From: Naegleria gruberi | Taxonomy: Eukaryota | Length of the DNA stretch: 64,000 bases | Assembly (NCBI GenBank): GCA_000004985.1 | Contig: GG738873.1 | Strand: one strand, 5' to 3' | Shown here: piece after piece, positions 1-64,000 of the stretch | Layout of the letters: each line of letters starts with the position of its first letter | How positions within the stretch are numbered: the stretch's first letter is position 1 | Position numbers and translations under genes: made by a program | Notes under the pieces: generated by a model | What the model saw: the letters and a program-made list of their open reading frames with translations, nothing else | Told to the model about the DNA's origin: nothing | The model's database searches: none

Positions 1-1
1 A

Positions 2-751
2 GAATATTTCTACCTGTACGGAGGGGTGGTAAATAACACTATCTCTAATGCTATCCATAGATGCAAAACATCTGATCTGGAAAGTGGATGGGAGCTTACT
101 AGATTCAAACTTCCTTATAATGTATCAGCTGGTCAATCATTACTGGTAGATGACTTTTTCTATATTTTTGGTGGTCTTGTTAGTCTAAGTGATGACTCTG
201 ATAGCCCAAAGTTAAGTCTCAACGTTACTGACATGATTTTGAGATTCCACATCTCTAATCCCTTCACTCCTGAAATACTATCACAAAGATTACCACTAGG
301 TGTTTATAGTGGTCAAATTGCTAGAGTTAAGGATTATTTGTACATATTTGGGGGAAGAACTCAAGATCCAAATGCACCATACAGCGATATCTTGAAAGCG
401 TCCTATTTCAAACCTACCGTATTTGAAAACTCTTACTCTGTTTTGCCATACCAAGTTACAGATGGTTCGTTAATAGTTACAGAAAACTTTGTTGTTATAT
501 TTGGTGGCTTTTACAGTGGTCTTTACCCATACAATGCAGGAAGATTCAACTATGAAATTGTATCAACCCCATCTGATGAGCCTGTTGGTTCTTGGATGGT
601 GACTGATTATAAGATTCCAGGATTAATGAGGGCGACCCCTTCAATCATGGGTTCAACACTTTCTCTGTTCGGAGAGGATGTCAGAATGGTCAACACATTC
701 CCTCTCTCCAACAGAACTTTCACCATGTTTAACTGCACATTCTTGTTGTAA
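2..751 (+). CDS. Kelch-repeat beta-propeller protein, C-terminal portion; the 5' end lies outside the window
   Basis: The frame is open from position 2 (EYFYLYGGVVNNT...). The track 'M' at 26 is a GTG. Kelch blade motifs recur about every 50 aa (FYLYGG, FYIFGG, LYIFGG, VVIFGG) with W/Y-rich strands, giving at least 4 blades. Several N-x-S/T sequons are present. TAA stop at 749-751, with AATAAA shortly downstream. Confidence 0.6.
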   Translation, partial: EYFYLYGGVVNNTISNAIHRCKTSDLESGWELTRFKLPYNVSAGQSLLVDDFFYIFGGLVSLSDDSDSPKLSLNVTDMILRFHISNPFTPEILSQRLPLGVYSGQIARVKDYLYIFGGRTQDPNAPYSDILKASYFKPTVFENSYSVLPYQVTDGSLIVTENFVVIFGGFYSGLYPYNAGRFNYEIVSTPSDEPVGSWMVTDYKIPGLMRATPSIMGSTLSLFGEDVRMVNTFPLSNRTFTMFNCTFLL

Positions 752-1152
752 TAAAATTGTAAATTATTCTGTCATCAATCAATGACCTTTGTTGAACAGA
801 AAATAATTGTAATGTGATCATTTAATAGATTGAAGGTACAAAATGTTTTGTTTGGTCCTTTTCTAATTAAGGAGTAGAACTAAAACAGAAAGTGTTGATG
901 GAAAACTTTAAAACCAACAAACTCAAAGAAGAATAAAAAAAAACCAATAGTTTAATATAGAATGCTTTCTAATATGAGGGACGATGAGACCACAGAGAGA
1001 GGTGGTTTTGATGATTACCAGGAACCTTTTGACCAATTTCTTGAGAGCAGAAAAAGAAATTTGTCAGAATTATATAGAGATGTACTATAGACATCCAAGA
1101 TGAAGATCAAGTTACGGTTTCGGGATCGTCGAGAAAAATTTACTCAACACGT

Positions 1153-1398
1153 GTGTCTATTAAGAAATCTGACATTGAACTGAATTCCCTAGATGACATC
1201 AGTGACATGCCGCTACCACAACCTTTTTTTAAGCTAATAGAGAAATCCAAAATTCTATATTTGGATATTGGTACTGGTTCTTTCAAGTCTGGTAAGACAA
1301 TCACGGGTGAGTTCATACGGAGTAACTTTCATATATTTGAAAATGGTTTGCAATATTTTCCATACCAGCTACTATACCACAAGGAAAAGAAAGAATAG
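1153..1398 (+). CDS. ORF carrying an actin-fold (ASKHA/Hsp70-type) phosphate-1 motif; probable 5' exon or tandem N-terminal duplicate of the following ORF
   Basis: ILYLDIGTGSFKSGKT resembles the Hsp70 IDLGTTxS phosphate-1 loop. The track start is a GTG; the first in-frame ATG is at 1204 (MPLPQPFFKLIEKSKILYLDIGTGS). Strong donor-like GGTAAGA (1291) and GGTGAGT (1306) lie just after the motif. I could not find a phase-compatible splice to the next ORF. Confidence 0.3.
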   Translation: MSIKKSDIELNSLDDISDMPLPQPFFKLIEKSKILYLDIGTGSFKSGKTITGEFIRSNFHIFENGLQYFPYQLLYHKEKKE

Positions 1399-1975
1399 TG
1401 AAGAAGATACCGATTCACAAGGACACACTATGTACTTGGACCTAGGACACGGTACGACTGATTATACTGTCATGTCATATGATCAAAACCAAAAGAAATT
1501 CATTTTGAAAGATAGTGGTGGGTGGCCTTCTGGACTCTCATGGATTCAAAATTTGATCATGAGAGAGAAGAATTTAACTTTTCAAGAAGCCACCAAACTA
1601 CTAAATAAGCAATTCGACTCACTAGATTCCAATCCTGTTGACGGTATTGCTGATATTCAAGAAAAGATTTATAATGAGTTTGAGAAATTATTACAACCTT
1701 TGTTGTTGGTAATTTTTGAAAATTCAGTTACAAAGGTTTGCTTTGTAGGTGCTTTCATTCATTGCCAATACTTTAGAGAGATTATTAAGAAAATAATTTC
1801 ACACTCTTACATTTCCAAATTTGTAGAGGAAAGAAGAAAGTATTTCAAGGAAGAATTCAAGTTAAAGAAGTTGGAAAAGTTTTCCATCTTCTTCCCTCCA
1901 AAGGCAGGTGCTAGTTGCATCATTCAAGGCTTGATGCGTATGGTTGAGAATTCAAATGGACTCAACCACTGTTAA
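1268..1975 (+). CDS. Hsp70-like truncated ATPase (actin fold); the likely true start is the ATG at 1430
   Basis: MYLDLGHGTTDYTVMSYDQNQKKFILKDSGGWPSG parallels the Hsp70 N-terminus IDLGTTYSCVGV...DQGNRTTPS. The C-terminal part (VCFVGAFIHCQYFREIIKK...FFPPKAGASCIIQGLMRM) parallels Hsp70 LVGGSTRIP...NPDEAVAYGAAIQAAIL. The middle of the nucleotide-binding domain is absent, so this is about 180 aa instead of about 380. Confidence 0.45.
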   Translation: MVLVLSSLVRQSRVSSYGVTFIYLKMVCNIFHTSYYTTRKRKNSEEDTDSQGHTMYLDLGHGTTDYTVMSYDQNQKKFILKDSGGWPSGLSWIQNLIMREKNLTFQEATKLLNKQFDSLDSNPVDGIADIQEKIYNEFEKLLQPLLLVIFENSVTKVCFVGAFIHCQYFREIIKKIISHSYISKFVEERRKYFKEEFKLKKLEKFSIFFPPKAGASCIIQGLMRMVENSNGLNHC

Positions 1976-2227
1976 TTGAAAAAGAATCAACCAGTGACAA
2001 TTCAGTTCCAGTGATGTTACAAGAGATTGCCGAAGAGGGGCAGAAACTTGTTCTTACACCCACATGGGCCTCCTATGTTATGCACGTACTTCAAGATTTC
2101 GAAGTATTCGTCATTACATTGAGCTCTTGTATTGACCCTGAAAGCTTTGAAAATATTAATTTTGATAATTTCAAATACCTTGGAATAAACTAAGCTCCAA
2201 AGATTGGCAGCTGTCACACCCATGTTT

Positions 2228-2836
2228 GATAGAGACTCCATAAGAACAACCAAGAATAATTTTTTGGTCAATGCAGTCATTGATGCAGAAAAAGTGAGAC
2301 TCAACTTCTTCTTTTCTCATGTATCTCACTATTACATGAGTGTATTAGACATTAATAGAACTGGTAGAGTAGAACATATTCCAGTCTGTGGTATTGAACT
2401 ATTGGTATTCAAGGTTCGTGAAACTGAAACCAAGACATGGTATGGTCGTAATTATTATGTGAAAACCATTATTAGAGTGTGTTGCTCCAACCACTTAAAC
2501 AATTCACAAAATCTCATTCCACAGGAATATATTGGCATAATTTCTCCACAAAAGAAAAATGGTAAATATGTTACTGAACTTATTGGTGAGGATAAACCTG
2601 GTGATTATGATACTGTGAAAGCTCTACTGGATTCATTATGTGTTGGTTGTTCCGCAGAGCTTGAGGAAACCAACACCATTCATACAGTGTCCCCACACAC
2701 ATTACCTAAATACCGACGAGCTTTGCAAAATAATAAGCTAATTTGTGGTAATGTCTGCAACAAATGTTACTCAAAATATTGCAACTCATTTAGGACAGAT
2801 GCTTCCTTTTTAAAGAAAAAGAAGTCTAAAAAATAG
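2228..2836 (+). CDS. Hypothetical protein: Cys-rich C-terminal cluster and polybasic tail
   Basis: The track ORF starts on TTG at 2204; the first ATG is at 2228 (MFDRDS...). C-terminal motifs: CVGCSAELEE...LICGNVCNKCYSKYCNSF (C-x2-C ... C-x3-C-x2-C-x4-C) and a KKKKSKK tail. TAG stop at 2834-2836, followed by an A/T-rich 3' region with AATAAA. No recognisable family. Confidence 0.35.
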   Translation, partial: DRDSIRTTKNNFLVNAVIDAEKVRLNFFFSHVSHYYMSVLDINRTGRVEHIPVCGIELLVFKVRETETKTWYGRNYYVKTIIRVCCSNHLNNSQNLIPQEYIGIISPQKKNGKYVTELIGEDKPGDYDTVKALLDSLCVGCSAELEETNTIHTVSPHTLPKYRRALQNNKLICGNVCNKCYSKYCNSFRTDASFLKKKKSKK

Positions 2837-3324
2837 TCTTGTAAAATACTTGTAAATAATAAATTAAAATAATATATCAAATTGTTTAAAATGGTACCAT
2901 TTTTTCATTGAGGAAAGCTCGCTTCTTCTAATGAATGTTTCTCATGGAATAGATAATTATTTGGTAGATAATGGATGAATGACATGATGAAAATCTGATA
3001 ACAAATATGATGTTTATCAAATAGTACCTCTTTTAATATTCAATGTTCATCATCTTTGGATATCTTTGTTCTATTTCACCCATAATTCGCCAGCCCGCTA
3101 ACAGTTTTCACAAATCTGCCACCCATGTAATGGCACTCCATCCTTCAGGTGGATTTCTTCTCATTATTCAGTTCTTCTTTCTTGGTTCATACTTCAGGTG
3201 GTAAATCTTCTTTCTCCTCCTTTAATACTTTTTTTAACCAATAAAAACGAAAACAATGAGCAAGTACGCCCTTAATGATTGTGTTATAGTCTGTCTAACA
3301 AACCAATCAACAGAACTTTCAAAA

Positions 3325-3925
3325 ATATTTCAAAAATATTGGATCAACATCAGGTACATCATGCCTCTGTTGATTCTTGGAGTAGTTTCACATCTATTAA
3401 CTCCAAGAATTTCACCACATCATCTCATCATCATTTAAATAGTAGTATTAATAGTAATTTTTGGAATTTAATTGTTCATCATGATTTGGAAATAATTTTA
3501 TTATTCGGAAACATTCAAGTTGGTACATCATCATCGGAACAACTACCAACCATCATCATTGTTATTTATCATCATTACAATAGTAATATTTGTGGAAATA
3601 AATCTGATAATAGTAATATTTTAGTGAAATTCAATATTTTTCACTAAAATCATCATCACTACCAGATTTATATGATAATTTAGAAAACTTTCAATCTAGT
3701 ATTGTTCAGCATGGTCGATATATATTAGGTAAAATTACTTCCGAACATTTCCCTATTGGTTATCATAATGTTAGGTACATGTATATATTTCAACACCATA
3801 TCTCAACCTGTACTTCACCAACTTGAAAAATGTCTTTCATCACTACTATTCAAATACATAATAAACAATATATTTATTATCAGATTTTCCTAGTTTTGTG
3901 TTTTTACCAACTTCGGGTATTCATA
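3325..3925 (+). repeat. Direct-repeat copy A (about 600 bp, His-codon-rich CATCAT stretches); homologous to 8957-9560
   Basis: Collinear blocks are shared with copy B, for example gtttcacatct, aatagtagta(tt)aatagt, ccaaccatcatca, atttgtggaaat(a)aat, ttttcactaaa(a/t)tcatcatca, agtattgttc(a/g)g(c/a)atggtc(g/a)ata, tgtacttcaccaa, ataataaaca..atatttattat. About 70-75% identity by eye, same orientation. Confidence 0.7.
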
Positions 3926-5195
3926 GTCACCAATCATTATTCATGCCAAAAGTACACAGTCAATCTTCTTGGAACATTAATAAACTTTTATTAGTACTAT
4001 TGCAGATGTACAATATCAATTATTTCGTATTGTTTCGTTGAAATCATGAAGATCTTGATTTTTCTGTTTTTAATTAAATTTCACATCACATACACCATAT
4101 TTGTTGATAGTTACATATTCGCATTACCAAACCGAATTTATTTAGTACGCATAAATTTTATTCAATTTTATTGGTAAAATTATGCGAATTATTACGAATA
4201 AAAATACTATTTATTATTGTATTTTTAAATTAATTAACTGAAAATTATTGCCAATATTTATGGGTAATAATTCATGCAGAATGAAAATTGGTTGAGAGCA
4301 ATAAGACCTGGAAATCTGATCACACTGCACACACTATTAATCTTTGAAAGAAGAAGTGGCAACTGAGTGAATAAATAATTTGAACATAATGATTCGTAAC
4401 ACAACTCTCCAAGCACAAAAATTTCATCACAACAAACAACAGTATCCCTAATTGAGATATCTTCCCAATAAATCTATCGAATTGAATATACATTCCAACC
4501 TTAAGTGAGGATTTTCTAGCATAAAAAGTGCACAATCTTCAAAAATGTGTTGCCCAATGATAATTCGGAAATTGGCCATTTTCTTTTACAAAACAATACG
4601 GATTGAAATTTTGTAAATTGGATCAAAAGTTGAAAATAGATTCTTCTTTCTACAAAGGAGGTTTTTATTGTAAATTAAAAAGCTTTTTTCCATTTGGAAG
4701 AGTATACTTTGTTGATATTTCAATTAAATCATCCATTGCTTACTTTTAAATCTCTCTTCTTCCCAAGATTGTTCGTTTACACCTTTCCTTGCAATTCTAT
4801 TTTGTTTAGAATCTGCAATTTTAGGTAATTCAGGTAATTTCTCAACAATATCTTTCATTTCTGAATGCTCTCTCCTTTTAAATGAGTGTACACTCGCTTC
4901 AGGGCATTTAACAAGGTATTCATCAAATATTTTTGAAAATTAAGGTTGATTTTCTTTGTTTTGTATATTCTTTTTTTCAAAATATTCTTTTAGTGTTAAG
5001 CACATGTGTTTTGTGATTGCTTGATCATTCGTTCAAAATTAATCTCAAATGAAATTGCTGCAAATCCATCTTCTTGTTTGTATTCAAAATTAATCATTGC
5101 TTTTTTCCTTTCGAGTAATATGTATAGTAACAAGGAATTTCGCTAAAAGTTGATTCAGGGACCATGTATTTCAACATATCTCTAAGGAAATCGTA

Positions 5196-5580
5196 CCCAC
5201 TTTTACAAAATATCAAACACCAAATCATATCTGTGGCAATGTTTTTCCCACTTTTTTCTAGTGCTCCCTCTTTAAAAGAGGATATGCTTGGTTAAAGTCA
5301 CCACCACAAAATTCAATATTCGATATTAAGTAGTTGAGCGAAAAATCACTTTTCCCAAAAAGGTATATGATTTCATAACTCACTAATTATCTCAATTAAA
5401 ACAAAAGATTAAATATTCAAAAATGACCAGGATATAGTATACATGATATGAAACCATCCATGCAAAATTCAAGATTTATACCATGAATCAAACTACATAT
5501 TTCCTTTTAAAGAGGGTGCACTAGAAAAAAGCGGGAAGATATGGCACATCCGATTCTTTGTGAAATATTTCCGAAACTGG
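5196..5580. repeat. Foldback / MITE-like inverted repeat (about 85-bp arms, about 210-bp loop)
   Basis: The reverse complement of 5196-5285 (..catatcctcttttaaagagggagcactagaaaaaagtgggaaaaacattgccacagatatgatttggtgtttgatattttgtaaaagtgg) aligns with 5496-5580 (catatttccttttaaagagggtgcactagaaaaaagcgggaagatatggcacatccgattctttgtgaaatatttccgaaactgg) at about 80% identity. Confidence 0.5.
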
Positions 5581-6111
5581 AATTATTGAAAAGGGAGTTT
5601 CAATTGTATTAGCAATCAAATTAACTTTCCTGTCTTTTCACCTTCAAACATTGCTTTGAACAACTTACTGTAATTTTCAACAAGGAAAAAATTCATCAAG
5701 TTTGATAAAAAATAGAAAAGTTTCATCTACAATATTCTTGCATCTGCTCACACAATTCCCACCACAAACATGTTGATGGTAATATCACATCGTTGTTTCT
5801 TGTCCCTTTCTGGTTGGAGGGCCGTCAATTGCAGGAATTGTTGATTATTATTGGATGGTATTATTGTTGTTGGTTTAACACTTAGTGGAGAGGCTACAAC
5901 AAATTTAATCATCCCAAAGTGACTCTACTCTTCCAATCTATTCAAGTTTCAACATTGTGTGTTGTGGATATATTACATTATTGAGATACACACATGTATT
6001 ATTGAGATGATTAGTTGAGTGGATGATATTTCTTCAGTTAATTCTGGAATGAAGAAGGGAAAAACACTGGAAATCATTTTGGATAAAGTTATGTGATTTT
6101 AAGAGAATAGT

Positions 6112-6283
6112 AACATAGCAAGACTAGCTGGTGGAGAATTTTTAAGCTTACCATCCCAGCGCTGGGATGGTCAAAACCAGCTAGACAACATCAAAAACTC
6201 GCGACTAAAAATAATCAGCTGGTAAAAACTGACTTCGCAGATTTCAAGTAGCCAAAAAACAATTTTCCAGTCTTGCTATGTTG
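6112..6283. other. Compound nested palindrome, including a perfect 20-bp palindrome ccatcccagcgctgggatgg (6151-6170)
   Basis: Outer inverted repeat: aacatagcaagactag (6112-6127) pairs with ccagtcttgctatgtt (6268-6283), 15/16. Inner repeat: (ga)ctagctgg(tgg) pairs with ccagctag(aca). Centre: the perfect palindrome ccatcccag|cg|ctgggatgg. The region is GC-richer than its surroundings and lies about 400-550 bp upstream of the YR start. Confidence 0.4.
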
Positions 6284-6670
6284 AGGATAGGGATGAACCT
6301 TTTAATATTTGTCATAAGTGATTGAACAGTATTGTTAATTTGAGTTGATTAATTTTCCAATTAATTGTGTCAAGAGTTGATTTTTTGAAATAAGCTCTTG
6401 CAAAGTTAACATGTATATTCTAGAGAATTCCCATTGGTGGCAGTAACAAATTTTTTTGTCAATACACAAATTCAAAGTTTAAAAAATAATTGTGAAAAAG
6501 ATAAAATGTTATTTTTCTTTACTGTGCAACAGTGGCAAAACATTTCCACCACGAGTGAGGTACGAACGAGCTGGTGGATGATTTTTGCGCGATTTGTTGC
6601 GAAGTAAGAACAGCACTTTTTCTCACGAACAAATATTCCACTGATCTCTGGATATTATTCATTCAAAAAA

Positions 6671-7942
6671 ATGTCTCAAGAGGTTGATGATCTTGCCAGC
6701 GACCTGTTGCTAGAAGAGTTTGATAGTCTCACTGTAACAGGGGAGCAGTCTTTCAACTTTGTTCTTGGAGAAAATAGTATTCAAGCAGTCAAAACAAGGA
6801 AAAACTACAACAATCACAATATGGCACTCAAGGATTTTGCTCTTGAAAATCCAGATGTAAATCTGCAAGATTTACAGGTTGGTTGGTTGAAAGATTATTT
6901 TCAATTCCTCCATCAGAATAAGAAAGTAACTGGTCAAACATTATGGCAATATCACTCCAGTCTTGCAAAGCTGTATGCATGTAATTACAATCTTTCGATT
7001 AAGAATGTTGCCAATTATTCAGTTCTGTCTAGTTTCATCAAAGAATTAGAGAAAAACAGTGTAGACAGCACCGCAGGTGCTGAAGATATTCCATTAAGCA
7101 CAGTAATTGGTGTTCTCTCTCAATACCCAGAAGATGGATCAAATATTATGAAAAAGGCTTTTTTTGTATTCACCACAATAAGCTGTAAGAGATGTGATGA
7201 TGCTCATTGTTTACAATTTCATCATTTAACATTCAAAGAAGATTCAATCGATTTTGATATCTCACAAACTGCAACCAATCCAACTTCCAAAAAAACCAAG
7301 ACAGATGCCTGCACTGGTTGTATTGTCAAAAGCAATGTTCTAGAAATATGTCCCTTTAGAATTTTTAAGAAATACACTGATCAAATTGAAGACAAGAAAG
7401 GTCCTGTATTTAGGAGATGGGTTGGTAAAAAGGGTGGTGGTTATTTCGGAAAACAAGCAGTTGGTATTAACACCATGTACAGTTTCTTCCAAGATATTTT
7501 GAAAAGTGTTATTGAAGTATGTCCAGAGGACATACAAATTGAAGAAAGAACTGGTGCTAGAGCACCAGAACACCTTCGTTCCAACAAGACATCCACAAAA
7601 ATTGGTCTTGCTCGTTATACAGGACACACAGGAAGAAAAACAGCTGGTACCATCATTTCCACCATTGCTGCAATGACTGATCTTGAAAGAAAGAAATATG
7701 GTGATTGGAAGAATATGAAAACGGTTGAAACCTACAGCAACAACAATCCTGAAACCAGAAAAATTGCTAGCAAGAAGGTTGTTGATCATTTATCAGATGC
7801 TTTTAAAAGATCCAATGATGAAGAAGAAGAAAGTCAATATGCTCCTGTAGCAAAAAAGAGCAAGTCTTCCGAATCAAGCTTCAGTAATGATGGAAAGACA
7901 TTCGTCTTCAAAAACTGCTCAAATATCACAATAAACTTCTAA
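6671..7942 (+). CDS. Tyrosine recombinase (site-specific integrase, Cre/Crypton-like); intact 423 aa
   Basis: ATG start in an A-rich context, TAA stop, no interruptions. N-terminal integrase SAM-like core-binding domain (..KNYNNHNMALKDFALEN..LQVGWLKDYFQFL..TGQTLWQYHSSLAKLY). Catalytic hexad recognisable by Cre spacing: R174 (ISCKRCDD), K~210 (SKKTKTD), H319-x-x-R322 (TGHTGRKTAG), W346 (YGDWKN) and Y355 (TVETY). H to W is 27 residues and W to Y is 9, versus 26 and 9 in Cre. Confidence 0.8.
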   Translation: MSQEVDDLASDLLLEEFDSLTVTGEQSFNFVLGENSIQAVKTRKNYNNHNMALKDFALENPDVNLQDLQVGWLKDYFQFLHQNKKVTGQTLWQYHSSLAKLYACNYNLSIKNVANYSVLSSFIKELEKNSVDSTAGAEDIPLSTVIGVLSQYPEDGSNIMKKAFFVFTTISCKRCDDAHCLQFHHLTFKEDSIDFDISQTATNPTSKKTKTDACTGCIVKSNVLEICPFRIFKKYTDQIEDKKGPVFRRWVGKKGGGYFGKQAVGINTMYSFFQDILKSVIEVCPEDIQIEERTGARAPEHLRSNKTSTKIGLARYTGHTGRKTAGTIISTIAAMTDLERKKYGDWKNMKTVETYSNNNPETRKIASKKVVDHLSDAFKRSNDEEEESQYAPVAKKSKSSESSFSNDGKTFVFKNCSNITINF

Positions 7943-8956
7943 CATTTTTATTTCCAGTAAAAAGTGGTGTTATGCACTCATTTATGCCAGCACAGTTGGA
8001 ACTCGGAACAAGAAGAAATAAGCAAGGACGCTGTTATGCACTCACTGTTCGGAGAGGATTATGTTAACTCGCGAGCAGTCCATAACAGGTCCTGGAGTGA
8101 GAAAAAACAATTTAATTTAATCGTAAGTTAGATTTTAATAGCTAATAGTTTGTTTAATTTTAATGTTCAGATTGATGAAATAGTGTTGAACTGTTGCCGA
8201 GCTTATAAGAAGAAGAATTTGAAAGAATTGACGGTGTGCCGGTAAATCCTGTCTAACGGGATCCGTCAGATGTAATAAGCTGTCAAATGGGACAGTCAGC
8301 AGTAAGAGGGAGCAAGAATGGAATTAAGGGAAATACTAAAAATTCTCAATTGTAGAATAATCACTAAAATCAAAGATTACACTCTTTCTGTCTCAAATTT
8401 AAGAATGACATGATATAATTTGACTAAATTGATTAAAACACTGTTGGGGAACTACCCTTCTTTTTTAGAGAAGTTTCCTTCTCAAACAATTCAGGTAAAT
8501 AGTAAACTGTGGAAAGTTTAAATTTGATTTTTTATTGAAAATGAAAAATATGGATTAATTGATATGAGTGTGATTACTATAATGTGCAAGATGTTGAAAA
8601 AGTTGGTTATCTTTGAAATTCAATTTAAAAGTGCACTAAGAAAGCAAATGCTGAACTAGATGAGTTGATACAAATAAACGGTGAGACGGGCAACGGGATG
8701 AACGGGATTCAGGCGTTTCTTATTCTAAACGGGAGATTCTCTCCGCTTAATACTACAAGGTGGCAATTCAAATATGGAGAGAGAGCTTAGTAACATTAAT
8801 AAAATGAATGAGACATAATTACTTTTTGAATTTTCCTTTTATATTTGAAACTTTGACTCTGCTTACTTTCAATTGTTTGTTTAATATGGCTTGCTTGACT
8901 GAAGAATAAGCAATAACTAACACATCCAAACATCACCAGACTGGATTTTGAAGAAA

Positions 8957-9560
8957 AAATATTTCAACATCTAGTACGTGATGTACTTTGATGATTTACG
9001 GAGTGGTTTCACATCTTTATACCACAATAATTTCAGCTCGTCATCTCTACATCATCTATATAATAGTAGTAATAGTGATTTTTTATTGGAAAATTATCAT
9101 CATGAAATTAGAAATTATTTTTCATCATGGAAAAATTCATGTTGGTGATACCATCATCTGATCATTTACCAACCATCATCAATGATATTTTCCATCGATA
9201 TAATAATAGTATTTGTGGAAATTAATTTTCAGTAATTTAATTTTAGTTGAAAATCACCATTTTCACTAAATTCATCATCAGTGTGGAATCTACTGTACAA
9301 ATTGGAAATCTGTCAACATAGTATTGTTCGGAATGGTCAATAGTATCAGAAAAGATTTTGTCCGATGACTTTTGGTCAAGTTATGATAGGGAAAGGTATG
9401 TGTGAAATTTGAAAATACACATTATACTACCCATCATGTACTTCACCAAATCAAAAAGTTTCTTCTAGTAGTACTATTTAAATTGATAATAAACATCATA
9501 TTTATTATAATTTATTCCTTTTCTTTTGTGTTGGTCAAGTTCCGGTTGGGTTGACTAAGA
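8957..9560 (+). repeat. Direct-repeat copy B, homologous to 3325-3925
   Basis: Same collinear anchor blocks as copy A, offset by about 5.62-5.63 kb. Copy B lacks the long His-rich ORFs seen in copy A, so those ORFs are not conserved coding sequence. Confidence 0.7.
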
Positions 9561-10071
9561 ATTGGTTATTTACTCGCCCAAATTAAATTTCCAAATCATG
9601 TAACTTTCCCATGTATTAGTAAATATCAAATTAATAATAAATTTCACTTTTTTTTTAATTTTTTATATAAGGCAGTCCTTAACACTCTTTTTTTCCCTTA
9701 ATTCTAAATAACTCTTGGATCAGATGACGAAACCTGAATTTTTTGAATAATTATGGATATATATAAATAATGACAATGCTACTAACTGTAATTGACATGT
9801 TTTATTATTTGCGAATAAACTTGAAACAAATCTATTCAAAGATTTGCTAATTTGTTAGTTGAAATTACAAAATCAAACAATGAAACTTGATCTGGTAACA
9901 TATATAAATGCACACATCGAGTGGGGAAAGTTTCATGAAATAATAATGTGAAATTTGATCTTGGGAATGAAATCGTTAAGAACAAGTAGATTAAAGCCAA
10001 CAACAAATGGAATAGCCTATTTTATTCAATTCATATTAGAACAATTTTAGAATGTTACTGTGTTATTGAGC

Positions 10072-10716
10072 TTAATATAATTTAGACTTCAAATGTAACA
10101 TTTCCATCATCTTTTGCAAGCCTTTGGATTGAATTTCTTGTAGACGAGGATAGTTACGAGAGTTGTGAATGACAGATTCAAATCGAGCCATCAAAACTTG
10201 AACTCTATTCAACAACGCCTCATTGGAAGAGTAATGACGAAGTGTTTTGGTTGAGACAAAACTTATGACATCTCCATCGGATAGTCTATCACCAACTTCG
10301 TAGTTACGTCTAATCTCCTTGATAGTAGTTAGACCCCAATGTTTACCAGTGAAATCCTCATCAGCGGATTCCTCATCAAGGTCTTCATCAAGTTGATTAG
10401 CTTGTTGCAGAATAGGAGGAACAGCTTCAAGATGCTTTATTCTCTCACCCAAAGAAGTGATGGCGTTGAAAATAGCATCAAGGTTCTTTTCAGAACCAGC
10501 TTGGTTGTTATCCAAGGTTTTGCTTGTTGGGTCAACCACAGAGGGGAGTGAAGCTGAGCTACCATTGTCAGTTACTAGGATGTAACCTGACTTGTAGGTA
10601 GAAGTTGAAGATTTGCTTACTGAAACTCTTTGACGAATGTTGGAGATATTCGCTTTGCTTGGTGTTTGAACCATTTCAATATACTTAATTTTTTTGAGCA
10701 TAAAATTATTTATCAA
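10072..10716 (-). CDS. Hypothetical protein (about 214 aa, Ser/Thr-rich N-terminal part, acidic middle); probably the terminal exon of a minus-strand gene
   Basis: Long ORF of non-repetitive composition ending at a TAA. The track start is a TTG; the first ATG gives MLKKIKYIEM. Upstream on the minus strand a GAC-AAG|GTAATA donor-like site (about 10823) and ..ATTGAG|TTG acceptor-like site (about 10717) could join the 10775-10963 ORF. No family recognised. Confidence 0.45.
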   Translation of the reverse strand: MINNFMLKKIKYIEMVQTPSKANISNIRQRVSVSKSSTSTYKSGYILVTDNGSSASLPSVVDPTSKTLDNNQAGSEKNLDAIFNAITSLGERIKHLEAVPPILQQANQLDEDLDEESADEDFTGKHWGLTTIKEIRRNYEVGDRLSDGDVISFVSTKTLRHYSSNEALLNRVQVLMARFESVIHNSRNYPRLQEIQSKGLQKMMEMLHLKSKLY

Positions 10717-10778
10717 CTCAATTTTATTGTTTACAATTTGTCGAAATGCTAACGTTGCATCGTTCCTCGCAACTCTAC
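10628..10778. repeat. About 150-bp segment (5' end and first codons of the 10072-10716 gene) duplicated at 13243-13390
   Basis: ..ctttgcttggtgtttgaaccatttcaatatacttaatttttttgagcataaaattatttatcaactcaattttattgtttacaatttgtcgaaatgctaacgttgcatcgttcctcgcaact.. is near-identical to the 13243-13390 copy. Confidence 0.7.
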
Positions 10779-10963
10779 ATTATTGAATCTTCTGTAGCCT
10801 TGTTGATTGTTGGATTGATAAGTATTACCTTGTCCTTGGTTGAAGTTGTTGTAGTTGTAGCCAGCTTGTCTAGTATTGTATCTAGTGAGGAACTTACGAA
10901 AATTAAGGGTTCTGCTAGCCCATTTGCTGACTTTTTCAATAGTTTCTGTGTTTGAATGGGCAT
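10775..10963 (-). CDS. Possible upstream exon of the 10072-10716 gene (MPIQTQKLLKKSANGLAEPLIFVSSSLDTILDKLATTTTTSTKDK...)
   Basis: Short ORF whose 3' part contains AAG|GTAATA, a consensus-like donor, in frame. Otherwise unsupported. Confidence 0.2.
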   Translation of the reverse strand: MPIQTQKLLKKSANGLAEPLIFVSSSLDTILDKLATTTTTSTKDKVILINPTINKATEDSIM

Positions 10964-11826
10964 TAAAAATGACTTTGAAGCAGCTGAAAACTTCTCTAAC
11001 AGCTACAAATCAGGAGGTTCACTTAACCAAATCACCTCCAAACAACAAGAGAAGACGATTAAATCTGCTGAAAAAGTAAAAACAGCAGAAGATTAGATTT
11101 AACTCAGAAATATTCTAAATAAATTCAAATCCTTGAAGAATAAGTGGTAAATCAAGAATATCACTCTCTCAAACGCTTGCAGATTTCAATGACTCACCAA
11201 ACATTCTTTGGTAAGAGTCGATGATGTGGTTTTTAAACCAATCATCTAGTTCATCAGCAACTCTTGCACTTTTACCAGAAACCTCTTCAGATGGGTTGGA
11301 CTCAAACAATTCCATCGAAGAAGCGAGAGTAGAAGTACTTTGTGAACCAACCTTGGCGTTGTTTGAGTCTTTGTCAGGTGATATCTTTTGCTGATTGTTC
11401 TTTTTCGTGTCTTGAAGGCATAGCAGAACTATTAGATGAATTTGAGGTGGAAGGAGTTAGAATAATAACTCGTTTCTCGCTACCTGCAGAAGGTGAGCTA
11501 AGGTCTTTCGTTTTCTTGTTGTTCTTTGGTGTAGTTGGTGTTTTGTAATTCTAGAGTGAAACAATTTGTTGAACGTGTAGAATGTATGTGTTCTGAATGA
11601 TTATAATAAATTGAATGTTATTTGCTTAAATTTATTGAGTTTCATGTTCAAAAAATTTATCTAAACTAAATGTCTTCAAGAAACATTTTAACTTCTGCTT
11701 CTAAAGCAAGAAATGATAGGTCCCACCCTGTTCTTATCGAAGTTTACTGAGATAAAGTAGTGTTTCTTGAAAACAACAATTGAATAAACTAATAATAGAA
11801 AGTATGCTCAAAAAAATTGTCATACT

Positions 11827-12954
11827 ATGGTCGCTAAGAAGCCTCAAGATATTGACTCCTCTTTATCTGATGAAGATCTCCCAGCAGTTGAAGTAGAATA
11901 CCTCATAACACTAGTGAAAGCAAGAAAACAACAAGCTGCTAAGAAGCTTAGAAAGTTAAAGGCCATGTCACCTGTAGCTAATAGAAATAAGCGCAAACAA
12001 TTTACTTCAGTTTCATCATCTAACAGTGCCTTAGATGATGGTATTTCAACTGTTGTTTCCAGTTCGTTGTTAAACAATTCAACATTGTTGGATAGTTCTT
12101 CAACTGCACCCTCTTCGTCAAACAATTCGTCTTCTTCCAATTCAGGTAGAGATAGTTTTACCAGTAGTTCATCTGAACATGATATCATGGTGATCAAAGC
12201 CCAAATGCAAGAAATGATTGGAGTTTTGAGAACCGTAACAGGAAATATCTCTGAACTTACTAAGAAAGTTCAGGAGAGAGAAGAAGAATCAGATGATGAT
12301 TTTGTTAATCCAGAAGCTATATCTTTAGAAGTTTGGTTACGTCAAACTTATAGAGACCTTAGAAGTTCTTACAATGTTCCTTCATCTATTGGAGATGATT
12401 TATTACTTTCTGCAGTATCCTCCGAGATACTTAAAGACCGTAAACAAGAGGAGACCAAGAGAAGAATTCAATATTTGCTCCTTAAATACAAGGATGTGAT
12501 TTCCAAGTTTGCCCCAGACATTAGATTGGATGAGATTAACAGTATTGGTTATTCTAAACTAGTAGAGTTAACTCAAATCAAAATTGAATTGTTGGAATAT
12601 GCATTGAATTCTCCACTTGATTTTACAGTCATGACAGAGATTACAGAACTTTGTAGAATGATTTGCAAAGTTGAAGCCCTCTTCCTTAAAGAAGGTTTAC
12701 AAGTTTCCACTTTCGATGTTGGTAGAGAATTCCTTAACAGATACATTTCTACTAATAGTTTCGAAACTGCTGCCGAAAGTGAACTTCATAATATTAGAAC
12801 AACATATCATTACTACAAAGCAACCAAGCAGCAACAAGGTCCAAAGGGAATTACCAAGAAGTATTCTAAGAAGAAACCGTTTCAAAAGAAAAACAATAAG
12901 GGTCAAGGAAACGATGGTAAATTCCAAGGAAAAGATAAGGATAAGTCAGAATGA
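11827..12954 (+). CDS. Hypothetical Ser-rich / Lys-rich protein (375 aa), intronless
   Basis: True ATG start (ctATGgtcgct) and TGA stop. The N-terminus is acidic with a basic stretch (KARKQQAAKKLRKLK). A long Ser/Asn low-complexity region is followed by a predicted helical C-terminal half and a polybasic tail (KKYSKKKPFQKKNNKGQG). No family recognised. Overlapping ORFs on the opposite strand are treated as shadows. Confidence 0.5.
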   Translation: MVAKKPQDIDSSLSDEDLPAVEVEYLITLVKARKQQAAKKLRKLKAMSPVANRNKRKQFTSVSSSNSALDDGISTVVSSSLLNNSTLLDSSSTAPSSSNNSSSSNSGRDSFTSSSSEHDIMVIKAQMQEMIGVLRTVTGNISELTKKVQEREEESDDDFVNPEAISLEVWLRQTYRDLRSSYNVPSSIGDDLLLSAVSSEILKDRKQEETKRRIQYLLLKYKDVISKFAPDIRLDEINSIGYSKLVELTQIKIELLEYALNSPLDFTVMTEITELCRMICKVEALFLKEGLQVSTFDVGREFLNRYISTNSFETAAESELHNIRTTYHYYKATKQQQGPKGITKKYSKKKPFQKKNNKGQGNDGKFQGKDKDKSE

Positions 12955-13130
12955 CTCTTCCACTAATAAAGATTTTTATCCAATCAAAGCAGGTTCTATA
13001 ACTGAATCACCAATTTGGTGAAACAGTTACCTGACTCTAAAACCCATTTGTCTCTAATCAATTTGTTACTCTTTTTATTATAATCTATGAAGAACATTTA
13101 ACTTGATAAATTTTTCAAATTATAAATATT

Positions 13131-13180
13131 ATTTCTCCAAATAAAACAATAAAGAATTTCGTTGATAAACCAATGGGTAG
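13131..13180 (+). repeat. 48-bp perfect direct repeat, copy 1 (atttctccaaataaaacaataaagaatttcgttgataaaccaatgggt)
   Basis: 47-48 nt identical to 13394-13443, separated by about 263 bp. Confidence 0.8.
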
Positions 13181-13242
13181 AAGCTCACTCAACATATTCT
13201 TCATCCAAAGGATGAGGTATGTTGCTCGGAAATGCTGCCTTT

Positions 13243-13390
13243 TAGGTCATTGACTTTATTCAGCAATGATTTTGCTTGGTGTGTTTACCATGTTTCTTAA
13301 TTTTTTTGAGCATAAAAATTATTTATCAACTCAATTTTATTGTTTACAATTTGTCGAAATACTAACGTTGCATCGTTCCTCGCAACTAGC
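13243..13390. pseudogene. Degenerate pseudo-copy of the 5' end of the 10072-10716 gene
   Basis: About 80% identity to 10628-10778. The reverse-complement reading has a 1-nt insertion (aatttttatgctc versus aattttatgctc) that destroys the ORF. It carries a consensus TACTAAC (13360-13366) followed by ..cgcaaCTAG on the plus strand. Confidence 0.55.
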
Positions 13391-13393
13391 CAT

Positions 13394-13443
13394 ATTTCTC
13401 CAAATAAAACAATAAAGAATTTCGTTGATAAACCAATGGGTTA
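13394..13443 (+). repeat. 48-bp perfect direct repeat, copy 2, abutting the stop codon of the YR relic
   Basis: Identical to 13131-13178. The last 3 nt (tta, 13441-13443) are the reverse-complement TAA stop of the minus-strand YR fragment. Confidence 0.8.
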
Positions 13444-13680
13444 GTCCAGAGAAAATAGAGTGTTAGTGAAATTCTTGCCAGCTAGGCCTTCAGATCTAAG
13501 GTAAGGAAATAAACTTTTTTCCTTTTTATGTCTTGCACCGACCATTAGATCAGTTGTAGACATACCCTTTCTGAGTCCTTCTGTGATAGCACCTATTCTA
13601 AGGCTGTGACCTGAGACTGTTACGCCTTGATCTACTATACCCACTGCATTCTTTAGTATTTTTGAAATACCATCTGAATC
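13441..13680 (-). pseudogene. Tyrosine-recombinase C-terminal catalytic fragment (integrase/DIRS-like H-x-x-R...H...Y variant); 5'-truncated relic or terminal exon
   Basis: The open frame is only about 80 codons (..DSDGISKILKNAVGIVDQGVTVSGHSLRIGAITEGLRKGMSTTDLMVGARHKKEKSLFPYLRSEGLAGKNFTNTLFSLD*). GHSLR is the box II H-x-x-R. The second His is 26 residues after the first, and the Tyr (FPYLR) is 9 after that, which is exact integrase/Cre spacing. The track start is a GTG and a stop lies immediately upstream. AT-rich non-coding DNA and microsatellites follow on the 5' side. Confidence 0.6.
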
Positions 13681-13780
13681 TTAGTAGTACCGTTTCAGTT
13701 TTACCTAGTTGTAATAAACACCGGAAATTTATTTATGTTTTTAACTATAAAAGCTGAAAGTAGTCAAATGTTGATATTTG

Positions 13781-13782
<2 letters not shown>

Positions 13783-13812
<30 letters not shown>
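13783..13812. repeat. (AT)n microsatellite, about 15 units
   Basis: Seen directly in the sequence. Confidence 0.9.
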
Positions 13813-13815
<3 letters not shown>

Positions 13816-14301
13816 AATAGATGTTAGATATTAGTTGTTCCATTTATTTTTAAACCTATCACTCCATCAACCTCCATGAATCTAGTTGTCTATTTCTTGT
13901 TGTAAGAGTTTTTCTTTGTTTTAATAAACAACTATCACAACTCTAATTTTACTACTTCTAATAGCAGTGTTTTTGTAATATTTTTACAAAGTTTGTTCTT
14001 TCTTTGAATTCATTTTCTTTGGATTTACCATAAAGATTATTACTTCCAATCAATAATCTTCATAATGATAATACCAACTTTAGAAGATTTTTAAAAATTA
14101 ATGGTTTTTTATATTTTATATATTACTTTGTTAAGCTTTTCTAAATTTCAAATCGATAAATTTTTGAAAATTTATTTTAGCTTCTTAATTTTCAATTAAT
14201 TTCATTATCTTTATATCTAAATCACTTTTAAATGCTTTTTCAGATAAACCAATTAAACCACCATCTTATAAACCAACTTGCAACAAAAATTTTTTCGGAT
14301 G

Positions 14302-14327
14302 TATATATATATATATATATATATATA
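14302..14327. repeat. (TA)n microsatellite, about 13 units
   Basis: Seen directly in the sequence. Confidence 0.9.
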
Positions 14328-14366
14328 AATGCATGCGAAAATTTTTATTTTATTTATATTAAATAT

Positions 14367-15288
14367 CTAATATGACAAACATATCCCACCAACGCATGTA
14401 TGAAAATTCGTATTTTTNNNNNNNNNNNNNNNNNNNNNNNNNNNNNNNNNNNNNNNNNNNNNNNNNNTATTATATGTGAAATTACCAATTGTAATATTAT
14501 TGCTTGTAAAGTTACTAATTGTAAAGTTACTAATTGTAATGTTATCACTCGTAAGGTTACGGATTGTTAAATTAGTATATGTGAAATTACCAATTGTAAT
14601 GTTATCACTTGTAAAGTTACTATTTGTAAAGTTACCAATTGTAATATTATCACTCGTAAGGTTAGTGTTTGTAAAGTTACTGCTTGTTGAATTAGTATAT
14701 GTGTAATTACCAATTGTAATATTATCACTTGTAAAGTTACTATTTGTAAAGTTACTGATCGTTAAATTAGTATATGTGTAATTACCACTTGTGGTATTCT
14801 CATATGTAAAATTATAATAGGTAAAATTGTTGAGTGTCAAATTCGGTATTTCCGTAATTCTCATCACCTCGTTTTCTGGATAATTTGCATCATTTTGGCA
14901 ATTTTGTCCCGTAATAGAATTTCTAAAACATTTACAAAAATCAGGCTTGGTACAATTACCATTTCCACTGCAAACAAGTGGATCTTCTGATTTAACACCA
15001 AAACAAATTGGTAAAGAACAATTTGATCCATAATATCCTTCTCTGCAAGTGGTTACATTTAAGAGACCTGTTGCATTCTTCTTGGAGCAAAGATACAAAT
15101 TATCACCTGTTGGGTTTGTACAATCAATTTCAAGATCAAGAGTTCCATTAATCTTTGTATTATTACATTTACCTTCAGGATTGGTACATGTCGCCATACT
15201 AACATTTGTTTGACACTGTGTGCCAATAAAACCAACTTTGCAAGAACATTGATTTGGTTTCTCACAATAACCATTTCCTGAACAAACC
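14367..15288 (-). CDS. Secreted or surface glycoprotein: EGF-like Cys-rich domains followed by a tandem N-x-T sequon repeat stalk; partial (runs into gaps)
   Basis: The frame is open from the 15289 gap, which lies upstream of the track 'M' at 15197. At least 3 EGF-like modules: VCSGNGYCEKPNQCSCKVGFIGTQCQ; CTNPTGDNLYLC..TCREGYYGSNCSLPIC; CSGNGNCTKPDFCKCFRNSITGQNCQ. About 40 N-x-T/S sequons follow in about 7-aa-period repeats (NFTNSNFTSDNITIGNFTYTN...). The gene is interrupted by the 50-N gap and ends ..HTCVGGICLSY* at 14367. Confidence 0.6.
14418..14467. other. Assembly gap (50 N) inside the glycoprotein gene
   Basis: Run of n. Confidence 0.95.
14468..14830 (-). repeat. Coding tandem repeat (about 21-nt / 7-aa period nested in about 75-120-nt higher-order units) encoding the N-x-T sequon array
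   Basis: Repeated blocks: ttgtaaagttact(a/g)(a/t)ttgtaa(a/t)gttatcact(c/t)gtaa(a/g)gttac.. and tatgtg(a/t)aattaccaattgtaat(a/g)ttatcac. The assembly gap sits at the repeat edge, consistent with collapse. Confidence 0.75.
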
Positions 15289-18200
15289 NNNNNNNNNNNN
15301 NNNNNNNNNNNNNNNNNNNNNNNNNNNNNNNNNNNNNNNNNNNNNNNNNNNNNNNNNNNNNNNNNNNNNNNNNNNNNNNNNNNNNNNNNNNNNNNNNNNN
15401 NNNNNNNNNNNNNNNNNNNNNNNNNNNNNNNNNNNNNNNNNNNNNNNNNNNNNNNNNNNNNNNNNNNNNNNNNNNNNNNNNNNNNNNNNNNNNNNNNNNN
15501 NNNNNNNNNNNNNNNNNNNNNNNNNNNNNNNNNNNNNNNNNNNNNNNNNNNNNNNNNNNNNNNNNNNNNNNNNNNNNNNNNNNNNNNNNNNNNNNNNNNN
15601 NNNNNNNNNNNNNNNNNNNNNNNNNNNNNNNNNNNNNNNNNNNNNNNNNNNNNNNNNNNNNNNNNNNNNNNNNNNNNNNNNNNNNNNNNNNNNNNNNNNN
15701 NNNNNNNNNNNNNNNNNNNNNNNNNNNNNNNNNNNNNNNNNNNNNNNNNNNNNNNNNNNNNNNNNNNNNNNNNNNNNNNNNNNNNNNNNNNNNNNNNNNN
15801 NNNNNNNNNNNNNNNNNNNNNNNNNNNNNNNNNNNNNNNNNNNNNNNNNNNNNNNNNNNNNNNNNNNNNNNNNNNNNNNNNNNNNNNNNNNNNNNNNNNN
15901 NNNNNNNNNNNNNNNNNNNNNNNNNNNNNNNNNNNNNNNNNNNNNNNNNNNNNNNNNNNNNNNNNNNNNNNNNNNNNNNNNNNNNNNNNNNNNNNNNNNN
16001 NNNNNNNNNNNNNNNNNNNNNNNNNNNNNNNNNNNNNNNNNNNNNNNNNNNNNNNNNNNNNNNNNNNNNNNNNNNNNNNNNNNNNNNNNNNNNNNNNNNN
16101 NNNNNNNNNNNNNNNNNNNNNNNNNNNNNNNNNNNNNNNNNNNNNNNNNNNNNNNNNNNNNNNNNNNNNNNNNNNNNNNNNNNNNNNNNNNNNNNNNNNN
16201 NNNNNNNNNNNNNNNNNNNNNNNNNNNNNNNNNNNNNNNNNNNNNNNNNNNNNNNNNNNNNNNNNNNNNNNNNNNNNNNNNNNNNNNNNNNNNNNNNNNN
16301 NNNNNNNNNNNNNNNNNNNNNNNNNNNNNNNNNNNNNNNNNNNNNNNNNNNNNNNNNNNNNNNNNNNNNNNNNNNNNNNNNNNNNNNNNNNNNNNNNNNN
16401 NNNNNNNNNNNNNNNNNNNNNNNNNNNNNNNNNNNNNNNNNNNNNNNNNNNNNNNNNNNNNNNNNNNNNNNNNNNNNNNNNNNNNNNNNNNNNNNNNNNN
16501 NNNNNNNNNNNNNNNNNNNNNNNNNNNNNNNNNNNNNNNNNNNNNNNNNNNNNNNNNNNNNNNNNNNNNNNNNNNNNNNNNNNNNNNNNNNNNNNNNNNN
16601 NNNNNNNNNNNNNNNNNNNNNNNNNNNNNNNNNNNNNNNNNNNNNNNNNNNNNNNNNNNNNNNNNNNNNNNNNNNNNNNNNNNNNNNNNNNNNNNNNNNN
16701 NNNNNNNNNNNNNNNNNNNNNNNNNNNNNNNNNNNNNNNNNNNNNNNNNNNNNNNNNNNNNNNNNNNNNNNNNNNNNNNNNNNNNNNNNNNNNNNNNNNN
16801 NNNNNNNNNNNNNNNNNNNNNNNNNNNNNNNNNNNNNNNNNNNNNNNNNNNNNNNNNNNNNNNNNNNNNNNNNNNNNNNNNNNNNNNNNNNNNNNNNNNN
16901 NNNNNNNNNNNNNNNNNNNNNNNNNNNNNNNNNNNNNNNNNNNNNNNNNNNNNNNNNNNNNNNNNNNNNNNNNNNNNNNNNNNNNNNNNNNNNNNNNNNN
17001 NNNNNNNNNNNNNNNNNNNNNNNNNNNNNNNNNNNNNNNNNNNNNNNNNNNNNNNNNNNNNNNNNNNNNNNNNNNNNNNNNNNNNNNNNNNNNNNNNNNN
17101 NNNNNNNNNNNNNNNNNNNNNNNNNNNNNNNNNNNNNNNNNNNNNNNNNNNNNNNNNNNNNNNNNNNNNNNNNNNNNNNNNNNNNNNNNNNNNNNNNNNN
17201 NNNNNNNNNNNNNNNNNNNNNNNNNNNNNNNNNNNNNNNNNNNNNNNNNNNNNNNNNNNNNNNNNNNNNNNNNNNNNNNNNNNNNNNNNNNNNNNNNNNN
17301 NNNNNNNNNNNNNNNNNNNNNNNNNNNNNNNNNNNNNNNNNNNNNNNNNNNNNNNNNNNNNNNNNNNNNNNNNNNNNNNNNNNNNNNNNNNNNNNNNNNN
17401 NNNNNNNNNNNNNNNNNNNNNNNNNNNNNNNNNNNNNNNNNNNNNNNNNNNNNNNNNNNNNNNNNNNNNNNNNNNNNNNNNNNNNNNNNNNNNNNNNNNN
17501 NNNNNNNNNNNNNNNNNNNNNNNNNNNNNNNNNNNNNNNNNNNNNNNNNNNNNNNNNNNNNNNNNNNNNNNNNNNNNNNNNNNNNNNNNNNNNNNNNNNN
17601 NNNNNNNNNNNNNNNNNNNNNNNNNNNNNNNNNNNNNNNNNNNNNNNNNNNNNNNNNNNNNNNNNNNNNNNNNNNNNNNNNNNNNNNNNNNNNNNNNNNN
17701 NNNNNNNNNNNNNNNNNNNNNNNNNNNNNNNNNNNNNNNNNNNNNNNNNNNNNNNNNNNNNNNNNNNNNNNNNNNNNNNNNNNNNNNNNNNNNNNNNNNN
17801 NNNNNNNNNNNNNNNNNNNNNNNNNNNNNNNNNNNNNNNNNNNNNNNNNNNNNNNNNNNNNNNNNNNNNNNNNNNNNNNNNNNNNNNNNNNNNNNNNNNN
17901 NNNNNNNNNNNNNNNNNNNNNNNNNNNNNNNNNNNNNNNNNNNNNNNNNNNNNNNNNNNNNNNNNNNNNNNNNNNNNNNNNNNNNNNNNNNNNNNNNNNN
18001 NNNNNNNNNNNNNNNNNNNNNNNNNNNNNNNNNNNNNNNNNNNNNNNNNNNNNNNNNNNNNNNNNNNNNNNNNNNNNNNNNNNNNNNNNNNNNNNNNNNN
18101 NNNNNNNNNNNNNNNNNNNNNNNNNNNNNNNNNNNNNNNNNNNNNNNNNNNNNNNNNNNNNNNNNNNNNNNNNNNNNNNNNNNNNNNNNNNNNNNNNNNN

Positions 18201-21200
18201 NNNNNNNNNNNNNNNNNNNNNNNNNNNNNNNNNNNNNNNNNNNNNNNNNNNNNNNNNNNNNNNNNNNNNNNNNNNNNNNNNNNNNNNNNNNNNNNNNNNN
18301 NNNNNNNNNNNNNNNNNNNNNNNNNNNNNNNNNNNNNNNNNNNNNNNNNNNNNNNNNNNNNNNNNNNNNNNNNNNNNNNNNNNNNNNNNNNNNNNNNNNN
18401 NNNNNNNNNNNNNNNNNNNNNNNNNNNNNNNNNNNNNNNNNNNNNNNNNNNNNNNNNNNNNNNNNNNNNNNNNNNNNNNNNNNNNNNNNNNNNNNNNNNN
18501 NNNNNNNNNNNNNNNNNNNNNNNNNNNNNNNNNNNNNNNNNNNNNNNNNNNNNNNNNNNNNNNNNNNNNNNNNNNNNNNNNNNNNNNNNNNNNNNNNNNN
18601 NNNNNNNNNNNNNNNNNNNNNNNNNNNNNNNNNNNNNNNNNNNNNNNNNNNNNNNNNNNNNNNNNNNNNNNNNNNNNNNNNNNNNNNNNNNNNNNNNNNN
18701 NNNNNNNNNNNNNNNNNNNNNNNNNNNNNNNNNNNNNNNNNNNNNNNNNNNNNNNNNNNNNNNNNNNNNNNNNNNNNNNNNNNNNNNNNNNNNNNNNNNN
18801 NNNNNNNNNNNNNNNNNNNNNNNNNNNNNNNNNNNNNNNNNNNNNNNNNNNNNNNNNNNNNNNNNNNNNNNNNNNNNNNNNNNNNNNNNNNNNNNNNNNN
18901 NNNNNNNNNNNNNNNNNNNNNNNNNNNNNNNNNNNNNNNNNNNNNNNNNNNNNNNNNNNNNNNNNNNNNNNNNNNNNNNNNNNNNNNNNNNNNNNNNNNN
19001 NNNNNNNNNNNNNNNNNNNNNNNNNNNNNNNNNNNNNNNNNNNNNNNNNNNNNNNNNNNNNNNNNNNNNNNNNNNNNNNNNNNNNNNNNNNNNNNNNNNN
19101 NNNNNNNNNNNNNNNNNNNNNNNNNNNNNNNNNNNNNNNNNNNNNNNNNNNNNNNNNNNNNNNNNNNNNNNNNNNNNNNNNNNNNNNNNNNNNNNNNNNN
19201 NNNNNNNNNNNNNNNNNNNNNNNNNNNNNNNNNNNNNNNNNNNNNNNNNNNNNNNNNNNNNNNNNNNNNNNNNNNNNNNNNNNNNNNNNNNNNNNNNNNN
19301 NNNNNNNNNNNNNNNNNNNNNNNNNNNNNNNNNNNNNNNNNNNNNNNNNNNNNNNNNNNNNNNNNNNNNNNNNNNNNNNNNNNNNNNNNNNNNNNNNNNN
19401 NNNNNNNNNNNNNNNNNNNNNNNNNNNNNNNNNNNNNNNNNNNNNNNNNNNNNNNNNNNNNNNNNNNNNNNNNNNNNNNNNNNNNNNNNNNNNNNNNNNN
19501 NNNNNNNNNNNNNNNNNNNNNNNNNNNNNNNNNNNNNNNNNNNNNNNNNNNNNNNNNNNNNNNNNNNNNNNNNNNNNNNNNNNNNNNNNNNNNNNNNNNN
19601 NNNNNNNNNNNNNNNNNNNNNNNNNNNNNNNNNNNNNNNNNNNNNNNNNNNNNNNNNNNNNNNNNNNNNNNNNNNNNNNNNNNNNNNNNNNNNNNNNNNN
19701 NNNNNNNNNNNNNNNNNNNNNNNNNNNNNNNNNNNNNNNNNNNNNNNNNNNNNNNNNNNNNNNNNNNNNNNNNNNNNNNNNNNNNNNNNNNNNNNNNNNN
19801 NNNNNNNNNNNNNNNNNNNNNNNNNNNNNNNNNNNNNNNNNNNNNNNNNNNNNNNNNNNNNNNNNNNNNNNNNNNNNNNNNNNNNNNNNNNNNNNNNNNN
19901 NNNNNNNNNNNNNNNNNNNNNNNNNNNNNNNNNNNNNNNNNNNNNNNNNNNNNNNNNNNNNNNNNNNNNNNNNNNNNNNNNNNNNNNNNNNNNNNNNNNN
20001 NNNNNNNNNNNNNNNNNNNNNNNNNNNNNNNNNNNNNNNNNNNNNNNNNNNNNNNNNNNNNNNNNNNNNNNNNNNNNNNNNNNNNNNNNNNNNNNNNNNN
20101 NNNNNNNNNNNNNNNNNNNNNNNNNNNNNNNNNNNNNNNNNNNNNNNNNNNNNNNNNNNNNNNNNNNNNNNNNNNNNNNNNNNNNNNNNNNNNNNNNNNN
20201 NNNNNNNNNNNNNNNNNNNNNNNNNNNNNNNNNNNNNNNNNNNNNNNNNNNNNNNNNNNNNNNNNNNNNNNNNNNNNNNNNNNNNNNNNNNNNNNNNNNN
20301 NNNNNNNNNNNNNNNNNNNNNNNNNNNNNNNNNNNNNNNNNNNNNNNNNNNNNNNNNNNNNNNNNNNNNNNNNNNNNNNNNNNNNNNNNNNNNNNNNNNN
20401 NNNNNNNNNNNNNNNNNNNNNNNNNNNNNNNNNNNNNNNNNNNNNNNNNNNNNNNNNNNNNNNNNNNNNNNNNNNNNNNNNNNNNNNNNNNNNNNNNNNN
20501 NNNNNNNNNNNNNNNNNNNNNNNNNNNNNNNNNNNNNNNNNNNNNNNNNNNNNNNNNNNNNNNNNNNNNNNNNNNNNNNNNNNNNNNNNNNNNNNNNNNN
20601 NNNNNNNNNNNNNNNNNNNNNNNNNNNNNNNNNNNNNNNNNNNNNNNNNNNNNNNNNNNNNNNNNNNNNNNNNNNNNNNNNNNNNNNNNNNNNNNNNNNN
20701 NNNNNNNNNNNNNNNNNNNNNNNNNNNNNNNNNNNNNNNNNNNNNNNNNNNNNNNNNNNNNNNNNNNNNNNNNNNNNNNNNNNNNNNNNNNNNNNNNNNN
20801 NNNNNNNNNNNNNNNNNNNNNNNNNNNNNNNNNNNNNNNNNNNNNNNNNNNNNNNNNNNNNNNNNNNNNNNNNNNNNNNNNNNNNNNNNNNNNNNNNNNN
20901 NNNNNNNNNNNNNNNNNNNNNNNNNNNNNNNNNNNNNNNNNNNNNNNNNNNNNNNNNNNNNNNNNNNNNNNNNNNNNNNNNNNNNNNNNNNNNNNNNNNN
21001 NNNNNNNNNNNNNNNNNNNNNNNNNNNNNNNNNNNNNNNNNNNNNNNNNNNNNNNNNNNNNNNNNNNNNNNNNNNNNNNNNNNNNNNNNNNNNNNNNNNN
21101 NNNNNNNNNNNNNNNNNNNNNNNNNNNNNNNNNNNNNNNNNNNNNNNNNNNNNNNNNNNNNNNNNNNNNNNNNNNNNNNNNNNNNNNNNNNNNNNNNNNN

Positions 21201-24200
21201 NNNNNNNNNNNNNNNNNNNNNNNNNNNNNNNNNNNNNNNNNNNNNNNNNNNNNNNNNNNNNNNNNNNNNNNNNNNNNNNNNNNNNNNNNNNNNNNNNNNN
21301 NNNNNNNNNNNNNNNNNNNNNNNNNNNNNNNNNNNNNNNNNNNNNNNNNNNNNNNNNNNNNNNNNNNNNNNNNNNNNNNNNNNNNNNNNNNNNNNNNNNN
21401 NNNNNNNNNNNNNNNNNNNNNNNNNNNNNNNNNNNNNNNNNNNNNNNNNNNNNNNNNNNNNNNNNNNNNNNNNNNNNNNNNNNNNNNNNNNNNNNNNNNN
21501 NNNNNNNNNNNNNNNNNNNNNNNNNNNNNNNNNNNNNNNNNNNNNNNNNNNNNNNNNNNNNNNNNNNNNNNNNNNNNNNNNNNNNNNNNNNNNNNNNNNN
21601 NNNNNNNNNNNNNNNNNNNNNNNNNNNNNNNNNNNNNNNNNNNNNNNNNNNNNNNNNNNNNNNNNNNNNNNNNNNNNNNNNNNNNNNNNNNNNNNNNNNN
21701 NNNNNNNNNNNNNNNNNNNNNNNNNNNNNNNNNNNNNNNNNNNNNNNNNNNNNNNNNNNNNNNNNNNNNNNNNNNNNNNNNNNNNNNNNNNNNNNNNNNN
21801 NNNNNNNNNNNNNNNNNNNNNNNNNNNNNNNNNNNNNNNNNNNNNNNNNNNNNNNNNNNNNNNNNNNNNNNNNNNNNNNNNNNNNNNNNNNNNNNNNNNN
21901 NNNNNNNNNNNNNNNNNNNNNNNNNNNNNNNNNNNNNNNNNNNNNNNNNNNNNNNNNNNNNNNNNNNNNNNNNNNNNNNNNNNNNNNNNNNNNNNNNNNN
22001 NNNNNNNNNNNNNNNNNNNNNNNNNNNNNNNNNNNNNNNNNNNNNNNNNNNNNNNNNNNNNNNNNNNNNNNNNNNNNNNNNNNNNNNNNNNNNNNNNNNN
22101 NNNNNNNNNNNNNNNNNNNNNNNNNNNNNNNNNNNNNNNNNNNNNNNNNNNNNNNNNNNNNNNNNNNNNNNNNNNNNNNNNNNNNNNNNNNNNNNNNNNN
22201 NNNNNNNNNNNNNNNNNNNNNNNNNNNNNNNNNNNNNNNNNNNNNNNNNNNNNNNNNNNNNNNNNNNNNNNNNNNNNNNNNNNNNNNNNNNNNNNNNNNN
22301 NNNNNNNNNNNNNNNNNNNNNNNNNNNNNNNNNNNNNNNNNNNNNNNNNNNNNNNNNNNNNNNNNNNNNNNNNNNNNNNNNNNNNNNNNNNNNNNNNNNN
22401 NNNNNNNNNNNNNNNNNNNNNNNNNNNNNNNNNNNNNNNNNNNNNNNNNNNNNNNNNNNNNNNNNNNNNNNNNNNNNNNNNNNNNNNNNNNNNNNNNNNN
22501 NNNNNNNNNNNNNNNNNNNNNNNNNNNNNNNNNNNNNNNNNNNNNNNNNNNNNNNNNNNNNNNNNNNNNNNNNNNNNNNNNNNNNNNNNNNNNNNNNNNN
22601 NNNNNNNNNNNNNNNNNNNNNNNNNNNNNNNNNNNNNNNNNNNNNNNNNNNNNNNNNNNNNNNNNNNNNNNNNNNNNNNNNNNNNNNNNNNNNNNNNNNN
22701 NNNNNNNNNNNNNNNNNNNNNNNNNNNNNNNNNNNNNNNNNNNNNNNNNNNNNNNNNNNNNNNNNNNNNNNNNNNNNNNNNNNNNNNNNNNNNNNNNNNN
22801 NNNNNNNNNNNNNNNNNNNNNNNNNNNNNNNNNNNNNNNNNNNNNNNNNNNNNNNNNNNNNNNNNNNNNNNNNNNNNNNNNNNNNNNNNNNNNNNNNNNN
22901 NNNNNNNNNNNNNNNNNNNNNNNNNNNNNNNNNNNNNNNNNNNNNNNNNNNNNNNNNNNNNNNNNNNNNNNNNNNNNNNNNNNNNNNNNNNNNNNNNNNN
23001 NNNNNNNNNNNNNNNNNNNNNNNNNNNNNNNNNNNNNNNNNNNNNNNNNNNNNNNNNNNNNNNNNNNNNNNNNNNNNNNNNNNNNNNNNNNNNNNNNNNN
23101 NNNNNNNNNNNNNNNNNNNNNNNNNNNNNNNNNNNNNNNNNNNNNNNNNNNNNNNNNNNNNNNNNNNNNNNNNNNNNNNNNNNNNNNNNNNNNNNNNNNN
23201 NNNNNNNNNNNNNNNNNNNNNNNNNNNNNNNNNNNNNNNNNNNNNNNNNNNNNNNNNNNNNNNNNNNNNNNNNNNNNNNNNNNNNNNNNNNNNNNNNNNN
23301 NNNNNNNNNNNNNNNNNNNNNNNNNNNNNNNNNNNNNNNNNNNNNNNNNNNNNNNNNNNNNNNNNNNNNNNNNNNNNNNNNNNNNNNNNNNNNNNNNNNN
23401 NNNNNNNNNNNNNNNNNNNNNNNNNNNNNNNNNNNNNNNNNNNNNNNNNNNNNNNNNNNNNNNNNNNNNNNNNNNNNNNNNNNNNNNNNNNNNNNNNNNN
23501 NNNNNNNNNNNNNNNNNNNNNNNNNNNNNNNNNNNNNNNNNNNNNNNNNNNNNNNNNNNNNNNNNNNNNNNNNNNNNNNNNNNNNNNNNNNNNNNNNNNN
23601 NNNNNNNNNNNNNNNNNNNNNNNNNNNNNNNNNNNNNNNNNNNNNNNNNNNNNNNNNNNNNNNNNNNNNNNNNNNNNNNNNNNNNNNNNNNNNNNNNNNN
23701 NNNNNNNNNNNNNNNNNNNNNNNNNNNNNNNNNNNNNNNNNNNNNNNNNNNNNNNNNNNNNNNNNNNNNNNNNNNNNNNNNNNNNNNNNNNNNNNNNNNN
23801 NNNNNNNNNNNNNNNNNNNNNNNNNNNNNNNNNNNNNNNNNNNNNNNNNNNNNNNNNNNNNNNNNNNNNNNNNNNNNNNNNNNNNNNNNNNNNNNNNNNN
23901 NNNNNNNNNNNNNNNNNNNNNNNNNNNNNNNNNNNNNNNNNNNNNNNNNNNNNNNNNNNNNNNNNNNNNNNNNNNNNNNNNNNNNNNNNNNNNNNNNNNN
24001 NNNNNNNNNNNNNNNNNNNNNNNNNNNNNNNNNNNNNNNNNNNNNNNNNNNNNNNNNNNNNNNNNNNNNNNNNNNNNNNNNNNNNNNNNNNNNNNNNNNN
24101 NNNNNNNNNNNNNNNNNNNNNNNNNNNNNNNNNNNNNNNNNNNNNNNNNNNNNNNNNNNNNNNNNNNNNNNNNNNNNNNNNNNNNNNNNNNNNNNNNNNN

Positions 24201-27200
24201 NNNNNNNNNNNNNNNNNNNNNNNNNNNNNNNNNNNNNNNNNNNNNNNNNNNNNNNNNNNNNNNNNNNNNNNNNNNNNNNNNNNNNNNNNNNNNNNNNNNN
24301 NNNNNNNNNNNNNNNNNNNNNNNNNNNNNNNNNNNNNNNNNNNNNNNNNNNNNNNNNNNNNNNNNNNNNNNNNNNNNNNNNNNNNNNNNNNNNNNNNNNN
24401 NNNNNNNNNNNNNNNNNNNNNNNNNNNNNNNNNNNNNNNNNNNNNNNNNNNNNNNNNNNNNNNNNNNNNNNNNNNNNNNNNNNNNNNNNNNNNNNNNNNN
24501 NNNNNNNNNNNNNNNNNNNNNNNNNNNNNNNNNNNNNNNNNNNNNNNNNNNNNNNNNNNNNNNNNNNNNNNNNNNNNNNNNNNNNNNNNNNNNNNNNNNN
24601 NNNNNNNNNNNNNNNNNNNNNNNNNNNNNNNNNNNNNNNNNNNNNNNNNNNNNNNNNNNNNNNNNNNNNNNNNNNNNNNNNNNNNNNNNNNNNNNNNNNN
24701 NNNNNNNNNNNNNNNNNNNNNNNNNNNNNNNNNNNNNNNNNNNNNNNNNNNNNNNNNNNNNNNNNNNNNNNNNNNNNNNNNNNNNNNNNNNNNNNNNNNN
24801 NNNNNNNNNNNNNNNNNNNNNNNNNNNNNNNNNNNNNNNNNNNNNNNNNNNNNNNNNNNNNNNNNNNNNNNNNNNNNNNNNNNNNNNNNNNNNNNNNNNN
24901 NNNNNNNNNNNNNNNNNNNNNNNNNNNNNNNNNNNNNNNNNNNNNNNNNNNNNNNNNNNNNNNNNNNNNNNNNNNNNNNNNNNNNNNNNNNNNNNNNNNN
25001 NNNNNNNNNNNNNNNNNNNNNNNNNNNNNNNNNNNNNNNNNNNNNNNNNNNNNNNNNNNNNNNNNNNNNNNNNNNNNNNNNNNNNNNNNNNNNNNNNNNN
25101 NNNNNNNNNNNNNNNNNNNNNNNNNNNNNNNNNNNNNNNNNNNNNNNNNNNNNNNNNNNNNNNNNNNNNNNNNNNNNNNNNNNNNNNNNNNNNNNNNNNN
25201 NNNNNNNNNNNNNNNNNNNNNNNNNNNNNNNNNNNNNNNNNNNNNNNNNNNNNNNNNNNNNNNNNNNNNNNNNNNNNNNNNNNNNNNNNNNNNNNNNNNN
25301 NNNNNNNNNNNNNNNNNNNNNNNNNNNNNNNNNNNNNNNNNNNNNNNNNNNNNNNNNNNNNNNNNNNNNNNNNNNNNNNNNNNNNNNNNNNNNNNNNNNN
25401 NNNNNNNNNNNNNNNNNNNNNNNNNNNNNNNNNNNNNNNNNNNNNNNNNNNNNNNNNNNNNNNNNNNNNNNNNNNNNNNNNNNNNNNNNNNNNNNNNNNN
25501 NNNNNNNNNNNNNNNNNNNNNNNNNNNNNNNNNNNNNNNNNNNNNNNNNNNNNNNNNNNNNNNNNNNNNNNNNNNNNNNNNNNNNNNNNNNNNNNNNNNN
25601 NNNNNNNNNNNNNNNNNNNNNNNNNNNNNNNNNNNNNNNNNNNNNNNNNNNNNNNNNNNNNNNNNNNNNNNNNNNNNNNNNNNNNNNNNNNNNNNNNNNN
25701 NNNNNNNNNNNNNNNNNNNNNNNNNNNNNNNNNNNNNNNNNNNNNNNNNNNNNNNNNNNNNNNNNNNNNNNNNNNNNNNNNNNNNNNNNNNNNNNNNNNN
25801 NNNNNNNNNNNNNNNNNNNNNNNNNNNNNNNNNNNNNNNNNNNNNNNNNNNNNNNNNNNNNNNNNNNNNNNNNNNNNNNNNNNNNNNNNNNNNNNNNNNN
25901 NNNNNNNNNNNNNNNNNNNNNNNNNNNNNNNNNNNNNNNNNNNNNNNNNNNNNNNNNNNNNNNNNNNNNNNNNNNNNNNNNNNNNNNNNNNNNNNNNNNN
26001 NNNNNNNNNNNNNNNNNNNNNNNNNNNNNNNNNNNNNNNNNNNNNNNNNNNNNNNNNNNNNNNNNNNNNNNNNNNNNNNNNNNNNNNNNNNNNNNNNNNN
26101 NNNNNNNNNNNNNNNNNNNNNNNNNNNNNNNNNNNNNNNNNNNNNNNNNNNNNNNNNNNNNNNNNNNNNNNNNNNNNNNNNNNNNNNNNNNNNNNNNNNN
26201 NNNNNNNNNNNNNNNNNNNNNNNNNNNNNNNNNNNNNNNNNNNNNNNNNNNNNNNNNNNNNNNNNNNNNNNNNNNNNNNNNNNNNNNNNNNNNNNNNNNN
26301 NNNNNNNNNNNNNNNNNNNNNNNNNNNNNNNNNNNNNNNNNNNNNNNNNNNNNNNNNNNNNNNNNNNNNNNNNNNNNNNNNNNNNNNNNNNNNNNNNNNN
26401 NNNNNNNNNNNNNNNNNNNNNNNNNNNNNNNNNNNNNNNNNNNNNNNNNNNNNNNNNNNNNNNNNNNNNNNNNNNNNNNNNNNNNNNNNNNNNNNNNNNN
26501 NNNNNNNNNNNNNNNNNNNNNNNNNNNNNNNNNNNNNNNNNNNNNNNNNNNNNNNNNNNNNNNNNNNNNNNNNNNNNNNNNNNNNNNNNNNNNNNNNNNN
26601 NNNNNNNNNNNNNNNNNNNNNNNNNNNNNNNNNNNNNNNNNNNNNNNNNNNNNNNNNNNNNNNNNNNNNNNNNNNNNNNNNNNNNNNNNNNNNNNNNNNN
26701 NNNNNNNNNNNNNNNNNNNNNNNNNNNNNNNNNNNNNNNNNNNNNNNNNNNNNNNNNNNNNNNNNNNNNNNNNNNNNNNNNNNNNNNNNNNNNNNNNNNN
26801 NNNNNNNNNNNNNNNNNNNNNNNNNNNNNNNNNNNNNNNNNNNNNNNNNNNNNNNNNNNNNNNNNNNNNNNNNNNNNNNNNNNNNNNNNNNNNNNNNNNN
26901 NNNNNNNNNNNNNNNNNNNNNNNNNNNNNNNNNNNNNNNNNNNNNNNNNNNNNNNNNNNNNNNNNNNNNNNNNNNNNNNNNNNNNNNNNNNNNNNNNNNN
27001 NNNNNNNNNNNNNNNNNNNNNNNNNNNNNNNNNNNNNNNNNNNNNNNNNNNNNNNNNNNNNNNNNNNNNNNNNNNNNNNNNNNNNNNNNNNNNNNNNNNN
27101 NNNNNNNNNNNNNNNNNNNNNNNNNNNNNNNNNNNNNNNNNNNNNNNNNNNNNNNNNNNNNNNNNNNNNNNNNNNNNNNNNNNNNNNNNNNNNNNNNNNN

Positions 27201-30200
27201 NNNNNNNNNNNNNNNNNNNNNNNNNNNNNNNNNNNNNNNNNNNNNNNNNNNNNNNNNNNNNNNNNNNNNNNNNNNNNNNNNNNNNNNNNNNNNNNNNNNN
27301 NNNNNNNNNNNNNNNNNNNNNNNNNNNNNNNNNNNNNNNNNNNNNNNNNNNNNNNNNNNNNNNNNNNNNNNNNNNNNNNNNNNNNNNNNNNNNNNNNNNN
27401 NNNNNNNNNNNNNNNNNNNNNNNNNNNNNNNNNNNNNNNNNNNNNNNNNNNNNNNNNNNNNNNNNNNNNNNNNNNNNNNNNNNNNNNNNNNNNNNNNNNN
27501 NNNNNNNNNNNNNNNNNNNNNNNNNNNNNNNNNNNNNNNNNNNNNNNNNNNNNNNNNNNNNNNNNNNNNNNNNNNNNNNNNNNNNNNNNNNNNNNNNNNN
27601 NNNNNNNNNNNNNNNNNNNNNNNNNNNNNNNNNNNNNNNNNNNNNNNNNNNNNNNNNNNNNNNNNNNNNNNNNNNNNNNNNNNNNNNNNNNNNNNNNNNN
27701 NNNNNNNNNNNNNNNNNNNNNNNNNNNNNNNNNNNNNNNNNNNNNNNNNNNNNNNNNNNNNNNNNNNNNNNNNNNNNNNNNNNNNNNNNNNNNNNNNNNN
27801 NNNNNNNNNNNNNNNNNNNNNNNNNNNNNNNNNNNNNNNNNNNNNNNNNNNNNNNNNNNNNNNNNNNNNNNNNNNNNNNNNNNNNNNNNNNNNNNNNNNN
27901 NNNNNNNNNNNNNNNNNNNNNNNNNNNNNNNNNNNNNNNNNNNNNNNNNNNNNNNNNNNNNNNNNNNNNNNNNNNNNNNNNNNNNNNNNNNNNNNNNNNN
28001 NNNNNNNNNNNNNNNNNNNNNNNNNNNNNNNNNNNNNNNNNNNNNNNNNNNNNNNNNNNNNNNNNNNNNNNNNNNNNNNNNNNNNNNNNNNNNNNNNNNN
28101 NNNNNNNNNNNNNNNNNNNNNNNNNNNNNNNNNNNNNNNNNNNNNNNNNNNNNNNNNNNNNNNNNNNNNNNNNNNNNNNNNNNNNNNNNNNNNNNNNNNN
28201 NNNNNNNNNNNNNNNNNNNNNNNNNNNNNNNNNNNNNNNNNNNNNNNNNNNNNNNNNNNNNNNNNNNNNNNNNNNNNNNNNNNNNNNNNNNNNNNNNNNN
28301 NNNNNNNNNNNNNNNNNNNNNNNNNNNNNNNNNNNNNNNNNNNNNNNNNNNNNNNNNNNNNNNNNNNNNNNNNNNNNNNNNNNNNNNNNNNNNNNNNNNN
28401 NNNNNNNNNNNNNNNNNNNNNNNNNNNNNNNNNNNNNNNNNNNNNNNNNNNNNNNNNNNNNNNNNNNNNNNNNNNNNNNNNNNNNNNNNNNNNNNNNNNN
28501 NNNNNNNNNNNNNNNNNNNNNNNNNNNNNNNNNNNNNNNNNNNNNNNNNNNNNNNNNNNNNNNNNNNNNNNNNNNNNNNNNNNNNNNNNNNNNNNNNNNN
28601 NNNNNNNNNNNNNNNNNNNNNNNNNNNNNNNNNNNNNNNNNNNNNNNNNNNNNNNNNNNNNNNNNNNNNNNNNNNNNNNNNNNNNNNNNNNNNNNNNNNN
28701 NNNNNNNNNNNNNNNNNNNNNNNNNNNNNNNNNNNNNNNNNNNNNNNNNNNNNNNNNNNNNNNNNNNNNNNNNNNNNNNNNNNNNNNNNNNNNNNNNNNN
28801 NNNNNNNNNNNNNNNNNNNNNNNNNNNNNNNNNNNNNNNNNNNNNNNNNNNNNNNNNNNNNNNNNNNNNNNNNNNNNNNNNNNNNNNNNNNNNNNNNNNN
28901 NNNNNNNNNNNNNNNNNNNNNNNNNNNNNNNNNNNNNNNNNNNNNNNNNNNNNNNNNNNNNNNNNNNNNNNNNNNNNNNNNNNNNNNNNNNNNNNNNNNN
29001 NNNNNNNNNNNNNNNNNNNNNNNNNNNNNNNNNNNNNNNNNNNNNNNNNNNNNNNNNNNNNNNNNNNNNNNNNNNNNNNNNNNNNNNNNNNNNNNNNNNN
29101 NNNNNNNNNNNNNNNNNNNNNNNNNNNNNNNNNNNNNNNNNNNNNNNNNNNNNNNNNNNNNNNNNNNNNNNNNNNNNNNNNNNNNNNNNNNNNNNNNNNN
29201 NNNNNNNNNNNNNNNNNNNNNNNNNNNNNNNNNNNNNNNNNNNNNNNNNNNNNNNNNNNNNNNNNNNNNNNNNNNNNNNNNNNNNNNNNNNNNNNNNNNN
29301 NNNNNNNNNNNNNNNNNNNNNNNNNNNNNNNNNNNNNNNNNNNNNNNNNNNNNNNNNNNNNNNNNNNNNNNNNNNNNNNNNNNNNNNNNNNNNNNNNNNN
29401 NNNNNNNNNNNNNNNNNNNNNNNNNNNNNNNNNNNNNNNNNNNNNNNNNNNNNNNNNNNNNNNNNNNNNNNNNNNNNNNNNNNNNNNNNNNNNNNNNNNN
29501 NNNNNNNNNNNNNNNNNNNNNNNNNNNNNNNNNNNNNNNNNNNNNNNNNNNNNNNNNNNNNNNNNNNNNNNNNNNNNNNNNNNNNNNNNNNNNNNNNNNN
29601 NNNNNNNNNNNNNNNNNNNNNNNNNNNNNNNNNNNNNNNNNNNNNNNNNNNNNNNNNNNNNNNNNNNNNNNNNNNNNNNNNNNNNNNNNNNNNNNNNNNN
29701 NNNNNNNNNNNNNNNNNNNNNNNNNNNNNNNNNNNNNNNNNNNNNNNNNNNNNNNNNNNNNNNNNNNNNNNNNNNNNNNNNNNNNNNNNNNNNNNNNNNN
29801 NNNNNNNNNNNNNNNNNNNNNNNNNNNNNNNNNNNNNNNNNNNNNNNNNNNNNNNNNNNNNNNNNNNNNNNNNNNNNNNNNNNNNNNNNNNNNNNNNNNN
29901 NNNNNNNNNNNNNNNNNNNNNNNNNNNNNNNNNNNNNNNNNNNNNNNNNNNNNNNNNNNNNNNNNNNNNNNNNNNNNNNNNNNNNNNNNNNNNNNNNNNN
30001 NNNNNNNNNNNNNNNNNNNNNNNNNNNNNNNNNNNNNNNNNNNNNNNNNNNNNNNNNNNNNNNNNNNNNNNNNNNNNNNNNNNNNNNNNNNNNNNNNNNN
30101 NNNNNNNNNNNNNNNNNNNNNNNNNNNNNNNNNNNNNNNNNNNNNNNNNNNNNNNNNNNNNNNNNNNNNNNNNNNNNNNNNNNNNNNNNNNNNNNNNNNN

Positions 30201-33200
30201 NNNNNNNNNNNNNNNNNNNNNNNNNNNNNNNNNNNNNNNNNNNNNNNNNNNNNNNNNNNNNNNNNNNNNNNNNNNNNNNNNNNNNNNNNNNNNNNNNNNN
30301 NNNNNNNNNNNNNNNNNNNNNNNNNNNNNNNNNNNNNNNNNNNNNNNNNNNNNNNNNNNNNNNNNNNNNNNNNNNNNNNNNNNNNNNNNNNNNNNNNNNN
30401 NNNNNNNNNNNNNNNNNNNNNNNNNNNNNNNNNNNNNNNNNNNNNNNNNNNNNNNNNNNNNNNNNNNNNNNNNNNNNNNNNNNNNNNNNNNNNNNNNNNN
30501 NNNNNNNNNNNNNNNNNNNNNNNNNNNNNNNNNNNNNNNNNNNNNNNNNNNNNNNNNNNNNNNNNNNNNNNNNNNNNNNNNNNNNNNNNNNNNNNNNNNN
30601 NNNNNNNNNNNNNNNNNNNNNNNNNNNNNNNNNNNNNNNNNNNNNNNNNNNNNNNNNNNNNNNNNNNNNNNNNNNNNNNNNNNNNNNNNNNNNNNNNNNN
30701 NNNNNNNNNNNNNNNNNNNNNNNNNNNNNNNNNNNNNNNNNNNNNNNNNNNNNNNNNNNNNNNNNNNNNNNNNNNNNNNNNNNNNNNNNNNNNNNNNNNN
30801 NNNNNNNNNNNNNNNNNNNNNNNNNNNNNNNNNNNNNNNNNNNNNNNNNNNNNNNNNNNNNNNNNNNNNNNNNNNNNNNNNNNNNNNNNNNNNNNNNNNN
30901 NNNNNNNNNNNNNNNNNNNNNNNNNNNNNNNNNNNNNNNNNNNNNNNNNNNNNNNNNNNNNNNNNNNNNNNNNNNNNNNNNNNNNNNNNNNNNNNNNNNN
31001 NNNNNNNNNNNNNNNNNNNNNNNNNNNNNNNNNNNNNNNNNNNNNNNNNNNNNNNNNNNNNNNNNNNNNNNNNNNNNNNNNNNNNNNNNNNNNNNNNNNN
31101 NNNNNNNNNNNNNNNNNNNNNNNNNNNNNNNNNNNNNNNNNNNNNNNNNNNNNNNNNNNNNNNNNNNNNNNNNNNNNNNNNNNNNNNNNNNNNNNNNNNN
31201 NNNNNNNNNNNNNNNNNNNNNNNNNNNNNNNNNNNNNNNNNNNNNNNNNNNNNNNNNNNNNNNNNNNNNNNNNNNNNNNNNNNNNNNNNNNNNNNNNNNN
31301 NNNNNNNNNNNNNNNNNNNNNNNNNNNNNNNNNNNNNNNNNNNNNNNNNNNNNNNNNNNNNNNNNNNNNNNNNNNNNNNNNNNNNNNNNNNNNNNNNNNN
31401 NNNNNNNNNNNNNNNNNNNNNNNNNNNNNNNNNNNNNNNNNNNNNNNNNNNNNNNNNNNNNNNNNNNNNNNNNNNNNNNNNNNNNNNNNNNNNNNNNNNN
31501 NNNNNNNNNNNNNNNNNNNNNNNNNNNNNNNNNNNNNNNNNNNNNNNNNNNNNNNNNNNNNNNNNNNNNNNNNNNNNNNNNNNNNNNNNNNNNNNNNNNN
31601 NNNNNNNNNNNNNNNNNNNNNNNNNNNNNNNNNNNNNNNNNNNNNNNNNNNNNNNNNNNNNNNNNNNNNNNNNNNNNNNNNNNNNNNNNNNNNNNNNNNN
31701 NNNNNNNNNNNNNNNNNNNNNNNNNNNNNNNNNNNNNNNNNNNNNNNNNNNNNNNNNNNNNNNNNNNNNNNNNNNNNNNNNNNNNNNNNNNNNNNNNNNN
31801 NNNNNNNNNNNNNNNNNNNNNNNNNNNNNNNNNNNNNNNNNNNNNNNNNNNNNNNNNNNNNNNNNNNNNNNNNNNNNNNNNNNNNNNNNNNNNNNNNNNN
31901 NNNNNNNNNNNNNNNNNNNNNNNNNNNNNNNNNNNNNNNNNNNNNNNNNNNNNNNNNNNNNNNNNNNNNNNNNNNNNNNNNNNNNNNNNNNNNNNNNNNN
32001 NNNNNNNNNNNNNNNNNNNNNNNNNNNNNNNNNNNNNNNNNNNNNNNNNNNNNNNNNNNNNNNNNNNNNNNNNNNNNNNNNNNNNNNNNNNNNNNNNNNN
32101 NNNNNNNNNNNNNNNNNNNNNNNNNNNNNNNNNNNNNNNNNNNNNNNNNNNNNNNNNNNNNNNNNNNNNNNNNNNNNNNNNNNNNNNNNNNNNNNNNNNN
32201 NNNNNNNNNNNNNNNNNNNNNNNNNNNNNNNNNNNNNNNNNNNNNNNNNNNNNNNNNNNNNNNNNNNNNNNNNNNNNNNNNNNNNNNNNNNNNNNNNNNN
32301 NNNNNNNNNNNNNNNNNNNNNNNNNNNNNNNNNNNNNNNNNNNNNNNNNNNNNNNNNNNNNNNNNNNNNNNNNNNNNNNNNNNNNNNNNNNNNNNNNNNN
32401 NNNNNNNNNNNNNNNNNNNNNNNNNNNNNNNNNNNNNNNNNNNNNNNNNNNNNNNNNNNNNNNNNNNNNNNNNNNNNNNNNNNNNNNNNNNNNNNNNNNN
32501 NNNNNNNNNNNNNNNNNNNNNNNNNNNNNNNNNNNNNNNNNNNNNNNNNNNNNNNNNNNNNNNNNNNNNNNNNNNNNNNNNNNNNNNNNNNNNNNNNNNN
32601 NNNNNNNNNNNNNNNNNNNNNNNNNNNNNNNNNNNNNNNNNNNNNNNNNNNNNNNNNNNNNNNNNNNNNNNNNNNNNNNNNNNNNNNNNNNNNNNNNNNN
32701 NNNNNNNNNNNNNNNNNNNNNNNNNNNNNNNNNNNNNNNNNNNNNNNNNNNNNNNNNNNNNNNNNNNNNNNNNNNNNNNNNNNNNNNNNNNNNNNNNNNN
32801 NNNNNNNNNNNNNNNNNNNNNNNNNNNNNNNNNNNNNNNNNNNNNNNNNNNNNNNNNNNNNNNNNNNNNNNNNNNNNNNNNNNNNNNNNNNNNNNNNNNN
32901 NNNNNNNNNNNNNNNNNNNNNNNNNNNNNNNNNNNNNNNNNNNNNNNNNNNNNNNNNNNNNNNNNNNNNNNNNNNNNNNNNNNNNNNNNNNNNNNNNNNN
33001 NNNNNNNNNNNNNNNNNNNNNNNNNNNNNNNNNNNNNNNNNNNNNNNNNNNNNNNNNNNNNNNNNNNNNNNNNNNNNNNNNNNNNNNNNNNNNNNNNNNN
33101 NNNNNNNNNNNNNNNNNNNNNNNNNNNNNNNNNNNNNNNNNNNNNNNNNNNNNNNNNNNNNNNNNNNNNNNNNNNNNNNNNNNNNNNNNNNNNNNNNNNN

Positions 33201-36200
33201 NNNNNNNNNNNNNNNNNNNNNNNNNNNNNNNNNNNNNNNNNNNNNNNNNNNNNNNNNNNNNNNNNNNNNNNNNNNNNNNNNNNNNNNNNNNNNNNNNNNN
33301 NNNNNNNNNNNNNNNNNNNNNNNNNNNNNNNNNNNNNNNNNNNNNNNNNNNNNNNNNNNNNNNNNNNNNNNNNNNNNNNNNNNNNNNNNNNNNNNNNNNN
33401 NNNNNNNNNNNNNNNNNNNNNNNNNNNNNNNNNNNNNNNNNNNNNNNNNNNNNNNNNNNNNNNNNNNNNNNNNNNNNNNNNNNNNNNNNNNNNNNNNNNN
33501 NNNNNNNNNNNNNNNNNNNNNNNNNNNNNNNNNNNNNNNNNNNNNNNNNNNNNNNNNNNNNNNNNNNNNNNNNNNNNNNNNNNNNNNNNNNNNNNNNNNN
33601 NNNNNNNNNNNNNNNNNNNNNNNNNNNNNNNNNNNNNNNNNNNNNNNNNNNNNNNNNNNNNNNNNNNNNNNNNNNNNNNNNNNNNNNNNNNNNNNNNNNN
33701 NNNNNNNNNNNNNNNNNNNNNNNNNNNNNNNNNNNNNNNNNNNNNNNNNNNNNNNNNNNNNNNNNNNNNNNNNNNNNNNNNNNNNNNNNNNNNNNNNNNN
33801 NNNNNNNNNNNNNNNNNNNNNNNNNNNNNNNNNNNNNNNNNNNNNNNNNNNNNNNNNNNNNNNNNNNNNNNNNNNNNNNNNNNNNNNNNNNNNNNNNNNN
33901 NNNNNNNNNNNNNNNNNNNNNNNNNNNNNNNNNNNNNNNNNNNNNNNNNNNNNNNNNNNNNNNNNNNNNNNNNNNNNNNNNNNNNNNNNNNNNNNNNNNN
34001 NNNNNNNNNNNNNNNNNNNNNNNNNNNNNNNNNNNNNNNNNNNNNNNNNNNNNNNNNNNNNNNNNNNNNNNNNNNNNNNNNNNNNNNNNNNNNNNNNNNN
34101 NNNNNNNNNNNNNNNNNNNNNNNNNNNNNNNNNNNNNNNNNNNNNNNNNNNNNNNNNNNNNNNNNNNNNNNNNNNNNNNNNNNNNNNNNNNNNNNNNNNN
34201 NNNNNNNNNNNNNNNNNNNNNNNNNNNNNNNNNNNNNNNNNNNNNNNNNNNNNNNNNNNNNNNNNNNNNNNNNNNNNNNNNNNNNNNNNNNNNNNNNNNN
34301 NNNNNNNNNNNNNNNNNNNNNNNNNNNNNNNNNNNNNNNNNNNNNNNNNNNNNNNNNNNNNNNNNNNNNNNNNNNNNNNNNNNNNNNNNNNNNNNNNNNN
34401 NNNNNNNNNNNNNNNNNNNNNNNNNNNNNNNNNNNNNNNNNNNNNNNNNNNNNNNNNNNNNNNNNNNNNNNNNNNNNNNNNNNNNNNNNNNNNNNNNNNN
34501 NNNNNNNNNNNNNNNNNNNNNNNNNNNNNNNNNNNNNNNNNNNNNNNNNNNNNNNNNNNNNNNNNNNNNNNNNNNNNNNNNNNNNNNNNNNNNNNNNNNN
34601 NNNNNNNNNNNNNNNNNNNNNNNNNNNNNNNNNNNNNNNNNNNNNNNNNNNNNNNNNNNNNNNNNNNNNNNNNNNNNNNNNNNNNNNNNNNNNNNNNNNN
34701 NNNNNNNNNNNNNNNNNNNNNNNNNNNNNNNNNNNNNNNNNNNNNNNNNNNNNNNNNNNNNNNNNNNNNNNNNNNNNNNNNNNNNNNNNNNNNNNNNNNN
34801 NNNNNNNNNNNNNNNNNNNNNNNNNNNNNNNNNNNNNNNNNNNNNNNNNNNNNNNNNNNNNNNNNNNNNNNNNNNNNNNNNNNNNNNNNNNNNNNNNNNN
34901 NNNNNNNNNNNNNNNNNNNNNNNNNNNNNNNNNNNNNNNNNNNNNNNNNNNNNNNNNNNNNNNNNNNNNNNNNNNNNNNNNNNNNNNNNNNNNNNNNNNN
35001 NNNNNNNNNNNNNNNNNNNNNNNNNNNNNNNNNNNNNNNNNNNNNNNNNNNNNNNNNNNNNNNNNNNNNNNNNNNNNNNNNNNNNNNNNNNNNNNNNNNN
35101 NNNNNNNNNNNNNNNNNNNNNNNNNNNNNNNNNNNNNNNNNNNNNNNNNNNNNNNNNNNNNNNNNNNNNNNNNNNNNNNNNNNNNNNNNNNNNNNNNNNN
35201 NNNNNNNNNNNNNNNNNNNNNNNNNNNNNNNNNNNNNNNNNNNNNNNNNNNNNNNNNNNNNNNNNNNNNNNNNNNNNNNNNNNNNNNNNNNNNNNNNNNN
35301 NNNNNNNNNNNNNNNNNNNNNNNNNNNNNNNNNNNNNNNNNNNNNNNNNNNNNNNNNNNNNNNNNNNNNNNNNNNNNNNNNNNNNNNNNNNNNNNNNNNN
35401 NNNNNNNNNNNNNNNNNNNNNNNNNNNNNNNNNNNNNNNNNNNNNNNNNNNNNNNNNNNNNNNNNNNNNNNNNNNNNNNNNNNNNNNNNNNNNNNNNNNN
35501 NNNNNNNNNNNNNNNNNNNNNNNNNNNNNNNNNNNNNNNNNNNNNNNNNNNNNNNNNNNNNNNNNNNNNNNNNNNNNNNNNNNNNNNNNNNNNNNNNNNN
35601 NNNNNNNNNNNNNNNNNNNNNNNNNNNNNNNNNNNNNNNNNNNNNNNNNNNNNNNNNNNNNNNNNNNNNNNNNNNNNNNNNNNNNNNNNNNNNNNNNNNN
35701 NNNNNNNNNNNNNNNNNNNNNNNNNNNNNNNNNNNNNNNNNNNNNNNNNNNNNNNNNNNNNNNNNNNNNNNNNNNNNNNNNNNNNNNNNNNNNNNNNNNN
35801 NNNNNNNNNNNNNNNNNNNNNNNNNNNNNNNNNNNNNNNNNNNNNNNNNNNNNNNNNNNNNNNNNNNNNNNNNNNNNNNNNNNNNNNNNNNNNNNNNNNN
35901 NNNNNNNNNNNNNNNNNNNNNNNNNNNNNNNNNNNNNNNNNNNNNNNNNNNNNNNNNNNNNNNNNNNNNNNNNNNNNNNNNNNNNNNNNNNNNNNNNNNN
36001 NNNNNNNNNNNNNNNNNNNNNNNNNNNNNNNNNNNNNNNNNNNNNNNNNNNNNNNNNNNNNNNNNNNNNNNNNNNNNNNNNNNNNNNNNNNNNNNNNNNN
36101 NNNNNNNNNNNNNNNNNNNNNNNNNNNNNNNNNNNNNNNNNNNNNNNNNNNNNNNNNNNNNNNNNNNNNNNNNNNNNNNNNNNNNNNNNNNNNNNNNNNN

Positions 36201-39200
36201 NNNNNNNNNNNNNNNNNNNNNNNNNNNNNNNNNNNNNNNNNNNNNNNNNNNNNNNNNNNNNNNNNNNNNNNNNNNNNNNNNNNNNNNNNNNNNNNNNNNN
36301 NNNNNNNNNNNNNNNNNNNNNNNNNNNNNNNNNNNNNNNNNNNNNNNNNNNNNNNNNNNNNNNNNNNNNNNNNNNNNNNNNNNNNNNNNNNNNNNNNNNN
36401 NNNNNNNNNNNNNNNNNNNNNNNNNNNNNNNNNNNNNNNNNNNNNNNNNNNNNNNNNNNNNNNNNNNNNNNNNNNNNNNNNNNNNNNNNNNNNNNNNNNN
36501 NNNNNNNNNNNNNNNNNNNNNNNNNNNNNNNNNNNNNNNNNNNNNNNNNNNNNNNNNNNNNNNNNNNNNNNNNNNNNNNNNNNNNNNNNNNNNNNNNNNN
36601 NNNNNNNNNNNNNNNNNNNNNNNNNNNNNNNNNNNNNNNNNNNNNNNNNNNNNNNNNNNNNNNNNNNNNNNNNNNNNNNNNNNNNNNNNNNNNNNNNNNN
36701 NNNNNNNNNNNNNNNNNNNNNNNNNNNNNNNNNNNNNNNNNNNNNNNNNNNNNNNNNNNNNNNNNNNNNNNNNNNNNNNNNNNNNNNNNNNNNNNNNNNN
36801 NNNNNNNNNNNNNNNNNNNNNNNNNNNNNNNNNNNNNNNNNNNNNNNNNNNNNNNNNNNNNNNNNNNNNNNNNNNNNNNNNNNNNNNNNNNNNNNNNNNN
36901 NNNNNNNNNNNNNNNNNNNNNNNNNNNNNNNNNNNNNNNNNNNNNNNNNNNNNNNNNNNNNNNNNNNNNNNNNNNNNNNNNNNNNNNNNNNNNNNNNNNN
37001 NNNNNNNNNNNNNNNNNNNNNNNNNNNNNNNNNNNNNNNNNNNNNNNNNNNNNNNNNNNNNNNNNNNNNNNNNNNNNNNNNNNNNNNNNNNNNNNNNNNN
37101 NNNNNNNNNNNNNNNNNNNNNNNNNNNNNNNNNNNNNNNNNNNNNNNNNNNNNNNNNNNNNNNNNNNNNNNNNNNNNNNNNNNNNNNNNNNNNNNNNNNN
37201 NNNNNNNNNNNNNNNNNNNNNNNNNNNNNNNNNNNNNNNNNNNNNNNNNNNNNNNNNNNNNNNNNNNNNNNNNNNNNNNNNNNNNNNNNNNNNNNNNNNN
37301 NNNNNNNNNNNNNNNNNNNNNNNNNNNNNNNNNNNNNNNNNNNNNNNNNNNNNNNNNNNNNNNNNNNNNNNNNNNNNNNNNNNNNNNNNNNNNNNNNNNN
37401 NNNNNNNNNNNNNNNNNNNNNNNNNNNNNNNNNNNNNNNNNNNNNNNNNNNNNNNNNNNNNNNNNNNNNNNNNNNNNNNNNNNNNNNNNNNNNNNNNNNN
37501 NNNNNNNNNNNNNNNNNNNNNNNNNNNNNNNNNNNNNNNNNNNNNNNNNNNNNNNNNNNNNNNNNNNNNNNNNNNNNNNNNNNNNNNNNNNNNNNNNNNN
37601 NNNNNNNNNNNNNNNNNNNNNNNNNNNNNNNNNNNNNNNNNNNNNNNNNNNNNNNNNNNNNNNNNNNNNNNNNNNNNNNNNNNNNNNNNNNNNNNNNNNN
37701 NNNNNNNNNNNNNNNNNNNNNNNNNNNNNNNNNNNNNNNNNNNNNNNNNNNNNNNNNNNNNNNNNNNNNNNNNNNNNNNNNNNNNNNNNNNNNNNNNNNN
37801 NNNNNNNNNNNNNNNNNNNNNNNNNNNNNNNNNNNNNNNNNNNNNNNNNNNNNNNNNNNNNNNNNNNNNNNNNNNNNNNNNNNNNNNNNNNNNNNNNNNN
37901 NNNNNNNNNNNNNNNNNNNNNNNNNNNNNNNNNNNNNNNNNNNNNNNNNNNNNNNNNNNNNNNNNNNNNNNNNNNNNNNNNNNNNNNNNNNNNNNNNNNN
38001 NNNNNNNNNNNNNNNNNNNNNNNNNNNNNNNNNNNNNNNNNNNNNNNNNNNNNNNNNNNNNNNNNNNNNNNNNNNNNNNNNNNNNNNNNNNNNNNNNNNN
38101 NNNNNNNNNNNNNNNNNNNNNNNNNNNNNNNNNNNNNNNNNNNNNNNNNNNNNNNNNNNNNNNNNNNNNNNNNNNNNNNNNNNNNNNNNNNNNNNNNNNN
38201 NNNNNNNNNNNNNNNNNNNNNNNNNNNNNNNNNNNNNNNNNNNNNNNNNNNNNNNNNNNNNNNNNNNNNNNNNNNNNNNNNNNNNNNNNNNNNNNNNNNN
38301 NNNNNNNNNNNNNNNNNNNNNNNNNNNNNNNNNNNNNNNNNNNNNNNNNNNNNNNNNNNNNNNNNNNNNNNNNNNNNNNNNNNNNNNNNNNNNNNNNNNN
38401 NNNNNNNNNNNNNNNNNNNNNNNNNNNNNNNNNNNNNNNNNNNNNNNNNNNNNNNNNNNNNNNNNNNNNNNNNNNNNNNNNNNNNNNNNNNNNNNNNNNN
38501 NNNNNNNNNNNNNNNNNNNNNNNNNNNNNNNNNNNNNNNNNNNNNNNNNNNNNNNNNNNNNNNNNNNNNNNNNNNNNNNNNNNNNNNNNNNNNNNNNNNN
38601 NNNNNNNNNNNNNNNNNNNNNNNNNNNNNNNNNNNNNNNNNNNNNNNNNNNNNNNNNNNNNNNNNNNNNNNNNNNNNNNNNNNNNNNNNNNNNNNNNNNN
38701 NNNNNNNNNNNNNNNNNNNNNNNNNNNNNNNNNNNNNNNNNNNNNNNNNNNNNNNNNNNNNNNNNNNNNNNNNNNNNNNNNNNNNNNNNNNNNNNNNNNN
38801 NNNNNNNNNNNNNNNNNNNNNNNNNNNNNNNNNNNNNNNNNNNNNNNNNNNNNNNNNNNNNNNNNNNNNNNNNNNNNNNNNNNNNNNNNNNNNNNNNNNN
38901 NNNNNNNNNNNNNNNNNNNNNNNNNNNNNNNNNNNNNNNNNNNNNNNNNNNNNNNNNNNNNNNNNNNNNNNNNNNNNNNNNNNNNNNNNNNNNNNNNNNN
39001 NNNNNNNNNNNNNNNNNNNNNNNNNNNNNNNNNNNNNNNNNNNNNNNNNNNNNNNNNNNNNNNNNNNNNNNNNNNNNNNNNNNNNNNNNNNNNNNNNNNN
39101 NNNNNNNNNNNNNNNNNNNNNNNNNNNNNNNNNNNNNNNNNNNNNNNNNNNNNNNNNNNNNNNNNNNNNNNNNNNNNNNNNNNNNNNNNNNNNNNNNNNN

Positions 39201-42200
39201 NNNNNNNNNNNNNNNNNNNNNNNNNNNNNNNNNNNNNNNNNNNNNNNNNNNNNNNNNNNNNNNNNNNNNNNNNNNNNNNNNNNNNNNNNNNNNNNNNNNN
39301 NNNNNNNNNNNNNNNNNNNNNNNNNNNNNNNNNNNNNNNNNNNNNNNNNNNNNNNNNNNNNNNNNNNNNNNNNNNNNNNNNNNNNNNNNNNNNNNNNNNN
39401 NNNNNNNNNNNNNNNNNNNNNNNNNNNNNNNNNNNNNNNNNNNNNNNNNNNNNNNNNNNNNNNNNNNNNNNNNNNNNNNNNNNNNNNNNNNNNNNNNNNN
39501 NNNNNNNNNNNNNNNNNNNNNNNNNNNNNNNNNNNNNNNNNNNNNNNNNNNNNNNNNNNNNNNNNNNNNNNNNNNNNNNNNNNNNNNNNNNNNNNNNNNN
39601 NNNNNNNNNNNNNNNNNNNNNNNNNNNNNNNNNNNNNNNNNNNNNNNNNNNNNNNNNNNNNNNNNNNNNNNNNNNNNNNNNNNNNNNNNNNNNNNNNNNN
39701 NNNNNNNNNNNNNNNNNNNNNNNNNNNNNNNNNNNNNNNNNNNNNNNNNNNNNNNNNNNNNNNNNNNNNNNNNNNNNNNNNNNNNNNNNNNNNNNNNNNN
39801 NNNNNNNNNNNNNNNNNNNNNNNNNNNNNNNNNNNNNNNNNNNNNNNNNNNNNNNNNNNNNNNNNNNNNNNNNNNNNNNNNNNNNNNNNNNNNNNNNNNN
39901 NNNNNNNNNNNNNNNNNNNNNNNNNNNNNNNNNNNNNNNNNNNNNNNNNNNNNNNNNNNNNNNNNNNNNNNNNNNNNNNNNNNNNNNNNNNNNNNNNNNN
40001 NNNNNNNNNNNNNNNNNNNNNNNNNNNNNNNNNNNNNNNNNNNNNNNNNNNNNNNNNNNNNNNNNNNNNNNNNNNNNNNNNNNNNNNNNNNNNNNNNNNN
40101 NNNNNNNNNNNNNNNNNNNNNNNNNNNNNNNNNNNNNNNNNNNNNNNNNNNNNNNNNNNNNNNNNNNNNNNNNNNNNNNNNNNNNNNNNNNNNNNNNNNN
40201 NNNNNNNNNNNNNNNNNNNNNNNNNNNNNNNNNNNNNNNNNNNNNNNNNNNNNNNNNNNNNNNNNNNNNNNNNNNNNNNNNNNNNNNNNNNNNNNNNNNN
40301 NNNNNNNNNNNNNNNNNNNNNNNNNNNNNNNNNNNNNNNNNNNNNNNNNNNNNNNNNNNNNNNNNNNNNNNNNNNNNNNNNNNNNNNNNNNNNNNNNNNN
40401 NNNNNNNNNNNNNNNNNNNNNNNNNNNNNNNNNNNNNNNNNNNNNNNNNNNNNNNNNNNNNNNNNNNNNNNNNNNNNNNNNNNNNNNNNNNNNNNNNNNN
40501 NNNNNNNNNNNNNNNNNNNNNNNNNNNNNNNNNNNNNNNNNNNNNNNNNNNNNNNNNNNNNNNNNNNNNNNNNNNNNNNNNNNNNNNNNNNNNNNNNNNN
40601 NNNNNNNNNNNNNNNNNNNNNNNNNNNNNNNNNNNNNNNNNNNNNNNNNNNNNNNNNNNNNNNNNNNNNNNNNNNNNNNNNNNNNNNNNNNNNNNNNNNN
40701 NNNNNNNNNNNNNNNNNNNNNNNNNNNNNNNNNNNNNNNNNNNNNNNNNNNNNNNNNNNNNNNNNNNNNNNNNNNNNNNNNNNNNNNNNNNNNNNNNNNN
40801 NNNNNNNNNNNNNNNNNNNNNNNNNNNNNNNNNNNNNNNNNNNNNNNNNNNNNNNNNNNNNNNNNNNNNNNNNNNNNNNNNNNNNNNNNNNNNNNNNNNN
40901 NNNNNNNNNNNNNNNNNNNNNNNNNNNNNNNNNNNNNNNNNNNNNNNNNNNNNNNNNNNNNNNNNNNNNNNNNNNNNNNNNNNNNNNNNNNNNNNNNNNN
41001 NNNNNNNNNNNNNNNNNNNNNNNNNNNNNNNNNNNNNNNNNNNNNNNNNNNNNNNNNNNNNNNNNNNNNNNNNNNNNNNNNNNNNNNNNNNNNNNNNNNN
41101 NNNNNNNNNNNNNNNNNNNNNNNNNNNNNNNNNNNNNNNNNNNNNNNNNNNNNNNNNNNNNNNNNNNNNNNNNNNNNNNNNNNNNNNNNNNNNNNNNNNN
41201 NNNNNNNNNNNNNNNNNNNNNNNNNNNNNNNNNNNNNNNNNNNNNNNNNNNNNNNNNNNNNNNNNNNNNNNNNNNNNNNNNNNNNNNNNNNNNNNNNNNN
41301 NNNNNNNNNNNNNNNNNNNNNNNNNNNNNNNNNNNNNNNNNNNNNNNNNNNNNNNNNNNNNNNNNNNNNNNNNNNNNNNNNNNNNNNNNNNNNNNNNNNN
41401 NNNNNNNNNNNNNNNNNNNNNNNNNNNNNNNNNNNNNNNNNNNNNNNNNNNNNNNNNNNNNNNNNNNNNNNNNNNNNNNNNNNNNNNNNNNNNNNNNNNN
41501 NNNNNNNNNNNNNNNNNNNNNNNNNNNNNNNNNNNNNNNNNNNNNNNNNNNNNNNNNNNNNNNNNNNNNNNNNNNNNNNNNNNNNNNNNNNNNNNNNNNN
41601 NNNNNNNNNNNNNNNNNNNNNNNNNNNNNNNNNNNNNNNNNNNNNNNNNNNNNNNNNNNNNNNNNNNNNNNNNNNNNNNNNNNNNNNNNNNNNNNNNNNN
41701 NNNNNNNNNNNNNNNNNNNNNNNNNNNNNNNNNNNNNNNNNNNNNNNNNNNNNNNNNNNNNNNNNNNNNNNNNNNNNNNNNNNNNNNNNNNNNNNNNNNN
41801 NNNNNNNNNNNNNNNNNNNNNNNNNNNNNNNNNNNNNNNNNNNNNNNNNNNNNNNNNNNNNNNNNNNNNNNNNNNNNNNNNNNNNNNNNNNNNNNNNNNN
41901 NNNNNNNNNNNNNNNNNNNNNNNNNNNNNNNNNNNNNNNNNNNNNNNNNNNNNNNNNNNNNNNNNNNNNNNNNNNNNNNNNNNNNNNNNNNNNNNNNNNN
42001 NNNNNNNNNNNNNNNNNNNNNNNNNNNNNNNNNNNNNNNNNNNNNNNNNNNNNNNNNNNNNNNNNNNNNNNNNNNNNNNNNNNNNNNNNNNNNNNNNNNN
42101 NNNNNNNNNNNNNNNNNNNNNNNNNNNNNNNNNNNNNNNNNNNNNNNNNNNNNNNNNNNNNNNNNNNNNNNNNNNNNNNNNNNNNNNNNNNNNNNNNNNN

Positions 42201-45200
42201 NNNNNNNNNNNNNNNNNNNNNNNNNNNNNNNNNNNNNNNNNNNNNNNNNNNNNNNNNNNNNNNNNNNNNNNNNNNNNNNNNNNNNNNNNNNNNNNNNNNN
42301 NNNNNNNNNNNNNNNNNNNNNNNNNNNNNNNNNNNNNNNNNNNNNNNNNNNNNNNNNNNNNNNNNNNNNNNNNNNNNNNNNNNNNNNNNNNNNNNNNNNN
42401 NNNNNNNNNNNNNNNNNNNNNNNNNNNNNNNNNNNNNNNNNNNNNNNNNNNNNNNNNNNNNNNNNNNNNNNNNNNNNNNNNNNNNNNNNNNNNNNNNNNN
42501 NNNNNNNNNNNNNNNNNNNNNNNNNNNNNNNNNNNNNNNNNNNNNNNNNNNNNNNNNNNNNNNNNNNNNNNNNNNNNNNNNNNNNNNNNNNNNNNNNNNN
42601 NNNNNNNNNNNNNNNNNNNNNNNNNNNNNNNNNNNNNNNNNNNNNNNNNNNNNNNNNNNNNNNNNNNNNNNNNNNNNNNNNNNNNNNNNNNNNNNNNNNN
42701 NNNNNNNNNNNNNNNNNNNNNNNNNNNNNNNNNNNNNNNNNNNNNNNNNNNNNNNNNNNNNNNNNNNNNNNNNNNNNNNNNNNNNNNNNNNNNNNNNNNN
42801 NNNNNNNNNNNNNNNNNNNNNNNNNNNNNNNNNNNNNNNNNNNNNNNNNNNNNNNNNNNNNNNNNNNNNNNNNNNNNNNNNNNNNNNNNNNNNNNNNNNN
42901 NNNNNNNNNNNNNNNNNNNNNNNNNNNNNNNNNNNNNNNNNNNNNNNNNNNNNNNNNNNNNNNNNNNNNNNNNNNNNNNNNNNNNNNNNNNNNNNNNNNN
43001 NNNNNNNNNNNNNNNNNNNNNNNNNNNNNNNNNNNNNNNNNNNNNNNNNNNNNNNNNNNNNNNNNNNNNNNNNNNNNNNNNNNNNNNNNNNNNNNNNNNN
43101 NNNNNNNNNNNNNNNNNNNNNNNNNNNNNNNNNNNNNNNNNNNNNNNNNNNNNNNNNNNNNNNNNNNNNNNNNNNNNNNNNNNNNNNNNNNNNNNNNNNN
43201 NNNNNNNNNNNNNNNNNNNNNNNNNNNNNNNNNNNNNNNNNNNNNNNNNNNNNNNNNNNNNNNNNNNNNNNNNNNNNNNNNNNNNNNNNNNNNNNNNNNN
43301 NNNNNNNNNNNNNNNNNNNNNNNNNNNNNNNNNNNNNNNNNNNNNNNNNNNNNNNNNNNNNNNNNNNNNNNNNNNNNNNNNNNNNNNNNNNNNNNNNNNN
43401 NNNNNNNNNNNNNNNNNNNNNNNNNNNNNNNNNNNNNNNNNNNNNNNNNNNNNNNNNNNNNNNNNNNNNNNNNNNNNNNNNNNNNNNNNNNNNNNNNNNN
43501 NNNNNNNNNNNNNNNNNNNNNNNNNNNNNNNNNNNNNNNNNNNNNNNNNNNNNNNNNNNNNNNNNNNNNNNNNNNNNNNNNNNNNNNNNNNNNNNNNNNN
43601 NNNNNNNNNNNNNNNNNNNNNNNNNNNNNNNNNNNNNNNNNNNNNNNNNNNNNNNNNNNNNNNNNNNNNNNNNNNNNNNNNNNNNNNNNNNNNNNNNNNN
43701 NNNNNNNNNNNNNNNNNNNNNNNNNNNNNNNNNNNNNNNNNNNNNNNNNNNNNNNNNNNNNNNNNNNNNNNNNNNNNNNNNNNNNNNNNNNNNNNNNNNN
43801 NNNNNNNNNNNNNNNNNNNNNNNNNNNNNNNNNNNNNNNNNNNNNNNNNNNNNNNNNNNNNNNNNNNNNNNNNNNNNNNNNNNNNNNNNNNNNNNNNNNN
43901 NNNNNNNNNNNNNNNNNNNNNNNNNNNNNNNNNNNNNNNNNNNNNNNNNNNNNNNNNNNNNNNNNNNNNNNNNNNNNNNNNNNNNNNNNNNNNNNNNNNN
44001 NNNNNNNNNNNNNNNNNNNNNNNNNNNNNNNNNNNNNNNNNNNNNNNNNNNNNNNNNNNNNNNNNNNNNNNNNNNNNNNNNNNNNNNNNNNNNNNNNNNN
44101 NNNNNNNNNNNNNNNNNNNNNNNNNNNNNNNNNNNNNNNNNNNNNNNNNNNNNNNNNNNNNNNNNNNNNNNNNNNNNNNNNNNNNNNNNNNNNNNNNNNN
44201 NNNNNNNNNNNNNNNNNNNNNNNNNNNNNNNNNNNNNNNNNNNNNNNNNNNNNNNNNNNNNNNNNNNNNNNNNNNNNNNNNNNNNNNNNNNNNNNNNNNN
44301 NNNNNNNNNNNNNNNNNNNNNNNNNNNNNNNNNNNNNNNNNNNNNNNNNNNNNNNNNNNNNNNNNNNNNNNNNNNNNNNNNNNNNNNNNNNNNNNNNNNN
44401 NNNNNNNNNNNNNNNNNNNNNNNNNNNNNNNNNNNNNNNNNNNNNNNNNNNNNNNNNNNNNNNNNNNNNNNNNNNNNNNNNNNNNNNNNNNNNNNNNNNN
44501 NNNNNNNNNNNNNNNNNNNNNNNNNNNNNNNNNNNNNNNNNNNNNNNNNNNNNNNNNNNNNNNNNNNNNNNNNNNNNNNNNNNNNNNNNNNNNNNNNNNN
44601 NNNNNNNNNNNNNNNNNNNNNNNNNNNNNNNNNNNNNNNNNNNNNNNNNNNNNNNNNNNNNNNNNNNNNNNNNNNNNNNNNNNNNNNNNNNNNNNNNNNN
44701 NNNNNNNNNNNNNNNNNNNNNNNNNNNNNNNNNNNNNNNNNNNNNNNNNNNNNNNNNNNNNNNNNNNNNNNNNNNNNNNNNNNNNNNNNNNNNNNNNNNN
44801 NNNNNNNNNNNNNNNNNNNNNNNNNNNNNNNNNNNNNNNNNNNNNNNNNNNNNNNNNNNNNNNNNNNNNNNNNNNNNNNNNNNNNNNNNNNNNNNNNNNN
44901 NNNNNNNNNNNNNNNNNNNNNNNNNNNNNNNNNNNNNNNNNNNNNNNNNNNNNNNNNNNNNNNNNNNNNNNNNNNNNNNNNNNNNNNNNNNNNNNNNNNN
45001 NNNNNNNNNNNNNNNNNNNNNNNNNNNNNNNNNNNNNNNNNNNNNNNNNNNNNNNNNNNNNNNNNNNNNNNNNNNNNNNNNNNNNNNNNNNNNNNNNNNN
45101 NNNNNNNNNNNNNNNNNNNNNNNNNNNNNNNNNNNNNNNNNNNNNNNNNNNNNNNNNNNNNNNNNNNNNNNNNNNNNNNNNNNNNNNNNNNNNNNNNNNN

Positions 45201-48200
45201 NNNNNNNNNNNNNNNNNNNNNNNNNNNNNNNNNNNNNNNNNNNNNNNNNNNNNNNNNNNNNNNNNNNNNNNNNNNNNNNNNNNNNNNNNNNNNNNNNNNN
45301 NNNNNNNNNNNNNNNNNNNNNNNNNNNNNNNNNNNNNNNNNNNNNNNNNNNNNNNNNNNNNNNNNNNNNNNNNNNNNNNNNNNNNNNNNNNNNNNNNNNN
45401 NNNNNNNNNNNNNNNNNNNNNNNNNNNNNNNNNNNNNNNNNNNNNNNNNNNNNNNNNNNNNNNNNNNNNNNNNNNNNNNNNNNNNNNNNNNNNNNNNNNN
45501 NNNNNNNNNNNNNNNNNNNNNNNNNNNNNNNNNNNNNNNNNNNNNNNNNNNNNNNNNNNNNNNNNNNNNNNNNNNNNNNNNNNNNNNNNNNNNNNNNNNN
45601 NNNNNNNNNNNNNNNNNNNNNNNNNNNNNNNNNNNNNNNNNNNNNNNNNNNNNNNNNNNNNNNNNNNNNNNNNNNNNNNNNNNNNNNNNNNNNNNNNNNN
45701 NNNNNNNNNNNNNNNNNNNNNNNNNNNNNNNNNNNNNNNNNNNNNNNNNNNNNNNNNNNNNNNNNNNNNNNNNNNNNNNNNNNNNNNNNNNNNNNNNNNN
45801 NNNNNNNNNNNNNNNNNNNNNNNNNNNNNNNNNNNNNNNNNNNNNNNNNNNNNNNNNNNNNNNNNNNNNNNNNNNNNNNNNNNNNNNNNNNNNNNNNNNN
45901 NNNNNNNNNNNNNNNNNNNNNNNNNNNNNNNNNNNNNNNNNNNNNNNNNNNNNNNNNNNNNNNNNNNNNNNNNNNNNNNNNNNNNNNNNNNNNNNNNNNN
46001 NNNNNNNNNNNNNNNNNNNNNNNNNNNNNNNNNNNNNNNNNNNNNNNNNNNNNNNNNNNNNNNNNNNNNNNNNNNNNNNNNNNNNNNNNNNNNNNNNNNN
46101 NNNNNNNNNNNNNNNNNNNNNNNNNNNNNNNNNNNNNNNNNNNNNNNNNNNNNNNNNNNNNNNNNNNNNNNNNNNNNNNNNNNNNNNNNNNNNNNNNNNN
46201 NNNNNNNNNNNNNNNNNNNNNNNNNNNNNNNNNNNNNNNNNNNNNNNNNNNNNNNNNNNNNNNNNNNNNNNNNNNNNNNNNNNNNNNNNNNNNNNNNNNN
46301 NNNNNNNNNNNNNNNNNNNNNNNNNNNNNNNNNNNNNNNNNNNNNNNNNNNNNNNNNNNNNNNNNNNNNNNNNNNNNNNNNNNNNNNNNNNNNNNNNNNN
46401 NNNNNNNNNNNNNNNNNNNNNNNNNNNNNNNNNNNNNNNNNNNNNNNNNNNNNNNNNNNNNNNNNNNNNNNNNNNNNNNNNNNNNNNNNNNNNNNNNNNN
46501 NNNNNNNNNNNNNNNNNNNNNNNNNNNNNNNNNNNNNNNNNNNNNNNNNNNNNNNNNNNNNNNNNNNNNNNNNNNNNNNNNNNNNNNNNNNNNNNNNNNN
46601 NNNNNNNNNNNNNNNNNNNNNNNNNNNNNNNNNNNNNNNNNNNNNNNNNNNNNNNNNNNNNNNNNNNNNNNNNNNNNNNNNNNNNNNNNNNNNNNNNNNN
46701 NNNNNNNNNNNNNNNNNNNNNNNNNNNNNNNNNNNNNNNNNNNNNNNNNNNNNNNNNNNNNNNNNNNNNNNNNNNNNNNNNNNNNNNNNNNNNNNNNNNN
46801 NNNNNNNNNNNNNNNNNNNNNNNNNNNNNNNNNNNNNNNNNNNNNNNNNNNNNNNNNNNNNNNNNNNNNNNNNNNNNNNNNNNNNNNNNNNNNNNNNNNN
46901 NNNNNNNNNNNNNNNNNNNNNNNNNNNNNNNNNNNNNNNNNNNNNNNNNNNNNNNNNNNNNNNNNNNNNNNNNNNNNNNNNNNNNNNNNNNNNNNNNNNN
47001 NNNNNNNNNNNNNNNNNNNNNNNNNNNNNNNNNNNNNNNNNNNNNNNNNNNNNNNNNNNNNNNNNNNNNNNNNNNNNNNNNNNNNNNNNNNNNNNNNNNN
47101 NNNNNNNNNNNNNNNNNNNNNNNNNNNNNNNNNNNNNNNNNNNNNNNNNNNNNNNNNNNNNNNNNNNNNNNNNNNNNNNNNNNNNNNNNNNNNNNNNNNN
47201 NNNNNNNNNNNNNNNNNNNNNNNNNNNNNNNNNNNNNNNNNNNNNNNNNNNNNNNNNNNNNNNNNNNNNNNNNNNNNNNNNNNNNNNNNNNNNNNNNNNN
47301 NNNNNNNNNNNNNNNNNNNNNNNNNNNNNNNNNNNNNNNNNNNNNNNNNNNNNNNNNNNNNNNNNNNNNNNNNNNNNNNNNNNNNNNNNNNNNNNNNNNN
47401 NNNNNNNNNNNNNNNNNNNNNNNNNNNNNNNNNNNNNNNNNNNNNNNNNNNNNNNNNNNNNNNNNNNNNNNNNNNNNNNNNNNNNNNNNNNNNNNNNNNN
47501 NNNNNNNNNNNNNNNNNNNNNNNNNNNNNNNNNNNNNNNNNNNNNNNNNNNNNNNNNNNNNNNNNNNNNNNNNNNNNNNNNNNNNNNNNNNNNNNNNNNN
47601 NNNNNNNNNNNNNNNNNNNNNNNNNNNNNNNNNNNNNNNNNNNNNNNNNNNNNNNNNNNNNNNNNNNNNNNNNNNNNNNNNNNNNNNNNNNNNNNNNNNN
47701 NNNNNNNNNNNNNNNNNNNNNNNNNNNNNNNNNNNNNNNNNNNNNNNNNNNNNNNNNNNNNNNNNNNNNNNNNNNNNNNNNNNNNNNNNNNNNNNNNNNN
47801 NNNNNNNNNNNNNNNNNNNNNNNNNNNNNNNNNNNNNNNNNNNNNNNNNNNNNNNNNNNNNNNNNNNNNNNNNNNNNNNNNNNNNNNNNNNNNNNNNNNN
47901 NNNNNNNNNNNNNNNNNNNNNNNNNNNNNNNNNNNNNNNNNNNNNNNNNNNNNNNNNNNNNNNNNNNNNNNNNNNNNNNNNNNNNNNNNNNNNNNNNNNN
48001 NNNNNNNNNNNNNNNNNNNNNNNNNNNNNNNNNNNNNNNNNNNNNNNNNNNNNNNNNNNNNNNNNNNNNNNNNNNNNNNNNNNNNNNNNNNNNNNNNNNN
48101 NNNNNNNNNNNNNNNNNNNNNNNNNNNNNNNNNNNNNNNNNNNNNNNNNNNNNNNNNNNNNNNNNNNNNNNNNNNNNNNNNNNNNNNNNNNNNNNNNNNN

Positions 48201-51200
48201 NNNNNNNNNNNNNNNNNNNNNNNNNNNNNNNNNNNNNNNNNNNNNNNNNNNNNNNNNNNNNNNNNNNNNNNNNNNNNNNNNNNNNNNNNNNNNNNNNNNN
48301 NNNNNNNNNNNNNNNNNNNNNNNNNNNNNNNNNNNNNNNNNNNNNNNNNNNNNNNNNNNNNNNNNNNNNNNNNNNNNNNNNNNNNNNNNNNNNNNNNNNN
48401 NNNNNNNNNNNNNNNNNNNNNNNNNNNNNNNNNNNNNNNNNNNNNNNNNNNNNNNNNNNNNNNNNNNNNNNNNNNNNNNNNNNNNNNNNNNNNNNNNNNN
48501 NNNNNNNNNNNNNNNNNNNNNNNNNNNNNNNNNNNNNNNNNNNNNNNNNNNNNNNNNNNNNNNNNNNNNNNNNNNNNNNNNNNNNNNNNNNNNNNNNNNN
48601 NNNNNNNNNNNNNNNNNNNNNNNNNNNNNNNNNNNNNNNNNNNNNNNNNNNNNNNNNNNNNNNNNNNNNNNNNNNNNNNNNNNNNNNNNNNNNNNNNNNN
48701 NNNNNNNNNNNNNNNNNNNNNNNNNNNNNNNNNNNNNNNNNNNNNNNNNNNNNNNNNNNNNNNNNNNNNNNNNNNNNNNNNNNNNNNNNNNNNNNNNNNN
48801 NNNNNNNNNNNNNNNNNNNNNNNNNNNNNNNNNNNNNNNNNNNNNNNNNNNNNNNNNNNNNNNNNNNNNNNNNNNNNNNNNNNNNNNNNNNNNNNNNNNN
48901 NNNNNNNNNNNNNNNNNNNNNNNNNNNNNNNNNNNNNNNNNNNNNNNNNNNNNNNNNNNNNNNNNNNNNNNNNNNNNNNNNNNNNNNNNNNNNNNNNNNN
49001 NNNNNNNNNNNNNNNNNNNNNNNNNNNNNNNNNNNNNNNNNNNNNNNNNNNNNNNNNNNNNNNNNNNNNNNNNNNNNNNNNNNNNNNNNNNNNNNNNNNN
49101 NNNNNNNNNNNNNNNNNNNNNNNNNNNNNNNNNNNNNNNNNNNNNNNNNNNNNNNNNNNNNNNNNNNNNNNNNNNNNNNNNNNNNNNNNNNNNNNNNNNN
49201 NNNNNNNNNNNNNNNNNNNNNNNNNNNNNNNNNNNNNNNNNNNNNNNNNNNNNNNNNNNNNNNNNNNNNNNNNNNNNNNNNNNNNNNNNNNNNNNNNNNN
49301 NNNNNNNNNNNNNNNNNNNNNNNNNNNNNNNNNNNNNNNNNNNNNNNNNNNNNNNNNNNNNNNNNNNNNNNNNNNNNNNNNNNNNNNNNNNNNNNNNNNN
49401 NNNNNNNNNNNNNNNNNNNNNNNNNNNNNNNNNNNNNNNNNNNNNNNNNNNNNNNNNNNNNNNNNNNNNNNNNNNNNNNNNNNNNNNNNNNNNNNNNNNN
49501 NNNNNNNNNNNNNNNNNNNNNNNNNNNNNNNNNNNNNNNNNNNNNNNNNNNNNNNNNNNNNNNNNNNNNNNNNNNNNNNNNNNNNNNNNNNNNNNNNNNN
49601 NNNNNNNNNNNNNNNNNNNNNNNNNNNNNNNNNNNNNNNNNNNNNNNNNNNNNNNNNNNNNNNNNNNNNNNNNNNNNNNNNNNNNNNNNNNNNNNNNNNN
49701 NNNNNNNNNNNNNNNNNNNNNNNNNNNNNNNNNNNNNNNNNNNNNNNNNNNNNNNNNNNNNNNNNNNNNNNNNNNNNNNNNNNNNNNNNNNNNNNNNNNN
49801 NNNNNNNNNNNNNNNNNNNNNNNNNNNNNNNNNNNNNNNNNNNNNNNNNNNNNNNNNNNNNNNNNNNNNNNNNNNNNNNNNNNNNNNNNNNNNNNNNNNN
49901 NNNNNNNNNNNNNNNNNNNNNNNNNNNNNNNNNNNNNNNNNNNNNNNNNNNNNNNNNNNNNNNNNNNNNNNNNNNNNNNNNNNNNNNNNNNNNNNNNNNN
50001 NNNNNNNNNNNNNNNNNNNNNNNNNNNNNNNNNNNNNNNNNNNNNNNNNNNNNNNNNNNNNNNNNNNNNNNNNNNNNNNNNNNNNNNNNNNNNNNNNNNN
50101 NNNNNNNNNNNNNNNNNNNNNNNNNNNNNNNNNNNNNNNNNNNNNNNNNNNNNNNNNNNNNNNNNNNNNNNNNNNNNNNNNNNNNNNNNNNNNNNNNNNN
50201 NNNNNNNNNNNNNNNNNNNNNNNNNNNNNNNNNNNNNNNNNNNNNNNNNNNNNNNNNNNNNNNNNNNNNNNNNNNNNNNNNNNNNNNNNNNNNNNNNNNN
50301 NNNNNNNNNNNNNNNNNNNNNNNNNNNNNNNNNNNNNNNNNNNNNNNNNNNNNNNNNNNNNNNNNNNNNNNNNNNNNNNNNNNNNNNNNNNNNNNNNNNN
50401 NNNNNNNNNNNNNNNNNNNNNNNNNNNNNNNNNNNNNNNNNNNNNNNNNNNNNNNNNNNNNNNNNNNNNNNNNNNNNNNNNNNNNNNNNNNNNNNNNNNN
50501 NNNNNNNNNNNNNNNNNNNNNNNNNNNNNNNNNNNNNNNNNNNNNNNNNNNNNNNNNNNNNNNNNNNNNNNNNNNNNNNNNNNNNNNNNNNNNNNNNNNN
50601 NNNNNNNNNNNNNNNNNNNNNNNNNNNNNNNNNNNNNNNNNNNNNNNNNNNNNNNNNNNNNNNNNNNNNNNNNNNNNNNNNNNNNNNNNNNNNNNNNNNN
50701 NNNNNNNNNNNNNNNNNNNNNNNNNNNNNNNNNNNNNNNNNNNNNNNNNNNNNNNNNNNNNNNNNNNNNNNNNNNNNNNNNNNNNNNNNNNNNNNNNNNN
50801 NNNNNNNNNNNNNNNNNNNNNNNNNNNNNNNNNNNNNNNNNNNNNNNNNNNNNNNNNNNNNNNNNNNNNNNNNNNNNNNNNNNNNNNNNNNNNNNNNNNN
50901 NNNNNNNNNNNNNNNNNNNNNNNNNNNNNNNNNNNNNNNNNNNNNNNNNNNNNNNNNNNNNNNNNNNNNNNNNNNNNNNNNNNNNNNNNNNNNNNNNNNN
51001 NNNNNNNNNNNNNNNNNNNNNNNNNNNNNNNNNNNNNNNNNNNNNNNNNNNNNNNNNNNNNNNNNNNNNNNNNNNNNNNNNNNNNNNNNNNNNNNNNNNN
51101 NNNNNNNNNNNNNNNNNNNNNNNNNNNNNNNNNNNNNNNNNNNNNNNNNNNNNNNNNNNNNNNNNNNNNNNNNNNNNNNNNNNNNNNNNNNNNNNNNNNN

Positions 51201-54200
51201 NNNNNNNNNNNNNNNNNNNNNNNNNNNNNNNNNNNNNNNNNNNNNNNNNNNNNNNNNNNNNNNNNNNNNNNNNNNNNNNNNNNNNNNNNNNNNNNNNNNN
51301 NNNNNNNNNNNNNNNNNNNNNNNNNNNNNNNNNNNNNNNNNNNNNNNNNNNNNNNNNNNNNNNNNNNNNNNNNNNNNNNNNNNNNNNNNNNNNNNNNNNN
51401 NNNNNNNNNNNNNNNNNNNNNNNNNNNNNNNNNNNNNNNNNNNNNNNNNNNNNNNNNNNNNNNNNNNNNNNNNNNNNNNNNNNNNNNNNNNNNNNNNNNN
51501 NNNNNNNNNNNNNNNNNNNNNNNNNNNNNNNNNNNNNNNNNNNNNNNNNNNNNNNNNNNNNNNNNNNNNNNNNNNNNNNNNNNNNNNNNNNNNNNNNNNN
51601 NNNNNNNNNNNNNNNNNNNNNNNNNNNNNNNNNNNNNNNNNNNNNNNNNNNNNNNNNNNNNNNNNNNNNNNNNNNNNNNNNNNNNNNNNNNNNNNNNNNN
51701 NNNNNNNNNNNNNNNNNNNNNNNNNNNNNNNNNNNNNNNNNNNNNNNNNNNNNNNNNNNNNNNNNNNNNNNNNNNNNNNNNNNNNNNNNNNNNNNNNNNN
51801 NNNNNNNNNNNNNNNNNNNNNNNNNNNNNNNNNNNNNNNNNNNNNNNNNNNNNNNNNNNNNNNNNNNNNNNNNNNNNNNNNNNNNNNNNNNNNNNNNNNN
51901 NNNNNNNNNNNNNNNNNNNNNNNNNNNNNNNNNNNNNNNNNNNNNNNNNNNNNNNNNNNNNNNNNNNNNNNNNNNNNNNNNNNNNNNNNNNNNNNNNNNN
52001 NNNNNNNNNNNNNNNNNNNNNNNNNNNNNNNNNNNNNNNNNNNNNNNNNNNNNNNNNNNNNNNNNNNNNNNNNNNNNNNNNNNNNNNNNNNNNNNNNNNN
52101 NNNNNNNNNNNNNNNNNNNNNNNNNNNNNNNNNNNNNNNNNNNNNNNNNNNNNNNNNNNNNNNNNNNNNNNNNNNNNNNNNNNNNNNNNNNNNNNNNNNN
52201 NNNNNNNNNNNNNNNNNNNNNNNNNNNNNNNNNNNNNNNNNNNNNNNNNNNNNNNNNNNNNNNNNNNNNNNNNNNNNNNNNNNNNNNNNNNNNNNNNNNN
52301 NNNNNNNNNNNNNNNNNNNNNNNNNNNNNNNNNNNNNNNNNNNNNNNNNNNNNNNNNNNNNNNNNNNNNNNNNNNNNNNNNNNNNNNNNNNNNNNNNNNN
52401 NNNNNNNNNNNNNNNNNNNNNNNNNNNNNNNNNNNNNNNNNNNNNNNNNNNNNNNNNNNNNNNNNNNNNNNNNNNNNNNNNNNNNNNNNNNNNNNNNNNN
52501 NNNNNNNNNNNNNNNNNNNNNNNNNNNNNNNNNNNNNNNNNNNNNNNNNNNNNNNNNNNNNNNNNNNNNNNNNNNNNNNNNNNNNNNNNNNNNNNNNNNN
52601 NNNNNNNNNNNNNNNNNNNNNNNNNNNNNNNNNNNNNNNNNNNNNNNNNNNNNNNNNNNNNNNNNNNNNNNNNNNNNNNNNNNNNNNNNNNNNNNNNNNN
52701 NNNNNNNNNNNNNNNNNNNNNNNNNNNNNNNNNNNNNNNNNNNNNNNNNNNNNNNNNNNNNNNNNNNNNNNNNNNNNNNNNNNNNNNNNNNNNNNNNNNN
52801 NNNNNNNNNNNNNNNNNNNNNNNNNNNNNNNNNNNNNNNNNNNNNNNNNNNNNNNNNNNNNNNNNNNNNNNNNNNNNNNNNNNNNNNNNNNNNNNNNNNN
52901 NNNNNNNNNNNNNNNNNNNNNNNNNNNNNNNNNNNNNNNNNNNNNNNNNNNNNNNNNNNNNNNNNNNNNNNNNNNNNNNNNNNNNNNNNNNNNNNNNNNN
53001 NNNNNNNNNNNNNNNNNNNNNNNNNNNNNNNNNNNNNNNNNNNNNNNNNNNNNNNNNNNNNNNNNNNNNNNNNNNNNNNNNNNNNNNNNNNNNNNNNNNN
53101 NNNNNNNNNNNNNNNNNNNNNNNNNNNNNNNNNNNNNNNNNNNNNNNNNNNNNNNNNNNNNNNNNNNNNNNNNNNNNNNNNNNNNNNNNNNNNNNNNNNN
53201 NNNNNNNNNNNNNNNNNNNNNNNNNNNNNNNNNNNNNNNNNNNNNNNNNNNNNNNNNNNNNNNNNNNNNNNNNNNNNNNNNNNNNNNNNNNNNNNNNNNN
53301 NNNNNNNNNNNNNNNNNNNNNNNNNNNNNNNNNNNNNNNNNNNNNNNNNNNNNNNNNNNNNNNNNNNNNNNNNNNNNNNNNNNNNNNNNNNNNNNNNNNN
53401 NNNNNNNNNNNNNNNNNNNNNNNNNNNNNNNNNNNNNNNNNNNNNNNNNNNNNNNNNNNNNNNNNNNNNNNNNNNNNNNNNNNNNNNNNNNNNNNNNNNN
53501 NNNNNNNNNNNNNNNNNNNNNNNNNNNNNNNNNNNNNNNNNNNNNNNNNNNNNNNNNNNNNNNNNNNNNNNNNNNNNNNNNNNNNNNNNNNNNNNNNNNN
53601 NNNNNNNNNNNNNNNNNNNNNNNNNNNNNNNNNNNNNNNNNNNNNNNNNNNNNNNNNNNNNNNNNNNNNNNNNNNNNNNNNNNNNNNNNNNNNNNNNNNN
53701 NNNNNNNNNNNNNNNNNNNNNNNNNNNNNNNNNNNNNNNNNNNNNNNNNNNNNNNNNNNNNNNNNNNNNNNNNNNNNNNNNNNNNNNNNNNNNNNNNNNN
53801 NNNNNNNNNNNNNNNNNNNNNNNNNNNNNNNNNNNNNNNNNNNNNNNNNNNNNNNNNNNNNNNNNNNNNNNNNNNNNNNNNNNNNNNNNNNNNNNNNNNN
53901 NNNNNNNNNNNNNNNNNNNNNNNNNNNNNNNNNNNNNNNNNNNNNNNNNNNNNNNNNNNNNNNNNNNNNNNNNNNNNNNNNNNNNNNNNNNNNNNNNNNN
54001 NNNNNNNNNNNNNNNNNNNNNNNNNNNNNNNNNNNNNNNNNNNNNNNNNNNNNNNNNNNNNNNNNNNNNNNNNNNNNNNNNNNNNNNNNNNNNNNNNNNN
54101 NNNNNNNNNNNNNNNNNNNNNNNNNNNNNNNNNNNNNNNNNNNNNNNNNNNNNNNNNNNNNNNNNNNNNNNNNNNNNNNNNNNNNNNNNNNNNNNNNNNN

Positions 54201-57200
54201 NNNNNNNNNNNNNNNNNNNNNNNNNNNNNNNNNNNNNNNNNNNNNNNNNNNNNNNNNNNNNNNNNNNNNNNNNNNNNNNNNNNNNNNNNNNNNNNNNNNN
54301 NNNNNNNNNNNNNNNNNNNNNNNNNNNNNNNNNNNNNNNNNNNNNNNNNNNNNNNNNNNNNNNNNNNNNNNNNNNNNNNNNNNNNNNNNNNNNNNNNNNN
54401 NNNNNNNNNNNNNNNNNNNNNNNNNNNNNNNNNNNNNNNNNNNNNNNNNNNNNNNNNNNNNNNNNNNNNNNNNNNNNNNNNNNNNNNNNNNNNNNNNNNN
54501 NNNNNNNNNNNNNNNNNNNNNNNNNNNNNNNNNNNNNNNNNNNNNNNNNNNNNNNNNNNNNNNNNNNNNNNNNNNNNNNNNNNNNNNNNNNNNNNNNNNN
54601 NNNNNNNNNNNNNNNNNNNNNNNNNNNNNNNNNNNNNNNNNNNNNNNNNNNNNNNNNNNNNNNNNNNNNNNNNNNNNNNNNNNNNNNNNNNNNNNNNNNN
54701 NNNNNNNNNNNNNNNNNNNNNNNNNNNNNNNNNNNNNNNNNNNNNNNNNNNNNNNNNNNNNNNNNNNNNNNNNNNNNNNNNNNNNNNNNNNNNNNNNNNN
54801 NNNNNNNNNNNNNNNNNNNNNNNNNNNNNNNNNNNNNNNNNNNNNNNNNNNNNNNNNNNNNNNNNNNNNNNNNNNNNNNNNNNNNNNNNNNNNNNNNNNN
54901 NNNNNNNNNNNNNNNNNNNNNNNNNNNNNNNNNNNNNNNNNNNNNNNNNNNNNNNNNNNNNNNNNNNNNNNNNNNNNNNNNNNNNNNNNNNNNNNNNNNN
55001 NNNNNNNNNNNNNNNNNNNNNNNNNNNNNNNNNNNNNNNNNNNNNNNNNNNNNNNNNNNNNNNNNNNNNNNNNNNNNNNNNNNNNNNNNNNNNNNNNNNN
55101 NNNNNNNNNNNNNNNNNNNNNNNNNNNNNNNNNNNNNNNNNNNNNNNNNNNNNNNNNNNNNNNNNNNNNNNNNNNNNNNNNNNNNNNNNNNNNNNNNNNN
55201 NNNNNNNNNNNNNNNNNNNNNNNNNNNNNNNNNNNNNNNNNNNNNNNNNNNNNNNNNNNNNNNNNNNNNNNNNNNNNNNNNNNNNNNNNNNNNNNNNNNN
55301 NNNNNNNNNNNNNNNNNNNNNNNNNNNNNNNNNNNNNNNNNNNNNNNNNNNNNNNNNNNNNNNNNNNNNNNNNNNNNNNNNNNNNNNNNNNNNNNNNNNN
55401 NNNNNNNNNNNNNNNNNNNNNNNNNNNNNNNNNNNNNNNNNNNNNNNNNNNNNNNNNNNNNNNNNNNNNNNNNNNNNNNNNNNNNNNNNNNNNNNNNNNN
55501 NNNNNNNNNNNNNNNNNNNNNNNNNNNNNNNNNNNNNNNNNNNNNNNNNNNNNNNNNNNNNNNNNNNNNNNNNNNNNNNNNNNNNNNNNNNNNNNNNNNN
55601 NNNNNNNNNNNNNNNNNNNNNNNNNNNNNNNNNNNNNNNNNNNNNNNNNNNNNNNNNNNNNNNNNNNNNNNNNNNNNNNNNNNNNNNNNNNNNNNNNNNN
55701 NNNNNNNNNNNNNNNNNNNNNNNNNNNNNNNNNNNNNNNNNNNNNNNNNNNNNNNNNNNNNNNNNNNNNNNNNNNNNNNNNNNNNNNNNNNNNNNNNNNN
55801 NNNNNNNNNNNNNNNNNNNNNNNNNNNNNNNNNNNNNNNNNNNNNNNNNNNNNNNNNNNNNNNNNNNNNNNNNNNNNNNNNNNNNNNNNNNNNNNNNNNN
55901 NNNNNNNNNNNNNNNNNNNNNNNNNNNNNNNNNNNNNNNNNNNNNNNNNNNNNNNNNNNNNNNNNNNNNNNNNNNNNNNNNNNNNNNNNNNNNNNNNNNN
56001 NNNNNNNNNNNNNNNNNNNNNNNNNNNNNNNNNNNNNNNNNNNNNNNNNNNNNNNNNNNNNNNNNNNNNNNNNNNNNNNNNNNNNNNNNNNNNNNNNNNN
56101 NNNNNNNNNNNNNNNNNNNNNNNNNNNNNNNNNNNNNNNNNNNNNNNNNNNNNNNNNNNNNNNNNNNNNNNNNNNNNNNNNNNNNNNNNNNNNNNNNNNN
56201 NNNNNNNNNNNNNNNNNNNNNNNNNNNNNNNNNNNNNNNNNNNNNNNNNNNNNNNNNNNNNNNNNNNNNNNNNNNNNNNNNNNNNNNNNNNNNNNNNNNN
56301 NNNNNNNNNNNNNNNNNNNNNNNNNNNNNNNNNNNNNNNNNNNNNNNNNNNNNNNNNNNNNNNNNNNNNNNNNNNNNNNNNNNNNNNNNNNNNNNNNNNN
56401 NNNNNNNNNNNNNNNNNNNNNNNNNNNNNNNNNNNNNNNNNNNNNNNNNNNNNNNNNNNNNNNNNNNNNNNNNNNNNNNNNNNNNNNNNNNNNNNNNNNN
56501 NNNNNNNNNNNNNNNNNNNNNNNNNNNNNNNNNNNNNNNNNNNNNNNNNNNNNNNNNNNNNNNNNNNNNNNNNNNNNNNNNNNNNNNNNNNNNNNNNNNN
56601 NNNNNNNNNNNNNNNNNNNNNNNNNNNNNNNNNNNNNNNNNNNNNNNNNNNNNNNNNNNNNNNNNNNNNNNNNNNNNNNNNNNNNNNNNNNNNNNNNNNN
56701 NNNNNNNNNNNNNNNNNNNNNNNNNNNNNNNNNNNNNNNNNNNNNNNNNNNNNNNNNNNNNNNNNNNNNNNNNNNNNNNNNNNNNNNNNNNNNNNNNNNN
56801 NNNNNNNNNNNNNNNNNNNNNNNNNNNNNNNNNNNNNNNNNNNNNNNNNNNNNNNNNNNNNNNNNNNNNNNNNNNNNNNNNNNNNNNNNNNNNNNNNNNN
56901 NNNNNNNNNNNNNNNNNNNNNNNNNNNNNNNNNNNNNNNNNNNNNNNNNNNNNNNNNNNNNNNNNNNNNNNNNNNNNNNNNNNNNNNNNNNNNNNNNNNN
57001 NNNNNNNNNNNNNNNNNNNNNNNNNNNNNNNNNNNNNNNNNNNNNNNNNNNNNNNNNNNNNNNNNNNNNNNNNNNNNNNNNNNNNNNNNNNNNNNNNNNN
57101 NNNNNNNNNNNNNNNNNNNNNNNNNNNNNNNNNNNNNNNNNNNNNNNNNNNNNNNNNNNNNNNNNNNNNNNNNNNNNNNNNNNNNNNNNNNNNNNNNNNN

Positions 57201-60200
57201 NNNNNNNNNNNNNNNNNNNNNNNNNNNNNNNNNNNNNNNNNNNNNNNNNNNNNNNNNNNNNNNNNNNNNNNNNNNNNNNNNNNNNNNNNNNNNNNNNNNN
57301 NNNNNNNNNNNNNNNNNNNNNNNNNNNNNNNNNNNNNNNNNNNNNNNNNNNNNNNNNNNNNNNNNNNNNNNNNNNNNNNNNNNNNNNNNNNNNNNNNNNN
57401 NNNNNNNNNNNNNNNNNNNNNNNNNNNNNNNNNNNNNNNNNNNNNNNNNNNNNNNNNNNNNNNNNNNNNNNNNNNNNNNNNNNNNNNNNNNNNNNNNNNN
57501 NNNNNNNNNNNNNNNNNNNNNNNNNNNNNNNNNNNNNNNNNNNNNNNNNNNNNNNNNNNNNNNNNNNNNNNNNNNNNNNNNNNNNNNNNNNNNNNNNNNN
57601 NNNNNNNNNNNNNNNNNNNNNNNNNNNNNNNNNNNNNNNNNNNNNNNNNNNNNNNNNNNNNNNNNNNNNNNNNNNNNNNNNNNNNNNNNNNNNNNNNNNN
57701 NNNNNNNNNNNNNNNNNNNNNNNNNNNNNNNNNNNNNNNNNNNNNNNNNNNNNNNNNNNNNNNNNNNNNNNNNNNNNNNNNNNNNNNNNNNNNNNNNNNN
57801 NNNNNNNNNNNNNNNNNNNNNNNNNNNNNNNNNNNNNNNNNNNNNNNNNNNNNNNNNNNNNNNNNNNNNNNNNNNNNNNNNNNNNNNNNNNNNNNNNNNN
57901 NNNNNNNNNNNNNNNNNNNNNNNNNNNNNNNNNNNNNNNNNNNNNNNNNNNNNNNNNNNNNNNNNNNNNNNNNNNNNNNNNNNNNNNNNNNNNNNNNNNN
58001 NNNNNNNNNNNNNNNNNNNNNNNNNNNNNNNNNNNNNNNNNNNNNNNNNNNNNNNNNNNNNNNNNNNNNNNNNNNNNNNNNNNNNNNNNNNNNNNNNNNN
58101 NNNNNNNNNNNNNNNNNNNNNNNNNNNNNNNNNNNNNNNNNNNNNNNNNNNNNNNNNNNNNNNNNNNNNNNNNNNNNNNNNNNNNNNNNNNNNNNNNNNN
58201 NNNNNNNNNNNNNNNNNNNNNNNNNNNNNNNNNNNNNNNNNNNNNNNNNNNNNNNNNNNNNNNNNNNNNNNNNNNNNNNNNNNNNNNNNNNNNNNNNNNN
58301 NNNNNNNNNNNNNNNNNNNNNNNNNNNNNNNNNNNNNNNNNNNNNNNNNNNNNNNNNNNNNNNNNNNNNNNNNNNNNNNNNNNNNNNNNNNNNNNNNNNN
58401 NNNNNNNNNNNNNNNNNNNNNNNNNNNNNNNNNNNNNNNNNNNNNNNNNNNNNNNNNNNNNNNNNNNNNNNNNNNNNNNNNNNNNNNNNNNNNNNNNNNN
58501 NNNNNNNNNNNNNNNNNNNNNNNNNNNNNNNNNNNNNNNNNNNNNNNNNNNNNNNNNNNNNNNNNNNNNNNNNNNNNNNNNNNNNNNNNNNNNNNNNNNN
58601 NNNNNNNNNNNNNNNNNNNNNNNNNNNNNNNNNNNNNNNNNNNNNNNNNNNNNNNNNNNNNNNNNNNNNNNNNNNNNNNNNNNNNNNNNNNNNNNNNNNN
58701 NNNNNNNNNNNNNNNNNNNNNNNNNNNNNNNNNNNNNNNNNNNNNNNNNNNNNNNNNNNNNNNNNNNNNNNNNNNNNNNNNNNNNNNNNNNNNNNNNNNN
58801 NNNNNNNNNNNNNNNNNNNNNNNNNNNNNNNNNNNNNNNNNNNNNNNNNNNNNNNNNNNNNNNNNNNNNNNNNNNNNNNNNNNNNNNNNNNNNNNNNNNN
58901 NNNNNNNNNNNNNNNNNNNNNNNNNNNNNNNNNNNNNNNNNNNNNNNNNNNNNNNNNNNNNNNNNNNNNNNNNNNNNNNNNNNNNNNNNNNNNNNNNNNN
59001 NNNNNNNNNNNNNNNNNNNNNNNNNNNNNNNNNNNNNNNNNNNNNNNNNNNNNNNNNNNNNNNNNNNNNNNNNNNNNNNNNNNNNNNNNNNNNNNNNNNN
59101 NNNNNNNNNNNNNNNNNNNNNNNNNNNNNNNNNNNNNNNNNNNNNNNNNNNNNNNNNNNNNNNNNNNNNNNNNNNNNNNNNNNNNNNNNNNNNNNNNNNN
59201 NNNNNNNNNNNNNNNNNNNNNNNNNNNNNNNNNNNNNNNNNNNNNNNNNNNNNNNNNNNNNNNNNNNNNNNNNNNNNNNNNNNNNNNNNNNNNNNNNNNN
59301 NNNNNNNNNNNNNNNNNNNNNNNNNNNNNNNNNNNNNNNNNNNNNNNNNNNNNNNNNNNNNNNNNNNNNNNNNNNNNNNNNNNNNNNNNNNNNNNNNNNN
59401 NNNNNNNNNNNNNNNNNNNNNNNNNNNNNNNNNNNNNNNNNNNNNNNNNNNNNNNNNNNNNNNNNNNNNNNNNNNNNNNNNNNNNNNNNNNNNNNNNNNN
59501 NNNNNNNNNNNNNNNNNNNNNNNNNNNNNNNNNNNNNNNNNNNNNNNNNNNNNNNNNNNNNNNNNNNNNNNNNNNNNNNNNNNNNNNNNNNNNNNNNNNN
59601 NNNNNNNNNNNNNNNNNNNNNNNNNNNNNNNNNNNNNNNNNNNNNNNNNNNNNNNNNNNNNNNNNNNNNNNNNNNNNNNNNNNNNNNNNNNNNNNNNNNN
59701 NNNNNNNNNNNNNNNNNNNNNNNNNNNNNNNNNNNNNNNNNNNNNNNNNNNNNNNNNNNNNNNNNNNNNNNNNNNNNNNNNNNNNNNNNNNNNNNNNNNN
59801 NNNNNNNNNNNNNNNNNNNNNNNNNNNNNNNNNNNNNNNNNNNNNNNNNNNNNNNNNNNNNNNNNNNNNNNNNNNNNNNNNNNNNNNNNNNNNNNNNNNN
59901 NNNNNNNNNNNNNNNNNNNNNNNNNNNNNNNNNNNNNNNNNNNNNNNNNNNNNNNNNNNNNNNNNNNNNNNNNNNNNNNNNNNNNNNNNNNNNNNNNNNN
60001 NNNNNNNNNNNNNNNNNNNNNNNNNNNNNNNNNNNNNNNNNNNNNNNNNNNNNNNNNNNNNNNNNNNNNNNNNNNNNNNNNNNNNNNNNNNNNNNNNNNN
60101 NNNNNNNNNNNNNNNNNNNNNNNNNNNNNNNNNNNNNNNNNNNNNNNNNNNNNNNNNNNNNNNNNNNNNNNNNNNNNNNNNNNNNNNNNNNNNNNNNNNN

Positions 60201-63200
60201 NNNNNNNNNNNNNNNNNNNNNNNNNNNNNNNNNNNNNNNNNNNNNNNNNNNNNNNNNNNNNNNNNNNNNNNNNNNNNNNNNNNNNNNNNNNNNNNNNNNN
60301 NNNNNNNNNNNNNNNNNNNNNNNNNNNNNNNNNNNNNNNNNNNNNNNNNNNNNNNNNNNNNNNNNNNNNNNNNNNNNNNNNNNNNNNNNNNNNNNNNNNN
60401 NNNNNNNNNNNNNNNNNNNNNNNNNNNNNNNNNNNNNNNNNNNNNNNNNNNNNNNNNNNNNNNNNNNNNNNNNNNNNNNNNNNNNNNNNNNNNNNNNNNN
60501 NNNNNNNNNNNNNNNNNNNNNNNNNNNNNNNNNNNNNNNNNNNNNNNNNNNNNNNNNNNNNNNNNNNNNNNNNNNNNNNNNNNNNNNNNNNNNNNNNNNN
60601 NNNNNNNNNNNNNNNNNNNNNNNNNNNNNNNNNNNNNNNNNNNNNNNNNNNNNNNNNNNNNNNNNNNNNNNNNNNNNNNNNNNNNNNNNNNNNNNNNNNN
60701 NNNNNNNNNNNNNNNNNNNNNNNNNNNNNNNNNNNNNNNNNNNNNNNNNNNNNNNNNNNNNNNNNNNNNNNNNNNNNNNNNNNNNNNNNNNNNNNNNNNN
60801 NNNNNNNNNNNNNNNNNNNNNNNNNNNNNNNNNNNNNNNNNNNNNNNNNNNNNNNNNNNNNNNNNNNNNNNNNNNNNNNNNNNNNNNNNNNNNNNNNNNN
60901 NNNNNNNNNNNNNNNNNNNNNNNNNNNNNNNNNNNNNNNNNNNNNNNNNNNNNNNNNNNNNNNNNNNNNNNNNNNNNNNNNNNNNNNNNNNNNNNNNNNN
61001 NNNNNNNNNNNNNNNNNNNNNNNNNNNNNNNNNNNNNNNNNNNNNNNNNNNNNNNNNNNNNNNNNNNNNNNNNNNNNNNNNNNNNNNNNNNNNNNNNNNN
61101 NNNNNNNNNNNNNNNNNNNNNNNNNNNNNNNNNNNNNNNNNNNNNNNNNNNNNNNNNNNNNNNNNNNNNNNNNNNNNNNNNNNNNNNNNNNNNNNNNNNN
61201 NNNNNNNNNNNNNNNNNNNNNNNNNNNNNNNNNNNNNNNNNNNNNNNNNNNNNNNNNNNNNNNNNNNNNNNNNNNNNNNNNNNNNNNNNNNNNNNNNNNN
61301 NNNNNNNNNNNNNNNNNNNNNNNNNNNNNNNNNNNNNNNNNNNNNNNNNNNNNNNNNNNNNNNNNNNNNNNNNNNNNNNNNNNNNNNNNNNNNNNNNNNN
61401 NNNNNNNNNNNNNNNNNNNNNNNNNNNNNNNNNNNNNNNNNNNNNNNNNNNNNNNNNNNNNNNNNNNNNNNNNNNNNNNNNNNNNNNNNNNNNNNNNNNN
61501 NNNNNNNNNNNNNNNNNNNNNNNNNNNNNNNNNNNNNNNNNNNNNNNNNNNNNNNNNNNNNNNNNNNNNNNNNNNNNNNNNNNNNNNNNNNNNNNNNNNN
61601 NNNNNNNNNNNNNNNNNNNNNNNNNNNNNNNNNNNNNNNNNNNNNNNNNNNNNNNNNNNNNNNNNNNNNNNNNNNNNNNNNNNNNNNNNNNNNNNNNNNN
61701 NNNNNNNNNNNNNNNNNNNNNNNNNNNNNNNNNNNNNNNNNNNNNNNNNNNNNNNNNNNNNNNNNNNNNNNNNNNNNNNNNNNNNNNNNNNNNNNNNNNN
61801 NNNNNNNNNNNNNNNNNNNNNNNNNNNNNNNNNNNNNNNNNNNNNNNNNNNNNNNNNNNNNNNNNNNNNNNNNNNNNNNNNNNNNNNNNNNNNNNNNNNN
61901 NNNNNNNNNNNNNNNNNNNNNNNNNNNNNNNNNNNNNNNNNNNNNNNNNNNNNNNNNNNNNNNNNNNNNNNNNNNNNNNNNNNNNNNNNNNNNNNNNNNN
62001 NNNNNNNNNNNNNNNNNNNNNNNNNNNNNNNNNNNNNNNNNNNNNNNNNNNNNNNNNNNNNNNNNNNNNNNNNNNNNNNNNNNNNNNNNNNNNNNNNNNN
62101 NNNNNNNNNNNNNNNNNNNNNNNNNNNNNNNNNNNNNNNNNNNNNNNNNNNNNNNNNNNNNNNNNNNNNNNNNNNNNNNNNNNNNNNNNNNNNNNNNNNN
62201 NNNNNNNNNNNNNNNNNNNNNNNNNNNNNNNNNNNNNNNNNNNNNNNNNNNNNNNNNNNNNNNNNNNNNNNNNNNNNNNNNNNNNNNNNNNNNNNNNNNN
62301 NNNNNNNNNNNNNNNNNNNNNNNNNNNNNNNNNNNNNNNNNNNNNNNNNNNNNNNNNNNNNNNNNNNNNNNNNNNNNNNNNNNNNNNNNNNNNNNNNNNN
62401 NNNNNNNNNNNNNNNNNNNNNNNNNNNNNNNNNNNNNNNNNNNNNNNNNNNNNNNNNNNNNNNNNNNNNNNNNNNNNNNNNNNNNNNNNNNNNNNNNNNN
62501 NNNNNNNNNNNNNNNNNNNNNNNNNNNNNNNNNNNNNNNNNNNNNNNNNNNNNNNNNNNNNNNNNNNNNNNNNNNNNNNNNNNNNNNNNNNNNNNNNNNN
62601 NNNNNNNNNNNNNNNNNNNNNNNNNNNNNNNNNNNNNNNNNNNNNNNNNNNNNNNNNNNNNNNNNNNNNNNNNNNNNNNNNNNNNNNNNNNNNNNNNNNN
62701 NNNNNNNNNNNNNNNNNNNNNNNNNNNNNNNNNNNNNNNNNNNNNNNNNNNNNNNNNNNNNNNNNNNNNNNNNNNNNNNNNNNNNNNNNNNNNNNNNNNN
62801 NNNNNNNNNNNNNNNNNNNNNNNNNNNNNNNNNNNNNNNNNNNNNNNNNNNNNNNNNNNNNNNNNNNNNNNNNNNNNNNNNNNNNNNNNNNNNNNNNNNN
62901 NNNNNNNNNNNNNNNNNNNNNNNNNNNNNNNNNNNNNNNNNNNNNNNNNNNNNNNNNNNNNNNNNNNNNNNNNNNNNNNNNNNNNNNNNNNNNNNNNNNN
63001 NNNNNNNNNNNNNNNNNNNNNNNNNNNNNNNNNNNNNNNNNNNNNNNNNNNNNNNNNNNNNNNNNNNNNNNNNNNNNNNNNNNNNNNNNNNNNNNNNNNN
63101 NNNNNNNNNNNNNNNNNNNNNNNNNNNNNNNNNNNNNNNNNNNNNNNNNNNNNNNNNNNNNNNNNNNNNNNNNNNNNNNNNNNNNNNNNNNNNNNNNNNN

Positions 63201-64000
63201 NNNNNNNNNNNNNNNNNNNNNNNNNNNNNNNNNNNNNNNNNNNNNNNNNNNNNNNNNNNNNNNNNNNNNNNNNNNNNNNNNNNNNNNNNNNNNNNNNNNN
63301 NNNNNNNNNNNNNNNNNNNNNNNNNNNNNNNNNNNNNNNNNNNNNNNNNNNNNNNNNNNNNNNNNNNNNNNNNNNNNNNNNNNNNNNNNNNNNNNNNNNN
63401 NNNNNNNNNNNNNNNNNNNNNNNNNNNNNNNNNNNNNNNNNNNNNNNNNNNNNNNNNNNNNNNNNNNNNNNNNNNNNNNNNNNNNNNNNNNNNNNNNNNN
63501 NNNNNNNNNNNNNNNNNNNNNNNNNNNNNNNNNNNNNNNNNNNNNNNNNNNNNNNNNNNNNNNNNNNNNNNNNNNNNNNNNNNNNNNNNNNNNNNNNNNN
63601 NNNNNNNNNNNNNNNNNNNNNNNNNNNNNNNNNNNNNNNNNNNNNNNNNNNNNNNNNNNNNNNNNNNNNNNNNNNNNNNNNNNNNNNNNNNNNNNNNNNN
63701 NNNNNNNNNNNNNNNNNNNNNNNNNNNNNNNNNNNNNNNNNNNNNNNNNNNNNNNNNNNNNNNNNNNNNNNNNNNNNNNNNNNNNNNNNNNNNNNNNNNN
63801 NNNNNNNNNNNNNNNNNNNNNNNNNNNNNNNNNNNNNNNNNNNNNNNNNNNNNNNNNNNNNNNNNNNNNNNNNNNNNNNNNNNNNNNNNNNNNNNNNNNN
63901 NNNNNNNNNNNNNNNNNNNNNNNNNNNNNNNNNNNNNNNNNNNNNNNNNNNNNNNNNNNNNNNNNNNNNNNNNNNNNNNNNNNNNNNNNNNNNNNNNNNN
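15289..64000. other. Unsequenced or padded region (all N)
   Basis: Continuous n from 15289 to the window end. Nothing can be annotated. Confidence 0.99.

Follow-up and report, generated by a model that had tools for sequence, protein, structure and literature searches.

Does the tyrosine recombinase (YR) gene near the end of this Naegleria gruberi contig belong to the two long repeats that surround it, and what kind of element, if any, does it represent? The window, that is the whole stretch of 64,000 nucleotides which was analysed, contains real sequence from position 1 to 15288, the remainder being N. The first-pass annotation had described the gene and the repeats as a single YR-only element of a new architecture. 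Two parts of this interpretation held, namely the Cre-type recombinase itself and an interval free of reverse transcriptase (RT). The 600-bp repeats, however, were not supported as element termini and, for this reason, the claim of a new architecture is not supported either. As best explanation we propose a Crypton-like, RT-free recombinase element in single copy, or its immobilised remnant, which is probably compact (~2.8 kb) and flanked by unrelated old repeats; we give this reading about even chances.

The recombinase and its relatives

The gene (6671-7942, plus strand) starts with ATG, is intact and consists of a single exon encoding 423 amino acids (aa). The NCBI entry 'predicted protein [Naegleria gruberi]' (423 aa) matches its product at 100% identity and is likewise annotated as single-exon, and the annotated N. 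gruberi proteome contains one copy of it. The protein comprises an N-terminal SAM-like core-binding domain, a catalytic domain and a conserved C-terminal tail (FKNC..NITINF). All residues of the catalytic set R-K-H-R-W-Y are present in order (R174, K210, H319, R322, W346, Y355). A family alignment of 18 sequences shows no variation at R174, H319 and Y355 and very little at R322 and W346; among the eight closest family members R174, K210, H319, R322 and Y355 are invariant in 8/8. Profile searches, which had been suggested for classifying the ORF, were successful in part: PF13102 matched residues 39-102 (N-terminal domain) and PF00589 was matched by 28 of the 42 family members but not by the N. 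gruberi protein itself, while DUF3435 and GCR1_C gave no match.

The AF2 model of the recombinase (pLDDT 87.3, pTM 0.79) shows two domains. When it was compared with the PDB by Foldseek, the best 29 matches were Cre chains (E down to 4e-7, target TM 0.56-0.63), followed by XerH, IntI, lambda Int and Flp; QRICH1 was among the weak structural matches (rank 37). A PDB search with the recombinase by sequence only did not reveal any match. With an open ORF, a Cre-like predicted fold and a complete catalytic set, the intact and intronless Cre/Crypton-type YR gene reported previously was confirmed, and 6671-7942 apparently encodes a genuine Cre-type tyrosine recombinase, functional in appearance.

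The recombinase belongs to a small, eukaryotic family, of which 42 members were examined. RVT, RNase H, DUF3504, DUF3435 and GCR1_C were found in none of them. Acrasis kona, a related heterolobosean, harbors at least four diverged intact copies on three contigs, and a sample of another protist contains three copies, each with a conserved accessory ORF upstream. Distant members include an 'uncharacterized protein' of an ant. The best-delimited relative (L008) is a compact unit of ~2.5 kb inside an FMO-like gene: in this single gene, a block formed by the accessory ORF and the YR separates the FMO-like profile positions 106-214 from 290-467, the motif TGCCAAYRGTTTCT resides on either side of this block, and AATG was seen, by eye only, at both insertion edges. 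Judged from these sequences, the family seems to behave like a mobile one, because it is multi-copy, its copies are diverged, and the L008 unit interrupts a gene. Long direct repeats were not detected around the relatives at six loci (L002, L004-L008), only a 63-bp dispersed repeat being present at L006. Nor did we find RT near the relatives, except for an opposite-strand RT fragment at L005, 5 kb away from the relative. Protein searches disclosed no homologue from other Naegleria species (N. fowleri, N. lovaniensis), and we did not come across such an RT-free YR family for Naegleria in the searchable literature.

The flanking repeats and the interval between them

A pair of ~600-bp repeats in the same orientation indeed surrounds the recombinase ORF; their identity, earlier estimated at about 70-75%, was measured as 69-71%. 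BLASTN of the contig against itself aligned 3332-3918 with 8955-9546 (71.2% identity, 607 columns, E 3e-87), and a global alignment of 3332-3934 with 8955-9562 gave 69.4% identity at 598 aligned sites with 7 gap events. Outside the latter limits there was no homology between the two copies, either at the DNA or at the translated level. Repeat copy A (3332-3934, no strand assigned) is non-coding with stops in 6/6 frames. It contains two hairpins at 3618-3650, a perfect 12-nt inverted repeat with a 9-nt spacer, and at 3858-3882. Both are retained in copy B (8955-9562, no strand assigned, orientation as A) at 9240-9271 (one indel) and 9484-9508. In these hairpins the arms are conserved while the loops have changed, and single-strand folding of A and B was better than that of shuffles (z -2.2 and -3.3, respectively, with only 20 shuffles), so that A and B might serve a function and need not be junk. 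The runs of exact matches between A and B, counted on the alignment, are close to the expectation at 70% identity and do not indicate a clear constraint. The lox-like 12-nt/9-nt site of A is one of only two non-trivial such sites in the contig, where 0.47 were expected. The palindrome motif of A and B is confined to them and absent near the recombinase gene.

In a rival model that follows the first-pass annotation, 3332-9562 is one YR-only mobile or integrative element, whose 5.6-kb interval the recombinase would excise by recombining the 600-bp terminal (att-like or LTR-like) repeats. In its favour, the same-orientation repeats bracket the sole intact gene of the interval, the lox-like site of A is retained in B, both copies are more structured than shuffles, and the interior lacks RT. 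We nevertheless regard it as improbable. The relatives are devoid of such repeats and the best-delimited one measures only 2.5 kb, the exact-match runs are those which 70% identity predicts, and the two motif sets are separate, the A/B palindrome being absent near the gene and a 17-mer on the gene side (see below) being absent from A and B. Furthermore, the ages disagree. LTR-type terminal repeats are identical at insertion, and their divergence should be bounded by that of a neutral interior. The divergence between A and B is about K = 0.39 substitutions/site; in neutral simulations a 1272-bp ORF stayed open in 0.02% of the trials at K/2 (P about 2e-4) and in 0.5% at K/4. Thus, the still open ORF and the repeats do not share a common neutral history, and a divergence of 30% is incompatible with an intact ORF of equal neutral age. 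On these grounds an LTR-type element is not supported.

The interior itself also speaks against a 6.2-kb element with LTR-like ends. The 2.7 kb from repeat A to the ORF contain no element gene, only frame-broken debris on the minus strand and an inverted duplication. The decayed coding-like debris (4727-5570, minus strand) is composed of three ORF pieces in differing frames (5291-5097, 5142-4999, 4939-4727), none of which matched a Pfam family. The 'foldback' noticed before is present (5245-5286 / 5496-5537, 42 nt, 88%) and turned out to be an inverted duplication of the first debris piece (5208-5286 vs 5570-5496); both of its core arms encode FKEGALEKSGK. That no ORF for RT, RNase H (RH) or methyltransferase (MT) lies between the repeats, as had been stated, was borne out by two approaches. 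A Pfam search with all six frames of 2837-10100 outside the ORF (E <= 0.1, stops masked as X) did not detect RT, RNase H, methyltransferase or gag; the sole match, UPF0697 (E 0.008), reached 16.6 bits vs a cut-off of 27 and is a sub-threshold chance hit. Tblastn with the RT of a neighbouring element family did not yield a match in the interval.

These searches bear on the question of whether the locus is the carcass of a DIRS/Ngaro-type retroelement, in which A and B would be the direct repeats and the 2.7 kb preceding the YR gene the remains of gag and RT. The contig end is a junkyard of transposable elements which includes fragments of RT-bearing YR retroelements. Real DIRS/Ngaro-type members with direct repeats reside on the same contig 1-6 kb from the locus, as well as elsewhere in the genome, and degenerate DIRS1-like copies have been reported for N. 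gruberi (PMC3266345). The spacing is similar, too: the YR starts 3.3 kb from the start of the repeat here (repeat A) and 3.1 kb from it in L010, of the neighbouring retroelement family. Like DIRS, Ngaro, PAT and VIPER elements, the locus encodes a YR and possesses direct repeats, which in those elements are split. Those elements, however, encode gag and RT/RNase H, and young copies have nearly identical repeats (97% in L010), whereas our locus lacks RT and gag in any frame and its repeats are 70% identical. The recombinase is unrelated at the BLAST level to the YR of the neighbouring retroelement and belongs to the 42-member family without RT, the coding debris lies on the opposite strand, and a YR of such an age would have decayed too. 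We therefore hold a retroelement carcass to be very improbable. The repeat layouts of DIRS/Ngaro/PAT elements, either inverted terminal repeats with an internal complementary region or split repeats (A1...B1-A2-B2), were also considered and rejected, as only one simple A/B pair flanks the gene. A true B1-A2-B2 layout exists elsewhere in the contig (13130-13441).

Most likely, repeats A and B lie outside the recombinase unit. They are older non-coding, hairpin-rich repeats and may represent copies of a small element, either non-autonomous or of the foldback type.

Candidate sites near the gene

The 'compound palindrome' of the first-pass annotation was recovered at 6112-6282 (no strand assigned), 390-560 bp 5' of the ATG. 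Its outer arms, 14 nt long and perfectly inverted (6112-6125 / 6269-6282), each correspond to a copy of the 17-mer motif AACATAGCAAGACTGGA; between them lie a 9-nt inverted pair and a 22-nt palindrome without mismatch (6150-6171). No similarity was seen between the compound palindrome and the ends of A or B. A third flanking copy (AACATCACCAGACTGGA) is located on the plus strand at 8929-8945, between the stop codon (987 bp away) and repeat B (10 bp away), in direct orientation relative to the copy at 6112-6128. Altogether, the contig contains four matches to the 17-mer at <=3 mismatches, all of them within 6112-8945, vs 0.06 expected; one (6956-6972) lies inside the ORF. We regard the compound palindrome as a candidate for the left-hand site at which the recombinase binds or recombines, and 8929-8945 as a candidate for the right-hand boundary of a compact, ~2.8-kb unit. 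Directly 3' of the stop codon, two copies of (G/C)TGTTATGCACTCA reside 64 bp apart on the plus strand (7967-8044), which makes two matches vs 0.10 expected.

The palindromic motif GTGGCAAAACATTTCCACCAC (6531-6553, plus strand) is situated at position -133 relative to the ATG. In the two closest relatives with available flanks, a motif like it occurs at a comparable distance (L001, -144; L003, -212); overall, the alignments of the flanks were not significant. The motif is probably a promoter or a binding site.

A promoter-like motif common to the two closest relatives would also suit a domesticated host gene, i.e. a co-opted and immobile recombinase whose neighbouring repeats and motifs are not transposition sites. 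Animals and fungi provide well-documented examples of host genes derived from Cryptons (PMC3212892, PMC13465315). Similar to fungal Gcr1 and to animal DUF3504 genes such as ZMYM and QRICH1, the gene studied here is an intact YR-derived gene with one annotated copy in its genome, and an intact ORF amid decayed surroundings implies purifying selection. Yet, unlike in many domesticated Crypton derivatives (PMC13465315), every catalytic residue is retained. There is no match to DUF3504 or GCR1_C, and neither N. fowleri nor N. lovaniensis yielded an orthologue in protein searches. In Acrasis and another protist the family occurs as several diverged copies, one unit of the family interrupts a gene, and the locus resides at a repeat-rich scaffold end. 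We consider domestication unlikely, albeit a serious alternative.

Comparison with Cryptons and Cre-type systems

Cryptons (Goodwin et al. 2003; Kojima and Jurka 2011) have ends defined by terminal direct repeats of 4-6 bp (PMC3212892). The locus and its family resemble them in several respects. A YR with the full catalytic set is the sole enzyme and RT is lacking; the relatives seem to have neither terminal inverted nor long terminal repeats, some of them possessing an accessory ORF; and the units are compact (2.5-4 kb), patchy in distribution, multi-copy in some genomes and have boundaries that are hard to discern. They differ in that GCR1_C (CryptonF) and DUF3504 (CryptonA) were not matched, the groups being compared by domains only, and in that our family has its own conserved C-terminal tail. 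A Crypton-like element, an assignment resting on architecture and new for Heterolobosea, is the best reading of these data. We found no report of Cryptons in Heterolobosea or Discoba in the searchable literature.

Compared with Cre/loxP and Xer/dif, the predicted fold is closest to Cre, while sequence identity to Cre amounts to only 12-15% and the host is a eukaryote. Sites of this type are expected to have inverted arms of 11-13 bp and a spacer of 6-8 bp (PMC3212892). To judge from the letters, the candidate 12-nt/9-nt site in A and the palindromes upstream of the gene resemble Cre/Xer sites.

For the Crypton-like unit we propose a mechanism that follows the model of Goodwin et al. for Cryptons (summarised in PMC3212892) and Cre/Xer chemistry; how the unit is excised and integrated, which sites are used and where it ends are inferred. 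Dimers of the recombinase would recognise short inverted-repeat sites close to the gene; short sites in direct orientation would recombine and release the unit as a circle, which could reinsert at a short matching sequence and would leave no long terminal repeats. The functional unit, bracketed by the 17-mer copies, probably spans about 6112-8945 and would be compact much like the 2.5-kb relative in the FMO-like gene; these limits of 2.8 kb depend on a short motif, matched at up to 3 mismatches at a single locus, one of its four copies lying inside the ORF. Repeats A and B would be chance flankers in a repeat-rich scaffold end. It counts against this reading that an ORF still intact within old surroundings would be expected of a co-opted host gene as much as of a live element.

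The recombinase and its relatives

The ORF at 6671-7942 (plus strand) encodes a protein of 423 amino acids. Its product was identical over the full 423 residues (100%) to a 'predicted protein [Naegleria gruberi]' deposited at NCBI, which originates from a 461,873-bp scaffold. Thus, the window seems either to represent the final 15 kb of this scaffold or to adjoin a large gap. Real bases are confined to positions 1-15288 and are interrupted by a 50-N gap at 14418-14467, the remainder being N.

In the N. gruberi protein, Pfam detected only an N-terminal SAM-like domain (PF13102, E 7e-7), and the catalytic domain was therefore shown by other routes. Scanning 1.84 billion representative proteins in full with HMMER gave 43 relatives, of which 42 were aligned. 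Among the profiles that the first-pass annotation had brought up, Phage_integrase (PF00589) was matched by 28 of these 42 sequences and DUF3435 and GCR1_C by none; matches to reverse transcriptase (RT) and DUF3504 were likewise absent from all 42. R174, H319 and Y355 are invariant in the family alignments, R322 and W346 nearly so, and K210 is invariant among the eight closest sequences. Judged by the alignments, these six residues represent the full catalytic set of a tyrosine recombinase (YR). A characteristic C-terminal tail (vF-NC...N-tINf) is likewise common to the family. From the alignment, AlphaFold2 gave a confident model (pLDDT 87.3, pTM 0.79), with only the tyrosine-bearing segment poorly defined. 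In a Foldseek search of the PDB the best 29 matches were all Cre recombinase; XerH, integron integrase, lambda Int, Flp and the Tn1549 integrase came next. From the alignments, the model and the structural matches we concluded that the protein has the Cre fold and looks catalytically competent, in agreement with its earlier assignment as a Cre-type enzyme.

The closest relative (42% identity) is encoded on a Logan contig of 1.6 kb (L001). The ORF of this contig is bracketed by a perfect 18-nt inverted repeat (138-155 and 1614-1631), whose right arm coincides with the last bases of the contig, so that its true length may be greater. Among named organisms, relatives were found in the heterolobosean Acrasis kona, which possesses at least four copies on three contigs. 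They share a mutual DNA identity of only 57-60%, yet their reading frames stay open for 300-400 codons; two copies lie convergently, tail to tail, within 2.5 kb (L004 1271-3781, JAOPGA020001058.1). Three further copies were found in one JGI sample (3300037860), assigned to another protist. The genes around them are of the usual eukaryotic kind (TPH, legumain, LCAT, FMO, ankyrin), and a viral origin was rejected. Directly upstream of the recombinase, all three copies harbor a conserved accessory ORF of 159-252 amino acids (E 3e-7 and 3e-6 between copies) belonging to no Pfam family. At one of these loci (L008, 2577-5070), a block of approximately 2.5 kb comprising the accessory ORF and the recombinase separates two parts of a single FMO-like gene, which correspond to Pfam profile positions 106-214 and 290-467. 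The motif TGCCAAYRGTTTCT occurs there as an inverted pair at the left edge of the block and as a single copy at its right edge, and the L008 unit is a promising place to determine where elements of this family begin and end.

A profile search of an indexed protein database contributed nothing beyond an ant protein, neither protein search disclosed homologues in N. fowleri or N. lovaniensis, and a pattern search of IMG/VR and JGI metagenome contigs yielded no close relative. P0044, nominally a member of a relative's cluster, proved to be an Arf fragment whose contigs lack a YR. At the relatives' loci, neither long direct repeats around the recombinase nor an RT within the unit were detected. 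Taken together, the family is patchy, devoid of RT and multi-copy in some genomes, and thus behaves as Crypton-type elements do. Cryptons are defined as encoding a YR only, without TIRs or long direct repeats, and with 4-6-bp direct repeats at their ends (PMC3212892; PMC13465315). YR-only elements are rare and hard to delimit, and are known mostly from fungi, oomycetes, diatoms and animals. The N. gruberi gene is best read as a new heterolobosean member of this known Crypton-like kind, and the catalytically intact-looking N. gruberi protein, the multi-copy relatives in A. kona and the two-gene version of the protist would extend the group into Discoba.

The repeats on both sides of the gene

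The first-pass annotation had described a candidate 6.2-kb element, and its observations on the interval were borne out throughout. BLASTN aligned 3332-3918 with 8955-9546 in the same orientation (71.2% over 607 columns, E 3e-87); global alignment of 3332-3934 (repeat A) and 8955-9562 (repeat B) gave 69.4% identity over 598 sites with seven gap events. Between them lie the intact, single-exon ORF, a foldback (5245-5286 / 5496-5537) and a compound palindrome (6112-6282). RT, RNase H and methyltransferase sequences are absent, as a six-frame Pfam scan and tblastn with the RT of the neighbouring element family were both negative. In the scan, which used stop-masked translations of 2837-10100, the frames outside the ORF gave no Pfam match at E <= 0.1 except one sub-threshold chance match, and tblastn returned nothing in the interval. 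The interpretation placed on these features held in part: the Cre-type gene and the lack of RT stand, while the repeats as LTR-like ends, and with them a new architecture of LTRs plus YR without RT, are not supported by the evidence here.

Besides the lack of such repeats at the relatives' loci, the age of the pair argues against LTR-like ends. Repeats A and B differ by K = 0.39 substitutions per site in addition to the seven indels, corresponding to approximately 0.2 substitutions per site in each lineage if they were identical at insertion. In simulations, which ignore indels, a neutral 1272-bp ORF was still open at this level of change in 0.02% of the trials, and at a quarter of K in 0.5%. 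Either the ORF arose long after the repeat pair, or it has been under selection in which the repeats had no part, one neutral history for both being implausible. That the gene was co-opted and no longer moves is an alternative to be taken seriously, and one that we regard as rather improbable.

The interior does not fit either. The 2.7 kb from repeat A to the gene contain three minus-strand ORF pieces in three frames without a family match, and the foldback is an inverted duplication of one of these pieces upstream of the gene; this stretch is not element-like. A P-loop gene in the interior was also rejected, since the fragment 'GALEKSGK' is not a Walker A motif and belongs to no Pfam family; it has no match in the relatives' loci. 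Moreover, the arms of the compound palindrome consist of the 17-mer AACATAGCAAGACTGGA, which is matched four times in the contig, each time within 6112-8945 (0.06 expected), whereas the palindrome motif of the repeats, ATTTTAGTGAAA, was found in the repeats only. The gene-proximal and repeat motif sets are disjoint.

Several origins of the repeats were examined and discarded. Both copies contain stops in six of six frames, show no codon periodicity of mismatches (61/50/72) and have no Pfam matches, which excludes coding repeats. A larger segmental duplication was dismissed because DNA and translated similarity are confined to the 600 bp, and a tRNA, SINE or other RNA origin because no tRNAs were found and Rfam gave one chance miRNA match far below threshold. 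A 63-bp direct repeat around an A. kona copy (L006) was considered as a parallel to A and B or as an element end, but it is dispersed, occurring also at two other A. kona loci (L005 and L004); by eye, it is embedded in an apparent DDE-transposase pseudogene.

Some points favour A and B as functional DNA. As single strands both fold better than shuffled sequences (z -2.2 and -3.3, only 20 shuffles), and both keep two hairpins with conserved arms and differing loops. One hairpin is a lox-like site in which a 9-nt spacer separates perfect 12-nt arms; the contig has just two non-trivial sites of this type. Uninterrupted matches between A and B are roughly as long as 70% identity would predict, and constraint therefore cannot be shown. 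Weighing these points against the evidence on relatives, age, interior and motifs, we consider a composite element that includes the repeats unlikely. The same low probability is assigned to a more specific form, according to which an integrative element with a YR as its only enzyme would have A and B as its attachment or terminal repeats, by now diverged but still bearing hairpins; the recombinase would act on the kept lox-like palindrome, and the gene would be kept by element or host selection. If true, long terminal direct repeats would be combined with a YR and the lack of RT in a eukaryotic element, which, to our knowledge, has not been described for Cryptons, DIRS, Ngaro or Starships. 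On the reading preferred here, A and B may instead be a pair of old copies of some small element of the foldback or non-autonomous type.

A candidate compact unit

For the Crypton-like gene itself, a compact unit of 2.8 kb (approximately 6112-8945) may be proposed, comparable in size to the 2.5-kb L008 unit. It would be bracketed by two copies of the 17-mer (6112-6128 and 8929-8945) that are direct to each other; a third copy at 6266-6282 is inverted and a further match falls inside the ORF. If the Crypton model and Cre/Xer chemistry are taken as a guide, the unit might be excised as a circle via recombination between short direct sites and might reinsert at a short matching sequence. We know of no mechanistic test of YR-only elements in eukaryotes, and this small, intronless, confidently modelled recombinase with adjoining candidate binding sites offers a tractable test of circle excision. 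A palindromic motif, AAACATTT, is located approximately 130-210 bp upstream of the ATG in the N. gruberi gene and its two closest relatives. Conserved flanks between N. gruberi and L001 were rejected, local alignment being not significant (z 1.5 and 0.9); only a short motif centred on AAACATTT recurs. In the 3′ flank of the gene (8256-8735), a short GC-richer motif, AACGGGA(T/G), was noticed by eye four times (approximately at 8256, 8692, 8701 and 8730).

YR retroelement fragments in the same contig

The region 11729-12964 (ORF 11827-12954, plus strand) is 98% identical to positions 61-1287 of an environmental 4.3-kb sequence (L010, 1-4324), which contains ORF1 (372 aa), an RVT_1 ORF (637 aa), a YR ORF (297 aa) and a 246-bp direct repeat (97%). 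This copy of a young, multi-copy YR retrotransposon is truncated at its 3' end, stopping just past ORF1. In the N. gruberi annotation, the ORF1 family has at least seven members with more than 90% identity, spread over at least six scaffolds, and in gene model EFC35816 (569 aa) ORF1 is fused with a YR. The minus strand carries the remnant of a YR C-terminus (13680 to 13444), which shares 51% identity with the L010 YR; after it come a sequence B (13441 to 13393), a sequence A (13387 to 13271) and a second B (13178 to 13130), the B copies being 100% identical. The repeats here are in the order B1-A2-B2 typical of split-direct-repeat elements. A second copy of this A (10774 to 10654, minus strand, 90%) carries the start of the gag-like ORF214 (10716 to 10072, minus strand), which is 24% identical to ORF375. 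These fragments fit the degenerate DIRS1-like copies earlier reported in N. gruberi (PMC3266345).

The retroelement sequences described above show that real repeat-flanked YR elements in the N. gruberi genome do carry RT. The RVT_1 ORF and 97% direct repeat of L010 contrast with the interval around 6671-7942, which has no RT and repeats of 69-71% identity, and at BLAST level the retroelement YRs of the contig are unrelated to the product of this gene. That the gene and its repeats are a decayed retroelement is hence very improbable. As the surroundings are a transposable-element junkyard, unrelated repeats on both sides of the gene are unsurprising, which also speaks against the composite element. 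Annotated transposable elements are almost absent from N. gruberi (0.28%; bioRxiv 10.64898/2026.06.24.734286), and therefore this scaffold end with a Crypton-like gene and young YR retroelement fragments is a useful entry to the mobilome. Farther along the window, (AT)n microsatellites are located at approximately 13790-13812 and 14300-14330, and an EGF-containing ORF beside the 50-N gap harbors a tandem N-glycosylation-like coding repeat (14468-14860, minus strand; NFT/NLT/NIT, units of about 15 aa).

What the first reader, a model, noticed from the sequence alone, without database searches (positions are those of the whole stretch)
6112..6283. Compound palindrome with a perfect 20-bp core about 0.5 kb upstream of the recombinase gene: candidate recombination site or structured RNA
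Tyrosine recombinases act on inverted-repeat arms around a short spacer, as in loxP, FRT and dif. Here ccatcccag-cg-ctgggatgg is a perfect palindrome. It is nested inside a second inverted repeat (ctagctgg / ccagctag) and a third, outer one (aacatagcaagactag / ccagtcttgctatgtt, 15/16). The block is conspicuously GC-richer than its AT-rich surroundings and sits inside the putative element next to the YR promoter region. This is the kind of site where a circular intermediate junction or the element's own attachment/resolution site would be expected. Alternatively it could fold into a stable hairpin RNA of about 170 nt.
Basis: seen in the sequence. Interest (0 to 1): 0.6.

Follow-up and report, generated by a model that had tools for sequence, protein, structure and literature searches.

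The report
Nested DNA palindrome beside recombinase element
The flagged nested palindrome in this Naegleria gruberi contig is real, but it lies outside the part of the recombinase element that relatives share and looks most like a small foldback (MITE-like) insertion, while the element's own conserved site is a different hairpin closer to the gene.

Summary
Window 6112-6282 holds three nested perfect inverted repeats: a 22-bp core, 9-bp arms and 14-bp outer arms. It is GC-richer than its flanks, occurs once in the window, and folds far better than shuffles.

The ORF at 6671-7942 is an intact Cre-like tyrosine recombinase of Naegleria gruberi. It belongs to a rare family of small recombinase-only elements found in Naegleria, Acrasis and unidentified metagenome contigs.

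The non-coding module those relatives share is not the flagged palindrome. It is a left-end motif (A)TG(G)TATTTTTC followed by a covarying hairpin with a tandem-G·A core, at window 6501-6588. Homology with every relative stops near 6501. A covariance model built without Naegleria hits only 6544-6579.

The flagged palindrome lies about 220 nt further out and is absent from relatives that have enough upstream flank. It has MITE-like anatomy: 14-bp terminal inverted repeats, 171 bp, no ORF, and 8-bp flanking direct repeats matching 7/8 (empirical p about 0.014).

One 21-nt stretch inside it copies the hairpin's right arm (p about 0.001-0.004), so a link to the recombinase is not excluded. Genome-wide copy number could not be tested.

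The parts
6112..6125 (.). Outer inverted repeat, left arm AACATAGCAAGACT (terminal inverted repeat of the 171-bp unit)
   Evidence: Perfect 14-nt complement of 6269-6282 (I2).
6269..6282 (.). Outer inverted repeat, right arm AGTCTTGCTATGTT
6103..6110 (.). Left flanking direct repeat GAGAATAG (target-site-duplication-like)
   Evidence: Matches GAGGATAG at 6283-6290 in 7 of 8 positions. Only 1.36% of 5000 random 171-bp placements give an equally good flank match.
6283..6290 (.). Right flanking direct repeat GAGGATAG
6124..6132 (.). Middle inverted repeat, left arm CTAGCTGGT
   Evidence: Perfect complement of 6176-6184.
6176..6184 (.). Middle inverted repeat, right arm ACCAGCTAG. It can pair instead with CAGCTGG at 6216-6222.
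6150..6171 (.). Perfect 22-bp palindrome ACCATCCCAGCGCTGGGATGGT. It can be read as 8-6-8 or 7-8-7, which is the geometry of a tyrosine-recombinase core site.
   Evidence: (I9).
6123..6143 (+). Copy (18/21) of the right arm of the conserved hairpin: ACTAGCTGGTGGAGAATTTTT versus ACGAGCTGGTGGATGATTTTT at 6566-6586
   Evidence: D2. Local-alignment score 15, reached by 0 of 270 other window segments and 1 of 1000 shuffles. It is the best non-self match to that arm in the whole contig.
6186..6255 (.). Second, imperfect sub-hairpin centred on CAGCTG (6216-6221). With the first sub-hairpin and the outer stem it gives a three-way (T/Y-shaped) fold.
   Evidence: Minimum-free-energy structures.
6501..6522 (+). 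Outside the finding: conserved left-end motif ATAAAATGTTATTTTTCTTTAC of the recombinase unit. Homology with relatives begins here, and it corresponds to the junction point seen in a related element.
   Evidence: Alignments; nhmmer; junction contigs.
6535..6588 (+). Outside the finding: conserved hairpin. Arms are 6535-6551 and 6572-6588. The core is CGAGTGAG-GTA-CGAACGAG (6552-6570), which can form Watson-Crick pairs interleaved with two tandem G·A/A·G mismatches.
   Evidence: I3; 29.3 bits, E 1.3e-5, with a model built without Naegleria; 11 of 12 pairs with compensatory changes.
6671..7942 (+). Tyrosine recombinase gene, 423 aa, Cre-like fold

Best explanation
The 171-bp block at 6112-6282 is a genuine DNA-level nested palindrome. 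It is most likely a small non-autonomous foldback (MITE-like) insertion in the repeat-rich flank of a compact Cre-like tyrosine-recombinase element. It is not that element's own recombination site.

Shown:
- The recombinase belongs to a rare family in Naegleria gruberi, Acrasis kona and unidentified metagenome contigs. In one lineage the whole unit is about 1.5 kb.
- The family's conserved non-coding module is a left-end motif (A)TG(G)TATTTTTC, followed about 20 nt later by a covarying hairpin with a tandem-G·A core.
- In the window that module is 6501-6588, and sequence homology with every relative ends near 6501.
- The flagged block starts 220 nt further out and is missing from relatives.
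- It has 14-bp perfect terminal inverted repeats, no coding capacity, and 8-bp near-identical direct repeats abutting its ends.

Inferred:
- It arrived by cut-and-paste transposition with an 8-bp staggered target cut, using a transposase supplied in trans.
- Its nested arms let it extrude as a three-way or cruciform DNA structure.
- The 21-nt similarity to the recombinase hairpin arm is either shared ancestry or chance.
For: Anatomy:
- Perfect 14-bp (15/16) terminal inverted repeats, 171 bp.
- No ORF of 45 aa or more overlaps it.
- Flanking GAGAATAG/GAGGATAG, 7/8, empirical p 0.014 with repeat length and offsets allowed to vary.
- All stems are Watson-Crick and both strands fold similarly, as expected for a DNA palindrome.

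Context:
- It lies in a 7-kb gene-poor island.
- The island holds another foldback at 5208-5286/5496-5570.
- The island also holds 590-bp diverged direct repeats.

Not part of the conserved recombinase unit:
- Multiple alignments of 5-6 loci lose all conservation upstream of the left-end motif.
- A profile of the left-end module hits only 6495-6599 in the window.
- A covariance model built from four non-Naegleria hairpins hits only 6544-6579. It gives the 22-bp core a chance-level 7.3 bits.
- Upstream flanks of related genes in Acrasis (two copies) and L005 contain no comparable nested palindrome.
- In the L002/L003/L015 lineage the unit ends about 25-35 nt upstream of the hairpin and is about 1.5 kb in total.
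Against: - Copy number in the N. gruberi genome could not be examined. The block is single-copy in the 15 kb available.
- A perfect 22-bp palindrome plus a nested 9-bp repeat inside a MITE is unusual.
- The flanking repeat is imperfect (7/8) although the terminal repeats are perfect. That sits oddly with a recent insertion.
- The block contains the best non-self match in the contig to the right arm of the conserved hairpin (18/21, p about 0.001-0.004).
- Relatives carry an extra arm copy near the other end of the unit. This is strong in L001 and marginal in L002 and Acrasis. On a circular or tandem form that copy would lie upstream of the left end, which is where this block sits.
- The outer boundary of the N. 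gruberi copy itself is not established, so 'outside the conserved unit' is not proof of 'outside the element'.
Confidence: 0.4

Rival explanations
1. Accessory or second site of the recombinase system. The block is a lineage-specific, expanded counterpart of the extra hairpin-arm copy or palindrome that relatives carry near the other end of the unit. Recombinase subunits bind the 6123-6143 arm motif, and possibly the 22-bp core read as an 8-6-8 site, to help synapsis, resolution or regulation.
For: - 18/21 copy of the hairpin's right arm, in the same orientation, and the best non-self match in the contig.
- L001 has a clear extra arm copy downstream of its gene (score 14 against a next best of 8).
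- L002 has a perfect 21-bp palindrome resembling its own hairpin arms 45 nt from its right end. Acrasis copy 1 has a weaker equivalent.
- In the junction contig L003 the right end abuts the left end, so such a copy would lie upstream of the hairpin, as it does here.
- The recombinase is Cre-like, and the 22-bp core has a permissible core-site geometry.
- The stems are perfect in a region where other repeats have decayed to 71-76% identity.
Against: - The 22-bp core and the outer arms resemble neither the A-rich junction arms nor the GTGG...CCAC-type arms of the family.
- No partner site exists in the window.
- The block is not found in any relative and is not detected by the hairpin model.
- It lies 330-390 nt from the left end, against about 45-70 nt for the arm copy in L002.
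- The flanking 8-bp direct repeats are unexplained.
Confidence: 0.3
2. The scar of a lox-type integration of a ~180-bp mini-circle. On a circle, the two 14-bp outer arms would flank the 8-9-bp sequence GAGRATAG(T), giving a 14-8/9-14 site like loxP or FRT. Integration by a tyrosine recombinase would leave exactly this picture: inverted arms at the ends and the shared spacer as a short direct repeat on both sides.
For: - The geometry follows directly from the sequence.
- A single-base difference between the two spacers is what a heteroduplex overlap would leave.
- A Cre-like recombinase is encoded 390 nt away.
- The unit carries a copy of the hairpin arm.
Against: - The arms (AGTCTTGCTATGTT) are unrelated to the junction or left-end sequences conserved in this recombinase family.
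- No circular form or second copy is known.
- The same anatomy is explained more simply by a transposase-made target-site duplication.
Confidence: 0.08
3. A gene for a ~170-nt structured non-coding RNA, or a structured part of a long 5' leader of the recombinase mRNA.
For: Very stable predicted folds on both strands, z about -5.
Against: - No Rfam family at gathering or permissive thresholds, and no tRNA or tmRNA.
- All stems are perfect Watson-Crick with no G-U pairs.
- Both strands fold comparably, which is the signature of a DNA palindrome.
- No homologue in any related locus, so no covariation support.
- By contrast, the nearby hairpin at 6535-6588 does show covariation.
Confidence: 0.07
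4. Chance, or an assembly or cloning artefact.
For: Perfect palindromes can arise from chimeric clones. Arms of 11 or more occur in 6% of mononucleotide shuffles of the contig.
Against: - Those shuffle hits ignore composition, and the observed arm is 64% GC in a 32.5% GC contig.
- There are three nested perfect repeats with asymmetric unique sequence between them.
- None of 200 shuffles folds as well.
- Expected chance matches are 0.00-0.01.
Confidence: 0.02

Closest known systems
MITEs / foldback elements (non-autonomous DNA transposons making 8-bp target-site duplications, as hAT-, P- or Merlin-type transposases do; superfamily properties from general knowledge)
   Same: Small size (171 bp), perfect short terminal inverted repeats, no coding capacity, strong hairpin potential, near-identical 8-bp direct repeats abutting the ends, and a location in repeat-rich non-coding DNA.
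   Different: Multi-copy status is untested. The termini do not match any superfamily consensus I can name. The interior holds a perfect 22-bp palindrome and a nested 9-bp repeat. It also carries a 21-nt copy of a recombinase-associated hairpin arm.
Core sites of simple tyrosine recombinases (loxP, FRT, dif: inverted 11-13-bp arms around a 6-8-bp spacer; from general knowledge)
   Same: The 22-bp core can be read as 8-6-8 or 7-8-7. The encoded protein is structurally Cre-like.
   Different: The spacer is symmetric, so it gives no directionality. Only one copy is present. The arms are not related to the sites conserved in this recombinase family. The location is not at the conserved boundary or junction.
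Cryptons (eukaryotic DNA elements that encode only a tyrosine recombinase)
   Same: The neighbouring gene is the only ORF of a small unit with no reverse transcriptase and no long terminal repeats. A right-end-to-left-end junction contig exists in a relative. The Crypton-derived QRICH1 domain appears among the structural matches (rank 44).
   Different: No Pfam DUF3504 or other Crypton-type domain is hit; only a SAM-like N-terminal domain is found. The family has a conserved tandem-G·A hairpin next to its left end, which I have not seen described for Cryptons. No phylogenetic placement was done.
Folded single-strand recombination sites (integron attC, CTX-phage attP; from general knowledge)
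   Same: These are imperfect palindromes recognised through their structure by tyrosine recombinases. The family's conserved hairpin keeps non-Watson-Crick positions while its stem covaries.
   Different: That comparison applies to 6535-6588, not to the flagged block. No evidence exists for a single-stranded stage. IntI is only a distant structural match (rank 40-41).
T-shaped terminal hairpins (parvovirus ITRs) and telomere-resolvase targets (22-bp telO of phage N15); recalled from memory and used only as leads
   Same: An outer stem enclosing two sub-hairpins, and a perfect 22-bp palindrome.
   Different: The block is internal to a chromosome contig, not at a DNA end. The protein has the integrase-type R-K-H-R-W-Y set and matches Cre, not protelomerases.

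Membership tests
Tyrosine-recombinase recombination site of this element | Two inverted recombinase-binding arms around a 6-8-bp spacer | tested here: met
   The 22-bp core reads as 8-6-8 or 7-8-7. This shows geometry only; binding was not tested.
Tyrosine-recombinase recombination site of this element | Lies at the element boundary or circle junction | tested here: not met
   Homology with 5-6 related loci ends at about 6501. The junction in L003 versus L002/L015 maps to the left-end motif. The block is 220-390 nt away.
Tyrosine-recombinase recombination site of this element | Conserved, or covarying with the recombinase, in related elements | tested here: not met
   No match to the outer arm in the 17 loci held at that call. 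No comparable palindrome upstream of Acrasis copies 1 and 2 or L005. The hairpin covariance model gives 7.3 bits, E 3.3.
Tyrosine-recombinase recombination site of this element | A partner site with the same arms and spacer | tested here: inconclusive
   None in the 15,288 real bases.
Tyrosine-recombinase recombination site of this element | Bound or cleaved by the encoded recombinase | not testable with these tools
   Needs protein biochemistry.
MITE / foldback transposon | Terminal inverted repeats | tested here: met
   14 nt perfect, 15/16.
MITE / foldback transposon | Target-site duplication abutting the ends | tested here: met
   GAGAATAG/GAGGATAG, 7/8, with a one-base offset on the left. 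Empirical p 0.014. This is suggestive, not proof.
MITE / foldback transposon | Short and non-coding | tested here: met
   171 bp. No ORF of 45 aa or more overlaps it.
MITE / foldback transposon | Multiple dispersed copies with different flanks, and empty sites | not testable with these tools
   The N. gruberi genome is not in any searchable collection here.
Structured non-coding RNA | Match to a described RNA family | tested here: not met
   No Rfam hit at gathering or at E up to 10 over the block.
Structured non-coding RNA | Compensatory substitutions across homologues | not testable with these tools
   No homologous sequence was found.
Structured non-coding RNA | Strand-specific fold with G-U pairs | tested here: not met
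   All three stems are perfectly Watson-Crick. Both strands fold, z -5.0 and -5.5.
Crypton-like recombinase-only element (the neighbouring unit, not the block) | Single ORF encoding a tyrosine recombinase with an intact catalytic set | tested here: met
   R174, K210, H319, R322, W346 and Y355 are invariant in A2. Cre-like model, pLDDT 79.5.
Crypton-like recombinase-only element (the neighbouring unit, not the block) | Sequence membership in a described Crypton clade or Crypton-type Pfam domain | tested here: not met
   Pfam finds only PF13102. No literature record for Naegleria or Acrasis. No phylogeny was done.

The most novel reading that the evidence does not exclude
The block is a non-autonomous mini-cassette mobilised by the neighbouring Cre-like recombinase. 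When circularised, its 14-bp outer arms flank the 8-9-bp GAGRATAG(T) spacer and form a lox-like 14-8/9-14 site. The flanking 'target duplication' is then the shared crossover region, and the internal copy of the hairpin arm recruits the enzyme. That would be a eukaryotic, integron-cassette-like system built around a family of ~1.5-kb recombinase elements that carry a conserved tandem-G·A hairpin.
Probability: 0.08. Interest if true: 0.8.

Novelty: new member of a known kind. Interest (0 to 1): 0.42.

Why it matters
If the block is a foldback or MITE-like insertion, it is ordinary repeat annotation for Naegleria gruberi.

The more useful result is the by-product. The recombinase belongs to a rare, apparently undescribed family of very small recombinase-only elements in Heterolobosea and uncultured protists. 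The family has three features worth following up:
- a conserved left-end motif;
- an observed right-end-to-left-end junction;
- a hairpin whose stem covaries while two tandem G·A mismatches stay fixed.

This gives a concrete, testable recombination site for a eukaryotic Cre-like enzyme. It also raises the question of whether a eukaryotic tyrosine recombinase recognises folded DNA or RNA. Whether the flagged palindrome takes part in that system can be settled with a genome-wide BLAST and one binding assay.

Tried and rejected
1. Rfam at gathering and permissive thresholds, and ARAGORN, over the window: nothing on the block.
2. Fetching the N. gruberi scaffold around the gene: not on record.
4. 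DNA-pattern scan for the hairpin motif. There were no hits in viral contigs.
5. The 20-bp core in viral contigs: no match.
6. P0044 and its contigs L006-L008: mis-clustered Arf fragments with no recombinase.
7. Shared TAGTAACAT between the left edge of the block (6107) and 8788, next to a candidate right end: score 11, within the noise of the window.
8. Shared ATAGCAAG with the L001 hairpin: score 8, noise.
9. Homology between the region upstream of the left end (5600-6510) and the region downstream of the gene, as a test for a tandem or permuted copy. Nothing significant except a 43-nt inverted repeat at 6456-6498/8831-8872.
10. Enrichment of AGCTGGT around the block: the 7-mer is common throughout the contig, with 8 copies.
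11. GTGG-N-CCAC motifs in Acrasis locus L017: they look like chance, and that copy appears degenerate.
12. DNA alignment of the three Acrasis copies to define element ends: too diverged.
13. A profile of the left-end module does not see the block.
14. Literature searches on Naegleria or Acrasis with tyrosine recombinase, Crypton or MITE: nothing relevant.

Full report
**What the window is.** Only bases 1-15288 are sequence, with a 50-N gap at 14418-14467. The rest is N padding. GC is 32.5%. The 423-aa ORF at 6671-7942 is identical to an NCBI 'predicted protein' of Naegleria gruberi. The scaffold itself could not be fetched. All statements about uniqueness therefore refer to 15 kb.

**The observation.** The block is exactly as described, and slightly better.
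- The core is a perfect 22-bp palindrome at 6150-6171.
- Around it is a perfect 9-bp repeat, 6124-6132 / 6176-6184.
- The outer repeat is a perfect 14-bp pair, 6112-6125 / 6269-6282 (15/16 over 16).

GC is 0.398 against 0.31-0.33 in the flanks. Pattern searches expect 0.00-0.01 chance matches. The folds are -51.9 (+ RNA), -60.2 (- RNA) and -29.0 kcal/mol (DNA), with z from -4.7 to -5.5, and none of 200 shuffles matches them. Excluding (AT)n tracts, this is the longest perfect palindrome in the contig.

The fold is a three-way structure. A 14-bp outer stem is extended by pairing of GGAGAATTTTT with AAAACAATTTTCC. It encloses one sub-hairpin around the 22-bp core and a weaker one centred on CAGCTG at 6216.

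**The recombinase.** Pfam finds a phage-integrase SAM-like N-terminal domain. An exhaustive HMMER search of 1.84 billion representatives finds only 43 relatives. They share R174, K210, H319-x-x-R322, W346 and Y355, and a C-terminal VF-NC...I motif. An AlphaFold2 model (pLDDT 79.5) matches Cre best (E 3.7e-8). Lambda Int, XerH, Tn1549 Int, IntI and the Crypton-derived QRICH1 follow. The protein is a simple two-domain, Cre-like enzyme.

Relatives occur in Acrasis kona, another heterolobosean, with at least three copies. Others are on short metagenome or Logan contigs of 1.2-2.6 kb.

**What relatives conserve next to the gene.** Aligning the upstream regions of N. gruberi, L002, L001, L012, L013 and two Acrasis copies shows no similarity until a motif (A)TG(G)TATTTTTC. 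From there, similarity continues through a hairpin about 20 nt further on. In the window these are 6501-6522 and 6535-6588.

The hairpin core is N-GAGTGAG-[3-5 nt]-CGAACGA-N'. Written antiparallel, it gives Watson-Crick pairs interleaved with two tandem G·A/A·G mismatches. The closing pair is C-G in four loci and G-C in Acrasis. Each hairpin folds on its own.

A covariance model built only from L002, L012, L013 and Acrasis finds exactly one significant site in the window, 6544-6579 (29.3 bits, E 1.3e-5). It also finds a version with the two core halves swapped upstream of the 23%-identical relative in L005.

On the resulting six-sequence alignment:
- 91.7% of cells pair.
- 11 of 12 pairs show changes on both sides.
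- None of 500 shuffles reaches the observed covariation (0.772 against 0.245).
- Slid controls give 0.07-0.21.

The alignment is fitted to the model and has only six sequences. Even so, the signal is large.

**Where a related unit ends.** Contig L015 is 100% identical to L002 22-1548 and stops there at both ends. Contig L003 runs from the region downstream of the gene (...gcgtgcaaaaa) straight into tggttattttct, which is the left-end motif of L002. L002 itself continues ...gcaaaaaa|tgtctttc. This is a right-end-to-left-end junction, either circular or tandem. It sets the unit at about 1.5 kb, with its left end about 25-35 nt upstream of the hairpin.

By homology, the left end of the conserved unit in the window is about 6501-6508. 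ATAAAATG occurs only twice in the contig, at 6501 and 8799. A 43-nt inverted repeat, 6456-6498 / 8831-8872 (72%, E 0.007), brackets that interval. The ends of a 2.3-kb unit may therefore lie there, but this is only suggestive.

**Position of the flagged block relative to this.** It ends at 6282, 218 nt before the left-end motif.
- The left-end profile and the hairpin model do not detect it.
- Its outer arm has no match in the 17 loci held at that call.
- The 500-600 nt upstream of the left end in Acrasis copies 1 and 2 and in L005 contain no comparable nested palindrome. In Acrasis copy 1 a divergent gene starts about 35 nt away.

The block is therefore not part of the family's conserved architecture.

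**What the block looks like on its own.**
- It has 14-bp perfect terminal inverted repeats and is 171 bp long.
- No ORF overlaps it.
- GAGAATAG (6103-6110) and GAGGATAG (6283-6290) abut its ends. Only 1.36% of 5000 random placements give an equally good flank match when repeat length (3-11) and offsets (0-2) are free.

It sits in a gene-poor 7-kb stretch. That stretch holds another foldback at 5208-5286 / 5496-5570 and 590-bp direct repeats of 71% identity at 3332-3918 / 8955-9546. This is the anatomy of a MITE or foldback insertion with an 8-bp target-site duplication.

**What argues for a tie to the recombinase.** ACTAGCTGGTGGAGAATTTTT (6123-6143) matches ACGAGCTGGTGGATGATTTTT (6566-6586) in 18 of 21 positions. 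The latter is the end of the hairpin core plus its right arm. The alignment score of 15 is reached by 0 of 270 other window segments and 1 of 1000 shuffles. It is the best non-self match to that arm in the contig.

Relatives carry an extra arm-like copy near the other end of the unit. It is clear in L001 (14 against a next best of 8) and marginal in L002, where it is a perfect 21-bp palindrome, and in Acrasis. On a circle or tandem, that copy would lie upstream of the left end.

The contig's only two GTGG-N7-14-CCAC motifs are the hairpin's left arm (6532) and GTGGCAATGTTTTTCCCAC at 5233, inside the other foldback. The upstream region may thus hold relics or accessory sites of the recombinase system.

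Other apparent similarities did not survive controls.

**Weighing.** Two signals of similar strength point in different directions: the flanking duplication (p about 0.014) and the arm copy (p about 0.001-0.004 before allowing for post hoc choice). My ranking is:

| Explanation | Confidence |
|---|---|
| MITE-like foldback insertion in the flank of the recombinase unit | 0.40 |
| Accessory or secondary site, or relic, of the recombinase system | 0.30 |
| lox-type mini-circle scar | 0.08 |
| Non-coding RNA | 0.07 |
| Artefact or chance | 0.02 |
| Other origins, such as a palindrome created by replication or repair | remainder |

The lox-type reading unifies both signals. When the block is circularised, its arms and the flanking repeat form a 14-8/9-14 site.

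The claim that the block is the element's own attachment or resolution site is not supported. The better candidate for that role is 6501-6588.

**Novelty.** The block itself is, on present evidence, a new member of a known kind. I found no literature on this recombinase family in Naegleria or Acrasis. The family and its tandem-G·A hairpin are the more unusual result.

**Limits.** No access to the rest of the N. gruberi genome. No expression data. Small numbers of related loci, mostly with short flanks. Several p-values were computed after the pattern had been seen.

Noticed in passing
window 6501-6588: Left-end motif ATAAAATGTTATTTTTCTTTAC plus a hairpin (arms 6535-6551 / 6572-6588, core CGAGTGAG-GTA-CGAACGAG). 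Both are conserved next to related recombinase genes in Acrasis kona and in metagenome contigs. The stem covaries while two tandem G·A mismatches stay fixed.
   Followed up: yes
L003 1285-1410 versus L002 1-40 and 1432-1560; L015: A contig joins the region downstream of a related recombinase gene directly to the left-end motif. Another contig from a different sample ends at both inferred boundaries. This implies a circular or tandem form of a ~1.5-kb unit.
   Followed up: partly
window 3332-3918 and 8955-9546: Direct repeats of about 590 bp at 71% identity bracket the whole 5-kb region that holds the palindrome and the recombinase gene. Their origin is unknown.
   Followed up: partly
window 5208-5286 / 5496-5570: A second foldback: 79-nt arms at 75% identity, with the inner 42 nt at 88%. 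It contains GTGGCAATGTTTTTCCCAC at 5233, which resembles the hairpin's left arm GTGGCAAAACATTTCCAC. These are the only two GTGG-N7-14-CCAC motifs in the contig.
   Followed up: partly
window 6501 and 8799; 6456-6498 / 8831-8872: ATAAAATG occurs only at these two places. A 43-nt inverted repeat (72%, E 0.007) lies just outside them. These are possible ends of a 2.3-kb recombinase unit.
   Followed up: partly
window 8255-8735: AACGGGA occurs four times on the + strand, all within this 480-nt stretch downstream of the recombinase gene. Its reverse complement occurs nowhere in the contig. The pattern is iteron-like.
   Followed up: no
window 7970-7980 and 8034-8044: Direct repeat TTATGCACTCA just downstream of the recombinase stop codon.
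   Followed up: no
window 7897-7939 (C-terminus of the recombinase): A C-terminal motif, roughly VF-x-NC-x(3-5)-I-x-F, is shared by most family members after a non-conserved acidic linker. Its function is unknown.
   Followed up: no
window 10072-10716 (-) and 11827-12954 (+): Two divergently oriented ORFs are distant paralogues (BLASTP E 4e-7, 24% identity). Neither has a significant Pfam domain: the first gives only a sub-threshold LAGLIDADG_3 hit (E 0.026) and the second gives none.
   Followed up: partly
L016 1271-2326 (+) and 2588-3781 (-): Acrasis kona carries two diverged copies of the recombinase gene tail to tail, with 262 nt between their stop codons. Each has its own left-end motif and a G·A-type hairpin upstream.
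   Followed up: partly
L014 1-118: A distant family member has a 118-nt near-perfect palindrome (-96 kcal/mol) upstream of its gene. CGAGGGA occurs three times in the same orientation within it.
   Followed up: partly
L005 710-746: Upstream of a 23%-identical relative, the hairpin is present with its two core halves exchanged (CGAACGA...GAGTGAG). This keeps the same predicted helix.
   Followed up: partly
L012 1680-1727: By eye, the contig end next to a related recombinase gene resembles the start of a 5S rRNA gene. Rfam at gathering threshold reported nothing, and the stretch is truncated.
   Followed up: partly
window 13781-13814 and 14302-14327; 14418-14467; 15289-64000: (AT)n microsatellites, a 50-N assembly gap, and N padding over three quarters of the window.
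   Followed up: yes

Follow-up and report, generated by a model that had tools for sequence, protein, structure and literature searches.

Cryptons possess neither terminal inverted repeats nor long terminal repeats and carry short direct repeats at their ends. They have been described from animals, fungi and stramenopiles; a GCR1_C domain is carried by CryptonF, the animal Cryptons have no C-terminal domain, and the DUF3504 genes are domesticated Crypton recombinases in which most of the catalytic tetrad is gone (PMC3212892). No report of Cryptons in Naegleria, Acrasis or other Discoba was found in the searchable literature. In Naegleria gruberi, transposable elements are reported to make up just 0.28% of the genome (bioRxiv 10.64898/2026.06.24.734286), and seven degenerate DIRS1-like copies belonging to six families have been reported (PMC3266345). 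Here we describe a gene of N. gruberi that probably encodes the recombinase of a Crypton-like element lacking a reverse transcriptase (RT), either low-copy or solitary, within a heterolobosean clade of Crypton type.

The window, meaning the whole stretch of 64,000 nucleotides that was analysed, consists of real sequence in bases 1-15288 and of N in the remainder. The gene and the parts of its product were located as follows.

6671..7942, plus strand: tyrosine recombinase gene, 423 codons and a stop, single exon, ATG start; N. gruberi predicted protein P0001
6785..6976, plus strand: N-terminal SAM-like core-binding domain, aa 39-102, Pfam PF13102 (Phage_int_SAM_5)
7088..7780, plus strand: catalytic domain, about aa 140-370, from conserved columns and the Cre alignment
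7190-7192, 7199-7201 and 7298-7300, plus strand: active-site codons of R174, D177 and K210, checked by eye
7625-7627, 7634-7636, 7706-7708 and 7733-7735, plus strand: active-site codons of H319, R322, W346 and Y355, checked by eye
7517..7618, plus strand: insertion of the heterolobosean clade, about aa 283-316 (about 35 residues), just before the H-x-x-R box, from alignment A1
7901..7939, plus strand: conserved extreme C-terminal tail FVFKNCSNITINF, the last 13 residues, with an F-x-N-C...I-N motif

The ORF product is identical to the NCBI entry "predicted protein [Naegleria gruberi]" (100% identity and coverage), which supports both the eukaryotic context and the single-exon gene model; an uninterrupted frame in a eukaryotic setting had been read beforehand from the letters only (hereafter the sequence-only reading), and the ORF list together with this match confirmed it. 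Given the local base composition, 423 stop-free codons would arise by chance with a probability of ~1e-15. The gene sits in a 461,873-bp N. gruberi scaffold, its GC content equals the local 30-35%, and its neighbours in the window are a kelch gene and an EGF-like gene. No paralogue was found in the annotated N. gruberi proteome, and a single copy agrees with the small share of transposable elements in this genome. The intact ORF and the intact catalytic set suggest that the recombinase may still be functional. The pS and pN values were 0.78 and 0.41 against the closest related locus (L002), and 0.87 and 0.35 between two Acrasis copies; since the synonymous sites are saturated, these values yield no estimate of dN/dS or of purifying selection.

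The protein is a two-domain Cre-like tyrosine recombinase with a full catalytic set and a core-binding domain. The SAM-like domain that the sequence-only reading had placed at the N-terminus was recovered as PF13102 (E 6.8e-7, 30 bits against a curated cut-off of 22.3), and its helices H40-59, H70-82 and H88-106 were modelled with pLDDT >90 by AF2. The pLDDT of the AF2 model was 84.4 and its top structural match was Cre; the AF2 run on the single sequence gave a pLDDT of 35. In the 24-sequence family alignment A1, R174, H319 and Y355 are invariant, while conservation reaches at least 90% at R322 and W346, and K210 is likewise invariant in the eight closest sequences (alignment A2). The spacing is 27 residues from H to W and nine from W to Y, so that the R174, K~210, H319, R322, W346 and Y355 proposed from the letters, with their spacings, were exactly placed and are conserved in the family alignments. 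The family profile found Cre as its best PDB sequence-profile match (E 4.3e-14), with R-x-x-E, the beta-hairpin K, H-x-x-R, W and Y all aligned: R173/E176/K201/H289/R292/W315/Y324 of Cre correspond to R174/D177/K210/H319/R322/W346/Y355 of the N. gruberi protein. Membership in the superfamily, the point at which the sequence-only reading had exposed itself to refutation, was thereby upheld. PF00589 was matched by 20 of the 24 family members; the query alone gave no match to it even at E 10 and matched no PDB sequence with phmmer, for which the family profile was needed, and the single-sequence searches (Pfam catalytic model, PDB phmmer, word-indexed protein search) returned only the SAM-like domain and the protein itself. 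The failure of the query to reach PF00589 is a limit of sensitivity and is compatible with membership in the superfamily.

Two further segments characterize the family. The insertion before the H-x-x-R box has the consensus LPxDVQxEExTG...RIGLxRYTGH, in which P285, E291, G312 and R315 are invariant (A2), and was modelled at a pLDDT of ~89-96 by AF2. It is carried by the window protein and by P0002-P0014, with a shorter and divergent version in P0015, and is absent from the CryptonI-type rows of A1. At the other segment, the F-x-N-C...I-N tail is aligned in most family members, including the animal CryptonI-type proteins, and was also observed in the Acrasis ORFs and in L007; N-C falls within the last 45 residues in 16 of the 24 family members. 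No structure was inferred for this tail because model confidence is low there. The Pfam scan of the protein revealed neither GCR1_C nor any other C-terminal domain, and the missing GCR1_C agrees with what has been described for animal Cryptons (PMC3212892). In this respect the sequence-only reading was right that GCR1_C is lacking, and the tail motif amends it, the C-terminus not being featureless.

An exhaustive search of 1.84 billion representatives recovered 43 that are related to the recombinase; a word-indexed search run with the family alignment contributed an ant protein and nothing else. The relatives that carry names are all eukaryotic, from Acrasis and an ant. Typing covers the 24 aligned of the 43 matches, which belong to the heterolobosean clade or score as CryptonI, the other 19 being untyped; outside Heterolobosea, the sole relatives found are animal proteins that score as insect-type CryptonI, and the Crypton affinity suggested in the sequence-only reading was supported on this ground. 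P0002, which is the closest relative, shows conservation along the whole of its length, both the N- and the C-terminal tails included. Acrasis kona, whose proteins carry the name "Tyr recombinase domain-containing", harbors at least four diverged intact copies, with ORFs of 500-600 aa at four sites that include one tail-to-tail pair; in the Acrasis copies, His replaces Trp. Three copies of the recombinase were obtained from one metagenome (JGI sample 3300037860). On a contig from this sample, L007, the one neighbour gene tested, which is TTC38-like, has its nearest match in A. kona at 50% identity.

The recombinase is the sole component common to all loci, and no RT was found beside it in the seven related ones. 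In L007, the recombinase unit sits between the two halves of an FMO-like gene, which join into one continuous FMO match; as to the exact exon junction, inclusion of the putative joining exon adds just 2 bits. This unit is bracketed by a 15-mer, TGCCAAYRGTTTCTM, at 2601 (plus), 2649 (minus) and 4847 (plus), as well as by an 11-nt direct repeat; the 15-mer sites were not found in the window. A 60-nt direct repeat flanks the ORF on both sides in L005. The genes adjoining the recombinase in L006 and L007 are of ordinary cellular kinds (LCAT, FMO, ankyrin, TTC38), and in L001 the recombinase lies among ORFs without a Pfam match. Scans for tRNAs and Rfam families in the window and the related loci gave nothing above threshold.

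Several repeats were observed in the DNA around the N. gruberi gene.

3332..3918, plus strand: upstream copy of a ~590-bp direct repeat (self-BLAST), may mark an outer limit of the gene-bearing unit
6112..6282, no strand assigned: nested inverted repeat of 171 bp, located 390-560 bp before the ATG, candidate regulatory element or site of the recombinase
6150-6171, inside the 171-bp inverted repeat: perfect 22-nt palindrome with the halves ACCATCCCAGC and GCTGGGATGGT, unique, reached in 0 of 100 shuffles
6126..6143, plus strand: first copy of an 18-nt direct repeat, AGCTGGTGGAKRATTTTT, matched as a degenerate pattern
6569..6586, plus strand: other copy of the 18-nt direct repeat, 85 bp before the ATG
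7974..7999, plus strand: short 3' motif GCACTCATTTATGCCAGCACAGTTGG, ~30 nt past the stop, at the same position in the closest relative L002
8955..9546, plus strand: downstream copy of the ~590-bp direct repeat (self-BLAST)

The outer arms of the 171-bp inverted repeat are 14 bp long and perfect, its DNA fold gave z values of -4.1 and -5.35, and similar inverted repeats precede the gene in L002, L005, L006 and L007. As a putative binding site, this GC-rich palindromic structure is the best candidate. The 18-nt pattern has two exact matches and one with three mismatches (10987-11004) where 0.07 are expected, and none of 100 shuffles reached three. For the 3' motif, the local alignment with L002 1448-1470 was scored equally well by 15 of 300 shuffles, so that its support is weak. 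The ~590-bp repeats are 71% identical over 610 columns (E 1e-68) and bracket a unit of 6.2 kb; no target-site duplication was recognised at them, and, if they were the ends of the element, their divergence would imply great age. No inverted repeats bracketing the ORF rose above shuffles in the window. L002 carries an 18-nt perfect terminal inverted repeat, which runs to the end of the contig and might reflect the assembly. The flanks, searched as six-frame, stop-masked translations (completely over 3919-6670, and within 3650-6670 and 7943-10071 as stop-free segments that reach 35 aa or more), contain no Pfam domain and no RT, RNase H, methyltransferase or DDE domain.

The profile of the heterolobosean clade scored the CryptonI cores at 40-62 bits, DIRS/PAT at 13.5-30 bits (three of four at 25-30), Cre at 18 bits and CryptonA/S/F at ≤17 bits, while the animal relatives reached 81-193 bits on the CryptonI profile. 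In the reverse test, the N. gruberi protein gave about equal scores on the small profiles of CryptonI (24 bits), CryptonA (22 bits) and DIRS/PAT (27 bits), and -0.5 bits on that of CryptonF; the placement on the CryptonI side therefore rests on the forward profile, the full-length matches and the shared tail.

By analogy with Cre and Flp, a tetramer of the recombinase would bind two short inverted-repeat sites, Tyr355 would cut the DNA to form 3'-phosphotyrosyl links, and the strands would be exchanged via a Holliday junction. The element would in this way be excised as a circle, to be reinserted at a short matching sequence. The C-terminal helix of Cre makes contact between subunits, and the conserved tail of the N. 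gruberi protein may supply such a contact. On the best reading of the locus, the gene may alternatively be a solitary relic of a Crypton-type element.

Whether the host has retained the gene needs to be weighed against a mobile element. A domesticated, still catalytic Crypton-derived recombinase, kept in one copy for a task of the cell such as the resolution or rearrangement of a particular DNA site, is conceivable though unlikely; it would fit the single copy, the very low transposable-element content of the genome (bioRxiv 10.64898/2026.06.24.734286), the full-length conservation of P0002 up to both terminal tails, and the unique perfect palindrome and 18-nt repeat upstream of the gene. The ORF is moreover intact though the sole repeats that bracket it have diverged to 71%, and if the age of the insertion is that of these repeats, selection must have preserved the ORF. 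However, the known DUF3504 genes have lost most catalytic residues (PMC3212892), and the N. gruberi protein keeps all of them. Its relatives are multi-copy, one lying inside a host gene, and neither N. fowleri nor N. lovaniensis occurs in any of the 30 matches with cluster records read, with N. lovaniensis proteins present in the collection, which makes a conserved function throughout the genus unlikely. Naegleria has an extrachromosomal rDNA plasmid, and Flp, which serves the yeast 2-micron circle, offers an analogue for a site-specific recombinase, catalytically live and single-copy, that serves N. gruberi itself, maybe on the unique palindrome 500 bp upstream or on another cellular circle such as this plasmid; we regard such a role as improbable. 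If true, it would present a domesticated Crypton recombinase with its chemistry kept, unlike all known DUF3504 cases.

It is rather doubtful that the gene is what is left of a decayed DIRS/Ngaro/PAT retrotransposon, in which the 590-bp repeats would be terminal or split repeats and the upstream 2.7 kb would once have been gag and RT/RNase H. The degenerate DIRS1-like copies reported in N. gruberi (PMC3266345), the room for an RT upstream within the 6.2-kb unit, and the DIRS/PAT profiles, which score the protein about as high as the CryptonI profiles do, speak for it. Against it, there is no RT, RNase H, methyltransferase or gag signal in the complete six-frame, stop-masked translation of 3919-6670, nor in the stop-free segments of the two wider intervals, the seven other loci share the recombinase alone with no adjoining RT, and no DIRS recombinase was recognised in the 24 aligned of the 43 matches, the other 19 being untyped. 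An intact recombinase next to a wholly erased RT would also be hard to explain without selection. The location of the gene in 6.4 kb of otherwise unannotatable DNA, and of its relative in L001 among ORFs without a Pfam match, might point to the integrase of an integrated virus or episome (giant virus, virophage or plasmid-like) instead of a transposon. This origin is very unlikely, as 2.9 million viral contigs yielded no relative, the viral structure library gave only generic phage integrases at ≤14% identity, the window contains no capsid, polymerase or packaging gene, and the neighbours in L006 and L007 are cellular. That the sequence is a bacterial or phage contaminant, or was recently transferred from a bacterium, is hardly credible: the sole Pfam match of the query is indeed to a "phage integrase" SAM-like domain, but the gene lies in a large N. 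gruberi scaffold at local GC beside kelch and EGF-like neighbours, every named relative is eukaryotic, and the lowest scores were those of prokaryotic reference recombinases.

Returning to the Crypton-like element as the preferred reading, a heterolobosean clade that shares its full-length layout and its tail with insect-type Cryptons would extend the hosts of these elements to a very remote eukaryotic branch, and would bear on the question of whether RT-less recombinase elements are ancient or horizontally spread. With candidate sites close at hand, this compact Cre-like enzyme of a eukaryote also lends itself to trials as a recombination tool. The picture of how such enzymes work is left unchanged by this clade.

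Compared with known systems, CryptonF and CryptonS of fungi, oomycetes and diatoms are likewise RT-less eukaryotic recombinase elements, yet their profile scores are near zero and the N. gruberi protein lacks the GCR1_C of CryptonF. The DUF3504 genes are ZMYM2-4, QRICH1, KIAA1958 and KCTD1; unlike them, the N. gruberi protein keeps every catalytic residue and has no added domain, and no family member matched PF12012 at E ≤0.01. DIRS1, PAT and Ngaro resemble it as eukaryotic recombinases with a similar core (profile scores of 25-36 bits), and direct repeats bracket the window gene, whereas the window and the related loci are without RT, RNase H and methyltransferase. Cre of phage P1 (PDB 1CRX, 1KBU) has the same two-domain layout, the seven active-site residues including Trp and the W-Y spacing of nine, but the identity is 13-14%, the host here is eukaryotic, and the N. 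gruberi protein has ~40 extra N-terminal and ~50 extra C-terminal residues besides the insertion before H-x-x-R. From animal Cryptons, the window gene differs in being bracketed by 590-bp, 71%-identical direct repeats. Insect CryptonI (Kojima and Jurka 2011, PMC3212892) differs in its identity of just ~20-25%, in the ~35-residue insertion before H-x-x-R of the heterolobosean clade, in the His for Trp of the Acrasis copies and in its host, an animal and not a discoban amoeba. It is nevertheless also a stand-alone recombinase without RT or a C-terminal DNA-binding domain, with the same box II, YTGH-x-x-RR...G-W-K-S...Y-I, and the same F-x-N-C...I-N tail at the extreme C-terminus. What the locus most likely presents is the known Crypton kind of element, now in Naegleria and related organisms, rather than a novel kind of system.

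Only positions 1-15288 of the window are real bases, the remainder being N, and a 50-N gap lies inside this part at 14418-14467. The features that concern the recombinase gene are as follows.

6671-7942 (+), recombinase ORF of 423 codons, with its ATG in an A-rich context
6112-6282, nested inverted repeat of 171 bp upstream of the ATG, with 14-bp perfect outer arms
6150-6171, perfect palindrome of 22 nt at the centre of the 6112-6282 repeat, unique in the window and never found in shuffles
6126 and 6569, starts of the two copies of an 18-nt direct repeat
3332-3918 and 8955-9546, direct repeats of ~590 bp, 71% identical, bracketing the gene and its ORF-poor flanks

NCBI lists the same amino-acid sequence as a Naegleria gruberi "predicted protein" encoded on a scaffold of 461,873 bp, which bears out the ORF and the eukaryotic context proposed in the sequence-only reading and gives a single-exon gene model. 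A stop-free run of 423 codons has a chance of ~1e-15 at the local base composition. An antisense ORF of 149 codons (7340-7789) has nothing to support it and most likely exists only as a side effect of the coding strand.

The PDB search with the single Naegleria protein gave no match, and its sole Pfam match was a SAM-like domain at aa 39-102 (E 6.8e-7), as had been proposed for the N-terminus. Exhaustive searching of 1.84 billion representatives with HMMER yielded 43 relatives. Across an alignment of 24 of them, the invariant residues are R174, G265, H319, T327 and Y355; conservation reaches ≥90% at Y235, R322 and W346, and K210 is invariant too among the eight closest sequences. Cre was the top PDB match of the 24-sequence family profile (E 4.3e-14), with the family R-x-x-[DE], S-K-T-G, G-H-x-x-R-R, G-x-W and Y lying on Cre R173/E176, K201, H289/R292, W315 and Y324, respectively; D177 is the acidic seventh active-site residue, and 20 of the 24 family members passed PF00589 at E 0.01 or below. 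The catalytic set assigned earlier (R174, K210, H319, R322, W346 and Y355) thus proved correct and the placement among tyrosine recombinases holds; the fold, active site and core-binding domain of the product are established.

The gene sits in 6.4 kb without any other ORF of at least 80 codons. Pfam detected no domains in the stop-free segments (≥35 aa) of all six frames of 3650-6670 and 7943-10071, nor in the complete stop-masked six-frame translation of 3919-6670. These flank translations thus gave no sign of a reverse transcriptase, RNase H, methyltransferase, gag or DDE transposase, and a DIRS/Ngaro-type retroelement is accordingly disfavoured. Translated and nucleotide comparisons revealed that the recombinase is the only component common to all loci, and the gene organisation is stand-alone. 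The window contains no tRNA genes or Rfam matches, and its other ORFs are ordinary or of no known function (one kelch-repeat protein, one EGF-like protein with Asn-rich repeats and a pair of unknown paralogues).

The two paralogues, at 10072-10716 (-) and 11827-12954 (+), are distant (24% identity, E 4e-7) and have no Pfam match; around them lie repeats of ~120 nt at 90% (10654-10774 and 13271-13387, with a 73-nt core 99% identical) and a 49-nt perfect repeat pair (13130-13178 and 13393-13441), which suggests either local duplication within a gene family or a further repeat element. The ORF at 14367-15197 (-), cut by the 50-N gap, encodes pentapeptide repeats rich in N-x-T/S behind an EGF-like Cys-rich head, and contains a 15-nt tandem repeat array at 14453-14873. 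Several stop-free stretches of 45-70 codons in different minus frames at 4690-5540, without Pfam match, look like a frameshifted pseudogene, and a 42-nt inverted repeat (5245-5286 and 5496-5537, 88% complementary) lies at their upstream edge.

Multiple diverged copies of the recombinase occur in related hosts. The closest relative, P0002, has a full-length identity of 42% and comes from a 1.6-kb contig of run ERR14788033 (L002). Acrasis kona accounts for three further database matches, all bearing the annotation "Tyr recombinase domain-containing", and its DNA carries four copies on three contigs (L003-L005), of which three occupy uninterrupted reading frames (~510-610 codons) and the fourth (L004) has 299 codons; their identity to the Naegleria protein is only ~27-29%. 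One pair, on L003, consists of diverged paralogues arranged tail to tail at 1271-2206 (+) and 3781-2591 (-), with ~260 bp between them. Three more copies were obtained from one JGI sample (3300037860). Beside the copy on one of its contigs, L007, is a TTC38-like gene whose best match is from A. kona (50% identity; animals reach ~40% and N. lovaniensis 35%), so that this contig, the one of the three that was checked, most likely derives from another heterolobosean. The L007 recombinase ORF carries at 4040-4150, directly before the S-K-T-G lysine, an insert of ~9 codons with two in-frame stops, which may represent a very small intron or an insertion that inactivates the gene. The remaining, more distant matches are animal proteins, including one word-index match from the ant Vollenhovia.

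The L007 recombinase unit is ~2.3 kb long and includes a 166-codon ORF without known function. On either side of it is a fragment of the same FMO-like gene (Pfam positions 106-214 and 290-467), and the two fragments, once joined, give a single continuous FMO match; the unit is an insertion inside a gene. The unit is flanked by three exact TGCCAAYRGTTTCTM matches, two of them, inverted relative to each other, at the left end and the third at the right, and also by an 11-nt perfect direct repeat. On L005 of A. kona, a 60-nt direct repeat lies on either side of the ORF and is seen again upstream of the L004 copy. These features, all of them from relatives, speak for mobility and fit a recombinase element bearing short repeated end sites. 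The motif TGCCAAYRGTTTCTM was not found in the window, which is what separate sites for each diverged recombinase would predict.

Within the window, the 6112-6282 repeat looks MITE-like or like a recombinase site; its DNA fold z is -4.1 overall and -5.35 in the core, and it has no Rfam match. We infer that its 22-nt palindrome can be read as 8-bp arms with a 6-bp spacer, as in the core site of a recombinase. In a comparison confined to recombinase genes, those on L002 (z -4.8), L006 (z -13.6), L007 (z -3.3) and L005 likewise have GC-rich inverted repeats upstream. On L006, a 7.7-kb contig of the JGI sample, an inverted repeat with 40-nt arms at 3057-3177, ~160 bp upstream of the recombinase ORFs, is the sole inverted self-match. 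A perfect 18-nt inverted repeat (138-155 and 1614-1631) flanks the L002 gene, its second arm stopping exactly at the contig end, and may be real or an assembly effect. A short motif ~30 nt past the stop, common to the window and L002, is weakly above chance. The ~590-bp repeats, with an inverted 29-nt piece at 2989-3017 and no recognisable target duplication, may represent either the old termini of a larger unit or a separate dispersed repeat, unrelated to the gene, that is present twice.

The main rival to a mobile element is a still-catalytic recombinase retained by the host, which we consider unlikely: the ORF is intact between old repeats and single-copy in a genome of which transposable elements make up 0.28% (bioRxiv 10.64898/2026.06.24.734286), yet none of the 30 matches whose cluster records were inspected is from N. 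fowleri or N. lovaniensis, though the collection includes the latter. A decayed DIRS-type element is less probable still; degenerate DIRS1-like copies have been reported in N. gruberi (PMC3266345) and direct repeats surround the gene, but this reading fails on the flank translations, which gave no reverse transcriptase. Viral origin is very improbable and without support, with no relatives among 2.9 million viral contigs and only generic phage integrases in the viral structure library, and bacterial origin, likewise without support, is hardly credible.

If the enzyme follows the established chemistry of Cre and Flp, a tetramer would assemble on paired inverted-repeat sites, Tyr355 would cleave to give 3'-phosphotyrosyl intermediates, strands would be exchanged through a Holliday junction, and the element would be excised as a circle and then reinserted. 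Speculatively, the palindrome at 6150-6171 is a candidate site, and the conserved C-terminal tail might make an inter-subunit contact, as Cre's C-terminal helix does.

For placement among Cryptons, small scoring profiles were built from the catalytic-core sequences that Kojima and Jurka 2011 (PMC3212892) give in their Additional file 4. The animal relatives are, on these scores, clearly CryptonI (81-193 bits, versus 16-67 on the CryptonA, DIRS/PAT or prokaryotic profiles).

Scores of the Naegleria-clade profile against reference cores
CryptonI: 40-62 bits
DIRS/PAT: 13.5-30 bits (three of four at 25-30)
Cre: 18 bits
CryptonA: 8-17 bits
CryptonS/F: <9 bits

The reverse test was weaker, the Naegleria protein scoring 24 bits on the CryptonI profile, 22 on CryptonA and 27 on DIRS/PAT. 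A clade-specific insertion of ~35 residues lies directly before H-x-x-R (high-confidence model), and the Naegleria Trp is replaced by His in the Acrasis copies. This is probably a new clade of Crypton-type recombinase; no mention of Cryptons or tyrosine recombinases in these amoebae was found in the A. kona genome paper, the 2026 heterolobosean transposable-element survey or the 2026 CryptonA paper, Repbase being outside this scope. The finding widens the Crypton host range and offers testable candidate sites, with no new principle. Because CryptonI leads in the forward profile, CryptonI-type proteins are the sole full-length outside matches and an extreme C-terminal tail is common to both, we regard this, from sequence comparison, as a distinct heterolobosean clade, with CryptonI elements as its likely closest relatives among those described; the tail, F-x-N-C...I-N, reads FVFKNCSNITINF in the window protein and has its N-C within the last 45 residues in 16 of the 24 family sequences.

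Follow-up and report, generated by a model that had tools for sequence, protein, structure and literature searches.

What is a short sequence doing in two perfect copies directly downstream of a broken tyrosine recombinase (YR) gene in Naegleria gruberi, and what is the segment that the two copies enclose? The stretch of DNA that was analysed (the window) is 64,000 nucleotides long, but real sequence is found only at positions 1–15288, as 15289–64000 are all N. The window is thus a short N. gruberi scaffold of 15.3 kb, rich in repeats and with a 50-N assembly gap at 14418–14467. An earlier note on this locus had tied the repeats to the neighbouring recombinase sequences and had offered two explanations, an attachment-site-like sequence duplicated by a site-specific recombinase or a footprint of template-switch repair. 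In both cases the locus was taken to be an active rearrangement hotspot.

Anatomy of the repeats and their surroundings

Repeat finding and self-BLAST show that the repeat has a full length of 49 bp, with 100% identical copies at 13130–13178 and 13393–13441 that are 263 bp apart from start to start. The earlier note had described a 48-mer that occurs twice, identically, at this distance. The two perfect copies and the spacing are confirmed, and only the length has to be corrected to 49 bp. When zero to three mismatches are allowed, the 48-mer has exactly two occurrences in the window, where none is expected (100 shuffles). It is also correct that the second copy ends at the stop codon of the YR fragment, as 13441 is the last base of the minus-strand TAA at 13443..13441.

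Read along the minus strand, the order is the YR C-terminus, its stop codon, a first 49-nt copy (B1), a segment of 214 nt (A2), a second 49-nt copy (B2) and flanking DNA. Within the DIRS order, the layout A1-[ORFs]-B1-A2-B2, with the internal repeats downstream of the YR, is what defines PAT-like, Ngaro and VIPER elements (PMC4157794; PMC8547959; PMC13465315; PMC7192593). We conclude that a DIRS-order retrotransposon with split direct repeats, truncated on its 5' side, very probably has its 3' end here, at 13130–13441 together with the YR fragment up to about 13683. The features, named after this layout, are as follows.

13444 to 13680, minus strand: C-terminal 79 codons of the YR (ORF3) of the putative 5'-truncated family-2 element; stop codon TAA at 13443..13441, upstream breakpoint at about 13681–13686.
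13393 to 13441, minus strand: B1, the internal B copy, 100% identical to 13130–13178; B1 and the YR stop overlap by one base, the first of B1 and the last of the stop.
13321 to 13433, minus strand: long imperfect predicted hairpin that takes in most of B1 plus the initial 72 nt of A2; the B|A junction lies in its stem, close to the apex.
13300 to 13313, minus strand: conserved 14-mer ATGCTCAAAAAAAT, located in the leader of A and separated from the 3' end of the hairpin by 7 nt.
13179 to 13392, minus strand: A2, the putative internal copy of the element 5' end; it comprises a leader, one arm of the hairpin, the conserved 14-mer and a degenerate start of ORF1.
13130 to 13178, minus strand: B2, the terminal B copy and putative element 3' end; a perfect copy of B1.
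11729 to 12965, plus strand: 5' fragment of family 1 with A1, a complete Gag-like ORF1 (11827–12954) and the first 17 ORF2 codons; cut off at about 12965.
10075 to 10779, minus strand: independent 5' fragment of family 2, consisting of an A1-type leader (10779..10705), which matches A2, and a partial Gag-like ORF1 (10704..10072).

The identity of the YR fragment, whose listed frame is 13644..13441, is clear from several comparisons. All but one of its 79 residues (78/79) match the C-terminus of P0010, an intact N. gruberi YR of 302 amino acids, and it carries both a GHSLRIG (H-x-x-R) box and a PYLR tyrosine. It is also 51% identical (tblastn, E 3.6e-22) to residues 216–294 of ORF3 in L001, a 4.3-kb metagenome contig that holds a near-complete retroelement. 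A search with the L001 recombinase returned ten relatives, P0010 among them. Single-sequence searches of the PDB were empty, and Cre is reached by profile only: the YR family profile matches Cre residues 286–327, the H-x-x-R...W...Y region, with an E-value of 1e-4. The Pfam family Phage_integrase is matched by seven of nine YR family members (best E 3.5e-10). Judged by these similarities, the fragment is the recombinase C-terminus of a second, diverged family, here called family 2. Scans of viral contigs with the YR profile and for the B sequence found nothing.

Between the two B copies, the earlier note had seen a 150-bp duplicate, 80% identical, of the 5' end of the gene at 10072–10716. The duplicate is real. 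However, the alignment of 13271–13387 to 10654–10774 has 122 columns at 90% identity, with one indel of 5 nt and one of 1 nt, and most of it is leader. The best conserved part, 73 nt at 13315–13387 with 99% identity, lies upstream of the ATG of the 10704..10072 gene and is non-coding; what was copied of the gene, apart from the leader, is only about 15 codons. The last 92 bp of A2 (13179–13270) show no clear similarity to the 10704..10072 gene, i.e., to ORF1 of the other family-2 fragment. At the opposite end, the similarity between A2 and this independent fragment begins no more than 5 nt from the B1|A2 junction, which suggests that A2 starts where the element starts. The window copy itself is without A1, and it is the first ~125 nt of A2 that match, at 90%, the 5' end of this separate family-2 copy.

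The 10704..10072 gene is 45% identical, when translated, to the ORF1 region of another retroelement locus, L002. The match stops at about 10078 while ORF1 of L002 goes on, and the gene is therefore a 5' fragment only. It belongs to family 2, the same family as the YR fragment. The possibility that the two are halves of one element, split by an insertion, was considered and rejected, as on their strand the 3' part comes before the 5' part.

The third fragment, on the plus strand, is of family 1. Its ORF1 shares 96.5% protein identity with ORF1 of L001, residues 1–17 of the L001 ORF2 match at 12914–12964, and the fragment is collinear at the DNA level with L001 60–1288. The ORF at 11827–12954 is also 97% identical to a multi-copy N. 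gruberi "predicted protein" (XP_002679187). Three element fragments thus lie within 3.6 kb, at 10075–10779 (minus), 11729–12965 (plus) and 13130–13683 (minus), and at least two diverged element families are nested in one cluster of 4 kb. No reverse transcriptase is left in the window, as judged by tblastn with the L001 proteins. Rfam and tRNA scans of 1–15288 gave zero matches, i.e., no known RNA family and no tRNA-type primer site.

Beyond B2, from 13129 downward, tblastx finds no similarity to any element locus. Elements of this type are expected to insert without a target-site duplication and to share a short sequence with the target at the junction; the flanks of the three visible element ends have no short sequence in common. 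The DNA between the fragments, 164 bp at 12966–13129 and ~950 bp at 10780–11728, matches none of the fetched element loci. A minus-strand ORF (10963..10775) stops exactly at the 5' boundary of the family-2 fragment.

Other features of the scaffold lie further away. At 6671–7942 on the plus strand there is an intact ORF of 423 amino acids. Its N-terminal part matches a phage-integrase SAM-like domain (Pfam, E 6.8e-7), and its C-terminal region has the pattern GHTGRK...Y. The alignment with the DIRS-type recombinase profile is only weak, no RT adjoins the ORF, and it may be a Crypton-like or a domesticated tyrosine recombinase. This ORF is bracketed by a direct repeat of ~600 bp (3332–3918 and 8955–9546; 71% identity, 5.6 kb apart), which is non-coding, since there are stop codons in all frames, and which could be a dispersed repeat or the old terminal repeats of a larger element. 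On the other side of the locus, two (TA)n microsatellites at 13783–13812 and 14299–14330, ~490 bp apart, form an inverted pair. Further on, a tandem array with a 15-bp period (14453–14873) lies inside a minus-strand ORF (14367–15197) that encodes N-x-T/S-rich repeats and EGF-like cysteine patterns; the assembly gap interrupts this ORF.

Related elements and the split-repeat layout

L001 gives the most complete view of an element. Its Gag-like ORF1 (159–1277) is overlapped by ORF2 (1237–3150), which matches RVT_1 (E 3e-26), weakly resembles RNase H and also has a Dam-like match, and the last frame, ORF3 (3153–4046), is the tyrosine recombinase. Past the YR stop there are ~40 nt starting with ATCCATTAGT, and then a copy of the element's own 5' end: the 246 nt at 4079–4324 are 97% identical to 61–306, including the leader and the start of ORF1. 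This copy reaches the end of the contig, which ends inside A2 and therefore does not cover B2. That the copy results from a tandem or circular assembly was rejected, since the 60 nt upstream of A1 are unrelated to B.

In the more distant relatives, the layout is found again. L005 is a JGI metagenome contig whose YR is 34% identical to P0010 (for comparison, the L002 recombinase is 65% identical). Here the YR stop at 516–518 is followed by a 72-nt repeat (531–602), 539 bp of other sequence and an identical 72-nt repeat (1142–1213) that coincides with the end of the contig. L006 is more distant still. Its YR stop is at 1242–1244, and a 19-nt exact repeat starts ~50 nt past the stop (1294–1312) and recurs ~1 kb later (2351–2369), again at the contig end; going by this arrangement, L006 probably has the B-A-B layout as well. 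As the same layout directly follows the YR stop in the independent L001 and L005, and probably in L006, it appears to be a heritable part of the element.

The start of B is also conserved. In L001, L005 and L010, the motif AYCCATTRGT either coincides with the YR stop or follows it closely, and in window family 2 it reads ACCCATTGGT. A B start near the YR stop is hence common to four families, and this is the reason why B1 abuts the stop codon in the window. In L010 and L011, no usable 3' end was seen. L011, a Naegleria fowleri-like contig, has a YR frame that breaks after the H-x-x-R box, at ~780–930, and continues into a stretch resembling a leader, TTTTCATGCTCAAATTTTTT; a deletion that joined the YR gene to A2 may have given rise to this form.

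The ORF2 proteins of the relatives help to place the elements among the known types. RVT_1 is found in L001, L002, L003 and L007 with E-values between 7e-18 and 4e-27, and RT_RNaseH in L007 (E 4.5e-6). All six ORF2 C-terminal regions match Dam (PF05869) at the same profile positions, 9–119, with E-values of 3.7e-6 to 7.8e-4, but the scores of 19.6–27.2 bits are below the Pfam cut-off of 28.1. L007 has in addition two very long overlapping frames at 626–3732 (626–2833 and 889–3732), in different reading frames, and the one that runs past ORF2 includes the recombinase region.

In a structure-based scheme, the combination of a methyltransferase-like domain and split direct repeats is characteristic of the PAT-like elements, i.e., Pat1 of Panagrellus redivivus, Toc and Kangaroo, which have a Gag-like ORF, an RT/RNase H with a methyltransferase-like domain and a YR in the arrangement A1...B1-A2-B2 (PMC4157794). 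The Naegleria elements resemble them in that RVT_1 and the Dam-like match go together in all six ORF2 sequences that were compared, and in that the YR is the last ORF before B-A-B. They differ from them in that ORF1 is without a zinc knuckle and the methyltransferase matches are below the Pfam threshold. In the searchable literature, we found no description of a long B|A junction hairpin, such as the Naegleria elements have, for PAT-like elements. Ngaro and VIPER have the same A1-[ORFs]-B1A2B2 order with the internal repeats downstream of the YR, and 5'-truncated copies and solo AB repeats are common among them (PMC8547959; PMC13465315). However, they are without a methyltransferase domain, and the Dam-like matches, weak but consistent, argue against Ngaro without settling the matter. 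We therefore hold only loosely to the assignment of the Naegleria elements as PAT-like, as the Dam matches on which it depends are sub-threshold.

DIRS-1 of Dictyostelium discoideum is similar in another way, as an internal sequence just inside its 3' end stores the joined termini (PMC7192593). Its copies are also often fragmented and nested in each other, as in the window. However, the terminal repeats of DIRS-1 are inverted and its internal copy of the ends (ICR) is complementary, while the internal copy in Naegleria is direct. The inverted terminal repeats and ICR of DIRS1-like elements were not found here, and the repeats of the window, L001 and L005 are all direct. The two designs nevertheless overlap through the partial self-complementarity of the B|A junction, although canonical inverted terminal repeats are absent. 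Like the LTRs of LTR retrotransposons, the Naegleria repeats would be made anew whenever the element is reverse transcribed, so that both copies start out identical in a new insertion and diverge later. They are different from LTRs in being split and unequal, with A on the 5' side and B-A-B on the 3' side, and integration would be the work of a tyrosine recombinase and not of a DDE integrase.

DIRS-like copies were already known from a survey of N. gruberi that put their number at seven and left their status uncertain (PMC3266345). We found no description of the structure of these elements in the searchable literature.

The junction hairpin and the leader 14-mer

Most of B is the inverted complement of a part of A (25–40 nt), and the B|A junction therefore lies in a long hairpin. 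In the window (family 2) the predicted structure has a folding energy of −36.8 kcal/mol (z = −5.1). The family-1 hairpin of L001 (4042–4143) reaches −33.7 kcal/mol (z = −6.6), and that of L005 (~567–664) −36.7 kcal/mol (z = −3.3). In each of the three cases, none of 200 shuffled sequences folds as well. The hairpin arms are also found as inverted repeats in the window and in L001. For the distant L006 a hairpin could not be demonstrated (z = 0.06), and it is claimed here for three families only.

The inner stem, GAAAYAUG...UAGURUUUC, is conserved and includes one compensatory change from C-G to U-A, while the outer arms differ between the families. MAFFT and RNAalifold on the three sequences recovered this inner stem only, and three families are too few for covariation statistics.

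The 14-mer ATGCTCAAAAAAAT is invariant and present in the leader of all element families seen, 7–23 nt downstream of the junction hairpin. It has three exact copies in the window, at 10688–10701 (minus), 11804–11817 (plus) and 13300–13313 (minus), where 0.01 would be expected by chance, and is also found in L001 (136–149 and 4154–4167), L005 (688–701) and L012 (10–23). In family 2 it is in frame with ORF1. In two families, however, it opens only a short upstream frame (MLKKIV...), which makes a signal in the nucleic acid or a uORF likelier than a start of ORF1. Possible roles for it are those of a transcription start, a promoter element or a uORF signal.

A functional role of the hairpin and the 14-mer is put forward here as a hypothesis. 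If the hairpin of ~100–115 nt were a required cis-element, either for joining the cDNA ends or for the action of the recombinase, then the internal copy of the ends would be both direct and complementary. The Naegleria elements would in that case be intermediate between the split-direct-repeat architecture of PAT and Ngaro and the ITR-plus-ICR architecture of DIRS-1. Such intermediates have not been observed (PMC4157794), and we regard this as a speculative idea that is rather unlikely to be right.

Origin of the repeats

The retrotransposon reading has to be weighed against the two explanations of the earlier note. The first, spelled out for this locus, would mean that an att-like 49-mer gained its second copy as a site-specific recombinase inserted a small circular DNA (the 214-bp segment), or that it remained after excision. 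The perfect repeats do adjoin recombinase sequence, and the B|A junction lies within the inverted repeat described above, which could bind a recombinase. However, L005 also has B-A-B after its YR stop, as L006 probably does, and these contigs are from different organisms; the A segment of L001, in turn, copies the 5' end of that same element. The layout is thus inherited with the element and not made locally. Moreover, attL and attR would enclose the integrated element in full, while here both 49-mers are downstream of the YR gene and flank 214 bp only. We consider such a duplication very unlikely. A part of the idea survives in another form: by analogy with DIRS-1, the B|A junction would correspond to the joined ends where the recombinase is thought to act, and it is probably a sequence relevant to recombination.

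The other explanation, template-switch repair, here taken together with replication slippage, would mean that a piece of the nearby 10072–10716 gene was copied between two 49-bp copies of a microhomology. In its favour, a donor-like sequence is present on the same strand 2.6 kb away. But a copied piece that is 90% identical and has indels does not fit well with perfect 49-mers if all arose in a single recent event, the starting point of the piece is not arbitrary but is the 5' end of the element family, and the layout recurs in the relatives. This origin is even harder to believe than the first. Template switching as such is part of the published model for the renewal of the repeats; there it takes place during reverse transcription, not during repair. 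An assembly artefact, in which reads from different element copies were collapsed or mis-joined into a false duplication, might be suspected in a scaffold that is short, repeat-rich and gapped. With 312 bp, however, the whole structure fits within a single Sanger read, the 49-bp repeat is separated from the gap by more than 970 bp, and independent metagenome assemblies (L001 and L005) show the same architecture. Among the alternatives, we give this one the least credence.

Thus, the repeats are indeed tied to a recombinase, as the earlier note had it, but in the sense that they belong to a tyrosine-recombinase mobile element: the layout in L001, L005 and probably L006 speaks against a one-off local duplication by integration, excision or repair. 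Nothing at the locus marks an active rearrangement hotspot.

How the two B copies stay identical can be suggested from DIRS-1. In the model for that element, the outer ends are missing from the transcript and are restored from an internal template that copies the ends in joined form, and the ICR has been shown by experiment to be essential for retrotransposition (PMC7192593). An intact Naegleria element would have the order A1-ORF1 (Gag-like)-ORF2 (RT/RNase H/methyltransferase-like)-ORF3 (YR)-B1-A2-B2. If it replicates in the same manner, (i) its transcript would be without the extreme ends, (ii) the internal B1|A2 junction would be a stored direct copy of the joined ends, i.e., of B2 joined to A1, (iii) the reverse transcriptase would use it to rebuild complete ends and the junction, and (iv) the YR would insert the DNA into the genome at the rebuilt junction. 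B1 and B2 would then be renewed together in each retrotransposition, as LTRs are. This mechanism is inferred by analogy.

It follows from this reading that B1 and B2 would be the same because both belong to one insertion and were regenerated together. The perfect identity of B1 and B2, together with the match of 78 out of 79 residues between the YR fragment and an intact gene, indicates that the window copy is a young insertion that lost its 5' part later, with the breakpoint at about 13683. The 10704..10072 gene is part of another family-2 copy, which is why A2 differs from it. The earlier note had set the perfect 48-mers against the diverged duplicate and had concluded that the 48-bp duplication is recent, or maintained, relative to the rest. 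This compares unlike things, one insertion in the case of B1 and B2 and two copies in the case of A2 and the gene. As A2 and the gene come from different insertions, their divergence is uninformative on the age of the 49-mers.

The repeats are therefore best seen as a textbook transposon terminus, with no evidence of ongoing rearrangement. The locus holds an ordinary end of a retrotransposon whose kind is known but little described in this host, and it gives a structural description of DIRS-order elements in N. gruberi (Heterolobosea). The junction hairpin and the leader 14-mer are candidate cis-acting signals in a class of elements whose replication is poorly understood.

Follow-up and report, generated by a model that had tools for sequence, protein, structure and literature searches.

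The minus-strand segment running from 13680 to 13130 is, with a probability of roughly 93%, the 5'-truncated 3' end of a Naegleria gruberi DIRS-order (tyrosine-recombinase) retrotransposon. It lies in the window, by which we mean the whole stretch of 64,000 nucleotides that was analysed; real sequence occupies positions 1-15288 (GC approximately 0.33), with a gap of 50 Ns at 14418-14467, and all positions beyond are N. The relic spans 551 nt and lacks approximately 3.7 kb of a unit of about 4 kb, namely the 5' repeat copy A1, the gag and pol genes and 223 of the 302 codons of the tyrosine recombinase (YR). A largely deleted DIRS-like retroelement had been among the options raised in the preliminary description of this DNA, and this is what the comparison with the parent element bears out: the parent carries a reverse transcriptase (RT) and a putative methyltransferase (MT)-like domain, and these belong to the missing 3.7 kb. 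The finding itself is an ordinary one: a dead copy of an element type whose occurrence in this genus has already been published. Seven DIRS-like copies in six families have been reported for N. gruberi and left unassigned (PMC3266345, Piednoel et al. 2011), and 89 DIRS hits were obtained with RepeatMasker in N. lovaniensis (PMC6125883). The recombinase ORFs of the relic's family are already deposited as 'predicted proteins'.

The recombinase part of the relic is an open frame of 79 codons (13680 to 13444, minus strand), followed by a TAA stop at 13443-13441. Its translation reads DSDGISKILKNAVGIVDQGVTVSGHSLRIGAITEGLRKGMSTTDLMVGARHKKEKSLFPYLRSEGLAGKNFTNTLFSLD, with the motif-bearing part being VSGHSLRIGAITEGLRKGMSTTDLMVGARHKKEKSLFPYLR. 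GHSLR supplies the His and Arg of box II, ARH the His of the W/H site and FPYLR the nucleophilic Tyr; the box II Arg is separated from the second His by 22 residues and this His from the Tyr by 8, which is the register of H289/R292/W315/Y324 in Cre. An 80-codon frame with YR boxes II and III had been described before, and its coordinates, strand and 22- and 8-residue gaps are confirmed (79 codons plus the stop). Only H, R, H and Y are retained, as the box I Arg and the hairpin Lys fall in the missing part, and an in-frame stop lies just upstream at 13683-13681. When all six frames of the 15.3 kb are searched with the loose pattern HxxR-x20-26-[HW]-x8-10-Y, two occurrences are obtained (the relic frame and the ORF starting at 6671) against a mean of 0.11 over 300 shuffled controls. 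The strict motif occurs once in the window and in none of the 300 shuffles.

Pfam gave no match for the 79 residues at E-values up to 10, a word-indexed homologue search yielded zero candidates, and phmmer against the PDB aligned the tail to Cre residues 266-306 in the right register at E=1.3, which is insignificant alone. When 1.84 billion representative proteins were searched exhaustively with phmmer, 12 matches did emerge (best E=1.8e-12), all of them tyrosine recombinases of about 300 amino acids or longer ORFs ending in one. The tail aligns end to end with their C-termini, native stop included. When residues 224-302 of the N. gruberi predicted protein XP_002680026.1 (P0023, 302 aa) are placed on the window by tblastn, they cover 13680 to 13444 at 98.7% identity (E=6e-47), so that 78 of the 79 residues are identical to this C-terminus. 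Given the phmmer score and the match to P0023, the similarity reflects homology rather than a chance motif. The peptide thus belongs to a real YR, as had been proposed, and is not one devoid of significant matches.

The recombinases in question form a family within Naegleria. A profile search started from the family alignment recovered named proteins of N. gruberi, N. lovaniensis and N. fowleri, and in N. gruberi XP_002680026.1 has a twin, XP_002673457.1. Five catalytic residues are invariant in the alignment (R142, K170, H248, R251 and Y283) and the sixth site is occupied by H or W: the N. gruberi members show ARH or TRH at this position and many relatives GRW. A His at the W/H site is a trait of the relic's family, with Trp in close relatives. 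The preliminary description had used His against Trp as a marker of separate lineages, an argument that fails since ARH/TRH and GRW coexist within one Naegleria family. As to the tyrosine recombinase superfamily (PF00589), the parent family shows its residue order and spacing, and family members also match it by profile and fold; the 79-residue fragment does not do so in Pfam. The Phage_integrase gathering score of 27.1 bits is exceeded by P0002 (38.9), P0018 (36.5) and P0022 (29.6), whereas the closest parents remain below it (25.8 for P0025 and 18.9 for the recombinase of contig L010) and P0023 gives no match. Cre accounts for the top 30 PDB matches of the AlphaFold model of P0023 (best E=7.7e-6), a model of moderate confidence only (pLDDT 60.8) with low TM-scores of approximately 0.25.

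For the architecture of the parent we rely on metagenome contig L010, on further contigs from read archives and metagenomes, and on the sister species, not on the N. gruberi assembly itself; a metagenome locus scan with the family alignment returned just two short contigs, in which the termini are absent. L010 measures 4107 nt, of which the terminal 127 nt are identical at both ends, giving a unit of 3980 nt. Such identical ends are the signature assemblers leave for circles or tandem copies, and they could also arise from an A repeat (about 130 nt) that exceeds a k of 127. The contig encodes a gag-like ORF at 229-1299, identified as such by position and by homology among the elements only, and a pol ORF at 1166-3151 with matches to RVT_1 (E=4.7e-26) and to a Dam-like methyltransferase-type domain. 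The YR frame overlaps pol and is open from 1300 to 4056, its last 302 codons being the recombinase. The same gag-pol-YR layout is observed in L001, L004 and L005, in L002 and L011 from N. lovaniensis, and in L009 from N. fowleri. RVT_1 is also found in L001 (E=2.5e-25), L002 (1.2e-18) and L004 (1.9e-23). The Dam-like match follows the RT in the pol of L010 (4.6e-5), L001 (1e-4), L002 (9.8e-5) and L004 (6.4e-4), in each case below the Pfam cut-off of 28.1 bits.

All seven relatives with at least about 2.7 kb of upstream sequence (L001, L002, L004, L005, L009, L010 and L011) have an RT-bearing pol directly upstream of the YR or overlapping it. The N. gruberi gene model P0025 points in the same direction, as its first 27 residues (MLIITPLSELQDKFETSNFLVVQVHGK) recur, by eye, near the C-terminus of the L001 pol ORF. 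The combination that defines the DIRS order, RT and YR in one unit with a gag-like first ORF, is seen in the parent units, whereas RT is absent from the relic itself. The parent belongs to the DIRS-order retrotransposons; it is neither a Crypton nor an exon of a host gene. The intact unit of about 4 kb consists of a gag-like ORF, a pol with RT, presumably RNase H and a putative Dam-like MT-type domain, and the YR ORF. Its ends are formed by split direct repeats in the order A1 ... B1-A2-X-B2, in which A corresponds to the 5'UTR together with the opening codons of gag, and B to 49 nt that begin within the YR stop. Within N. lovaniensis the L002 element differs from L011 by an extra insertion of approximately 1.65 kb at 8236-9892; part of it (8258-9045) is a 94-99% inverted duplicate of 5515-6325, located 2 kb upstream of the element.

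In the window the 3' half of this arrangement can be followed base by base. From 13680 to 13260 the sequence equals L010 at 419 of 421 nt, and both mismatches (13670 and 13625) are located in the YR tail, which corresponds to L010 3820-4056. This block opens with the final 237 nt of the YR ORF and its stop, continues through B and the pentamer TGGCT, and closes with the 5'UTR and 10 gag codons plus 2 bases. From 13519 to 13260 it is 100% identical to L010 1-260. DNA homology to L001 and L010 begins sharply at 13680, and the match to L010 stops abruptly at 13260. The native TAA stop of the YR ORF (13441-13443, minus strand) shares its last base with the first base of B1, a 49-nt repeat (13393-13441, minus strand) forming the first half of the B1-A2 junction. 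B1 is 100% identical to B2 (13130-13178) and to L010 4059-4107 and 79-127. Members of the family share a conserved core, TAACCCATTNGT, at the YR stop (L001, L002 and L003), and L004 carries ACCCATTTGT a few bases downstream of its YR stop; the TAACCCATTNGT core recurs in B2 of the window and on the plus strand at 13040-13054.

B1 is followed by the 5-nt linker TGGCT and A2, a copy of the 5' end of the element (together 13260-13392, minus strand), and B1-TGGCT-A2 as a whole matches L010 at 100% identity. A2 includes the 5'UTR and the beginning of gag, with its start codon at 13291-13289, 10 complete codons and 2 bases of codon 11. Part of it (13271-13387) resembles window positions 10654-10774, and the A regions of three Naegleria species share conserved ATGCTCAAAAAA and TTGTAAACAA blocks. 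Part of A is an imperfect inverted copy of B (34-47 nt, approximately 74%). Next comes X, a spacer of 81 nt (13179-13259, minus strand), for which blastn and tblastx against all fetched loci gave no match as to its origin; between species only faint similarity is seen in the spacer. The second copy of B (B2, 49 nt, 13130-13178, minus strand) is the 3' terminus of the relic; past 13130 the flanking sequence bears no relation to the parent. The earlier statement that only about 80 codons survive holds for the YR, of which just 79 codons are left, but not for the relic, which runs 311 nt past the stop to 13130.

The arrangement could in principle have another origin, namely a head-to-tail dimer or the junction of an integrated circle (YR end-B-A-gag start) that was later deleted on both sides. 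The block from 13680 to 13260 coincides with the junction of the L010 contig, whose identical 127-nt ends are what assemblers give for circles and tandems, and it has sharp breakpoints at both ends. These points are outweighed by the two full-length N. lovaniensis copies. In L002, A1 (7076-7220) and A2 (12797-12941) are 100% identical, B1 (12736-12797) and B2 (13401-13462) are 98% identical, and the spacer X occupies 12942-13400 (459 nt). The second copy, L011, has another 5' flank and nevertheless contains A1, the B1-A2 seen in L002 and, of the L002 spacer, the first 101 nt. Since both share B1-A2-X despite different 5' flanks, the spacer is part of the element, and B1-A2-X-B2 is its normal 3' terminus. 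This terminus is not uniform across the family: L003 and L009 show YR-stop-B without A2-X-B2. As B2 is moreover found in the window at the place where it is expected, and the overlap in L010 can be explained by an A repeat (approximately 130 nt) longer than the assembler's k of 127, we regard the dimer or circle origin as improbable. An assembly chimera, in which a repeat close to the scaffold end would have produced an artificial breakpoint at 13680/13681 while the full element exists in the genome, seems less probable still. The window does cover the final 15.3 kb of a 462-kb scaffold, where an N gap and many repeats are present. The breakpoint, however, lies in contiguous sequence 737 nt away from the gap, N. 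fowleri L009 is likewise truncated at its 5' end, and fragmented DIRS copies are usual (200-300 fragments against 40 intact elements in Dictyostelium; PMC7192593).

Very little can be said for a Crypton-type DNA transposon, i.e. a YR-only element moving without reverse transcription. At the relic spot only YR sequence survives, and the N. gruberi gene models are stand-alone proteins of about 300 aa. Cryptons resemble the relic's family in being eukaryotic mobile elements that use a tyrosine recombinase, but they lack RT and gag, and the parent units have both: the RT-bearing pol stands beside the YR in all seven relatives named above, the P0025 model opens with pol residues, and in the window a copy of the gag 5' end follows the YR tail. 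The least credible option is a domesticated gene or host-gene exon for a recombinase-like C-terminal domain, which has in its favour 79 stop-free codons that are nearly identical to the parent. Directly upstream there is the in-frame stop at 13683-13681 without any homologous coding sequence before it, and two of the six catalytic residues are absent. Furthermore, the near-identity to the parent is equal over coding and non-coding parts and runs into the B and A repeats, which indicates a recent origin and not selection. The truncated DIRS-order element remains the preferred reading.

Three further known systems come close to this element. It resembles the PAT-like group (PAT, TOC and kangaroo) in having a gag-like ORF, a pol with RT and a putative MT-type domain, and a YR, and also in its direct split repeats, which place A1 at the 5' terminus and B1-A2...B2 at the 3' one (as defined in PMC3266345 and PMC7192593). 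The PAT-like order A1 ... B1-A2-B2 is seen as B1-A2-X-B2 in the window, with all four repeat copies in L002 and with A1, B1, A2 and the start of X in L011. It departs from that order by the spacer between A2 and B2 (81 nt in N. gruberi, 459 nt in N. lovaniensis), and the long overlap of pol and YR in Naegleria is a trait described for DIRS1. In the published description of DIRS1-type elements (PMC3266345) there are three ORFs, pol and YR overlap, and the catalytic domain is encoded in the 3' part outside this overlap. The Naegleria elements show the same three ORFs with the YR overlapping pol and its catalytic domain in the 3' non-overlap, as in Dictyostelium DIRS-1, and they also share a putative MT-type domain, an internal junction just after the YR ORF and a tendency of fragments to adjoin other copies (PMC3266345, PMC7192593). 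They differ from DIRS-1 in their internal junction, which repeats the termini in direct orientation (98-100% identity). Inverted terminal repeats with a complementary internal region, as expected for a DIRS1-like element, were not found, the only inverted resemblance being the one of approximately 74% between A and B. The repeats in Naegleria are thus of the split direct kind known from PAT and Ngaro rather than of the DIRS-1 kind with its complementary region. With Cre of phage P1 the relic shares the identical H-x2-R-x22-[W/H]-x8-Y spacing, and in the PDB it is Cre that ranks first, by sequence for the fragment and by fold for the parent model. The identity is only about 15%, however, His replaces Trp315 in the relic, and Cre operates outside retroelements.

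How intact relatives multiply can be sketched after the DIRS-1 literature. Their RNA would be reverse-transcribed (PMC7192593), the internal B1-A2 junction would serve in rebuilding the complete ends of the cDNA copy, and the recombinase would then insert the cDNA-derived copy, often into resident copies (PMC7192593). The relic itself cannot integrate, because it has neither the box I Arg nor the hairpin Lys and lacks a start and an RT; in all likelihood it has no function. We consider it non-functional debris that possibly still acts as a recombination or homology target for sister elements. With 419 of 421 nt the same as in the parent unit, the relic is young, and its truncation may have come about either by a deletion or by recombination at 13680/13681.

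The sequence upstream of the relic does not conceal the remainder of the element. It is AT-rich and contains microsatellites, as had been noted before ((AT)15 at 13783-13812 and (TA)13 at 14302-14327). The suggestion that this tract together with the assembly gap hides the missing part does not stand, as the tract (13681-14417) is without homology to the parent. The remainder was also sought inside the gap and this was rejected, both sides of the gap reading as one minus-strand ORF (14367-15197). This ORF has an EGF-like cysteine pattern, and the gap adjoins its repeat array: tandem repeats with a 15-nt period at 14468-14870, organized in higher-order units of 45-120 nt and encoding NxT/NFT sequons.

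Two further DIRS-type pieces are found within approximately 3 kb of the relic, which brings the count to three within 3.6 kb. On the minus strand, 10072-10785 is a separate piece consisting of an A1-type 5'UTR and the first 214 gag-like codons, truncated near 10083. Its protein is 76% identical to residues 16-181 of the L001 gag (E=5e-84) and its DNA 83% identical to the L010 gag, with 90% in the A region. With 76% protein and 83% DNA identity, this piece comes from a related but different subfamily than the relic. The possibility that the two are halves of one element was rejected: the strand order is wrong, and the identity to the parent is 83% for the gag piece against 99.5% for the relic. 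The other piece (11700-13097, plus strand) is an internally deleted DIRS-type element with an A-like 5'UTR, a gag-like ORF and a B-like segment (13040-13097), lacking pol and YR. Its ORF (11827-12954, plus strand) is intact, measures 375 aa and matches residues 95-243 of the L001 gag at 35% identity (E=8e-27). The element stands tail-to-tail with the relic, with 32 nt between them. Its gag-like protein is that of a divergent DIRS-type family, and the element may be a non-autonomous derivative that arose by deletion. No RT-coding sequence was detected by tblastn anywhere in the window.

The other YR-like ORF of the window (6671-7942, plus strand) is 100% identical to the N. gruberi protein XP_002676176.1 (423 aa), which is recorded on a scaffold of 461,873 nt. 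It has a SAM-like N-terminal domain (Phage_int_SAM_5, E=6.8e-7), and its catalytic motifs stand in register with the profile of the relic's family, albeit at an insignificant probability below 1%. In an index of 5.8 billion proteins its only relative is the protein itself, and the AlphaFold model made without an alignment is unusable (pLDDT 34.6). At the sequence level the ORF is unrelated to the relic's family. In agreement with this, the relic had been described earlier as something other than a decayed copy of the 6671 gene, and BLASTP between the two is empty, in addition to the profile comparison just mentioned. The ORF is bracketed by direct repeats of about 600 nt (3332-3918 and 8955-9546; 71% identity, 5.6 kb apart), which could be the termini of an independent YR element of Crypton-like or another type; the interval they enclose yielded no RT. 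The earlier idea of a locus that collects YR elements fits the several YR-element pieces present. Among the remaining features of the window are an inverted repeat (5245-5286 and 5496-5537; 42 nt, 88% complementary, 209 nt between the arms) that is MITE-like or hairpin-like, and a plus-strand ORF at 26-751 that encodes Kelch repeats (Kelch_6, E=3.5e-9) and probably represents an ordinary host gene at the left window edge. A tRNA scan of the window gave none.

It is tempting, though in our view rather unlikely, to read the three DIRS-type pieces within 3.6 kb at the scaffold end as the result of self-targeted integration, and, as a separate matter, to regard the Naegleria family as a distinct lineage of the DIRS order. 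Under self-targeting, the conserved ACCCATTNGT or B-A junction in resident copies would be the site at which sister elements recombine. Repeat islands would result, similar to the clusters of DIRS-1 marking the centromeres of Dictyostelium. To our knowledge, the centromere DNA of Naegleria has not been characterised. The features that would set a distinct lineage apart are the direct split repeats, the spacer, the embedded inverted repeat and the His or Trp at the sixth site. Adjoining pieces are also seen in other Naegleria species. In N. fowleri (L009, VFQX01000016.1) the 5'-truncated DIRS-type copy at 8466-10516 abuts a LINE-like gene (4839-8450), and two tandem A-like segments lie in reverse orientation approximately 1 kb downstream of the copy (11500-11938), so fragments cluster in this species too. 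In N. lovaniensis L011 a B-like segment (1284-1340, 89% identical to B) is located 113 nt upstream of A1; it is possibly the tail left by an older copy, in keeping with insertion beside resident copies.

Taken alone the relic is of little import, and its practical value lies in annotation. XP_002680026.1, XP_002673457.1, XP_002674599.1, XP_002679188.1 and their relatives should be annotated as transposon recombinases instead of host genes, and the gag-like ORFs at 10072-10716 and 11827-12954 as genes of DIRS-type elements. The A1 ... B1-A2-X-B2 architecture could, in addition, help to decide whether the Naegleria elements are DIRS1-like or PAT-like.
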